Shown here: piece after piece, positions 1-32,000 of the stretch
Position numbering within the stretch: position 1 is the stretch's first letter
Layout of the letters: every line of letters starts with the position of its first letter
Source of the DNA: Methanothermobacter thermautotrophicus str. Delta H
GTDB lineage: Archaea; Methanobacteriota; Methanobacteria; Methanobacteriales; Methanothermobacteraceae
Assembly: GCF_000008645.1 (NCBI RefSeq)
Contig: NC_000916.1
Span: 600,001-632,000 of the forward strand
Length of the DNA stretch: 32,000 nucleotides
Direction: 5' to 3'
Made by a program: the position numbers and the translations under genes
The notes under the pieces: generated by a model
What the model was told of the DNA's origin: nothing
The model's database searches: none
What the model saw: the letters and a program-made list of their open reading frames with translations, nothing else

Positions 1-2941
1 CGCTGTCTGGTGAGAGCATCCCTGATACCATGAGGGCCACTTCACTGTCAGTCCAGTTGAGACCAAATGTGTCAAGTCCATAGGGCATCAGTGTACTGGT
101 AATGCTCAGAAGGTAGTCATGCACCCTGTCTATGTCATCGTCCGTCATGTTGGTTGCGTTAATCCCAAGATCCCTTGCAAGGTCAAGTTTGATTATGGTT
201 TCCCTGATCTGCTTTGCATATTCGTCTCTCATGGGGTTTCCAGTTGGTGTAGCCTCGTAACTTGACACGAGCCCTGCAAGTTCCTGAAGGTCACCGTAGA
301 GCTTTGTTCTTGTCAGCGGTGGTGTTAAATGATCTATGATCACTGCAAGTCCTCTTCTCTTGGCTTGCAGACCCTCTCCAACACCATCCATTATGTAGAT
401 GTATAGTGATGGTGTATCTCCTATGCATATATCAGGGTAATCAAAGGATGAGAGGGCATACTGTTTCCTTGGTGTCCACTCGTAGGTTGCGTGTCTTCCA
501 ACGTGTATCTGCGCATTTGCACCGAAAACCGTGTTTACCCATGCATACCATGCAAGGTAGCAGTGAGGTGGTGGAACTATTGTGCTGTGGTAGAGGTTTG
601 CAGCGTCGGCTTCCCATCCCCTCTGTGGTTCCGGGCCTATGAAGACATTTCCAAACATGAGCCCCGGGATCACTACGTACTTCCTTCCATTTCTTGTTAC
701 AACCATGACGTTTCCTGGTGGTTCACCCCAGCCAGTCATCCCTGAAACATTGAGGGCCATGAACTGGTTTTTGTAGATGTAGAAGAGATCCCATGCCGTT
801 GTGTTGGATGTGTTCCAGATGACTGCTGTCAGGGCAGCGCTCATTTTGTTTATAAGATCAATTGCTGTTCCTGCGATCTGAGGGTGTGTATTCGCATTTG
901 AGATCATCTCCTGGGTCCAGCGGTTGAGTGTCTTGAGCATTTCATCCCTGACCCTGCAGTCTCCTTCATTGATACACTGCACCGCAACCCTTGTGAGTTC
1001 CTCTATGTATCCAACGGGACCTTCAACCATCTCCTTGCGGGCAACAGGATCAAGTGTATTGAACCATGCAAGGTAGTCCTCGTATGGCCACAGTATTGCA
1101 TTTGAACTGTTTGCAAGTTTCTCAAGTTCACCGGGGGCCCAGTTGGCAACATTTATACCGTTTTTGATCATCATCTCAACCAGTGCATCAGCGTCCTGCG
1201 GTATTTCACCAACACTGTAGCCCTCTGCCTTCATGCGCTTGAGTATCTCAATGATACTTTCGGGGACATTAAGGTAACTTGCACCTATGTTCTGCTTACC
1301 CGGCGGGTAGTTGTAGTATACAATTGCCACCTTTTTGTCACTATTTGCCATGGTCTGGAGTCTGATCCAGTTGAAGGCCCTGCTGACAAGTTTCTCTATC
1401 CTCTCTGGAATGGTCACTGTTATGTCCCACTGTGCACCTGTTTCAGGATCTGAACCTATCTCACCCACACCTATGGCAAGTGGTTCTATCTGACCCTGCA
1501 TCTCTGGCTGTGCACACTGCCAGTAAACTGACATCCAGCTGAATCCCTCCTCTGAGACAATCCACTGACCAATTGTTCTGTATGTAGAACTGGTTATCAT
1601 TGCCCTCAGAACAGGGATATTTGATCTATCAAAGAACTTGGTAACACTGGCACCGGATGTTGTTGACCCGGTTATAAACGTCAGCATATCTATGATAACG
1701 TTTGCCTTGACAGGGTATTTTTCAGGGTTGGCCTCGTACTGAACAACGTTTGATGCATCTGTGAGAAACTTTACTAGGGCTGAATATACGTTCACCGGCT
1801 GTACTGTGCTGATCTTGAGACTCCTTATTAGGTTACCATTATCAAGTATCTGAACCTCATAAACATTCGCACTTGAGACGCTGGTAACACCAAGGATTGA
1901 TGTGAGGTCAGTGTAGTTCCCTATTCCCCTGATGGCAGTTATGTTGTAGGTCTGGTTTGGCATGCATAGCGTCTGGATAATGTTCTGCATACCAGTCTGG
2001 TTGAGGATGACATAATTTGACCATGTACCTATAACTGGTATGACGTTGAGTCCCCTTGAGACGAGTGCATCGATTATCTGCTGCATCGCATCAGCGTAGG
2101 TGACCTCCCCTGTGGATCCAACATAGCTCAGGACAGCCACTGTGGGTTTAGCTGGATCCAGAGGATATCTTGTGAAGTAATCCTCCTTTGTAAACCTCTG
2201 ACCATCACGGTAGAGGAATTCTGATGACAATGGAGAAGCTGGTTCAACAGTCGCAGGCTCCCAGCTGCTGTTCCATGGTATTCCGCGCATGTTATAGTAC
2301 ATCTTTAGTGCGAGTTTGAACTGATTTTCAAGGTTTGTTTTGCCCGCTGCTGCATAGTACAGGGCGCAATCTATCCACTGATGCAGTGCTGTGTTTCCAG
2401 GGTATTTCTGTTTATATGCTATAAGAGATGTAAGGTCTCCGTCGTGACATGCGCCTATTAAAGTACCTGGTCTATCGTATGTTCCAATATCACTGTCGTT
2501 AACACCAGTGAAGACCTCTGTATTGTTTATTCTGCTCAATTTGACGAGAGTTGGTCCGCTTTCAAATGCAAAAAACAGTTTGTTTTCTAATATTGATGGA
2601 TGGGCTCTTATAACAGCTTCAAAGGAACCGTTACCGGCGAGCTGTGTGCCCCATTCAGCAATTATAATACTGGAACTGTTGATGAGTGACAGTATCTCAT
2701 CGCCTGTCATGTTACCTATCTGTGTGGTGGATCTTATCTGGAAATTCACCCTCTTCGCATCCCTGTTTGTGAGGTTCATTACAGTGTATGCAACTTCATT
2801 GTAACTCTTTGTGGCTGTAGATGACCCTATAACCAGTACAGTAGTTGAATTATCCTCCGTGCTGTTGTCTGCTGCTGCCACGCTCTGGCAGAACATTAAC
2901 ATGAGAAGAACTGCTGTTACTGTAATCAGATGTTTTCTCAT
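1..2941 (-). CDS. CobN / Mg-chelatase-H family large-subunit homologue with N-terminal signal peptide (C-terminus lies beyond window start)
   Basis: Absent from the ORF track because it has no stop in the window. My manual minus-strand translation from ATG 2941 (SD GGAGGTG at 2951-2957) starts MRKHLITVTAVLLMLMFCQSVAAAD and appears open to base 1. It contains CobN-type motifs GNVFIGPEPQRGW, HVGRHATYEWTPRK and AVIIDHLTPP, plus many N-x-S/T sequons. Confidence 0.85.
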   Translation of the reverse strand, partial: MRKHLITVTAVLLMLMFCQSVAAADNSTEDNSTTVLVIGSSTATKSYNEVAYTVMNLTNRDAKRVNFQIRSTTQIGNMTGDEILSLINSSSIIIAEWGTQLAGNGSFEAVIRAHPSILENKLFFAFESGPTLVKLSRINNTEVFTGVNDSDIGTYDRPGTLIGACHDGDLTSLIAYKQKYPGNTALHQWIDCALYYAAAGKTNLENQFKLALKMYYNMRGIPWNSSWEPATVEPASPLSSEFLYRDGQRFTKEDYFTRYPLDPAKPTVAVLSYVGSTGEVTYADAMQQIIDALVSRGLNVIPVIGTWSNYVILNQTGMQNIIQTLCMPNQTYNITAIRGIGNYTDLTSILGVTSVSSANVYEVQILDNGNLIRSLKISTVQPVNVYSALVKFLTDASNVVQYEANPEKYPVKANVIIDMLTFITGSTTSGASVTKFFDRSNIPVLRAMITSSTYRTIGQWIVSEEGFSWMSVYWQCAQPEMQGQIEPLAIGVGEIGSDPETGAQWDITVTIPERIEKLVSRAFNWIRLQTMANSDKKVAIVYYNYPPGKQNIGASYLNVPESIIEILKRMKAEGYSVGEIPQDADALVEMMIKNGINVANWAPGELEKLANSSNAILWPYEDYLAWFNTLDPVARKEMVEGPVGYIEELTRVAVQCINEGDCRVRDEMLKTLNRWTQEMISNANTHPQIAGTAIDLINKMSAALTAVIWNTSNTTAWDLFYIYKNQFMALNVSGMTGWGEPPGNVMVVTRNGRKYVVIPGLMFGNVFIGPEPQRGWEADAANLYHSTIVPPPHCYLAWYAWVNTVFGANAQIHVGRHATYEWTPRKQYALSSFDYPDICIGDTPSLYIYIMDGVGEGLQAKRRGLAVIIDHLTPPLTRTKLYGDLQELAGLVSSYEATPTGNPMRDEYAKQIRETIIKLDLARDLGINATNMTDDDIDRVHDYLLSITSTLMPYGLDTFGLNWTDSEVALMVSGMLSPDS

Positions 2942-2990
2942 GATCTTTTCACCTCCTTTGAATTTTTCAATATCCATTTATTGTGAAGAC

Positions 2991-2998
2991 AATATAAA
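2991..2998 (-). promoter_or_regulatory. Candidate TATA box (TTTATATT on minus strand) upstream of the CobN-like gene
   Basis: AT-rich element about 50 nt upstream of ATG 2941 in the 185-bp gap after the preceding gene. Position is compatible with an archaeal TATA plus a short SD-containing leader. No experimental support. Confidence 0.3.
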
Positions 2999-3126
2999 TT
3001 ATTGTTATTACTATTTTGAGGCAATCGAAAAATAGAGTATTAATAAACCGTTAACTATTACTCATTTTATATGTGTATCAAGAAAACGTAATACCAAATG
3101 TTAATAAAAAGAGAAAAAATTGGGGT

Positions 3127-6027
3127 TTATTTTCCTGCTCCGCCCCTGAGGAATCCGAAGGCCACGAGACCAGCGGCAACAAGGACACCCACGATACCGT
3201 AGACGTACCATGAGGAGTCACCACCACTGGAACCTGAGGTCACATTCTTAACCTCATAGGCCTTTGAAGGGGTTGATGCAGGCTCCTCTGACACTGAAGA
3301 TGCAGCGCCCACCTCTGCAGGTGAAGCAGCCGTATCCACACCCGGTGAATAACCTGCATGTCCGCCGCTGATACCATCAGCTGAACCTGAGGGAACACCA
3401 CCAGGAACACCACCAGGAACACCACCAGGAACACCGCCCTGGTTTCCGTTCTGTGATCCTCCGTTGTTCACCGGAATGAGGTCAGCAAGGGTCCTGTTTG
3501 CAGGTATGCCCTTAACGTATGCAATGGGGTTCTGACCGTTTGCACCGGAGAGGATCATCTGAAGTTCACTCTCTGTGATGAGCCTCTCAGCATCGTAGGT
3601 CACAACCGGTGGAGCTGTCATGTAACTTGGTATCTCACCCTTGTAGAGGCTTATGAAGCCAGCTATCTGCTTCTCCCTTTTAGCATCATTGGTCGCACAG
3701 TCACTGGTATCGAATTGTGGCCATTTGAAGTCAATGACAACAGCCCTTCCAACCTTGTTCTTGTTGTCCCAGATAACAAGGATACCCTCAATGTTTCCGC
3801 CATAGGCGTATTCATTTTCAGGGTCGTTCTCTGTTCCGGGTACTCGAAGGTTGAAGTAGGTTCCCTGCCCGGGGGATACCCCCAGTCGGTAGACTATGGC
3901 GTCGTCCTTGCAGTAGATGGTGTTACCGAGGTAGATGTAGTTCTCATCCTCCTTGAGGGGATAGTTGTTGAATATGTACTCTGTTATCAGGTAGCCTGGT
4001 GATACACCTGGACATGCATGGTCATGGAAGAGGAATGTCAGCACCTGATCGTAGGGTGGGTCGTTCCTCCATGCATTTGCTATGCTCTGTATGTTGAACC
4101 ATCCATCCTTTGCAAAGACCTTTGATATCTTGTTGCTCAGCTGTGTGCTGTTCAGGGTCCTTGGGCCTATGTCATTCACGAATTTACCGTCTGAGGCATT
4201 GCTTGCAACAAGCTGACCTGTTGTCGGGTCATAGTAGATGTAGACTGCATCCATTGTCATGCCATCGTAGCCTCTGAGGGCAAATGTGAACCATAGTGGC
4301 TTCCAGAGTGGCCTGTGTACCGGCAGGAGGGTTGCCCTGCTGAGCCTTGATCCCAGGACATCGAATACTCCGTCCCAGGCTGCGCTCATATCCTGTCCAT
4401 TCACCCTTGAGTAACCAGCAGATGTTAACACCACAAGGTCCCTGTCATCCTTCTCAAGGTTTATACCCTTCTCTGTGAGGAATAACTGTTTTGCGAGGTT
4501 TGCAGCGTCAATTCCTATCTGTTTTATCTGGTTGTATGTGAGGTTACCCCATGATAATGTGTTGTTTTCACGGGTTGCATTGGAGAGTCCAAGACTGTCT
4601 ATGTATGCCATGTCAAGGCCATGGGCAATCTGGGCAGGTATCTGGTATGTGATGTTGTTTACCTTATCTGTGGCGTTCACAGGGTTTTCTGTACCCAGCA
4701 GATAGTAGTAGTGTGTAACATTGAGGTCCTTAAGTTCCCTGACGATTGTAATAAGTGATGTTGGGTCCTGTTTCAGTTTAGCTATGAGCCATGCATTGAA
4801 TTCAAGCTCTGTGTTCTTTCCGGTCTGCTGCTGGAACTGCCTCCTGAGTGCCTCCTTGTCAAACTTCATCACTATGAGGTCACCCTTGAGGGTGTTGGGG
4901 TTCCATCTTATGAAGCCAACAAGGTTGGTGTCTGCACCGGTGGCTGTTGTGTTGAATCCACTGTAGGATCCGCCCTTACCCGGTGTTGTGTCGAGGAACA
5001 TTAGGAGTGAATCATCATCTGAGTCGCCCGGTACACCCACTGTCACGTAGCTTGTTATCTCACCGGGTGATCCTGGATTTGTAAAGTCCATGACTGGTGG
5101 ATAGTACTTGAGGAGTGTCAGACTCATTGCATATCCGCTGATGGTACCCAGGCACATGTGCCCATGGAATGCAGCTGCCCTGAGAAGGTCTGATGGAGCT
5201 CCCTGGACCCAGGCATTGGCAAGGCTTGCAACAGGGAAAGCATGGTTCCCATATTTGCTTACCAGAAGGTTCCAGTTTGCCTCTGTCATGTTCTTTGTGA
5301 GGTCGATGGTGTATACCGCTTTACCGTTAACTGTTTTAATGACGACCGGTGATGTGCTTGCATTCTTGAAGTAGACTCCAAGGAGCGTTGCTCCTCTCTG
5401 GATTATGAAAAATGTGTCCAGTGGATCCACAGGGCTTTTCCTTATGACAAGAAGGTTGCCCTTACCATAGGTCACCCTTCCACCAGCCTGGTTGAGTATG
5501 CCCTCAATGACATCCTCTGATGTGTCGTTTCTGTATTTGACTATTCCTGCCGTTGTTATAACAAGCACGTTGCCGCTTGAGAAGTTGAGGATCTGGTCTG
5601 CCTTCTTTGTTATTTCCCTTCCCAGTTTGTAGGCGTCTGTGGCGTTCATTCGGAGCTGAAGTTTTGCGTAGTATTTTGTGTCCAGTGGATTTAGCGGGTT
5701 GGTTGAGATGGTGAATTCATGTAGAAGATCCCTGTAGCCGGGTGCTGTGACCTTGATCTTGAATTTTGTGGTGTTCGTGATGTTCTGGTAGTTGAATATG
5801 AGCTTTGTTATGTTTGCCGCCGGATCAAAGGTCTTTGTGAAGTTTATCTTTGTCCCGTTACTGTCAGTGATGTAGTTTATGTCAGGGTTTATACGGGAGT
5901 TATCGTCGGCGTATTCATATTTGACGTCAACCCCCACCTCACAGTTTGTATCAGCTGCACTCACAGAACCCGTAAGTGCCACAGCAACGAGAAGAACCAT
6001 GAAAACCATGAAATACTGTCTTCCCAT
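3127..6027 (-). CDS. Large secreted, C-terminally membrane-anchored protein with two FmdE-like motifs (function unknown)
   Basis: 966-aa ORF with SD GGAGGTG 7 nt upstream of ATG 6027. Signal-peptide-like N-terminus (MVFMVLLVAVALTGSVSAAD), about 20 N-x-S/T sequons, and two paralogous segments: ANAW..AAAFHGHMCLGTISGY (aa 270-299) and ANAW..FLFHDHACPGVSPGY (aa 650-679), resembling the FmdE family HGHxCPG signature. Gly/Pro/Ser linker, hydrophobic helix (aa ~940-960) and short basic tail. Confidence 0.85.
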   Translation of the reverse strand: MGRQYFMVFMVLLVAVALTGSVSAADTNCEVGVDVKYEYADDNSRINPDINYITDSNGTKINFTKTFDPAANITKLIFNYQNITNTTKFKIKVTAPGYRDLLHEFTISTNPLNPLDTKYYAKLQLRMNATDAYKLGREITKKADQILNFSSGNVLVITTAGIVKYRNDTSEDVIEGILNQAGGRVTYGKGNLLVIRKSPVDPLDTFFIIQRGATLLGVYFKNASTSPVVIKTVNGKAVYTIDLTKNMTEANWNLLVSKYGNHAFPVASLANAWVQGAPSDLLRAAAFHGHMCLGTISGYAMSLTLLKYYPPVMDFTNPGSPGEITSYVTVGVPGDSDDDSLLMFLDTTPGKGGSYSGFNTTATGADTNLVGFIRWNPNTLKGDLIVMKFDKEALRRQFQQQTGKNTELEFNAWLIAKLKQDPTSLITIVRELKDLNVTHYYYLLGTENPVNATDKVNNITYQIPAQIAHGLDMAYIDSLGLSNATRENNTLSWGNLTYNQIKQIGIDAANLAKQLFLTEKGINLEKDDRDLVVLTSAGYSRVNGQDMSAAWDGVFDVLGSRLSRATLLPVHRPLWKPLWFTFALRGYDGMTMDAVYIYYDPTTGQLVASNASDGKFVNDIGPRTLNSTQLSNKISKVFAKDGWFNIQSIANAWRNDPPYDQVLTFLFHDHACPGVSPGYLITEYIFNNYPLKEDENYIYLGNTIYCKDDAIVYRLGVSPGQGTYFNLRVPGTENDPENEYAYGGNIEGILVIWDNKNKVGRAVVIDFKWPQFDTSDCATNDAKREKQIAGFISLYKGEIPSYMTAPPVVTYDAERLITESELQMILSGANGQNPIAYVKGIPANRTLADLIPVNNGGSQNGNQGGVPGGVPGGVPGGVPSGSADGISGGHAGYSPGVDTAASPAEVGAASSVSEEPASTPSKAYEVKNVTSGSSGGDSSWYVYGIVGVLVAAGLVAFGFLRGGAGK
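3392..3439 (-). repeat. In-frame 12-nt tandem repeat x4 encoding (GGVP)4 in the C-terminal linker of the surface protein
   Basis: ggaacaccacca occurs three times exactly, followed by ggaacaccgccc. The translation reads GGVPGGVPGGVPGGVP. Confidence 0.9.
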
Positions 6028-6090
6028 ACCTTTTCACCTCCTTTTAAGTTCTTTAATGGTTAATAATGTACGGATCTTCCTTGGAGTAAT

Positions 6091-6104
6091 AAGATATATA
6101 ATGC
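6091..6104 (-). promoter_or_regulatory. Candidate TATA box (GCATTATATATCTT on minus strand) for the surface-protein gene
   Basis: AT-rich TATA-like element about 65-75 nt upstream of ATG 6027, within the 335-bp gap downstream of the NAS gene. Confidence 0.3.
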
Positions 6105-6171
6105 TTTTGTTAATACTTTAAGGCCTTAAACTGGAAAAAATGTAATACTCAATTTTTTCAGAAAGAGGGAA

Positions 6172-6192
6172 TTCATGGGGAAACCCCATGAA
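6172..6192. promoter_or_regulatory. Perfect 9-bp-arm palindrome TTCATGGGG-AAA-CCCCATGAA (operator or terminator hairpin candidate)
   Basis: Read directly from the sequence. Lies in the NAS / surface-protein intergenic region, about 170 nt downstream of the NAS stop and about 145 nt upstream of ATG 6027. Confidence 0.5.
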
Positions 6193-6221
6193 CTGATTGC
6201 TGGAGGGAAAATTTAATATCA

Positions 6222-6238
6222 AACACCATTCTGGTGTT
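6222..6238. promoter_or_regulatory. Second palindrome AACACCA-TTC-TGGTGTT
   Basis: Perfect 7-bp arms with a 3-nt spacer, 30 nt from the first palindrome in the same intergenic region. Confidence 0.4.
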
Positions 6239-6362
6239 ACATGTTACTCTTGAATGTCCCTACTATTTAACAATTTCTATTTTAAAATTAATAATAACCA
6301 TCTGCTGTCATTCTCCCTGATGGTAATAAGTATAAGCGAGTGAATTCCTTTATCATGGGAAG

Positions 6363-7163
6363 TCAATCAGGACATTTAAAAACAAGTACCGAAGTGTTGT
6401 TAACCTTCCCTGATGGCAGGACAACTCCTGCCCTCCTGAATCCGGTGATATCATCATCACTGACAGGTGCGTAGAGGATAGCCCTCATACCTGTGTATGT
6501 CCTGTAGATAATCCGCGTTTCTGTATCAACATATCTGTGTATGTTCCTGAAAACCCTTCTCTTTGGCTCTGCAAGGGCCGCCACCATTAACACATCAAAT
6601 TCAAGACCATCAATGACGGTTTCATCTCCAGTTATGACATTCACACCATCAACTCCAAGGCCTTCGATGACCTTTCTTGAGAGCTCAGCGATGTCTGGTT
6701 CGATTTCAACAACATTAACTCTCATACCATAGACGTGTGAGAGAAGAATACCTGTAAGGGGTAGGGGACCACCTCCAATAAAAACTGCTCTCTCCCCTCT
6801 CCTGAATCTTCCAAGGGCAGCCTCATTCTTAAGTAGTTCAAGGTACCTTGGGTAGAAGTAGAATGACCTGAGGGTCTCCCAGGGTGAGTCTGACTCTATG
6901 ACCTCCTGTGCCTTTTCCATTTCAAGCTTCATCCCGAGATTCACGTAGAACTTCCTTATCAGGCTGAGTGCATGATTCATTTCAGCATCATCGAGGATGT
7001 GCTTTGCTGATTCAAAGTCAATGGTTGAGTCATGGGCTATCTCCTCGATTTCATCAAGAAGTGGCATGACCCCGCTGGTGTCCATCTCATCGAAGTGATA
7101 ATTCATTCCCTCGAGTCTTGAGGCTATCCTCTTTATCTTATCCCAGTAGATGTAGCAGCTCAT
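6363..7163 (-). CDS. Nicotianamine synthase-like enzyme (thermonicotianamine synthase, MtNAS-type)
   Basis: 266-aa ORF. I recognise the sequence (MSCYIYWDKIKRIASRLEG..., SAM-binding VFIGGGPLPLTG) from memory as the structurally characterised M. thermautotrophicus NAS homologue (MTH675). Confidence 0.92.
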   Translation of the reverse strand: MSCYIYWDKIKRIASRLEGMNYHFDEMDTSGVMPLLDEIEEIAHDSTIDFESAKHILDDAEMNHALSLIRKFYVNLGMKLEMEKAQEVIESDSPWETLRSFYFYPRYLELLKNEAALGRFRRGERAVFIGGGPLPLTGILLSHVYGMRVNVVEIEPDIAELSRKVIEGLGVDGVNVITGDETVIDGLEFDVLMVAALAEPKRRVFRNIHRYVDTETRIIYRTYTGMRAILYAPVSDDDITGFRRAGVVLPSGKVNNTSVLVFKCPD

Positions 7164-7353
7164 AGCGGTTCTCCTTAGGTCATGGTAATGTTATTGAACA
7201 GCACACTTTATAAGACTTGAGCACATATGTCATATATGAAGACAATCATGTATTACTTTATCTGGATTTAACACAGAATAATTATTACTTACTGGTGATG
7301 GATGTTATCGCTGGTTGAATGAGGGGGCAAAAAACACTGAAAAACAAAAGGTG

Positions 7354-7932
7354 ATGGAAATTATCACTGTGGCTGAACCCATGAGTGAATCTGAACTTGA
7401 ATCCATAAGAAACTTCCTCTTCAGGATAATCAGGAGGGAGTTTGGATTCGGATACATACCCGAGTACCACAGGGACATAATCAACCTTGAGGAGTACTAC
7501 CTCAAACCCCCAAGGAACATCTTCCTCTTCGCCTCCCAGGGTGGTAGGGTAATAGGGACACTGGGACTCCGTGCCTATGACCGTGAATTTGAGGGCCTGA
7601 ACTATGATCCAGAGACAACGGCCAGCCTGTGGAGGGTTTTTGTAGATGAGGATCACCGGAGGATGGGTGTTGCATCCAGACTTGTTGAAATCGCCGAGAA
7701 GGAAGCAGCATCACTGGGCTACCAGAGGATCTACCTGCACACACATAAATACGTCGGTGGTGCCCTCGAATTCTGGCTTTCAAGGGGATACCGTGTAACG
7801 GTGGACACAGGGAATGAACTCGGGACGGTCCACATGGAGAAGACCCTCTCATGCAATTCAAATGCAATTACCAGGATCCCTGAGAAAACCTCTGAACTCT
7901 CACATTCACTCCCCAGGACCCAGAAGGTTTAA
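7354..7932 (+). CDS. GNAT-family N-acetyltransferase
   Basis: ORF 7315-7932 (the track start is a TTG). I prefer ATG 7354 (MEIITVAEP...), which gives a typical GNAT N-terminus. Acetyl-CoA motif region VDEDHRRMGVASRLVEIAEKEA. Start uncertain (7315/7351/7354). Confidence 0.8.
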   Translation: MEIITVAEPMSESELESIRNFLFRIIRREFGFGYIPEYHRDIINLEEYYLKPPRNIFLFASQGGRVIGTLGLRAYDREFEGLNYDPETTASLWRVFVDEDHRRMGVASRLVEIAEKEAASLGYQRIYLHTHKYVGGALEFWLSRGYRVTVDTGNELGTVHMEKTLSCNSNAITRIPEKTSELSHSLPRTQKV

Positions 7933-8011
7933 TTCCATGTTGGTTAAAAAGGAATCAGATGGCATTTGAACTGAATCATTAAAAAGAGGAGGAACAGGGC
8001 ATCAGATGACA

Positions 8012-8019
8012 TTTTTTTT
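8012..8019 (+). terminator. T8 tract, candidate archaeal terminator for the GNAT gene
   Basis: Eight consecutive T on the plus strand about 80 nt after the stop at 7932. It sits in the loop of an 11-bp inverted repeat (7993-8003 / 8040-8050). Confidence 0.35.
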
Positions 8020-8127
8020 GAGCGAAAGGATTGTTGCTGGATGCCCTGTTGAGCTGGCTTCCGTTTTAAGCTAGGAGGAATTCATGCTCACTAAAGTGGT
8101 TGTCACACGACATATAAATACTTTTTG

Positions 8128-8134
8128 AAAAAAA
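8128..8134 (-). terminator. T7 tract on minus strand, candidate terminator of the superoperon
   Basis: A7 on the plus strand (T7 on minus) about 90 nt downstream of the last minus-strand gene, whose stop is at 8225. Confidence 0.35.
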
Positions 8135-8224
8135 GTTATTACATGCTTTTAAATGAAAACTGGTTAAGTATTAATACATGATGATAATTACATAATATCT
8201 GTTTTAATCCAGAGGCGGCAGTGA

Positions 8225-8500
8225 TTATTCCCTGAATCCATCAAGGAAGGATTCAAGGCTCCTGTAGGCTGCATCCACTGCCTCATCAACAATCCCGGGA
8301 TCTGCATCTGAAAGCTCATCAAGGTACAGTTCAGCGCTGATATCAACCTTCAGTTCATCGGTGTACTCCACCAGCACAGTTATGTCAATATCAACTATTT
8401 CCTTGGCAGACACCCTCTTCAGTATAAAATCAGAAATGGTATTGTGGAGGAAACTGGATATCTCATCCAGATCCCCTTCAGTGAGTTTTCTGAGACTCAA
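8225..8500 (-). CDS. DUF3194-family small acidic protein (MTH677-like)
   Basis: 91-aa ORF with no internal Met. Its TTG start directly abuts the prefoldin stop (TAATTG). I recognise this as the conserved small protein found downstream of pfdB in methanogens. Confidence 0.8.
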   Translation of the reverse strand: MSLRKLTEGDLDEISSFLHNTISDFILKRVSAKEIVDIDITVLVEYTDELKVDISAELYLDELSDADPGIVDEAVDAAYRSLESFLDGFRE

Positions 8501-8866
8501 TTAGTTACCCATCCCAGGATTGATACCCGCGCCCTTCATTGCTTCCTGGATGTTGACCTGCATCTCCTGCAGTTTCTTCATGACGCGTTCTTCCTGTCTC
8601 TCAATTGTCTTCTCCCTGAGCTGGAGTGTTTCAAGTTTTTCCTGAAGTTCCTCTGTAAGTTCATCCTTGGCAACCCTGATGAGAATGTTACCTGAGCTCT
8701 TATATACTTCAGCGTCATCGGCAGCCCTTGAGAGTTCTTCAAGGGCCTTCTGTGTCTCATTAATCTGCATTTCAACCGTCTGTTTCTGCACAGATATTGC
8801 CTGTGCCTGCTGCTGCAGCTGCTGGAACTGAGCTAACTGGTGCTGTACATTCTGTGGAAGTTCCAT
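8501..8866 (-). CDS. pfdB: Prefoldin beta subunit
   Basis: 121-aa coiled-coil protein MELPQNVQHQLAQFQQLQQQAQAISVQKQ..., recognised as Methanothermobacter prefoldin (GimC) beta. Confidence 0.93.
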   Translation of the reverse strand: MELPQNVQHQLAQFQQLQQQAQAISVQKQTVEMQINETQKALEELSRAADDAEVYKSSGNILIRVAKDELTEELQEKLETLQLREKTIERQEERVMKKLQEMQVNIQEAMKGAGINPGMGN

Positions 8867-8889
8867 ATTATCACCTTCAAAATATCCAA

Positions 8890-9171
8890 TTATGTTGATC
8901 CCATCAATTCAAGAATCTCCATGGAAAGCTTCACCCAGCGCAGTGACGAATTGAGAGCCGCCCTGAAGGATGCTGAATCCCCTGCGCTTATGACAATGGT
9001 TATCCTGCCATCATCAAGTTCCATGGACATGGAAGACCTCTGGGAGGGCGAATCCATGACCTCAGGTTTGATGGCCCTGTAGATCACAGATGCTGATTCA
9101 GGGTCCGTCCTGATATCTATTACGCCCTGAATTCTCCTGAGACCCAACTCACTCACCGACCCTGAAATCAC
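8890..9171 (-). CDS. pcc1: KEOPS complex subunit Pcc1
   Basis: 93-aa ORF. The C-terminal SAGDSASFRAALNSSLRWVKLSMEILE matches the Pcc1 family pattern (compare Pyrococcus ATDSSALRGTVNSYLRWIKAAIDVIE). GTG start at 9171; an alternative GTG at 9156 would form a GTGAGTGA overlap with the upstream stop. Confidence 0.8.
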   Translation of the reverse strand: MISGSVSELGLRRIQGVIDIRTDPESASVIYRAIKPEVMDSPSQRSSMSMELDDGRITIVISAGDSASFRAALNSSLRWVKLSMEILELMGST

Positions 9172-9616
9172 GTATCAGGAGCTTAAAACCAGCGGGCGTC
9201 CCCCTGGCATCCATGAGCTCCATCACCCAGGCGTACTCTTCATCAGTCCTTATACTCCAGGCATCCCTGGATGAGGATTCATCCACCTCAAGGCCCATTA
9301 GATTGCAGAGGCCCTCAGATCCGGGAGGGCAGCTACTGACCCTTACCGCTTTATCTGCCAGTTCAGGTTTTTTCATTTCAAAGGACGGGTTGAAGAGGAT
9401 GTAACCCCTCTCCCCTCCCCTTTCATCGAGGAAGGTTATCCTTGCAGGGTTACCGTGCCTCTCAGAGACCACAGCCACCGGGCCCCTGGCCTCGATGAGC
9501 ACATCCCGCAGGCTCATCTTTCCCCTGTTAATGTACCTCCAGCCCATGATCCTGGAGAGCCTCTGGGAAAAGGACCTTGTGCGCTGGGATGGCTTTCTGG
9601 ATGTTGTGAGGAGCAT
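9149..9616 (-). CDS. Brix/Imp4-domain ribosome biogenesis protein
   Basis: 155-aa ORF beginning MLLTTSRKPSQRTRSFSQRL, the typical archaeal Brix N-terminus. Position in the conserved L37Ae-RpoP-Brix-Pcc1-PfdB gene order supports the call. Confidence 0.85.
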   Translation of the reverse strand: MLLTTSRKPSQRTRSFSQRLSRIMGWRYINRGKMSLRDVLIEARGPVAVVSERHGNPARITFLDERGGERGYILFNPSFEMKKPELADKAVRVSSCPPGSEGLCNLMGLEVDESSSRDAWSIRTDEEYAWVMELMDARGTPAGFKLLIRDFRVGE

Positions 9617-9617
9617 C

Positions 9618-9748
9618 CTACCGTGCCCTCAGGGTCCTCTTAACCGGAGGCACCTCCTTGAAGAGGATCCTGTACCTGCACCTTGGGCACTTGTTCTCCA
9701 TGTACTTCTTGGGGTCTATGAGTGTCCCGCACTGGCGCAGCGGTACAA
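9618..9748 (-). pseudogene. rpoP: RNA polymerase subunit P (Rpo12), reading frame broken by an apparent 1-nt deletion (or sequencing error / -1 frameshift)
   Basis: SD GGAGGT lies 7 nt upstream of TTG 9748. That frame reads M-Y-R-C-A then stops at TAG 9716-9718. The -1 frame continues [38 protein letters not shown] to TAG 9618-9620. Joined, these give a canonical CxxC...CxxC RpoP zinc ribbon of 43 aa. The span is 131 nt, not a multiple of 3. Confidence 0.7.
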
Positions 9749-9749
9749 T

Positions 9750-10019
9750 CTACTTACCTCCAACTATCCTCTTGATGTTACGGGCTGCTGTCTTACCCAT
9801 TGGGGTCACCGGGAGGTATGCTCCACCTGTGAACACAGCACCGCATTTTCTGCACTTCCATATGCCCCTGCTCTCCCTCTTAACACCGGGACGGTCACAG
9901 CTCGGGCATACGTGCTTCCTCTTCATCTCTTCTTCAATCTTTTTAACAGCTCTTTTAGCTTTACGACCGTAACGTGGACCGAAACGTCCTGTGATACCTA
10001 CTTTCTTTGTTCTTGCCAT
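9750..10019 (-). CDS. rpl37ae: 50S ribosomal protein L37Ae (eL43)
   Basis: 89-aa [21 protein letters not shown]... with a CPSC...CRKC zinc ribbon. Confidence 0.95.
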
Positions 10020-10074
10020 ATTATCACTCCAGTAAATATGATGTTATAGATATTGTCTGGTCAGTATTTAAGAT

Positions 10075-10879
<805 letters not shown>

Positions 10880-10890
<11 letters not shown>

Positions 10891-11602
10891 ACCTCTTTCT
10901 GAGGGCCTCCTTCTGCACCTCATGTATCCGGAGGCATCCCTCCACTGCAAGGTCAAGTGCCCTTTCAAATTCCTCGGGTGTGAGGTTTCCATCACTCTGG
11001 AGCAGTGTGATTTCACGTGTCCTCGGGAGTATCGCCACCGGTACGTCTGCCTGGCCCTCCTTGTCCTCCTCCTCAGAGAGGTCAAGGACCACCTGATCAC
11101 CGACCTTACCTGCTGCACAGGCAACAACCATGTCCCTCATGGGTATTCCTGCATCTGCAAGGGCGACTGAAGCCGCTGTTATGCCAGCACACCTCGTACC
11201 TCCCTCAGCCTCAAGCACCTCTATGAATACATCGATGACTGATCTGGGGAATTTTTCAAGTATCAGTGCCGGTCTGAGGGCCTCTGCAGTTATCTTGGAG
11301 ATCTCAACGGAACGCCTGTCAGGGCCCGGTCTCTTTCGCTCCTCAACTGAGAATGGTGCCATATTGTACCTGCACCTTATGACGGCCCTGTCAGGTCTCT
11401 GCAGCTTTCTTATCTGAGCCTCCCTTGGACCGTATACAGCCACCAGTATCTTGTTACCGCCAAATTCAAGGTAAGATGAACCATCTGCCCTTTCAAGTAT
11501 CCCTGCCTCGATTTTTAAGGGCCTGAGTTCATCAAACGCCCTTCCATCCTCCCTGACGCTGGGGGAGGTCTTCAATTGATCCTGTGTGATGATAGTAATC
11601 AC
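10880..11602 (-). CDS. rrp41: Exosome complex exonuclease Rrp41 (RNase PH-like catalytic subunit)
   Basis: 240-aa ORF containing [18 protein letters not shown]...[21 protein letters not shown]. The GTG start overlaps the rrp4 stop (GTGA). Confidence 0.93.
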
Positions 11603-12534
11603 CTCTCGGAATTATTCTCATCCTTAACTTCTGCATCCCCGGCTTCCCCATCATCCTCTTCAGCAGCAGGGGTGTCTGTTCCTTCTTCCACATCTTCAGA
11701 TTCCACTTCAAGGTCTTCAGACTCATCAGATACTTCCTCAATGTCCTCAGACTCCGGAGACACCTCCACATCCTCAGAATAATCAGATGCTTCCTCAAAA
11801 TCCTCAGACTCCGGGGTTTCAGGTTTTTCTGTCCCTTCAGACTCCTCAACCTGAATCTCAGGTTCCACTCCTGTAAGCCTGTCGAGGAGTTCCCTCACAC
11901 GGTCGGTGAGTCCTGAGGTGTGGGCCTCACGGTCTATCATGAGGACCACCTTCTCGGCTATCCTCTCCATGTCGGGTTCACCCTTGATCCAGACAACACC
12001 GTTCTGGCCAACCACGATATCGCAGTGGGTCTTCTCCTTGACCATGTTTATCATTGATCCCCTTTTGCCTATCAGCCTTGGCACCTTTGTGGGTGTTATG
12101 TAAACCAGGATGCCGTCCCTGAACTTTCCAAGGCCACGACCCTTGAGGCCAAGCTTCACCTTCTTAACCTCATCAACATCCACAACCCTCAAAAGCAGAA
12201 CGTCCACTATATCGAAGACACTTTCAAGTTCCCTTTTATCCTTGCCAAAGACCTCAGAGGCCGGTAAGAGACCTGTGTAGGGCGAGTTTATGTCAAGTCC
12301 CCACATTGAGAATCTGATGTCAGTTATCTCCCCGATCACCACATCCCCCCTCTTGGGGATGTACTTGCTCTGAAGTGGTATCACATTTATCTTCTTGTTT
12401 CTAACAGAAACGAGTCCCACAAAGGATGAACATATCCTGTTATCCTCTTTGAAGGTTCCCCTTCCAGGGAAATATTCGTTCTCTGCCAGAACCTGACCTG
12501 GAACAACCAGGTCCTTTTCATTTACAAGTAGCAC
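11599..12534 (-). CDS. rrp4: Exosome RNA-binding subunit Rrp4 (S1 + KH) with long acidic C-terminal tail
   Basis: 311-aa ORF. GTG start with SD GGAGGC 5 nt upstream. S1/KH region (VVPGQVLAE...[11 protein letters not shown]...[12 protein letters not shown]), then an Asp/Glu/Ser-rich tail of about 85 aa. Confidence 0.92.
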
Positions 12535-12576
12535 GTTATGCCTCCCTGTTTTTTGAAGGCTAAAAGGAGAGGAGGA

Positions 12577-13275
12577 TTATTTTATTAGCCTGGTTTCAAC
12601 GTTACCGCCTGTGAGTTCACTGAGCTTCTGATAGAAGCTGTCCTGAAGGCCTCCGGGTATTTCAACCACTGCTATCCATGATCCGTCGTTCTGCCATTCC
12701 TCGTTGGTTATTTTCCCGAAATTTGATATTACACCGTAGGCTGACCCCGCCCTTTCACCGGGTATCTTGATGGCCACCCTGACCTTCTCAAATTTAATGG
12801 GAATCTTGGTTCTGATGGCTTTCAGGACGATGTTGACCTGCTCATCAACGGTCTTGAATGGATCAACATGAACCCTGGCTTCCTCCATGGCCTTTTCAAT
12901 CCTCTTTGGAGGGTGAGGAAGTCCGTTCTGGGGGTTTATGGCCTCGCGTGCAATTTTATTGATGATCTTCAGGCGTTTATCCTCTATCATCTGCCTTCTC
13001 TGCTCTGCGGTGAGCTGTATTGTCCCCCTTCTTAGTATTACTGGTGTTACCTCAAGTGGGTCCGCTGTTTCAAAGACCTTCCTCATGGCCTCCTCAGATG
13101 CCTTATCACCCTTCCTGGCGTCCCTGAAGACCTCCTGAACCGCGAGGACATCCTCCACACTTACATCTGAGTCTTCCCTGCGGAATTCAGCTGCCAGGTC
13201 AGGGTCCACAAGGACCTCGAATCTCTCGCCATGGGATTCAAGCCGGGCGATAACTGCATCTTCAAGGCTGACCAT
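12577..13275 (-). CDS. SBDS/Sdo1 ribosome maturation protein
   Basis: 232-aa ORF beginning [32 protein letters not shown] family, in its conserved superoperon position. Confidence 0.92.
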
Positions 13276-13278
13276 TTT

Positions 13279-14025
<747 letters not shown>

Positions 14026-14090
14026 TTTTCTAACCTCTCTTTATTGATGGATAATTTATGTAATCATGAGTCATGTGATGAAGATTTTAA

Positions 14091-14465
14091 TCAGTATTTA
14101 TCTTTCTTGGAAGGTTTAATAAACTTTTGTGTTGCCGAGCGTATCGTCCCTGAAAGGCCGAGGATGTGGATGGCGACCCTCACCCCGCTGTGGTGGTGGG
14201 CGCATGTGAGGGCCATCATGACCCTCCTCTCATAGCCCCTCTGGCACTGGAGTATGCCCCTCACCCTGACGGCGTCTGGAAAATCGAACCTCCAGAGCTT
14301 CATGAGCCATAAACGGAAATTTGATGTTTCACACTCCCCATGCAGCTTGAGGCAGCTATCCCATATGAGGGAGACAAGTTCCTCCCTTGAGAGCTCCCTC
14401 TCACTGATCACCTCAAAGGCTATGTACCTCCTGGGGACCCTCAGTGTTGGTGGCAGTATCTTCAT
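14091..14465 (-). CDS. rnp2: RNase P protein component 2 (Pop5 homologue)
   Basis: 124-aa ORF beginning MKILPPTLRVPRRYIAFEV. Pop5 family, in the conserved neighbourhood. Confidence 0.88.
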   Translation of the reverse strand: MKILPPTLRVPRRYIAFEVISERELSREELVSLIWDSCLKLHGECETSNFRLWLMKLWRFDFPDAVRVRGILQCQRGYERRVMMALTCAHHHSGVRVAIHILGLSGTIRSATQKFIKPSKKDKY

Positions 14466-14482
14466 CCTTCATGGACTCACCT

Positions 14483-15199
14483 TTAACTCTCAGGGAGGAG
14501 CCTCACACCCTCTGCAATCAGGAGGTGACGGTTCCCTGAGTCCTCAAGTATCGATGCGGGGGTTGATGTGAGGGATTCCTCTGCCTCACTGGACTCCATA
14601 CCGAAGCATTCTGCGAGGTTCATGATATCGCCGGGAGTCCTCAGGTCATATATGGAGGAGGCCCTGCTGGTGAGGAGCAGTGGAAAACCGAACTTTCTGT
14701 GGAGTTTCAGGATCTCCCTGAACTGTTCAAGGACCCTTGCCCGTACCTTGAGCCAGGACCCGATGACGTCCGCCAGGGGGAGTTCAACAGCCACATTGTT
14801 TCTTGCAGCCTCCCTTGCGAGGACATGGTTGATGCCAGGGTCCCTCCTTGAAGTGTAGGGTGCTGAGAGGACATCAACCCGCCTGCTCTCACATGCGGCC
14901 CTGTTAACCTTGAGGTTGCCCCCTGAGACATAGATCACGTCAGCCTTTTTCCTGAATTTATTCACGGATCTCCTCATATCACGGGGGTCAGATGCATTTA
15001 TCATTACACCCCTGGCTATCTCAAAGTCCTGGAGTTCAGGGTTCTCCCTGAGGGATTCAAGGTCTGATTTGAGGTCAGGGTATCTCTCAGAAGGGTATAC
15101 CAGAACTCCGCCCTGATAGCCGAGACGTGATGCCTCAAGGAGGAGTCTCAGGCTGGAATCATGGTCCCTGCCCTGTATGTGGAAGTCAAAGAATTTCAT
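14483..15199 (-). CDS. rnp3: RNase P protein component 3 (Rpp30 homologue)
   Basis: The ORF runs to a TTG at 15220 that abuts the upstream stop. I prefer ATG 15199 (MKFFDFHIQGRD...). PHP/TIM-barrel-like Rpp30 family. Confidence 0.88.
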   Translation of the reverse strand: MKFFDFHIQGRDHDSSLRLLLEASRLGYQGGVLVYPSERYPDLKSDLESLRENPELQDFEIARGVMINASDPRDMRRSVNKFRKKADVIYVSGGNLKVNRAACESRRVDVLSAPYTSRRDPGINHVLAREAARNNVAVELPLADVIGSWLKVRARVLEQFREILKLHRKFGFPLLLTSRASSIYDLRTPGDIMNLAECFGMESSEAEESLTSTPASILEDSGNRHLLIAEGVRLLPES

Positions 15200-15220
15200 C
15201 AGAATCCTTTGGGGAATCAA

Positions 15221-15637
15221 TCATTCAAGTATCTTCCTGATGTTCTCTACCGCAACTTCCCTCTTTGCGGGGTAGGCCTCCACCTTGATCTTCAGGTGGA
15301 TTGCATCACCGTGCCTCACGGGTTCCCAGACCCCCTCAAGGGCCTTCTGCTTGTCCAGTCGAAGGAAAAGGTTGCCGTTCTCATCGAATCTGTCCTCAAG
15401 TTCGTCCATGCGGCCCCTGAAGACCTCTGTGAATTTCTCCATGAATTCCCTGAGTGCCCTTCTGCGGTCCAGCCTTCCCCTGAGAACCGTTATGGGGTTT
15501 CCATGGTAGCCCTCGGCGCTCTCCCTTTCAGGTGTGGCCCCCGGGATTACGTTTCTGAGGGCCTCAATGACCTTTTCCTCGTCCTCTGTACCGTATACCA
15601 TGAGGCGGTAGGAGATGTTGTGTATCATGTCCCTCAT
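15221..15637 (-). CDS. DUF54 / PF01877-type RNA-binding protein (COG1325, predicted exosome-associated subunit)
   Basis: 138-aa ORF in the conserved slot between L15e and Rpp30 of the archaeal superoperon. Family assignment is from memory of that gene order and the sequence style. Confidence 0.75.
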   Translation of the reverse strand: MRDMIHNISYRLMVYGTEDEEKVIEALRNVIPGATPERESAEGYHGNPITVLRGRLDRRRALREFMEKFTEVFRGRMDELEDRFDENGNLFLRLDKQKALEGVWEPVRHGDAIHLKIKVEAYPAKREVAVENIRKILE

Positions 15638-15711
15638 AAAAAAAGTTAAGACGGGGGGCTTTATCTTACCTTCTCAGCCCCTTTACCCCTGTTTCGGAGG
15701 CCCCTGTTCTT

Positions 15712-16209
15712 TTAGCCTTCACTTATGAGGCCCCTGAAGACACGTCCCCTGTGCTGTTTTACACATATCCAGTATATCTTGGGGTCGTTCTTGATTGCTA
15801 GGTGGTTTGGATCCACGAGGATGACCTCATAGAACTTGTATTTTCCATCTTCCCATACCCAGTAGGAGTTGAGGACCTCCATGTTCGGGTATTTTCTTGC
15901 AACCCTCTCCTCTGCGATCCTCTTGATACTCTTTGCGGTGGTTATCTTCTTCACACCCATCCTCGTGGGCCTTCTACCTGCCTTGAACCTGGTTTTCCTC
16001 TGGCTTCCGCGTCTTACACGTGTCCTTACAACTATGTATCCAGGTTTTGCCCTGTAACCCAGTGCCCTTGCACGGTCTATTCTGGTTGGTCTTTCTATCC
16101 TCTTGATTACGGGATCCCTTCTCCACTTTGGAGCCCTCTCCCACATTAGCTCCCTTACATAGGAGTCCTTTGGATTCTTCCATGCATCTTTAACGTATCT
16201 GTACATCAT
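15712..16209 (-). CDS. rpl15e: 50S ribosomal protein L15e
   Basis: 165-aa ORF beginning [31 protein letters not shown]. The second ATG at 16206 has better SD spacing (GAGGTG). Confidence 0.95.
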
Positions 16210-16379
16210 TTACACCTCTATTCTGTTCGGCTTTACGCCACATCCATGGGAACGTATCCCTGAAAAATAGCGGTTTAGGTGCTACTACATCTGGTGTGAT
16301 CACTTAAAAAGTTTACTGTCAGTCACATCAATGAAATGTCAGTGAAGGTCCGTTTAATGGAAAAATCAAAGGTGTTGTT

Positions 16380-16703
16380 TCAGTCCTCGAGGACCTCGTA
16401 GAGTATTCTCATAGCCTTGACAAAGGGTGGATTGCCTGAGGTGAGGAGAACAACACGCAGGACATCAACTATCTCATCCCTTGTGACTCCGAACTCGTTT
16501 ATGGCACTCTGTATCTGTTTTTTAACTGCACGGTCATCGGAGTTTGCTGCTGTTATCCCGAGGGCTATGAGTTTCTGTGTCCTGTAATCAAGGACCTTAC
16601 CTGTGTAGGCGGCCTCATTCAGTTTAACAACTGCCTCATATATGTCAGGGTAGTCCTCCTTCACGTGCACCATGCCCTTCCCATAGAAAACATCCTCTTT
16701 CAT
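16380..16703 (-). CDS. Carboxymuconolactone decarboxylase (AhpD-like) family protein
   Basis: Start taken at ATG 16703 (MKEDVFYGKG...), with SD GGAGGTG upstream. CMD-domain pattern LDYRTQKLIALGITAANSDDRAVKKQIQSAINEFGVTRDEI. Confidence 0.8.
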   Translation of the reverse strand: MKEDVFYGKGMVHVKEDYPDIYEAVVKLNEAAYTGKVLDYRTQKLIALGITAANSDDRAVKKQIQSAINEFGVTRDEIVDVLRVVLLTSGNPPFVKAMRILYEVLED

Positions 16704-16869
16704 ATTTAGCACCTCCATTCTAATTATGTTCAAGGCGATATTTATAAGTAACATGAGCCCTGATCTGGTGCTTTACAGAGAATAAACACATTAAAGGATG
16801 ATAAATATAGCGCCTTTTTACAGAAAAGGTAAGGAGAATAAACGGCAAAAAAATGTAATTAAAAATGAA

Positions 16870-17826
16870 TCAATGCTTTTCAGGTTTTTCAGCCGGCTGT
16901 GATTCTGTCTCGACCTCTGAAACCCCTTTATCTTCGGGATCTGAGAGCATCTCTGAGATTCCTGCAATGGATCCAAGTATGCCTGTGGCCTCCACGGGTA
17001 GCAGAATCTTTGTTGCCCTTCCATCTGCAACCTTTTCAAGGGCCTCAAGGTACTTCAGTGCTATTATATCATTTGTCGGGTCACCCTCGTGCATGGCCCT
17101 GAAAACTGACAGTATGGCCTTGGCCTGTCCCTCTGCTATGGCTATTTCCCTGTACTTGTTGGCATCTGCGACCTTCTTTATGGCCTCTGCCTTACCCTCT
17201 GCCTCCAGGATGGCTGCCTGCTTATCACCCTCAGCCCTCTTTATTTCTGACTGCTTGTAGCCCTCAGCCTCGAGGATAGCCGCCCTCTTCATACGTTCGG
17301 CCTTCATCTGCTTTGACATGGCCTCAACGATGTCACCCGGAGGCTCTATGCGCTGTATCTCAACACGGACGACCCGGGTCCCCCACTTGTCTGTGGCCTC
17401 GTCAAGCACCTCACGTAGCTGTGTGTTTATCATCTCCCTTGATGTTAGGGTCTGGTCGAGTTCAAGGTCCCCTATTATGTTCCTGAGGTTGGTCTGGGCA
17501 AGTTTGGTTATGGCCTGGTAGAAGTCAACGACGTTGTAGACAGCGTTGAAGGGGTCAACCACCTCATAGAATATCACGCAGTCCACCACAACAACTGTGT
17601 TGTCCTTGGTTATGACCTCCTGTGGGGGGACATCAACCACCTGTTCCCTCATGTCGACCTTCTTTATGGCCTCTATGAATGGTATTATGACCACGAGTCC
17701 GCTCTCCACGGTCCTCTGGTATTTACCCAGCCTCTCGACAACACCCTTCTCATAGGGTCTGAGTATCTTAAGGCTCTTGAATGCCAGTACAAGCAGTACC
17801 AGTACTATTATCAGCTCAAGTATCAT
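16870..17826 (-). CDS. SPFH-domain stomatin/prohibitin homologue
   Basis: 318-aa ORF with an N-terminal TM helix, an SPFH core ([22 protein letters not shown]...) and an Ala/Glu/Lys coiled coil. ATGA overlap with nfeD. Confidence 0.92.
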
Positions 17827-18251
17827 TTCTGTTCCTCCAGTTTTTCAACAACGAGTTTAACGCCCTCAATGGCCTTCACACTTACCTCTTCACCCACATC
17901 AAGCACTGTGCCTGATGTGGCCCTCCATGTTTCACCATCAACCTTCACGAGGCCAGAGTTCTGGGGGCTGATTGCCTCCATCACAACTCCCTTTCTCCCT
18001 ATCAGTCTATCGGATACTGCCTTTTTTGATGGTTCGCCGGTTATGCGTGCTGCGAATGGCCTTGAAACTCCAAGGAGGACAACTGAAACAGCGGCGAATG
18101 TTATGAACTGCGCTGTAGTGTCGAATCCAAGGTATCCGAGGGCCGCTGCTGCCAGTGCTCCAAAGGCAAACCATAGGAGGAAGAAGCCCGTTGTGAGCAT
18201 CTCACCTATGAGGCATATGGCCGCTATTATTATCCATGACTCCGGTCCCAT
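17823..18251 (-). CDS. NfeD-family membrane protein (stomatin partner)
   Basis: Hydrophobic N-terminal half followed by a C-terminal OB-like domain ([29 protein letters not shown]). ATG 18251 has SD GGTGG 5 nt upstream; the track ORF begins at GTG 18263. Confidence 0.85.
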
Positions 18252-18478
18252 TAAACCCACCACATTTCATAATTCACTGAGTGTTTATATTATTTTCTAT
18301 GGCTCCCCTCAGTTATTATCATATATGTGTCGATACCATGGATATAGTAATTTGTAATATAATTTATAAATTTATTAATATTTTATATTCTGTTTGTTGT
18401 AGTTATTGTAATAATTTTTTCTGGAAAGATATTTATAGGGGTGGTGTCCATATTCTACCTCAAGGAGGTGGAGATCAT

Positions 18479-18877
18479 ATGATCGAAGATGAACTCAAAT
18501 TTCTGGTTCTGGGTTACAGGGTGTACACCGGTAAGACCCAGAGGGAACTTGCAGACGAACTCGGTGTCCCCCTGGACATCGTAATAGCCATGGAGGAAGG
18601 GACCTACAGGCACCCCACAAGGAAGCTGATGAGGAAAATAAATGAACTCACCGGTGAATATGAGGTGAACCGCAGGCAGTTCATAAACACCGGGAAGGGC
18701 TACAGGCTCAGGGAGAGGCTCGGATCACAGTTCAGGTACTTTGTCAGGGGCCTTGACAGGATGAAGTACATAAGCCAGAAGGACCTTGAGAAGATGCCTG
18801 AATCTGAATGCTACAGCACCATTGGTTCAGTTGACCTTGACGCGTTTGAGGTCCTCAAAGCAGGTAAAATGTCCTGA
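18479..18877 (+). CDS. HTH (XRE-like) DNA-binding protein with uncharacterised C-terminal domain
   Basis: ATG 18479 is preceded by SD GGAGGTGGAG. HTH segment TQRELADELGVPLDIVIAMEEG. The track ORF start at 18281 lies in an AT-rich promoter region. Confidence 0.7.
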   Translation: MIEDELKFLVLGYRVYTGKTQRELADELGVPLDIVIAMEEGTYRHPTRKLMRKINELTGEYEVNRRQFINTGKGYRLRERLGSQFRYFVRGLDRMKYISQKDLEKMPESECYSTIGSVDLDAFEVLKAGKMS

Positions 18878-19125
18878 AACTCCCTTTTTCATTAAATTAT
18901 TTTTAAGCTCCAGATGACTCTCAGGTCCTTCATTAGAATCTAAGTGTTCTCCTTTTCCAGTCCTTCAGCTTCCCTTTCTAAGTGGCTATGAAAAGCTGGT
19001 TAAAATGACAATCTCTGCTCTTTATGCTCCATTCCGTTAAAGATCCATAAAAGTCAACCGCTACCATCAGATGTGATTTCCACAGGGCTTAAGTTATAAT
19101 AGGAACCTCCATCATATAATCATCC

Positions 19126-20238
19126 ATGAGGTTCATAACACTCGTTCTGAAGAATCCATTCAGAAGCCGTGCAAGGAGTCTCCTTGCAATTACAGGTATT
19201 GCAATAGGGATTGCAACCATAGTAACCCTTGGCGTTATAACAGAGGGTCTGAAGACGTCCACAGAGGACACACTGAAGGCCGGAGGCGCTGACTTCACCA
19301 TAGTGGAGTCCAATGTCTCGGACATGTTCTTTAGCAAGATAGATGAGGAATACGTTGATAGGGTCAGGAATGTGAGCGGGGTGGAGGACGCTGTGGGGAT
19401 CCTCATGGCGGTCCAGCCGCTGGATGACAACCCCTACTTCGTTTTAATAGGTATAGACCCTGCGAAGATCAATATGAGCCAGATAAAGATAACAGAGGGG
19501 AGAACACTCCAGGACCCTGATGCAGATGAGGTCATAATGGGCAAGGTTGCATCTGAGAACCATGGAAAGAAAGTCGGTGACACCATAAAGATAAAGAACC
19601 GTGAGTACAGGGTCGTGGGCATATTCGAGTCAGGTGATATGCAGCAGGACTCAGGTGCGTTCATCTCACTTAAGAAACTCCAGAGGATAGAGGATAAGGA
19701 GGGCAAGCTCACCATGATATATGTGAAAATGACCCGAAATTCAGCTGTGGAGGATGTCACCGATAGAATCGAGAAGAGGTACAGTGACCTCACAACCATA
19801 GCCTCCCTGGAGGACCTCCAGAGCGTCGACCAGGGACTTCAGACCATCGACACTGCTACATGGGCCATTTCACTCCTCGCCATAATAATAGGAGGTATAG
19901 GAGTAATAAATACCATGATAATGTCCGTTTTTGAGAGGACAAGGGAGATCGGAGTTCTCAAGGCTGTTGGCTGGAGGGACAGGAGGATACTCGCCATGAT
20001 CCTTGGAGAATCTGTGGTCCTCACCGCCATTGCGGGTGCTGCTGGTTCAGTGCTCGGAGTCGCAGCGATACAGGTCCTCCTCGCCCTCGGGATGAAGGGA
20101 TTCATAGAGCCAGTCTACAGTCCTGAAATCTTCATGAGGGCCTTTGCGGTGGCATTCACAGTGGGTATACTAGGAGGGCTCTACCCTGCCTACCGGGCCT
20201 CAAGGCTTGCCCCCACCGAGGCCCTCAGGTACGAGTAG
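19126..20238 (+). CDS. ABC transporter permease, FtsX/MacB type
   Basis: 370-aa ORF. N-terminal TM helix, then a large extracytoplasmic domain, then a C-terminal FtsX-like three-TM bundle (REIGVLKAVGWRDRRILAMILGES...). Confidence 0.88.
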   Translation: MRFITLVLKNPFRSRARSLLAITGIAIGIATIVTLGVITEGLKTSTEDTLKAGGADFTIVESNVSDMFFSKIDEEYVDRVRNVSGVEDAVGILMAVQPLDDNPYFVLIGIDPAKINMSQIKITEGRTLQDPDADEVIMGKVASENHGKKVGDTIKIKNREYRVVGIFESGDMQQDSGAFISLKKLQRIEDKEGKLTMIYVKMTRNSAVEDVTDRIEKRYSDLTTIASLEDLQSVDQGLQTIDTATWAISLLAIIIGGIGVINTMIMSVFERTREIGVLKAVGWRDRRILAMILGESVVLTAIAGAAGSVLGVAAIQVLLALGMKGFIEPVYSPEIFMRAFAVAFTVGILGGLYPAYRASRLAPTEALRYE

Positions 20239-20246
20239 GTGATAGC

Positions 20247-20909
20247 ATGAAGGCCATAGAAGTCAGGGACCTCAGAAAGAGTTTTGATAGCGGGAGGATA
20301 AGGGCCCTTAACGGGGTCAACCTTGAGGTCGATGGTGGAGAGTTCATATCAATAATGGGACCATCAGGTTCCGGTAAATCAACCCTCCTTAACATGATAG
20401 GCGCCCTTGACGTTCCTGACTCCGGCACGATCTGTGTAGCCGGCAGGGACCTCTCAAGGGAAAGGGATCTTAGCCGGCTGAGGGCCGAGGAGATAGGTTT
20501 CGTGTTCCAGCTGCACAACCTCATACCCAACCTTACGGCCCTTGAGAACGTGGAGATACCCATGTTTGCGGTTAAACATGAGAACATGGAGGAACGTGCC
20601 ATGGAGCTCCTTGAATATGTTGATCTCGCTGATAAGGCCCACAGGAAGCCCACGGAACTATCTGGTGGTGAACGCCAGAGGGTTGCCATTGCACGTGCCC
20701 TCGCCAATGATCCATCCATAATACTTGCAGATGAGCCAACAGGGTCCCTTGATTCAAGGACCAGCCAGAGAGTCCTCAGAAAGCTGAGGGAGCTCCAGGA
20801 GGACGAGGGGGTGACCCTGGTTGTTGTGACCCATGAACCAGACGTGGCTGCCATGGCCTCAAGGACCATCAGGATACTGGATGGCGTTATTGTGGACGAC
20901 GGGTATTGA
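20247..20909 (+). CDS. ABC transporter ATP-binding protein (MacB/LolD-like)
   Basis: Walker A GPSGSGKST, signature LSGGERQRVAIARAL, Walker B IILADEPTGSLD. Confidence 0.95.
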   Translation: MKAIEVRDLRKSFDSGRIRALNGVNLEVDGGEFISIMGPSGSGKSTLLNMIGALDVPDSGTICVAGRDLSRERDLSRLRAEEIGFVFQLHNLIPNLTALENVEIPMFAVKHENMEERAMELLEYVDLADKAHRKPTELSGGERQRVAIARALANDPSIILADEPTGSLDSRTSQRVLRKLRELQEDEGVTLVVVTHEPDVAAMASRTIRILDGVIVDDGY

Positions 20910-21049
20910 ATACCTGCCCTGGACCTCTGTTGAGGGGGCAGATACCTCTTTCTTCTGAAGCCCCATCACCTGTAATAACAGGCCTCATGCAGTAGCTGAT
21001 CACACCAACACCCAAATTTTGATTAATAACTTCCAACATAGTACTGTAC

Positions 21050-21622
21050 ATGACAGAAAAACTCAGCGTGGCCTGGTGCATAACCGGGGCCGGGGAGAAA
21101 CTGACGGAAACCTACGCCATAATGAAGGATGTTAAGAAGATATACGGGGACCGTGTTAAAATAGACGTCTTCATATCGAAGGCAGGGGACCAGGTTGTGA
21201 AGTACTATGGACTCTACAGGGACCTGGAGACAAGCTTTGACAGGAAATGGGTTGAAATAAACGCAAATTCGCCATTCCTTGCAGGTCAGGTCCAGCTGGG
21301 AAAGTATGACTTCATACTTGTTGCGCCGTGCACATCCAACAGCACCGCCAAGATATCCCTGAGGATAGGGGATACACTCGTGACCAACGCCGTTATAATG
21401 GCACAGAAGGCCTCAGTACCTGTCTACATCATGCCATCTGACTACAGTGAGGGGAAGGTAGTAACAACACTCCCCAACGGTAAAAAACTGGAACTGCGGA
21501 TAACAAAGGAGGATGTTGAGCACGTGAAGAAGATATCAAAGATGGATAGGACAGAGGTCTTCAGTGACCCACAGAAGATATACAAGATATTTGAGGAGTG
21601 GACATACCCCAAGGATCAGTAG
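21050..21622 (+). CDS. afpA: Archaeoflavoprotein (AfpA-like, PF02441 flavoprotein family)
   Basis: 190-aa ORF with VAWCITGAGEKL near the N-terminus and VAPCTSNSTAKI, typical of HFCD/AfpA-type FMN proteins. Confidence 0.7.
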   Translation: MTEKLSVAWCITGAGEKLTETYAIMKDVKKIYGDRVKIDVFISKAGDQVVKYYGLYRDLETSFDRKWVEINANSPFLAGQVQLGKYDFILVAPCTSNSTAKISLRIGDTLVTNAVIMAQKASVPVYIMPSDYSEGKVVTTLPNGKKLELRITKEDVEHVKKISKMDRTEVFSDPQKIYKIFEEWTYPKDQ

Positions 21623-21639
21623 GTTCCTGAATTTAGAGA

Positions 21640-21667
21640 CCCTCACCCAAAAAAATAAAAATGAGGG
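21640..21667. terminator. Hairpin CCCTCA-(16 nt A-rich loop)-TGAGGG between convergent genes
   Basis: 6-bp inverted repeat with an A7-containing loop (T7 on the minus strand), immediately after the stop of the minus-strand gene (21669) and 18 nt after the afpA stop. Confidence 0.4.
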
Positions 21668-21668
21668 A

Positions 21669-21995
21669 TTATTCCTGCAGTTCCTGGATGGTCACACCGT
21701 AGGTGTAGACCGTCATACCTTCCTCTTCCATCTGACTGAAGGGTGCTGTGCCCTTGAAGTAGGCCCTTATCTCACCAGTATCTGCAATGTCCATTGTGAG
21801 TGGTTCCATATCCGTCATTGACTCAAAGAAGGCCATGGCAGCGTCTATGTCCCCCTTATCCGGACTTTCAAATGTTATTGACAGTGTGCCCTTCTGTTTC
21901 TCCTTCATCCTCACCCGGGTCTGATTTATTTCAAAAACATTCTCCCCTCTGTTCCTGTTCCCGCTCTCCTTAACAAAAACAACTTTGTCGGACAT
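21669..21995 (-). CDS. Hypothetical small protein (108 aa), no family recognised
   Basis: ATG 21995 with SD GGTGGT 6 nt upstream (MSDKVVFVKESGNRNRGENVFEINQ...). The longer track ORF (to 22259) only adds a translated tandem repeat. Confidence 0.65.
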   Translation of the reverse strand: MSDKVVFVKESGNRNRGENVFEINQTRVRMKEKQKGTLSITFESPDKGDIDAAMAFFESMTDMEPLTMDIADTGEIRAYFKGTAPFSQMEEEGMTVYTYGVTIQELQE

Positions 21996-22113
21996 TATAC
22001 AACCACCATAATAATATTGGCTGTTCTGTTTAATATATGTGGTGTTCAGTGAACATAAAACATAACTCTGCGGTGTCTGGAGGACAGTCATGGGCATGAA
22101 GACCCAATACCCC

Positions 22114-22275
22114 ATGAAAATAGGACATATGTCCACCGGACCCCAGCGTATCTCAGGGATAAAAAAACAGCTGAAGAACAATGAACATAGGACACATGTC
22201 CACGGTGCCCCAGCGTATCTCAGGGATGAAGAACAGCTGAAGAATAATGAACATGACATATGTCCACGGTGCCCC
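22114..22275. repeat. Intergenic tandem repeat, about 2.5 copies of a 66-67-bp unit, each with a GGACA(T/C)ATGTCC palindrome
   Basis: Units at 22114-22180, 22181-22246 and 22247-~22275. By manual alignment, the first two differ at a handful of positions plus one 1-nt indel. The shared core is ATGAACATAGGACACATGTCCACGGTGCCCCAGCGTATCTCAGGGAT..ACAGCTGAAGAA. Confidence 0.9.
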
Positions 22276-22281
22276 CCCCCC
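22272..22281. repeat. C10 homopolymer tract terminating the tandem repeat
   Basis: Ten consecutive C read directly from the sequence, in an intergenic position. Confidence 0.9.
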
Positions 22282-22376
22282 TGAACATAGAACCTTCAGG
22301 GCCCAGCCAGTGATGTCAACTGAAAAGAGAGACTGAAGGACGAACCCTCCAGCTTCAAAAAAATGTGAATATTCCA

Positions 22377-22859
22377 CTAAAACTTGTAACCTATAACACG
22401 GAGGAATTTCTTCCTTGCAGCTATATCCTCATCACCCTCTATCTCCCCGGGACTGTTACCATCAATGACGCCCAGAATACCCCTTCCCTGATCCGTCTCT
22501 GCTATGATAACCTCAACTGGATTCGCTGTTGCACAGTAGATATTGACAACCTCCGGGACGTCCTTTATGCGCTGTAGGACGTTTATCGGGAATGCATCCT
22601 TCAGGAACACTATGAAGGAGTGTCCTGCTGCAATCTCAAGCATGGTCTCTGCAGCCAGTTCCTCGAGCTCCTCATCATTTCCCGCGCGCCTCACCAGGCA
22701 GTCCCCTGATGCCTCAGCAAATGCGATCCCAAATTTCGCCTGGGGAACCGTGTTCACAATTGCCTCATAGATGTCCTCGACCGTCTTTATGAAGTGGCTC
22801 TGTCCCAGTATGAGGTTGATATCCTCCCAGGACTCTATCTTAACCTTCTTTAACTCCAT
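22377..22859 (-). CDS. PF04008-type protein (adenosine-specific kinase family)
   Basis: ATG 22859 ([34 protein letters not shown]...) with SD GGAGGG upstream. The track start at 22883 is also an ATG. Family recognised from the [11 protein letters not shown] / FGIAF.EASG pattern. Confidence 0.8.
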
Positions 22860-22993
22860 TGGAAAGACCCTCCCTAGATACATATTTAATTATGTGGAAC
22901 TTAAACATTTAAGATGAGAAACTTTATTAAGGGAAGAGACATTTATCATTAATAATCATTATTAATTTTTCCTGACGCTGATGAGGTGTAATC

Positions 22994-23542
22994 ATGAAAG
23001 AGAAAAGCAAGGAGATAGGTTCCCGTGTAAGGGAACTCAGGGAACTCTCAGAAATCACGGAAGAAGAGATGGCCGATTACCTGAAAATCGACGTTGAAAC
23101 GTACCGCCGCTATGAGACAGGAGAGGATGATATCCCTGCAAGCATACTCTTCGAGATAGCCCACAGGCTGGGTGTGGACATGGGACTGCTCCTCACAGGA
23201 GAGGAGACCCGTATGCACATCTTCACCGTAACCAGGAAGGGCAAGGGTGTGGAGGTTGAAAGAAGAAAACAGTACCGCTATGAGAACCTTGCAGAGAAGT
23301 TCATACACAAGAAGGCTGAACCCTTCATAGTCACAGTCGAACCCCGGGAGGAGAAACCAAAAACCAACAGCCACCCTGGCCAGGAATTCAACTACGTCCT
23401 TGAGGGGCGCATAAAGTTCTACATACACGACAATGAGATAATACTCAACGAAGGGGACTCCATATTCTTTGACTCATCCTATGAACACGCCATGGAGGCC
23501 CTGGACGGCAAAAAGGCAAGGTTCCTGGCAATAATAATGTAG
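22994..23542 (+). CDS. XRE-family HTH + cupin-domain transcriptional regulator
   Basis: 182-aa ORF with SD GAGGTG 6 nt upstream. N-terminal HTH ([36 protein letters not shown]) and C-terminal cupin ([18 protein letters not shown]...[14 protein letters not shown]). Confidence 0.85.
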
Positions 23543-23552
23543 AGGTGTACCT

Positions 23553-25232
23553 ATGACTGCTCTCATCAACGAATTCGTGAACCGTGTTGAATTTGATTCA
23601 TACGAGGATTTCCGTGACAACTTCAGAATAAATGTCCCCGAAAACTTCAACTTCGCATACGATGTGGTTGACAGATACGCTGAAATTGAACCTGATAAGG
23701 TGGCCCTGGTCTGGTGCAACGACCATGGCGAGGAGAAAAGGATAACCTTCGGTGAACTCCGGGACCTATCCAGCAGGGCCGCGAATTTCTTCACCAAGGA
23801 GGGTATACAGAAGGGTGACACAGTCATGCTGACCCTCAAGGCAAGGTATGACTTCTGGTACGCCCTCCTGGGGCTCCACAGGATAGGGGCCATAGCAATC
23901 CCGGCCACACACATGCTCAAGGAGAAGGACATCGTCTACCGTATAAGGGAGGCGGACATAAAGATGGTTGTCTGCATAGCAGAGGACGGTGTCCCTGAAG
24001 TATTTGAGGGAGCCATCGCTGAACTGGGCTCAGATACCCGGAGGGTCCTGGTTGGTGACACTGATAGGGACGGCTGGATAAATCTCAGAAAAGAAATCAT
24101 GAAACTTCCAGCCGACTTCGAAAGGCCAGAGGCCTGTGCCGGTGGGGATGACACCCTCATCGTCTACTTCTCATCGGGCACAACAGGAATGCCCAAGATG
24201 ATAGAACACGACCACACCTATCCCCTGGGCCATATAATAACAGCGAAGTACTGGCAGAACGTCAGGGAGGACGGCCTCCACTACACGGTTGCAGACACCG
24301 GCTGGGCAAAGGCCATGTGGGGTCAGATCTACGGTCAGTGGATAGCTGGAAGCGCTGTCTTCGTCTATGACTATGACCGCTTTGACCCTGAGAAGATGCT
24401 GGAGAAACTTGAAAAATACGAGATAACCACATTCTGCGCCCCTCCAACGATATACAGGTTTCTCATAAAGGAGGACCTGTCAAGATATGACCTCTCAGGA
24501 ATCGAATATGCTGTTACAGCTGGGGAGCCCCTGAACCCCGAGGTATTTGAGAGGTTCCGGGAACACACCGGCCTCCAGCTAATGGAGGGATTCGGGCAGA
24601 CAGAATGCGTTGTGTGCATAGCAAACTTCCCGTGGATGGAGCCAAAACCTGGTTCAATGGGCAAGCCATCCCCCGGCTACCCTGTTGAACTGGTGGACAG
24701 GAACGGTGACCCTGTGGACGTCGGTGAGGAGGGTGAGATAGTCATAAGAACCGCTGAGGGCAAACCCCTCGGTCTCTTCAACGGATACTACAGGAACCCT
24801 GAGAAGACCTCAGAGGTATGGCACGACTGATACTACCACACAGGGGACACCGCCTGGATGGATGAAGACGGCTACATGTGGTTCGTTGGGAGAACAGATG
24901 ACATCATAAAGAGTTCCGGTTACCGTATAGGGCCCTTCGAGGTTGAAAGTGCCATCATATCCCACCCATCGGTCCTGGAGTGTGCAGTAACAGGATACCC
25001 TGACCCCATAAGGGGACAGGTTGTGAAGGCCACCATCGTCCTTGCCAGGGGCTATGAACCCTCAGAGGAGCTGAAAAAGGAGATCCAGGACCATGTTAAG
25101 CGTGTGACCGCGCCCTACAAGTACCCGAGGATAGTTGAATTCGTTGATGAGCTGCCCAAGACCATAAGCGGTAAGATAAGGCGTGTCGAGATCCGTGAAC
25201 ATGACCTTGAAGGAGACGGTGAAAACCCATGA
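23553..25232 (+). pseudogene. AMP-forming acyl-CoA synthetase (medium/branched-chain type) interrupted by one in-frame TGA
   Basis: Track ORFs 23553-24830 and 24858-25232 are in the same frame. The sequence reads ...[36 protein letters not shown], so the stop (24828-24830) replaces the invariant Gly of the W-x-D-G-(W/Y)-Y-H-T-G-D motif. AMP-binding motif [11 protein letters not shown] is present. Confidence 0.85.
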
Positions 25233-25468
25233 AGAAGGCCTATCCTGTAATAAACAGTGTGGAGTGCAAGGCATGTGAACGCTGCATAATCGCATGCCCC
25301 AGGAAGGTCCTCCAGATGAGCAGCAAAATCAATGAGAGGGGCTATCACTACGTTGAGTACCGGGGAGAGGGGTGCAATGGATGCGGAAACTGCTACTACA
25401 CCTGCCCCGAGATAAACGCCATTGAGGTCCACATAGAGAGGTGTGAAGATGGCAACACAGATGGTTAA
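25229..25468 (+). CDS. vorC: 2-oxoisovalerate:ferredoxin oxidoreductase small ferredoxin-type (delta-like) subunit
   Basis: 79-aa ORF with two CxxCxxCxxxCP clusters ([24 protein letters not shown]). Its ATG overlaps the acyl-CoA synthetase stop (ATGA). Confidence 0.85.
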
Positions 25469-26507
25469 GGGAAACACTGCGGTGATAATAGGGGCAATGT
25501 ATGCTGGCTGCGACTGCTACTTCGGCTACCCCATAACACCGGCAAGTGAGATACTCCATGAGGCTTCAAGGTACTTCCCAATGGTGGGAAGGAAATTCGT
25601 GCAGGCAGAATCAGAGGAGGCAGCCATAAACATGGTATACGGTGCAGCCGCAGCAGGGCACAGGGTAATGACAGCATCATCAGGGCCCGGCATAAGTCTG
25701 AAACAGGAGGGGATCTCCTTCCTTGCCGGTGCAGAGCTCCCTGCAGTCATAGTGGATGTGATGAGGGCCGGTCCGGGTCTCGGAAATATTGGACCGGAGC
25801 AGGGAGACTACAACCAGATTGTGAAGGGCGGAGGGCACGGAAACTACCGTAACATGGTACTGGCACCCAGCAGCGTCCAGGAGATGTGCGACCTCACAAT
25901 GGAGGCCTTTGAACTGGCAGATAAGTACAGGAACCCTGTGGTTGTCCTCACAGATGCCGTGCTCGGTCAGATGGCTGAACCACTGCGCTTCCCGGAGGAG
26001 GCAGTTGAGCACAGACCAGACACCTCATGGGCTGTCTGCGGTAACAGGGAGACAATGAAAAACCTTGTAACCTCAATATTCCTTGACTTTGATGAGCTTG
26101 AGGAGTTCAACTTCTACCTCCAGGAGAAGTATGCCAGGATAGAGGAGAACGAGGTGAGATACGAGGAGTATCTGGTGGATGATGCAGAGATCGTCATGGT
26201 GGCCTATGGTATAAGCAGCAGGGTGGCCAGGAGCGCCGTTGAAACTGCGAGGGCAGAGGGTATAAATGTGGGCCTCCTCAGACCCATAACACTCTTCCCG
26301 TTCCCATCAGACAGAATCCGTGAACTTGCAGATGGTGGCTGCAGGTTCATATCAGTTGAGATGAGCAGCGGACAGATGAGGGAGGATATAAGGATGGCCT
26401 CAGGCTGCAGGGACGTTGAACTCGTTAACAGGATGGGTGGAAACCTTATAGAACTCAGGGATGTTCTTGAGAAGATCAGAGAAGTTGCGGGGGATTCCAG
26501 TGACTAA
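25449..26507 (+). CDS. vorB: 2-oxoisovalerate:ferredoxin oxidoreductase alpha-type subunit
   Basis: [35 protein letters not shown] is the typical OFOR alpha N-terminus. ATG 25449 has SD GAGAGGTG upstream (the track uses GTG 25443). Overlaps the vorC 3' end. Confidence 0.88.
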
Positions 26508-27933
26508 GAAGGTGATCAGAAAGCCGGATTCACTCCACGATGTATTTGAGAGGAAGGGTGGAAGCGCACCCACAGCAACACACTACTGTGCAGGATGCGG
26601 GCACGGTATACTGCACAAGCTGATAGGGGAAGCCATGGATGAACTCGGGATACAGGAAAGGGCCGTCATGATAAGTCCGGTGGGCTGCGCGGTATTCGCC
26701 TACTACTACTTTGACTGTGGAAACGTCCAGGTGGCCCATGGCCGCGCCCCTGCCGTTGGAACAGGGATATCCCGTGCAGAGGACGACGCGGTTGTCATAC
26801 TCTACCAGGGCGACGGGGACCTTGCATCAATCGGCCTCAACGAGACCATACAGGCAGCCAACCGCGGGGAGAAACTTGCGGTGTTCTTCGTAAACAACAC
26901 CGTCTACGGTATGACCGGAGGCCAGATGGCACCAACAACCCTTGTAGGTGAGGTGACTGTCACCTGCCCCACCGGCAGGGATCCCAGGTACGCAGGTTAC
27001 CCCCTCCACATGTGCGAACTTCTGGACAACCTTCAGGCCCCTGTATTCATAGAACGGGTGTCACTGGCAGACCCCAAGCGGATAAGAAGGGCAAGAAGGG
27101 CCATTAAAAGGGCACTGGAGATCCAGAGAGATGGTAAAGGATACGCATTCGTTGAGGTACTGTCTCCCTGCCCCACAAATCTCAGACAGGACGCTGAAGG
27201 TGCAGAAAGGTTCCTCAAGGAGGAGATGGAGAAGGAATTCCCTGTAAAGAACTTCAGGGACCGTTCAGCCGAAACAGAGCCGCTGATAAGGTCAGAGAGT
27301 GACTTCTCTAGGGAGAGTCTTGACAGGATATTCCAGATCAGGGAGGACTCCGTCCCGGACCCTGTGGATGACCCTGAATTCCCTGAGGTGAGGGTGAAGA
27401 TTGCAGGTTTCGGTGGTCAGGGCGTCCTGAGCATGGGACTGACACTCGCCCAGGCAGCCTGCAGCGAGGGCAGACACACATCCTGGTACCCTGCCTATGG
27501 CCCCGAACAGAGGGGGGGCACCTCAAGCTGCGGCGTTGTTATATCCGGTGAAAGGGTGGGTTCACCTGCAGTTGACACACCCGACGTCCTGGTGGCCCTC
27601 AACCAGCCATCACTCGATGAATTCGCAGATGACGTGGCCGATGGGGGAATCATACTCTATGACTCCACAACAGCCAGCTTCAGTGGTGGTGCCGTGAGGG
27701 CCATGGGTGTGCCCGCCCTTGAGATCGCAAGGAAACATGGAACAGCAAGGGCCGCCAACACGGTCATGCTGGGGGTTATGATGGCCCTCGGACTCACAGG
27801 CCTTGATGAGGAATCATTCAGGGAGGCCATAAAATTCACCTTCGCAGGTAAGGAAAAGATCATAGATATGAACCTGAGGATCCTTGAGGCAGGTGCAGAG
27901 TGGGCAAGAGAAAACATTGAGGGGGAATTATAA
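26500..27933 (+). CDS. vorA: 2-oxoisovalerate:ferredoxin oxidoreductase beta-gamma fusion subunit
   Basis: GTG 26500 overlaps the vorB stop (GTGACTAA). The N-terminal half is the TPP-binding beta type (YCAGCGHG...GDGD...), and the C-terminal half is gamma type ([14 protein letters not shown]). The delta / alpha / beta-gamma three-subunit layout matches what I recall for Methanothermobacter VOR. Confidence 0.88.
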
Positions 27934-29240
27934 TGTCCTACCAGGGAAGAGCAAGGAAATTCCTGGAATCAGCCTCCATAGATGTGGGGGACATGGTGCT
28001 GGTTGAGAAACCAGACGTCACCTATGAGGGCATGGTCCTTGACCGTGCAGACGATGCAGATGACAGACACATAGTCCTGAAACTTGAAAACGGTTACAAT
28101 ATCGGAGTTGAAATCAGCGATGCGCGGATAGAGCTCCTTGAGAAGGGATCCGAGCCAAGGATAGAACTCCCGCCAGTTGAAGCCGCTGAAGATCCAGAAT
28201 TACCTGATGTATCAATAATATCAACAGGTGGTACCGTTGCATCCATAATAGATTACCGCACAGGGGCTGTTCACCCTGCATTCACAGCAGATGACCTTCT
28301 CCGTGCAAACCCCGAACTCCTGGACATTGCAAATATAAGGGGGCGTGCAGTTTTCAACATACTCAGCGAGAACATGAAACCAGAATACTGGGTCGAAACA
28401 GCCAGGGCAGTTTACGGTGAGATAAAGGATGGTGCAGATGGGGTGGTGGTAGCCCATGGAACAGACACCATGCACTACACCTCAGCCGCCCTCAGTTTCA
28501 TGCTCAGGACCCCGGTACCTGTGGTATTCACCGGCGCCCAGAGGAGCTCAGACAGACCCTCCTCAGATGCAAGCCTCAACATACAGTGCTCTGTCAGGGC
28601 AGCGACCTCAGAAATCGCAGAGGTCACAGTCTGCATGCACGCGACCATGGACGACCTCAGCTGCCACCTCCACCGGGGCGTGAAGGTGAGGAAGATGCAC
28701 ACATCCCGGAGGGACACCTTCAGAAGCATGAACGCCCTTCCCCTTGCAGAGGTGACACCCGATGGCATTAAAATCCTCGAGGAAAACTACAGAAAAAGGG
28801 GCTCAGATGAACTGGAACTCAGCGACCGCGTGGAGGAGAGGGTCGCCTTCATAAAGAGCTACCCTGGAATATCCCCTGATATCATAAAATGGCACCTCGA
28901 TGAGGGCTACAGGGGTATCGTCATTGAGGGCACAGGCCTCGGTCACTGCCCTGACACCCTGATACCGGTCATAGGGGAGGCCCATGATATGGGAGTCCCT
29001 GTGGCAATGACGTCCCAGTGCCTGAACGGAAGGGTGAACATGAACGTCTACAGTACAGGGCGAAGACTGCTGCAGGCAGGTGTCATACCCTGCGATGACA
29101 TGCTCCCGGAGGTTGCCTACGTGAAGATGTGCTGGGTCCTGGGACAGACAGATGACCCTGAAATGGCCCGTGAGATGATGAGGGAGAACATTGCAGGTGA
29201 GATCAATGAGAGGACATCGATAGCATACTTCAGGGGATGA
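27933..29240 (+). CDS. gatD: Glutamyl-tRNA(Gln) amidotransferase subunit D
   Basis: 435-aa ORF with an asparaginase-like core (ISTGGTVAS...HGTDTM). Its start overlaps the vorA stop (TAATG). Confidence 0.95.
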
Positions 29241-29244
29241 TACA

Positions 29245-31104
29245 ATGGACTGGGAAAAAGTAGGACTCAAAATGGGCCTTGAAATACACCAGCAGCTTGA
29301 TACAGAGAGCAAACTCTTCTGTCCCTGCAGAACAGAGCTCACTGACTCTGAACCCGACCATGATATTGTGAGGAACCTCAGGCCAACCCAGAGCGAGCTC
29401 GGAAAATTCGACAGAGCAGCCTTCGAGGAGGCCATGAGGAAGCTCCACTTCCACTACGAGAACTACCACGAGGAAACATGCCTCGTTGAGGCTGATGAGG
29501 AGCCGCCGCACCCCCTGAACCCTGAGGCACTTGAAATCGCAGTTACAATCGCACTCCTCCTCAATATGAGGGTTGTTGATGAGTTCCACACCATGAGGAA
29601 GCAGGTGATCGATGGAAGTAACACCGGAGGATTCCAGAGGACAGGTCTTGTTGCAACCGACGGACACCTCGAAACCCCCCAGGGAACAGTTAAAATAGAG
29701 AACCTCTGCCTTGAGGAGGACGCCGCCAGGAGGATCAGGGAGACAGGGGACGGCGTGGTCTTCAGACTGGACCGCCTGGGCATACCCCTCGTTGAGATAA
29801 CCACCGACCCATCAATGAGCGACCCACAGCAGCTGAGGGAGGTTGCCTACCAGATAGGGCAGATCCTGAGGAGCACCAGGGTCAAGAGGGGCCTTGGAAC
29901 CATAAGGCAGGACCTCAACATATCCATACGTGATGGTGCCCGGGTGGAGGTTAAGGGGGTCCAGGACCTTGACCTCATACCCGAGATAGTTGAGAGGGAG
30001 GTTAAGAGGCAGCTCAGTCTGGTTGAGATAAGGGACACCCTCCAGGAGAGGGGTGCTGTGGTTGAGGATAAGATATTCGATGTGTCAGAGGTCTTCGCAG
30101 ATACAGAATCCAGGATAATCTCCTCGGCGGAGTCTGTACTCGCAGTTAAACTGAGGGGCTTTGATGGTCTCATAGGGGTTGAAATCCAGCCAGGAAGGCG
30201 TCTCGGCACCGAGATGGCTGATTATGCTAAAAAGCGGGGTGTGAGTGGCATATTCCACACCGATGAACTCCCTGCCTACGGTATAACAGAGGAAGAGGTT
30301 CGGGGCCTCAGGGATGCCGTGGGTGCCTCCCAGGGTGATGCGGTTGTCATGGTTGCCCATGAAAGGGTCACCGCCGAGAATGCCCTCAGGGAGGTTATAA
30401 GGCGTGCGGAGATGGCAATCCAGGGTGTGCCTGAGGAGACAAGGAAGGCGCTGCCTGACGGTAACACACAGTACCTCAGGCCCCTGCCAACCTCAAGCAG
30501 GATGTACCTTGAAACAGACATACCCTTATTCCGGATAGAGGATGACCTCCTGGAGGGCATCAGGAGGAACCTGCCTGAACTCCCCTCAGAGAAGAAGGAG
30601 AGGATAATGAGGGACTACGGTCTGAGTGAGGACCTGGCATCACAGCTCGTTAAGCGTAACCTTGTTGATGAATTTGAGGCCCTTACAGAATTCAGGGTCG
30701 ATACCACTGTCATAGCATCACTCCTGGCCTACACCCTGAGGGAGCTCAGGAGGGAGGGCCATGATGTGGACGGGCTGGGCCTTGATGAACTGAGAGACGC
30801 CATTAAACTCCTTGAGGTCGGTAAGATCTCAAAGGATGCCCTCAGGGACATAGTGGCCTGCATGGCTGATGAGGGCCTTGCAGCGGAGGATGCTGCTCGT
30901 AAGCTCAACCTCCTGCTCCTCGCTGAGGATGAGATCGAGTCCATAATCCAGGAGATCGTTGAGGGTAACCTTGATATGATCTCTGAGAGGGGTATGGGTG
31001 CCATGGGTCCTCTGATGGGGCAGGCCATGGGCAGGCTCCGTGGAAGGGCAGATGGTAAGGTTGTAAACAGGATCCTCCGGGAGAAGATCCAGGAGAGGCT
31101 CTGA
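29245..31104 (+). CDS. gatE: Glutamyl-tRNA(Gln) amidotransferase subunit E
   Basis: 619-aa ORF beginning [26 protein letters not shown]. GatB/E family; the start is 4 nt after the gatD stop. Confidence 0.95.
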
Positions 31105-31118
31105 AAAAACCAGCCCCC

Positions 31119-31125
31119 TTTTTTT
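31119..31125 (+). terminator. T7 tract after gatE (candidate archaeal terminator)
   Basis: The sequence CCCCCTTTTTTTATTATT begins about 10 nt after the gatE stop. Confidence 0.45.
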
Positions 31126-31239
31126 ATTATTGAGGGTGCTCAGCAGACCCTAAAGCTCCACCTCCTTTTTAATATGAACCGGTTAACTGAATGTGAAATC
31201 TTTATCTCCACCGGTGACCAAGATAATGATTAAGGTGGT

Positions 31240-32000
31240 ATGATGACTGATTATGACATGATAGTTATAGGGGCTGGCCCTGCAGGGCTCACAGCCGGTA
31301 TCTATGGTGGAAGGCAGGGAAGCAGCGTCCTGATGCTGGATAAGGGCCCGGCCGGTGGACTGGGCCTCGAGGTGCCCATGATGGAGAACTACCCGGGATT
31401 CGAGATGATCGCGGGAATGAGCCTCGTTACAAAGATGAAGAAACAGGCCACCGCTGTTGCAGAGCTGAGGGAAATGGAGGAGGTTAAGGAGATAGAGAAA
31501 GGTGATGTGTTCACGGTCAAGACATCAAGGGACACCTACACCGCCTCGGCAATCATCTTTGCAACCGGCAGCAAACACAGGCAGCTTGGAGTCCCAGGTG
31601 AGAACGACCTTCTGGGGCGGGGTGTCTGCTACTGTGCAACCTGCGATGGCCCCCTATACAAGGGTCGAAAGGTCCTGATGGTTGGAGGTGGTAACAGCGC
31701 AGCCCAGGAGGCCGTTTTCCTAAAGAACATAGGCTGTGATGTGAGTATAGTCCATCGGAGGGATGAGCTGAGGGCTGATAAGTACCTCCAGGACAAGCTT
31801 CGTGAGATGGAGATCCCTGTGATCTGGAACTCTGTGGTTAAGGAGATAGGGGGTGATGAGAGGGTTGAGGAGGTCATCATCCACAACCGTGTAACCGGCA
31901 GGGACGAGACCCTCAAGGTTGACGGTGTATTCATAGCAATCGGCGAAGAGCCCCTCAACCAGCTTGCAGTTGACCTCGGTGTTGAGGTGGATAAAGGAGG
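31240..32000 (+). CDS. trxB: Thioredoxin-disulfide reductase family flavoprotein (N-terminal ~253 aa; runs off window end)
   Basis: Not in the track because it has no stop in the window. My manual translation from ATGATG at 31240 (GGTGG SD) gives [25 protein letters not shown]...[31 protein letters not shown], i.e. an FAD GxGxxG motif, a CATC redox motif and a second dinucleotide fold. Confidence 0.85.

Follow-up and report, generated by a model that had tools for sequence, protein, structure and literature searches.

A shared operator-like dyad links thermonicotianamine synthase and two predicted surface proteins to a probable nickel-limitation regulon in Methanothermobacter thermautotrophicus

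Genes and promoter elements of the locus

The window, which is the whole stretch of DNA that was analysed, comprises 32,000 nucleotides of Methanothermobacter thermautotrophicus str. Delta H (NC_000916.1, positions 600,001 to 632,000). It carries genes for a nicotianamine synthase (NAS), for two large proteins of the FmdE and CobN families and, divergent to NAS, for a GNAT N-acetyltransferase (Table 1); all four had been named in a preliminary description and were confirmed in position, with Pfam domains in agreement. The NAS product matches crystallised MtNAS (PDB 3FPE/3FPF/3O31) over its full length with 594 bits, and the enzyme converts glutamate and two SAM to thermonicotianamine. The CobN-family gene, identified as MTH673 (PMC3087415), crosses the window start: the piece within the window encodes residues 1–980 of 1696, and the full-length gene is present in loci L080–L085. 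Just beyond the window start, CobN is followed by genes for DUF2162, MotA/ExbB and DUF2149.

Table 1. Features of the window, with strand and supporting evidence where available
Feature	Position	Strand	Evidence or remark
CobN/HmuS-like class-I chelatase homologue MTH673	1/2-2941	-	Pfam CobN-Mg_chel, E 1.6e-145
Two adjacent operator-like dyads, CobN promoter	3003-3045, 3053-3096		PWM 27.8, 25.5
FmdE2, 966 aa	3127-6027	-	Pfam FmdE, two stretches, E 3.9e-27
Operator-like dyad, FmdE2 promoter	6108-6150		PWM 28.1
Conserved double hairpin	6160-6250	-	Between NAS stop codon and FmdE2 promoter
Thermonicotianamine synthase MtNAS, MTH675	6363-7163	-	Pfam NAS, E 2.4e-23
Operator-like dyad, divergent NAS/GNAT promoter region	7248-7290		PWM 19.6
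GNAT N-acetyltransferase, divergent to NAS	7354-7932	+	Pfam Acetyltransf_1, E 4.6e-18
Band 7 gene	16870-17826		Corresponds to PHB-domain protein MTBMA_c10800 of M. marburgensis
Operator-like dyad upstream of HTH_3 gene and MacB-type ABC unit	18373-18416		PWM 19.3
HTH_3 (XRE-type) DNA-binding protein, 132 aa	18479-18877	+	Pfam HTH_3
MacB-type ABC, FtsX/MacB permease	19126-20238	+	Pfam MacB_PCD, FtsX
MacB-type ABC, ATPase	20247-20909	+	Pfam ABC_tran

A dyad of the form TATTAC-N25/26-GTAATA adjoins the TATA box in the promoters of NAS/GNAT, FmdE2, CobN, DUF2162 and the distal HTH/MacB-ABC unit, with a consensus of 37–38 bp derived from 135 unique sites (A[G/T]TATTAC...AT-rich centre...GTAATA[A/C]T). 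Scored with a matrix (PWM) trained on other genomes, the sites in the window reached 17.5–28.1, whereas 30 simulated windows gave no score above 8.2. Two exact dyads are present in the window (0.000 expected; none in 300 simulated windows), and related loci totalling 1.24 Mb hold 131, compared to 0–4 in simulation, only 2 of them within ORFs. Of the 18 dyad hexamers counted by intergenic region, 16 belong to the 6 target promoters, with just 2 spread over 21 other intergenic regions. Sites scoring at least 15 were found upstream of GNAT in 37/43 cases, FmdE2 in 48/65, CobN in 5/5 and NAS in 37/87, with control ORFs at 5/377.

In case of CobN, the promoter contains an exact dyad at 3056, its proximal half-site lies 6–8 nt upstream of a TATA-like TTTATAT, and the dyad hexamers are conserved in a related locus (L089). 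The FmdE2 dyad reads TATTAC-N26-TATTAA on the gene strand, with 8 nt between it and the downstream TATA box ATTATATA; three Methanothermobacter species share unchanged hexamers at 6086, 6142 and 6323. Between NAS and GNAT an exact dyad (TATTAC-N26-TATTAC) is found at 7251, at a position also occupied in L001, L089 and 31/80 NAS loci. Rather than forming one operon, the three minus-strand genes appear to be transcribed separately, and each has a TATA box and an operator of its own. The double hairpin 3' of NAS may be a tandem NAS terminator or some other structured element: its stems are invariant in three species, with one compensatory change of G-C to A-U, its folding energy is -22.7 kcal/mol (z -2.6), and comparison to Rfam returned no match.

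The dyad is not limited to this locus: across the Methanobacteriales it stands before CbiM/NikM-type, NikA-type, hmd and hcgG genes, and MFS genes are among the associated members in related loci. The gene set resembles NikR regulons (NikABCDE, NikMNQO) in its promoter-proximal inverted repeat, in combining Ni/Co transporter genes with Ni-sparing enzymes and in low-Ni derepression, but differs in including NAS and the tandem-FmdE and CobN-like surface proteins. The dyad also matches no published NikR box: GTATGA-N16-TCATAC and GTGTTAC-N13/14-GTAACAC are distinct from TATTAC/GTAATA half-sites 25–26 nt apart, and none of 10 nikR genes examined carries the dyad upstream. The HTH_3 protein is a candidate regulator; it shares 44% identity (E 7e-39) with the family of the HTH gene adjoining NAS/GNAT in Methanobacterium, which has dyads upstream in 4 loci.

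The two large proteins

Both FmdE2 and CobN look extracytoplasmic, as the preliminary description had proposed, on the basis of sequence features at both termini and of sequon content. In the N-termini a charged n-region precedes a hydrophobic core and a cleavage-type motif rich in Ala (VSA|AD, VAA|AD); the C-termini consist of a Gly/Ser/Pro-rich linker and a single transmembrane helix, which in CobN falls beyond the window. NxS/T sequons occur at about twice the expectation from composition (21 vs 9.8; 28 vs 14.9), with 0–2 in cytoplasmic neighbours.

FmdE2 is built of a signal peptide, an Ig-like domain, two [alpha/beta + FmdE] units and a disordered Gly/Ser/Pro linker, followed by a K-A-Y-E-V motif and the C-terminal helix. 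All of 58 homologues retain its motifs FHGHMCLG (H288, H290, C292) and FHDHACPG (H668, H670, C672) unchanged. The AlphaFold2 model (pLDDT 81, pTM 0.80) gave the FmdE-like structure 2glz as its sole clear match. FmdE2 shares with FmdE/FwdE proteins (PF02663; 2GLZ, 2GVI, 3D00) the alpha+beta core with the FHGHxC metal-binding loop and, in its second FmdE copy, the fourth Cys. However, the members known so far are cytoplasmic homodimers of small size that frequently bear a zinc ribbon, whereas FmdE2, at 966 aa, is predicted to be a tandem fusion that is secreted and anchored in the membrane; it is restricted to Methanobacteriales and ranks with the most abundant proteins when Ni is limiting.

In case of CobN, the best solved relative is the heme de-chelatase HmuS (9d26, E 6.5e-112), followed by CobN (9uk9, E 1.9e-107) and ChlH (4zhj, E 3.1e-98). 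MTH673 belongs to the superfamily of class-I chelatases and retains the conserved catalytic-core segment, but differs from CobN/ChlH in its signal peptide and anchor and in having no CobS/T or ChlI/D neighbour; every score against NCBIfam equivalogs was far under the cut-off. The view that the family is normally cytoplasmic has an exception in HmuS of Bacteroidota, a CobN homologue that is anchored to the membrane on the periplasmic side and is encoded with the same partners. The role of F430 Ni-chelatase proposed for MTH673 in 2011 (PMC3087415) does not agree with its predicted extracytoplasmic location. At the corresponding M. marburgensis locus the annotation divides CobN into three ORFs, so that CobN may be dispensable, a point against the nickel-uptake reading set out below.

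In Bacteroidota, the hmuYRSTUV operon for heme uptake encodes HmuS as periplasmic heme de-chelatase, and its HmuSTUV part follows the same order: a CobN-family protein with membrane helices at both termini, a polytopic membrane protein of ~235 aa, MotA/ExbB and DUF2149, with AAA+ partner genes adjacent in neither system. This raises the alternative, which we consider unlikely, that the CobN module is the archaeal counterpart of HmuSTUV and removes Ni/Co outside the cell from F430, corrinoids and other metallo-tetrapyrroles of lysed cells, with FmdE2 taking the freed metal and NAS unrelated to this step. Beyond the shared architecture and the closeness to HmuS, it can draw on downstream homologues of HmuU (33% identity, E 9e-38) and HmuV (27%, E 3e-7) and on the IHxGxH segment, the site of the essential HmuS His-538, which is conserved in CobN. 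However, true chelatases share this His motif and CobN and ChlH are nearly as similar as HmuS; the head/neck region with which HmuS binds heme (Met-79, His-254) fails to align, similarity between DUF2162 and HmuT was undetectable, and the archaeal locus exhibits neither an HmuY hemophore nor a TonB-dependent receptor. The host also differs in having no outer membrane and no known heme requirement, and in regulation by Ni rather than Fe or heme. Furthermore, FmdE2-CbiM-f35-DUF2162-ExbB-DUF2149 clusters occur without any CobN, and the motor is therefore not tied to the tetrapyrrole enzyme.

Nickel response and gene neighbourhoods

According to published proteomics of M. marburgensis, nickel limitation increased the FmdE2 orthologue (D9PWQ4/MTBMA_c10580) ~330-fold and an ExbB-like neighbour ~35-fold, and it also raised the MacB-ABC orthologue, Hmd, HcgG and one paralogue of CobN (PMC12350162). 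The tables for iron and gas limitation were checked for two proteins, D9PWQ4 and the ExbB-like neighbour: neither rose under Fe or H2/CO2 limitation (PMC12350162). By gene order, the MacB-type ABC of the window corresponds to the induced 'ABC transporter MTBMA_c10830' (PMC12350162) and a candidate exporter. Co-regulation is thus supported by one dyad operator in all promoters and by the induction of these two proteins; in case of NAS, nickel regulation is predicted from the operator only. Nickel, one of the metals suggested at the outset, is upheld as target by the induction of the FmdE2 orthologue and by the dyad before hmd and hcgG. That cobalt or zinc is the target metal and the nickel response indirect appears improbable: CbiM-type transporters and CbiX do handle both Co and Ni, the metal in FmdE crystal structures is Zn and not Ni (PMC2954224) and one Methanothermobacter NikR homologue is a suspected Zn sensor (PMC3087415), but induction was seen where Ni alone was lowered, and hmd and hcgG represent the classic Ni-sparing response.

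Neighbourhoods were counted within 6 kb in 43 full-flank species loci and in a wider set of 80 NAS loci. GNAT is the most conserved neighbour of NAS (25/43), whilst FmdE2 (5/43) and CobN (6/43) are near it in a minority of genomes, an observation that weighs against the regulon-cluster reading. The expected synteny was found in Methanothermobacter and one Methanobacterium clade, but not elsewhere. From the FmdE2 side, NAS is near in 3/52 loci, CbiM207 with f35 in 27/52, CobN in 9/52 and ExbB in 12/52. NAS lies near Ni/Co importer genes in 24/43 loci, CbiX in 9/43 and NikR in 5/43; the proposed functional link of NAS to metal acquisition is supported. The statement that no importer or exporter adjoins NAS holds for the four-gene stretch; it fails beyond it, given DUF2162-MotA/ExbB-DUF2149 and the MacB-type ABC, and in relatives, where NAS adjoins CbiMNQO or Nik/Opp-type ABC genes, MFS and MatE.

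In Methanothermobacter, and at some loci of Methanobacterium, the cluster borders the exosome superoperon, and both large proteins contain Ig-like or linker regions of the kind that characterises surface proteins. It could be argued from this that FmdE2 and CobN are structural or adhesive envelope proteins and that NAS lies beside them through inherited order next to the conserved exosome/prefoldin operon. This is already disfavoured and very improbable in view of the shared operator, the invariant metal-binding motifs, the Ni-specific induction and the persistence of the partners after rearrangement (L006, L007, L010, L018).

The bacterial Cnt opine-metallophore systems (staphylopine/pseudopaline) likewise combine an NAS-like aminobutyryl transferase, a nicotianamine-type chelator and metal-limitation control, and some archaeal relatives have an ABC importer of the Opp/Nik type and MFS or MatE genes beside NAS. 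The archaeal product is different (thermonicotianamine, Glu + 2 aminobutyrate), as is the conserved partner, GNAT; neither the window nor the annotated recurrent neighbour families yielded a CntM-type opine dehydrogenase or CntK, and the neighbours here are surface proteins and a proton-motive module rather than an ABC importer.

A proposed role in nickel supply

We consider it probable that the region is part of the Methanothermobacter nickel-limitation regulon, in which synthesis of a nicotianamine-type chelator is combined with a cell-surface apparatus for nickel capture and uptake. With ample Ni, a repressor would sit on the dyad and block TBP/TFB binding; at nanomolar Ni the genes would be derepressed. 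Highly abundant FmdE2 would then bind Ni outside the membrane at its two His-x-His-x-Cys sites, and HmuS-like CobN might strip or transfer the metal, powered by the ExbB/DUF2149 proton-motive motor as opposed to the AAA+ ATPases of cytoplasmic chelatases. DUF2162 would move the metal across the membrane, to which relatives add the 207-aa CbiM and a small anchored protein. Thermonicotianamine, possibly N-acetylated by GNAT, would either be exported as a nickelophore or act as intracellular acceptor or buffer of imported Ni.

A less probable though credible alternative is that the two parts are co-regulated and mechanistically separate: cytoplasmic thermonicotianamine would buffer Ni/Co or carry it towards CfbA/CbiX and enzyme maturation, the FmdE2/CobN/membrane module would form an independent route for free Ni(II), and adjacency would reflect regulon clustering only. 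This agrees with the lack of a dedicated exporter adjoining NAS in the window, with free-ion importers (CbiM/Q), small CbiX and NikR as the commonest NAS neighbours, with the rarity of NAS at FmdE2 loci and with copurification of the product with MtNAS inside E. coli (PMC10491745). Against it stand the Nik/Opp-type ABC importers near NAS in 11/80 loci, the bacterial importer type for opine-metal complexes, with the dyad before the NikA-type gene in 8/11; MatE or MFS genes near NAS in 14/80 loci; and the co-regulated MacB-type ABC unit 11 kb away. With the region read as part of a nickel-limitation regulon, an archaeal nicotianamine-like chelator thereby gains a testable role: nickel supply.

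Gene content, the shared operator and the probable nickel response

The preliminary description had assigned four genes, encoding a CobN-family protein, a tandem-FmdE protein (FmdE2), a nicotianamine synthase (NAS) and a divergent GNAT, to positions that ORF listing and translation bore out. Its identification of the NAS also held: over the whole length, residues 1-266, the protein matches the crystallised M. thermautotrophicus thermonicotianamine synthase (3FPE/3FPF/3O31) with 589-594 bits. The CobN gene, MTH673 according to Kaster et al. 2011 (PMC3087415), is cut at the window edge, the complete protein having 1696 residues; an identical 966-aa FmdE2 is encoded on further contigs, including the chromosomes AP011952 and CP064324, and prefoldin beta, L37Ae and exosome genes lie downstream of the GNAT. 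Elsewhere in the window an AMP-binding enzyme is encoded as two ORFs (425-aa N-domain, 124-aa C-domain) 27 nt apart, which may represent a frameshift or a genuine split gene.

Positions of the features discussed, in window coordinates unless a sampled locus (L number) is given; PWM, score with the dyad weight matrix
Feature	Position	Strand	Evidence or site
CobN-Mg_chel	2-2941	-	Pfam E 1.6e-145
FmdE, two stretches	3127-6027	-	Pfam E 3.9e-27
NAS (PF03059)	6363-7163	-	Pfam E 2.4e-23
GNAT	7354-7932	+	Pfam E 4.6e-18
Surface-protein C-terminal motif, FmdE2	3127-3290
Surface-protein C-terminal motif, CobN	L084:17900-18177
Cys cluster of CobN	L084:17700-17800		outside the window
Dyad site	3003-3045		PWM 27.8; CobN promoter
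Dyad site	3053-3096		PWM 25.5; CobN promoter
Dyad site	6108-6150		PWM 28.1; FmdE2 promoter
Dyad site	7248-7290		PWM 19.6; NAS/GNAT divergent region
Dyad site	8134-8176		PWM 17.5; convergent GNAT/DUF3194 gap, no promoter expected
Dyad site	18373-18416		PWM 19.3; upstream of HTH_3 and MacB-type ABC unit
Hairpins	6160-6250	-	downstream of NAS, upstream of the FmdE2 promoter
Band 7 gene	16870-17826
HTH gene	18479-18877
MacB-type unit	19126-20909
AMP-binding enzyme, two ORFs	23553-25232
Small FmdE-zinc-ribbon gene, this genome	L086:8316-8831
NAS match in two pieces, metagenomic locus	L089:8841-9640

Intergenic alignments of three Methanothermobacter species revealed the invariant hexamers TATTAC and GTAATA. 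At three Methanothermobacter loci, 16 of the 18 intergenic hexamers fall into six regions, upstream of NAS/GNAT, FmdE2, CobN, DUF2162 and two FmdE2 paralogues, with only 2 in total in 21 further intergenic regions that are comparable in AT content. The hexamers pair as a dyad across a spacer of 25-26 nt, and 4-10 nt separate the proximal half-site from the TATA box downstream of it. There are two exact dyads in the window and none in 300 simulations; across the NAS loci (1.24 Mb) there are 131 instances against 0-4 in simulated sequence, only two of them inside ORFs, and the logo of 135 unique sites reads A[G/T]TATTACTatT, an AT-rich centre and aATTAGTAATA[A/C]T. With the window genome left out of its training, a weight matrix found six sites in the window, compared to a top score of 8.2 in 30 simulated windows; near the site in the convergent GNAT/DUF3194 gap no ORF of at least 20 aa starts. 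When the 350 bp upstream of gene starts were scanned, sites with a score of 15 or more were found for GNAT (37/43), FmdE2 (48/65), CobN (5/5), NikA-type substrate-binding protein (5/8), NAS (37/87) and DUF2162 (7/18) genes, against 5 of 377 control ORFs from the same loci; as the sampling was centred on NAS and FmdE2, the operator counts are enriched for these genes, which the controls and simulations offset in part. The internal operon genes for ExbB, DUF2149 and f35 (a 165-aa anchored protein) have no upstream site, as expected. Further targets are hmd, an hcgG-type gene, CbiM genes, MFS genes and an HTH_3 family that neighbours NAS/GNAT in Methanobacterium and to which the HTH gene of the window is 44% identical.

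The position of the dyad next to the BRE/TATA elements fits repression by promoter occlusion: at sufficient nickel the dyad would be occupied and the promoter blocked. The operator differs from the NikR boxes described in PMC545781, and neither of the two NikR genes given for Delta H is a counterpart of M. marburgensis NikR1 (PMC3087415); another candidate regulator is the HTH_3 protein, itself co-regulated. As a second operator, AACACCA-N3-TGGTGTT upstream of FmdE2 was considered and rejected: it occurs once in the window, at least one match arises in 14 of 100 shuffles, within Methanothermobacter it is found only at this spot and it looks like a hairpin or terminator. Hairpins in this interval (AACACCA-GAA-TGGTGTT and TTCATGGGG-TTT-CCCCATGAA), on either side of the invariant CCCTCCAGCAATCAG, are kept in three Methanothermobacter species with one compensatory change from G-C to A-U, and may be a tandem terminator or other RNA/DNA element; no Rfam match was obtained at E <= 10 within 2800-7500.

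The metal to which these genes respond is indicated by one published proteome, that of the sister species M. marburgensis. There, the "uncharacterized" 105-kDa protein MTBMA_c10580 (D9PWQ4) has an intensity of 1.3-2.6e7 at 5 uM Ni and of 5.5-7.3e9 at 250-50 nM (PMC12350162), which corresponds to a rise of about 330-fold to some 3-4% of total intensity and is not seen under Fe or H2/CO2 limitation (PMC12350162, supplementary tables). D9PWQ4 belongs to the FmdE family and falls into the 90% cluster of P0123, an FmdE2 homologue itself 79% identical to the window protein, and its gene is situated between the "cobaltochelatase subunit-like" ORFs c10550-10570, the counterpart of MTH673, and the GNAT gene c10620; by this cluster identity and gene position we assign MTBMA_c10580 as the orthologue of FmdE2. 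Gene order equates c10530 (about 35-fold up) with the ExbB-like gene, c10540, which was detected exclusively under Ni limitation, with DUF2162, and c10830 with the MacB-type unit; the Band 7 gene of the window corresponds to the PHB-domain gene c10800. For three orthologues, those of FmdE2, of the ExbB-like gene and of the MacB-type unit, derepression at low nickel is supported (PMC12350162), and given the behaviour of c10580, c10530, c10540 and c10830, all predicted operator-bearing units with proteome values, among which the NAS orthologue is not found, are induced by nickel limitation. Transcription of another dyad target, that for the classic nickel-sparing enzyme Hmd, likewise increases under Ni limitation in M. 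marburgensis (PMC3087415).

Predicted surface proteins and the Hmu-like module

The topology of FmdE2 and CobN was judged from sequence features. At both N-termini a few basic residues precede a hydrophobic core and a cleavage-type motif rich in Ala, whilst both C-termini consist of a low-complexity Gly/Ser/Pro linker, the motif K-[AS]-Y-E-V, about 15 residues, a single hydrophobic transmembrane helix and a basic tail; in CobN the hydrophobic segments span residues 4-25 and 1666-1694. N-x-S/T sequons reach about twice the number expected from composition in both proteins (21 vs 9.8; 28 vs 14.9), with 0-2 in eleven cytoplasmic neighbours. These terminal features and the sequon excess support the extracytoplasmic placing that had been proposed for both proteins, and their predicted location as membrane-anchored proteins outside the cytoplasm is well supported. 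The Y-E-V element is invariant throughout the FmdE2 family and the C-terminal motif, which no NCBIfam model matched, may act in sorting or anchoring as a lineage-specific signal.

Known proteins of the FmdE family (PF02663) are small cytoplasmic homodimers linked to formylmethanofuran dehydrogenase genes, whereas FmdE2 combines tandem units with a signal peptide and anchor in 966 aa, and its neighbours are CbiM, CobN and ExbB-type genes. The metal-site loop FHGHxC is retained, with H288/H290/C292 and H668/H670/C672 invariant; the distal cysteine of the site is the invariant C706 in copy 2 but is replaced by GVPGxSDDD in copy 1. That the corresponding His and Cys residues serve as metal ligands is known from FmdE crystal structures (PMC2954224). 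Among 58 homologues, the signal-type N-terminus, both FHxHxC motifs, C706 and Y-E-V are invariant or nearly so, and all 147 detectable family members are from Methanobacteriales, with several paralogues per genome. In an AlphaFold2 model (pLDDT 81, pTM 0.80), an Ig-like domain is followed by two [alpha/beta + FmdE-like] units, a linker disordered over residues 854-945 and a terminal helix; the only clear match of the model among solved structures is the FmdE-like 2GLZ, and a Shr-like heme-binding Pfam match in the N-terminus (E 0.0057) is under the cut-off. With its high abundance and two His-x-His-x-Cys sites of the metal-coordinating FmdE type, FmdE2 looks like a surface metal-binding protein that would feed a carrier, DUF2162 here and, in relatives, a 207-aa CbiM with f35. 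A small cytoplasmic FmdE with a DksA-type zinc ribbon is repeatedly encoded beside NAS (L005, L012, L013, L014, L022, L043, L076), and in this genome such a gene and an FmdE2 paralogue are divergently arranged around a dyad: both a cytoplasmic and a surface version of the FmdE fold are hence tied to the regulon.

Past the start of the window, CobN is followed by genes for DUF2162, a MotA/ExbB protein and DUF2149 (loci L080-L085), and this four-gene run also occurs in Methanobacterium. Published mentions of DUF2149 are almost exclusively as the HmuV component of the hmuYRSTUV operon in Bacteroidota, in which HmuS is a CobN homologue and HmuU a MotA/ExbB protein (PMC11681262, PMC10434189). HmuS is a membrane-bound de-chelatase that takes iron from heme without ATP, with anchoring by N- and C-terminal helices predicted (PMC12583661) and an orientation towards the periplasm (PMC12094164). 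MTH673 is predicted to share this outward orientation and both helix anchors, and the MotA/ExbB and DUF2149 genes correspond to those for HmuU and HmuV directly downstream of HmuS: the archaeal ExbB-like protein is 33% identical to HmuU (E 9e-38) and DUF2149 27% identical to HmuV (E 3e-7) of a Bacteroides locus. DUF2162 is a polytopic membrane protein of HmuT-like size in the second-gene position of HmuT; no BLASTP similarity between the two was detected, and HmuT fragments, from a frameshifted Bacteroides copy, gave no DUF2162 Pfam match. Genes for a HmuY hemophore or a TonB-dependent HmuR were not found in 23 kb around the cluster.

Among solved relatives of the archaeal CobN, HmuS is best (E 6.5e-112), with CobN (1.9e-107) and ChlH (3.1e-98) near-equal. 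The heme-binding residues Met-79 and His-254 in the head and neck of HmuS are without a match, the N-terminal 455 residues of CobN not aligning; the IHxGxH segment bearing the essential His-538 of HmuS is conserved but does not discriminate, since true chelatases conserve it too. Compared to the CobN/ChlH chelatases, the truncated MTH673 query reached 193-358 bits against NCBIfam equivalog cut-offs of 822-1926 bits, and the archaeal cluster contains no AAA+ gene where chelatases have adjacent CobS/T or ChlI/D partners. CobN, ExbB and DUF2149 stay linked in a host that lacks both an outer membrane and TonB-dependent receptors, which suggests that it is the CobN-type protein or the uptake step, rather than an outer-membrane receptor, that the motor drives; with this motor, metal may be transferred or stripped by the CobN-like protein. 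Near the C-terminal end of the catalytic body, CobN carries the Cys cluster ACCDCSCGN (residues ~1550-1570), which may be an extra metal site. At the orthologous M. marburgensis locus CobN is annotated as three ORFs (MTBMA_c10550-10570; 66, 94 and 21 kDa), and two overlapping tblastn pieces make up the NAS match at L089, a related metagenomic locus; these genes may be decaying in that lineage, in which the paralogue CobN1 is massively Ni-induced.

Genomic neighbourhoods of NAS and FmdE2

We compared 80 NAS loci, 79 fetched at species level, all from Methanobacteriales, plus the window genome, of which 43 have at least 6 kb on either side; neighbour families were identified by Pfam. Within 6 kb of NAS in these 43 we found GNAT (25), CbiM/CbiQ or Nik/Opp-type transporter genes (24), small CbiX (9), small cytoplasmic FmdE with zinc ribbon (6), CobN (6), NikR (5) and FmdE2 (5). 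In 52 FmdE2 loci, dereplicated from 80 metagenomic ones, the corresponding numbers were 27 for the 207-aa CbiM with f35, 12 for ExbB-like, 10 for DUF2149, 9 for CobN and 3 for NAS, and clusters of FmdE2, CbiM, f35, DUF2162, ExbB and DUF2149 also exist without CobN. The NAS-FmdE2-CobN order, whose conservation across Methanobacteriales and other archaea had been put forward for testing, is therefore confined to Methanothermobacter (L001, L089), with a rearranged version in one Methanobacterium clade (L006, L007, L010, L018). The links of NAS to FmdE2 and CobN exceed the chance rate, roughly estimated at a few per cent for such genes within 6 kb, but lack phylogenetic independence. The tight GNAT-NAS pairing suggests that the GNAT modifies the chelator or a precursor.

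In Methanobrevibacter, NAS is often beside a run of families f30-f13-f9-f6-f5, which is divergent from hmd (f49 by Pfam) where hmd is present. Pfam identifies f30 as a fibrillarin-type FeGP-cofactor biosynthesis protein of HcgG type and f9 as a truncated molybdopterin-oxidoreductase-like protein, a kind described as ElpA (PMC12350162); f13 has no Pfam match, and f5 and f6 were judged from sequence to be MvhD-like and FrhB-like. On these assignments the run can be read as a putative hcgG-elpXABC. A CntM-sized protein sought among f54-f57 beside NAS was rejected, these being the mcr/mrt operon, which NAS adjoins in 5 loci, and what looked in Methanobrevibacter like an "ABC ATPase" of 592 aa next to NAS proved to be the housekeeping RLI/ABCE1 and not a transporter. 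In 8 Methanobrevibacter loci (L031, L033-L035, L042, L066, L067) a class I/II aminotransferase (394 aa) lies about 2 kb or less downstream of NAS, alongside DGC-domain and small Fer4 proteins. Plants convert nicotianamine by an aminotransferase; the neighbour could be a modification enzyme or a coincidence. In some Methanobacterium (L012, L013, L043, L051), 2-3 NAS paralogues, 35-52% identical to the window enzyme, lie a few kb apart, interleaved with radical-SAM, small FmdE-zinc-ribbon and CbiM genes.

Relation to known systems and proposed mechanism

Chelator synthesis paired with uptake resembles known metal-limitation regulons. In Cnt opine-metallophore operons, a CntM-type opine dehydrogenase, an Opp/Nik-type ABC importer and an exporter accompany the NAS-like gene. 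Neither the window genes nor the Pfam-scanned recurrent neighbour families of the 80 NAS loci showed a CntM-type domain, and the earlier statement that exporter and importer are missing next to NAS holds for window 1-12 kb; relatives carry NikA/B-type (11/80), MatE (7/80) and MFS (7/80) genes; the MacB-type ABC unit is 11 kb from NAS within the window. The locus is thus not a Cnt operon, having neither CntM nor, in this genome, an adjacent Opp-type importer; nor a full Hmu system, given the lack of HmuY/HmuR and the unmatched HmuT; nor, with its different operator, a canonical NikR regulon; and its proteins are neither a canonical CobN chelatase nor a canonical FmdE protein.

In the mechanism that we propose, FmdE2 would bind metal at the surface and hand it to the carrier DUF2162 (or, in relatives, the 207-aa CbiM with f35), and the CobN-like protein would strip or transfer metal via the ExbB/DUF2149 motor. 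Thermonicotianamine could be exported, as favoured by the Nik/Opp, MatE, MFS and MacB associations, or could act as a cytoplasmic nickel acceptor, as favoured by those with CbiM, CbiX and NikR. An archaeal "nickelophore machine" combining all of these steps appears unlikely to us as a whole: thermonicotianamine, perhaps acetylated, would be exported and bind nickel in sulfidic habitats, the chelate would be captured by the abundant surface tandem-FmdE and de-metallated outside the cell by the CobN/HmuS-like protein, with the proton-motive ExbB/DUF2149 motor instead of AAA+ ATPases, and nickel would enter via DUF2162 or a CbiM-type carrier. If true, Bacteroidota HmuTUV would serve HmuS rather than the outer-membrane receptor.

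The NAS enzyme, the nickel induction of CobN1 and of a "transporter" and HmuS biochemistry are already published. The literature searched, of partial coverage such that an earlier description of archaeal NAS neighbourhoods or of the dyad is possible, contains no mention of the dyad operator, of an archaeal NAS in a nickel regulon or of an Hmu-like architecture in archaea, no account of the physiological role of archaeal NAS and no recognition of a surface tandem-FmdE in the 105-kDa protein induced by Ni limitation. Methanogens have a large nickel need for F430 and hydrogenases, often at nanomolar, sulfide-bound nickel, and its acquisition is largely unknown (PMC10617489). Our findings indicate, through the shared operator, a nickel-limitation regulon that spans Methanobacteriales and has NAS among its members, identify the strongly Ni-induced "uncharacterized" M. 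marburgensis protein as a probable surface-anchored tandem-FmdE, and link archaeal CobN homologues, many of which were left with an "unclear" role as HmuS homologues (PMC12583661), to the HmuS-T-U-V architecture in a host without an outer membrane, with relevance for trace-metal management in biomethanation.

What the first reader, a model, noticed from the sequence alone, without database searches (positions are those of the whole stretch)
3127..6027. 966-aa surface protein carries a duplicated FmdE-like module in an apparently extracellular, heavily sequon-decorated context
Seen in the sequence: a cleavable-looking signal peptide, about 20 N-x-S/T sequons, a (GGVP)4 plus Ser/Gly/Ala linker, one C-terminal TM helix and a short basic tail (LRGGAGK). 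This is the classic archaeal surface-anchored layout.
Two segments are clearly paralogous: SLANAWVQGAPSDLLRAAAFHGHMCLGTISGY (aa ~268-299) and SIANAWRNDPPYDQVLTFLFHDHACPGVSPGY (aa ~648-679).
Established knowledge: the HGHxCPG-type signature is characteristic of FmdE (PF02663), a cytoplasmic protein family of unclear function linked to formylmethanofuran dehydrogenase operons and metal or cofactor handling.
Inference: the His/Cys-rich motifs would be exposed outside the cell, which would be an unusual location for this family and suggests metal binding at the surface.
Basis: partly seen in the sequence, partly recalled or inferred. Interest (0 to 1): 0.7.

Follow-up and report, generated by a model that had tools for sequence, protein, structure and literature searches.

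The report
Surface nickel-capture protein with two FmdE modules
This methanogen gene (MTH674) encodes a membrane-anchored, cell-surface protein with two FmdE-type metal-binding modules; its close relative rises about 340-fold when nickel is scarce, so it is probably part of the unidentified high-affinity nickel uptake machinery of methanogens.

Summary
ORF 3127-6027(-) encodes 966 aa with a signal peptide, 21 sequons (9.3 expected), a (GGVP)4/Ser-Gly linker, one C-terminal TM helix, and two FmdE (PF02663) hits above threshold.

The duplication is larger than reported. A ~310-aa unit, made of a new accessory domain plus the FmdE core, occurs twice (hhalign E 4.5e-23).

HxHxC is invariant in both modules across 104 homologues. 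Module 2 keeps the fourth ligand, Cys706; module 1 has an invariant Ser336 there.

The window is Methanothermobacter thermautotrophicus; the gene is MTH674.

Its 77%-identical M. marburgensis orthologue, MTBMA_c10580, rises ~340-fold under nickel limitation, to ~3% of proteome intensity. It does not rise under Fe or H2 limitation. This comes from published supplementary data and was not found named or discussed in the main text searched.

Related loci link the gene to CbiM-like permeases, DUF2162-ExbB-DUF2149, secreted CobN-like proteins and nicotianamine synthase.

Secreted single-unit bacterial relatives sit in nikR-X-nikABCD operons and beside TonB-dependent receptors.

Best reading: an extracytoplasmic Ni (or Co) capture and hand-off protein. 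Extracellular FmdE is the hallmark of a small, undescribed secreted subfamily, not a one-off.

The parts
3127..6027 (-). Complete CDS, 966 aa (MTH674): a surface-anchored protein with two FmdE modules
   Evidence: ORF. Pfam FmdE hit twice. 77% identical over full length to M. marburgensis MTBMA_c10580/D9PWQ4.
5956..6027 (-). Signal peptide, aa 1-24 (MGRQYFMVFMVLLVAVALTGSVSA|AD)
   Evidence: Hydrophobicity scan. Helix 4-17 followed by a low-confidence stretch at 18-24 in the model. A signal-like N-terminus occurs in 86/104 homologues.
5647..5946 (-). N-terminal beta-sandwich (Ig-like) domain, aa 28-127, carrying 5 sequons
   Evidence: All-beta, pLDDT about 90. Only weak Ig-like Foldseek hits. 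Sub-threshold Pfam Shr-like_HID hit, E 0.004.
5242..5646 (-). Unit 1 accessory 'A' domain, aa 128-262 (motif VITTAG; Arg in place of the conserved His)
   Evidence: Profile self-alignment. Y133, A160 and G161 are invariant.
4693..5241 (-). FmdE module 1 plus helical extension, aa 263-445. Site FH288GH290MC292, with invariant S336 where the fourth Cys ligand would be, and D339.
   Evidence: Pfam 44.9 bits. Invariant columns. S336 aligns with C706.
4093..4536 (-). Unit 2 accessory 'A' domain, aa 498-645 (motif LTSAGY; His571 invariant in the 104 homologues and at least 90% conserved in the mixed archaeal/bacterial alignment A3)
   Evidence: Isolated-domain model pLDDT 92.2. No solved structural relative; best Foldseek E 0.43, TM 0.25.
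3478..4092 (-). FmdE module 2 plus C-terminal extension, aa 646-850. Canonical site FH668DH670AC672 ... C706-K-D-D709.
   Evidence: Pfam 56 bits, profile positions 1-129 of 133. All four ligand positions invariant. The motif matches FHGHxC plus Cys55/Asp58 of the solved FmdE structures. Foldseek hit to 2glz, probability 0.99.
3211..3477 (-). Disordered linker, aa 851-939: (GGVP)4, a Ser/Gly/Ala-rich stretch, then the K-A-Y-E-V motif
   Evidence: pLDDT below 50 for aa 855-944. Sequence. The same K[AS]YEV + TM tail occurs in the CobN-like neighbour.
3130..3210 (-). C-terminal TM helix and short basic tail, aa 940-966 (...GIVGVLVAAGLVAFGFLRGGAGK)
   Evidence: Hydrophobicity scan. Helix 940-960 in the model. 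TM-like C-terminus in 100/104 homologues.
6094..6102 (-). TATA-like box (ATTATATAT) about 70 nt upstream of the ATG, inside a block conserved in three Methanothermobacter species. Likely the gene's own promoter.
   Evidence: Sequence. Upstream alignment A2. Inference only.
6170..6238 (-). Two conserved palindromes between NAS and the gene. One is AACACCA-N3-TGGTGTT (6222-6238). The other is TTCATGGGG-N3-CCCCATGAA (6170-6194), which scores as terminator-like. Role unknown.
   Evidence: In the second palindrome a G-to-A change in one arm is matched by C-to-T in the other arm in strain KEPCO2.
1..2941 (-). Downstream neighbour: secreted CobN/Mg-chelatase-like protein (MTH673), cut by the window edge. 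It has a signal peptide and 20 sequons; the full-length form (1706 aa) has the same linker + KSYEV + TM anchor.
   Evidence: It scores below all NCBIfam CobN/BchH equivalog cut-offs.
6363..7163 (-). Upstream neighbour: nicotianamine synthase family protein (MTH675, identical to AAB85180.1)
   Evidence: Pfam NAS 83.3 bits. Exact-sequence look-up. NAS lies within 10 kb of the FmdE gene in 8 of 51 related loci.

Best explanation
MTH674 is a cell-surface nickel-capture and hand-off protein. It belongs to a nickel-starvation-induced, high-affinity Ni(II) acquisition system of the Methanobacteriales; cobalt may also be a substrate.

Shown:
- The protein has a signal peptide, a C-terminal TM helix, and a ~90-residue flexible linker before that helix.
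- It carries two FmdE-type modules. Module 2 has the canonical His-His-Cys-Cys site, with an invariant His571 in its accessory domain. Module 1 has His-His-Cys with an invariant Ser in place of the fourth ligand.
- Its orthologue is massively and specifically induced by nickel limitation.
- The gene family is genetically linked to Ni/Co importers.

Inferred:
- The protein is exported by the Sec pathway, so the ~830-residue ectodomain faces outward, and the linker could let it reach into or through the pseudomurein wall.
- The sites bind Ni2+ scavenged from the medium, either free or released from a nicotianamine-type chelator or another complex.
- The metal is passed to a membrane permease: a CbiM-like protein in most genera, and DUF2162 and/or the ECF NikMNQO system in Methanothermobacter.
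- The co-induced secreted CobN-like protein and the ExbB/DUF2149 proton-channel pair assist this transfer.
For: 1. Regulation. P0138 is ADL58652, UniRef D9PWQ4, MTBMA_c10580. It is 77% identical to the target over its full length and lies in the same gene order.
- In the Ni-limitation proteome of M. marburgensis (PMC12350162, supplementary file 8), its intensity is about 1.9e7 at 5 uM Ni. It is about 6.4e9 at 250, 125, 50 and 10 nM Ni. That is about 340-fold, and about 3% of total intensity, on a par with Hmd.
- It falls under Fe limitation and is flat under H2/CO2 limitation.
- Cluster neighbours respond too. MTBMA_c10530 (by gene order the ExbB homologue, which the authors call a possible Ni transporter) rises about 30-40-fold. 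c10540 (by gene order DUF2162) is detected only under Ni limitation. CobN1 rises about 300-fold.

2. Metal site. HxHxC is invariant in both modules, and C706/D709 in module 2, across 104 homologues. The same His-His-Cys-Cys site in the solved FmdE-like protein 2GLZ held mixed Zn/Ni (PMC2954224).

3. Topology. Signal peptide, TM helix, sequon enrichment and a disordered linker.

4. Archaeal gene neighbourhoods. Of 51 archaeal loci with at least 8 kb of flank, 40 have a CbiM-like gene. 18 have ExbB plus DUF2149, 16 have DUF2162, 12 have CobN-like and 8 have NAS. 44 of 51 have at least one of CbiM-like, ExbB, CobN-like or NAS.

5. Bacterial relatives. Secreted single-unit relatives sit in:
- nikR - X - SBP_bac_5 - permeases - ATPase (L077);
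- beside Nik/Opp-type ABC importers (L078; L082, where a cytoplasmic FmdE is adjacent);
- between a TonB-dependent receptor and tonB-exbB-exbD-cbi genes, with a cobalamin riboswitch preceding tonB (L083).
Against: - No direct metal-binding or transport data exist for this protein or any secreted FmdE.
- The solved FmdE site binds Zn at least as well as Ni.
- The proteome evidence is from an orthologue, not this strain. I could not tell whether the authors' unnamed 'possible metal-chelating proteins' include it.
- In this window no CbiM-like gene is present, and the ExbB/DUF2149/DUF2162 genes lie off the window, so they are known only by synteny.
- Module 1 lacks a full ligand set.
- The Syntrophus context points to cobalt or cobalamin rather than nickel.
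- Two of the six bacterial contexts examined showed no transporter.
- 3D clustering of the ligands could not be checked.
- A separate study reports induction of the M. wolfeii orthologue under thermal stress, so regulation is not exclusively by Ni.
Confidence: 0.6

Rival explanations
1. The protein handles a chelated form of the metal rather than free Ni2+. It would work with the secreted CobN-like protein as an extracellular de-chelation or exchange station. That station would strip Ni (or Co) from environmental tetrapyrroles (F430, Ni-porphyrins, corrinoids) or from Ni-nicotianamine. This is by analogy with the Bacteroidota HmuS heme de-chelatase. The FmdE modules would receive the released metal or bind the complex.
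For: - CobN-like genes are adjacent here and in 12 of 51 loci.
- The CobN-like proteins share the same secreted, anchored layout.
- CobN1 is co-induced about 300-fold.
- The cluster CobN-like + membrane protein + ExbB + DUF2149 mirrors hmuSTUV. HmuS is a proven de-chelatase, and the role of its archaeal homologues is described as unclear.
- NAS is adjacent.
- Module 1 has an incomplete ligand set, which could leave room for a ligand-bearing metal.
- MtrA-like and CbiZ genes lie near the M. ferruginis locus.
Against: - In the M. wolfeii locus (L006) the adjacent CobN-like and NAS reading frames are broken into fragments; M. marburgensis likewise annotates the CobN-like gene as three separate CDS. 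In M. marburgensis the FmdE protein is still the most strongly induced member of the cluster.
- Most Methanobrevibacter loci have CbiM-like and ExbB genes but no CobN or NAS.
- Bacterial relatives sit with transporters of Nik/Opp type, next to nikR in L077.
- No tetrapyrrole-binding feature was detected.
Confidence: 0.2
2. The protein is specific for another metal (Zn or Co), or acts as a surface metal buffer or sensor rather than an uptake component. Its rise under Ni limitation would be secondary.
For: - Zn occupied the equivalent site in two solved FmdE proteins.
- The Syntrophus relative lies in a cobalamin/cobalt cluster with a B12 riboswitch.
- CbiM-family neighbours are named as cobalt transporters.
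Against: - Induction of about 340-fold at 250 nM Ni, with a fall under Fe limitation.
- The nikR-linked operon in L077.
- About 3% of proteome intensity is a large investment for a sensor.
Confidence: 0.1
3. The protein is a structural surface glycoprotein or adhesin whose FmdE modules are vestigial.
For: - Classic surface-protein layout, an Ig-like N-terminal domain and heavy sequon load.
- Some 820-870-aa archaeal relatives have lost the His/Cys motifs (P0250, P0256, P0269, P0283).
Against: - All seven candidate ligand residues, plus His571, are invariant across 104 homologues spanning four genera.
- Ni-specific regulation.
- Linkage to transporter genes.
Confidence: 0.05
4. The published proposal (Eng Microbiol 2026, PMC13355700): the orthologue A0A9E7RTD5 is a stress-induced paralogue that binds cytoplasmic FmdE and stabilises formylmethanofuran dehydrogenase.
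For: - The M. wolfeii orthologue rose 3.3 (the paper's differential-abundance value) under thermal stress.
- AlphaFold3/PEPPI models predicted FmdE-FmdE contacts.
- The FmdE cores are structurally similar.
Against: - The signal peptide, C-terminal TM anchor, sequon enrichment and disordered linker place the FmdE modules outside the cell.
- No fmd genes are nearby.
- Ni limitation is the far stronger inducer.
Confidence: 0.02

Closest known systems
FmdE family (Pfam PF02663); solved members 2GLZ (D. hafniense), 2GVI (T. acidophilum), 3D00 (S. aciditrophicus)
   Same: - Both modules pass the Pfam threshold.
- They carry the FHGHxC motif, with a C-x-x-D second motif in module 2.
- The best structural match is 2GLZ (Foldseek probability 0.99).
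- The His2Cys2 site in 2GLZ held Zn/Ni.
- The JCSG authors already noted that many PF02663 genes sit beside metal transporters.
   Different: - The solved proteins are small (about 150-200 aa) and form homodimers, some with a C-terminal zinc finger.
- The target is exported and membrane-anchored and has sequons.
- It carries two modules in one chain, each preceded by an accessory domain with no solved relative.
- Module 1 has Ser in place of the fourth ligand.
- It has no link to fmd operons.
- Sequence and profile searches against PDB chains find nothing.
Bacteroidota Hmu heme-uptake operon (hmuYRSTUV; HmuS is a CobN-like heme de-chelatase)
   Same: - The syntenic Methanothermobacter cluster contains a secreted CobN-like protein, a polytopic membrane protein, MotA/ExbB and DUF2149. 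This is the same set as HmuS, T, U and V.
- Both are induced by starvation for the metal concerned.
   Different: - There is no HmuY hemophore and no TonB-dependent receptor, because there is no outer membrane.
- The inducing signal is nickel, not iron.
- The FmdE protein has no counterpart in Hmu.
- The archaeal CobN-like proteins are TM-anchored outside the cell.
NikABCDE / Nik(MN)QO-CbiMNQO nickel-cobalt importers and their accessory extracytoplasmic components (NikA, NikK/NikL; from own knowledge of Rodionov et al. 2006)
   Same: - Genetic linkage to CbiM-family S-components (40/51 archaeal loci).
- Linkage to nikR-nikABCD-type operons in bacteria.
- An extracytoplasmic location suited to a substrate-capture role.
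   Different: - No sequence or fold relation to NikA (SBP family 5).
- ECF transporters are normally described as needing no extracytoplasmic binding protein.
- The adjacent CbiM-like gene is divergent (116.8 bits against a cut-off of 219).
TonB (proline-rich, single-TM energy transducer working with ExbB/ExbD)
   Same: - A single TM helix plus a Pro/Gly-rich extended linker.
- Encoded beside an ExbB-type channel and an ExbD-like DUF2149 in syntenic loci.
   Different: - The TM helix is C-terminal, not N-terminal.
- There is no TonB C-terminal domain.
- There is no outer-membrane receptor to energise.
- The resemblance is architectural only and was not tested.

Membership tests
FmdE (PF02663) | Match to the Pfam HMM above the gathering score | tested here: met
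   Whole protein 95.4 bits. Module 1 scores 44.9 bits and module 2 scores 56.0 bits, against a cut-off of 22.9.
FmdE (PF02663) | FHGHxC metal-binding motif (His15, His17, Cys19 of 2GLZ) | tested here: met
   FH288GH290MC292 and FH668DH670AC672. His, His and Cys are invariant in 104 homologues. The motif definition comes from PMC2954224.
FmdE (PF02663) | Fourth ligand Cys (Cys55 of 2GLZ) followed by the conserved Asp (C-x-x-D) | tested here: inconclusive
   Module 2 has C706-K-D-D709, invariant. Module 1 has S336-D-D-D339, with Ser invariant in place of Cys. The feature is met in one module and not in the other.
FmdE (PF02663) | Alpha+beta core fold of the solved N-terminal domain | tested here: met
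   Foldseek of the full model gives 2glz as top hit: probability 0.99, target TM-score 0.54, E 0.014. The E-value is modest because the query has 966 residues.
FmdE (PF02663) | Encoded in, or functionally tied to, a formylmethanofuran dehydrogenase (fmd/fwd) operon | tested here: not met
   No fmd/fwd genes were found among the window genes scanned or in the related loci inspected. This feature applies only to the founding members, not to the Pfam family as a whole.
Secreted 'A-domain + FmdE' unit subfamily (not described in the literature found) | Signal peptide, accessory domain with T-[NS]-A-G-[Y] and a conserved His, then HxHxC plus a second Cys | tested here: met
   Unit 2 has all of these features (T535, A537, G538, Y539, H571, at least 90% conserved including in bacteria). 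All 42 sampled single-unit relatives have a signal-like N-terminus, HxHxC and a second Cys. Unit 1 is a diverged copy, with Arg in place of the His and Ser in place of the Cys.
Hmu-type CobN/ExbB/DUF2149 system | CobN-like (HmuS) gene adjacent | tested here: met
   Window 1-2941(-): CobN-Mg_chel, 486.9 bits.
Hmu-type CobN/ExbB/DUF2149 system | MotA/ExbB and DUF2149 genes in the cluster | tested here: inconclusive
   These genes would lie beyond the window edge. They are present directly after the CobN-like gene in the syntenic loci L004 and L006 and in 18 of 51 related loci.
Hmu-type CobN/ExbB/DUF2149 system | HmuY hemophore and TonB-dependent outer-membrane receptor; iron/heme regulation | tested here: not met
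   No such genes occur in any archaeal locus inspected. The orthologue falls under Fe limitation. The target is therefore not filed as an Hmu system.
Archaeal sortase-type surface proteins (PGF-CTERM and relatives) | Recognised C-terminal sorting domain | tested here: not met
   NCBIfam returns no family for the protein. The tail has K-A-Y-E-V plus a TM helix, which is not a catalogued signal.
Nickel-regulated uptake component | Expression induced specifically by Ni limitation | tested here: met
   Shown for the 77%-identical orthologue MTBMA_c10580, from published data: about 340-fold, with no rise under Fe or H2 limitation. Not tested for this strain.
Nickel-regulated uptake component | Direct Ni binding and a contribution to Ni transport | not testable with these tools
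   This needs biochemistry and genetics.

The most novel reading that the evidence does not exclude
In a cell with no outer membrane, the ExbB/DUF2149 proton-driven motor may couple through the conserved C-terminal TM anchors to two surface proteins: the FmdE double-module protein and the CobN-like protein. Both share a Pro/Gly/Ser linker, a K[AS]YEV motif and a similar TM helix. The motor would supply energy to pull tightly bound nickel off the surface sites, or to strip it from tetrapyrroles or nicotianamine, and drive it into a CbiM-like or DUF2162 permease. This would be an archaeal counterpart of TonB-dependent uptake, built from different parts.
Probability: 0.15. Interest if true: 0.9.

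Novelty: new variant of a known kind. Interest (0 to 1): 0.68.

Why it matters
Methanogens need unusually large amounts of nickel for F430, hydrogenases and CODH/ACS. Nickel availability limits methane production in nature and in biogas reactors.

A 2011 genome review of the two model Methanothermobacter species states that their Ni transporter had not been identified. A 2025 study found a Ni-limitation response but highlighted only an ExbB-like 'transporter' and CobN1.

This analysis ties the most abundant Ni-limitation-induced protein of that cluster to three things:
- a surface-exposed pair of FmdE metal sites;
- a conserved gene neighbourhood;
- nikR-linked bacterial relatives.

That gives a concrete, testable candidate for the first step of high-affinity nickel capture. 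It also suggests a general role (extracytoplasmic Ni/Co handling) for a secreted branch of the long-enigmatic FmdE family. And it corrects a recent published reading of the orthologue as a cytoplasmic partner of FmdE.

Tried and rejected
- Plasmid collection, tblastn with the protein: no match.
- PDB sequence searches found no FmdE structure. Tried: whole protein, each module alone, and the 104-sequence profile. The weak CASK and protein A hits are chance matches.
- NCBIfam gave no family for the protein.
- Rfam and tRNA scans of the window found nothing.
- I tried to retrieve the CobN1 (MTBMA_c06860) orthologue, to check for a signal peptide and shared operator. The word-limited homologue search returned only the MTH673-type and the strain-variant CobN.
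- The two conserved upstream palindromes occur only upstream of the Methanothermobacter orthologues. They are absent from other cluster genes, so a shared Ni operator could not be shown. The second one also scores as a terminator-like hairpin after NAS.
- No NikR gene lies in the flanks of the archaeal loci.
- The Rodionov 2006 Ni/Co transporter paper is not held.
- The weak Pfam hit Shr-like_HID on the N-terminal domain (E 0.004, below cut-off) was rejected as evidence for heme binding.
- Two bacterial contexts, L079 and L081, were uninformative.

Full report
**1. Observation**

The ORF at 3127-6027 on the minus strand is real and encodes 966 aa.
- a hydrophobic N-terminal segment ending VSA|AD;
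- 21 N-x-S/T sequons against 9.3 +/- 2.8 expected from 2000 shuffles, with one shuffle reaching 21;
- a (GGVP)4 and Ser/Gly/Ala linker;
- one C-terminal TM helix followed by LRGGAGK;
- the two quoted paralogous segments at aa 268 and 648.

Pfam FmdE (PF02663) matches the whole protein with 95.4 bits in two stretches. Each half scores alone: 44.9 and 56.0 bits against a cut-off of 22.9. The modules align with each other at E 1e-10.

**2. Anatomy beyond the finding**

The duplication is larger than reported. A profile-profile comparison of the two halves of a 104-sequence family alignment aligns aa ~134-445 with aa ~503-826 over 290 columns (probability 99.5%, E 4.5e-23). The repeated unit is about 310 aa. 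It consists of an accessory alpha+beta 'A' domain (motif TTAG/TSAGY), the FmdE core and a helical extension.

An AlphaFold2 model built on the family alignment is confident (mean pLDDT 83.8, pTM 0.83). It shows:
- a beta-sandwich at aa 28-127;
- the two units;
- a disordered stretch at aa 855-944;
- a TM helix at aa 940-960.

Foldseek against the PDB returns the FmdE-like protein 2GLZ as top hit (probability 0.99). The A domain modelled alone (pLDDT 92.2) has no solved relative; the best hit has E 0.43 and TM 0.25.

Conservation across 104 homologues:
- H288, H290, C292, S336 and D339 are invariant in module 1.
- H668, H670, C672, C706 and D709 are invariant in module 2.
- H571 in the second A domain is invariant.

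The crystallographic paper on FmdE defines the site as His15/His17/Cys19/Cys55, within the motifs FHGHxC and C-x-x-D. In 2GLZ this site had mixed Zn/Ni occupancy (PMC2954224). Module 2 therefore has the full canonical site. Module 1 keeps His-His-Cys but has an invariant Ser where the fourth Cys would be. I could not measure distances in the model, so 3D clustering of the ligands remains untested.

**3. Identity and context in the window**

The upstream neighbour at 6363-7163(-) is a nicotianamine synthase family protein. It is identical to AAB85180.1, which is MTH675 of M. thermautotrophicus. The target is therefore MTH674, listed as 'unknown function'.

The downstream neighbour at 1-2941(-) is the CobN/Mg-chelatase-like MTH673.
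- It also has a signal peptide and 20 sequons.
- Its full-length form is 1706 aa (P0212, 99% identical to the window's partial protein).
- That form ends in a Ser/Gly/Pro linker, 'KSYEV', a TM helix and a basic tail. This is the same anchor design as the target's 'KAYEV' plus TM.

Beyond NAS lie a GNAT gene and the archaeal exosome/prefoldin superoperon. No fmd/fwd genes were found among the window genes scanned.

**4. Family and gene neighbourhood**

Full-length homologues of about 870-1100 aa occur throughout the Methanobacteriales: Methanothermobacter, Methanobacterium, Methanobrevibacter and Methanosphaera. They are annotated only as 'FmdE family protein'. A signal-like N-terminus is present in 86 of 104, and a C-terminal TM helix in 100 of 104.

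Syntenic Methanothermobacter loci read NAS - FmdEx2 - CobN-like - DUF2162 - MotA/ExbB - DUF2149. In M. oryzae the operon is FmdEx2 - small secreted protein - CbiM-like - small secreted protein - DUF2162 - ExbB - DUF2149 - CbiM - CbiN.

A census covered 51 archaeal loci with at least 8 kb of flank:

| Neighbour within 10 kb | Loci (of 51) |
|---|---|
| CbiM-like | 40 |
| ExbB plus DUF2149 | 18 |
| DUF2162 | 16 |
| CobN-like | 12 |
| NAS | 8 |
| at least one of CbiM-like, ExbB, CobN-like, NAS | 44 |

The CobN-like + membrane protein + ExbB + DUF2149 set is the same as hmuSTUV of Bacteroidota. There, HmuS is a heme de-chelatase. That paper states that the role of the many archaeal homologues is unclear.

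**5. A secreted FmdE subfamily**

An exhaustive HMMER search with unit 2 against 1.84 billion representatives finds only 208 relatives at E <= 1e-3. Many are single units of about 330-400 aa. All 42 sampled carry a signal-like N-terminus, HxHxC and the second Cys. The TNAGY motif and the His571 equivalent are at least 90% conserved in a mixed archaeal/bacterial alignment.

Six bacterial gene contexts were examined:
- L077 (Syntrophobacterales): nikR (RHH + NikR_C) - secreted unit - SBP_bac_5 - two permeases - ATPase. This is a nikR-X-nikABCD arrangement.
- L078 and L082: the unit lies next to SBP_bac_5-type ABC importers. In L082 a cytoplasmic FmdE+zinc-finger gene is also adjacent.
- L083 (Syntrophus aciditrophicus): the unit lies between a TonB-dependent receptor and tonB-exbB-exbD-cbiA-C-K-D. 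A cobalamin riboswitch precedes tonB.
- L079 and L081: uninformative.

The extracellular location is thus the rule for this branch, not an anomaly of one protein. The literature I could search does not describe this branch; the structural paper does not mention signal peptides.

**6. Functional evidence from published data**

P0138, a member of the cluster represented by P0003, is ADL58652/UniRef D9PWQ4/MTBMA_c10580. It is 77% identical to the target over its full length. It occupies the same position next to the CobN-like MTBMA_c10550-10570, which corresponds to MTH673.

The source data of the Nature 2025 nickel-limitation study (PMC12350162) give these intensities:

| Protein | 5 uM Ni | Ni-limited | Change |
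|---|---|---|---|
| MTBMA_c10580 (target orthologue) | 2.6e7, 1.9e7, 1.3e7 | 5.5-7.3e9 at 250, 125, 50 and 10 nM | about 340-fold; about 3% of total intensity, comparable to Hmd |
| MTBMA_c10530 (by gene order the ExbB homologue) | about 5.5e6 | 1.6-2.1e8 | about 30-40-fold |
| MTBMA_c10540 (by gene order DUF2162) | not detected | detected | appears only under Ni limitation |
| CobN1 | about 7.4e6 | about 2.3e9 | about 300-fold |

MTBMA_c10580 decreases under Fe limitation and is unchanged under H2/CO2 limitation. The authors call MTBMA_c10530 a possible Ni transporter.

The main text mentions 'possible metal-chelating proteins' and CobN1 but does not name MTBMA_c10580. A 2011 review states that the Ni transporter of these organisms had not been identified.

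A 2026 paper reports the M. wolfeii orthologue (A0A9E7RTD5, which is P0003) as thermally induced. It proposes that the protein binds cytoplasmic FmdE. The topology argues against that proposal.

**7. Interpretation**

The best-supported reading is an extracytoplasmic nickel (possibly also cobalt) capture and hand-off protein in a Ni-starvation-induced uptake system (confidence about 0.6).

Shown:
- domain content;
- conserved ligands;
- conserved export and anchor signals;
- Ni-specific induction of the orthologue;
- recurrent linkage with Ni/Co importers of three different classes, and with nikR.

Inferred:
- that the sites bind Ni2+ in vivo;
- that the metal is passed to a CbiM-like or DUF2162 permease;
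- that the CobN-like protein and the ExbB/DUF2149 pair take part.

The main rival (about 0.2) is that the system handles chelated metal: Ni-nicotianamine, or Ni/Co tetrapyrroles stripped by the CobN-like protein in the manner of HmuS. Against this, the flanking NAS and CobN-like genes are fragmented in the M. wolfeii locus, and the CobN-like gene is annotated as three CDS in M. marburgensis. Yet in M. marburgensis the FmdE protein is hugely induced. CobN1, encoded elsewhere, could substitute for the CobN-like protein. Other rivals are given lower weight: Zn/Co specificity or a buffering role, a purely structural glycoprotein, and a cytoplasmic FmdE partner.

**8. Novelty and score**

The domain family is known and the protein is annotated in databases, so this is not categorically new. 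However, four things are, as far as I could find, undescribed:
- the secreted A+FmdE unit;
- its tandem, anchored form in Methanobacteriales;
- the non-equivalent pair of sites;
- the link to nickel starvation and to CbiM-like/ExbB/DUF2149/CobN-like/NAS genes.

I rate it a new variant of a known kind, interest 0.68. It makes the long-open question of how methanogens scavenge nickel directly testable.

The most novel reading not excluded (probability about 0.15) is that the ExbB/DUF2149 motor energises these TM-anchored surface proteins. That would be a TonB-like mechanism in a cell without an outer membrane.

Noticed in passing
window 1-2941 (-), and P0212 / L004:13101-18032: The CobN/Mg-chelatase-like neighbour (MTH673) is itself predicted to be secreted, carries sequons and is TM-anchored. 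Its C-terminal design is the same as the target's: a Ser/Gly/Pro linker, K[AS]YEV, a TM helix and a basic tail. This may be an uncatalogued sorting or anchoring signal, or a shared docking element. The protein scores below every NCBIfam CobN/BchH equivalog cut-off.
   Followed up: partly
window 6170-6238 (-): Two palindromes lie between NAS and the FmdE gene and are conserved in three Methanothermobacter species. They are AACACCA-N3-TGGTGTT and TTCATGGGG-N3-CCCCATGAA. The second shows matched changes in both arms in one strain and also scores as a terminator-like hairpin. They could be an operator (NikR?) and a terminator or attenuator. Neither was found upstream of other cluster genes.
   Followed up: partly
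window 19126-20909 (+): A MacB/FtsX-type permease plus an ABC ATPase (MTH695/696). The 2011 review pairs these with MTBMA_c10830/10840. The 2025 proteome shows that 'ABC transporter' appearing under Ni limitation. A second Ni-responsive locus therefore lies about 13 kb from the finding.
   Followed up: partly
L006:8841-9643 and 13080-17954 (M. wolfeii; same layout implied for M. marburgensis MTBMA_c10550-10570): In the M. wolfeii locus, both the NAS gene and the adjacent CobN-like gene are broken into fragments. The FmdE gene and DUF2162-ExbB-DUF2149 remain intact. The CobN-like gene at this position is also only about 45% identical between strain deltaH and strain KEPCO2, although the flanking genes are 81-88% identical.
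   Followed up: partly
L010:13481-14104 and equivalent genes in 40 of 51 related loci: The CbiM-family gene that travels with the FmdE gene is a divergent subtype (116.8 bits against the NCBIfam CbiM cut-off of 219). It has no adjacent CbiQ or CbiO. In M. oryzae a bona fide CbiM-CbiN pair follows in the same operon.
   Followed up: partly
P0250, P0256, P0269, P0283 (820-870 aa relatives from the representative search): These are archaeal surface-anchored paralogues with the same two-unit layout, but the His/Cys motifs are degenerate (for example GSSGGVS and GGGCPGSG). They are probably metal-free derivatives with another role.
   Followed up: no
L083:9559-9794 (+): In Syntrophus aciditrophicus a cobalamin riboswitch (106 bits) sits between the secreted FmdE-unit/DUF8180 genes and tonB-exbB-exbD-cbiA-cbiC-cbiK-cbiD. 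The 159-aa ORF called there is probably spurious.
   Followed up: partly
window 23553-24830 and 24858-25232 (+): An AMP-binding (acyl/acetyl-CoA synthetase-type) enzyme is split into two consecutive ORFs, one holding the N-terminal domain (425 aa) and one the C-terminal domain (124 aa). This could be a frameshift or stop, or a genuinely split gene.
   Followed up: no
L005:9316-9831 (-) and L082:8162-8779 (+): A small cytoplasmic FmdE+zf-dskA_traR gene lies directly beside a surface or secreted FmdE gene. This occurs in an M. thermautotrophicus paralogue locus and in a bacterial nik-type operon. It hints at an outside-to-inside relay between FmdE proteins.
   Followed up: no
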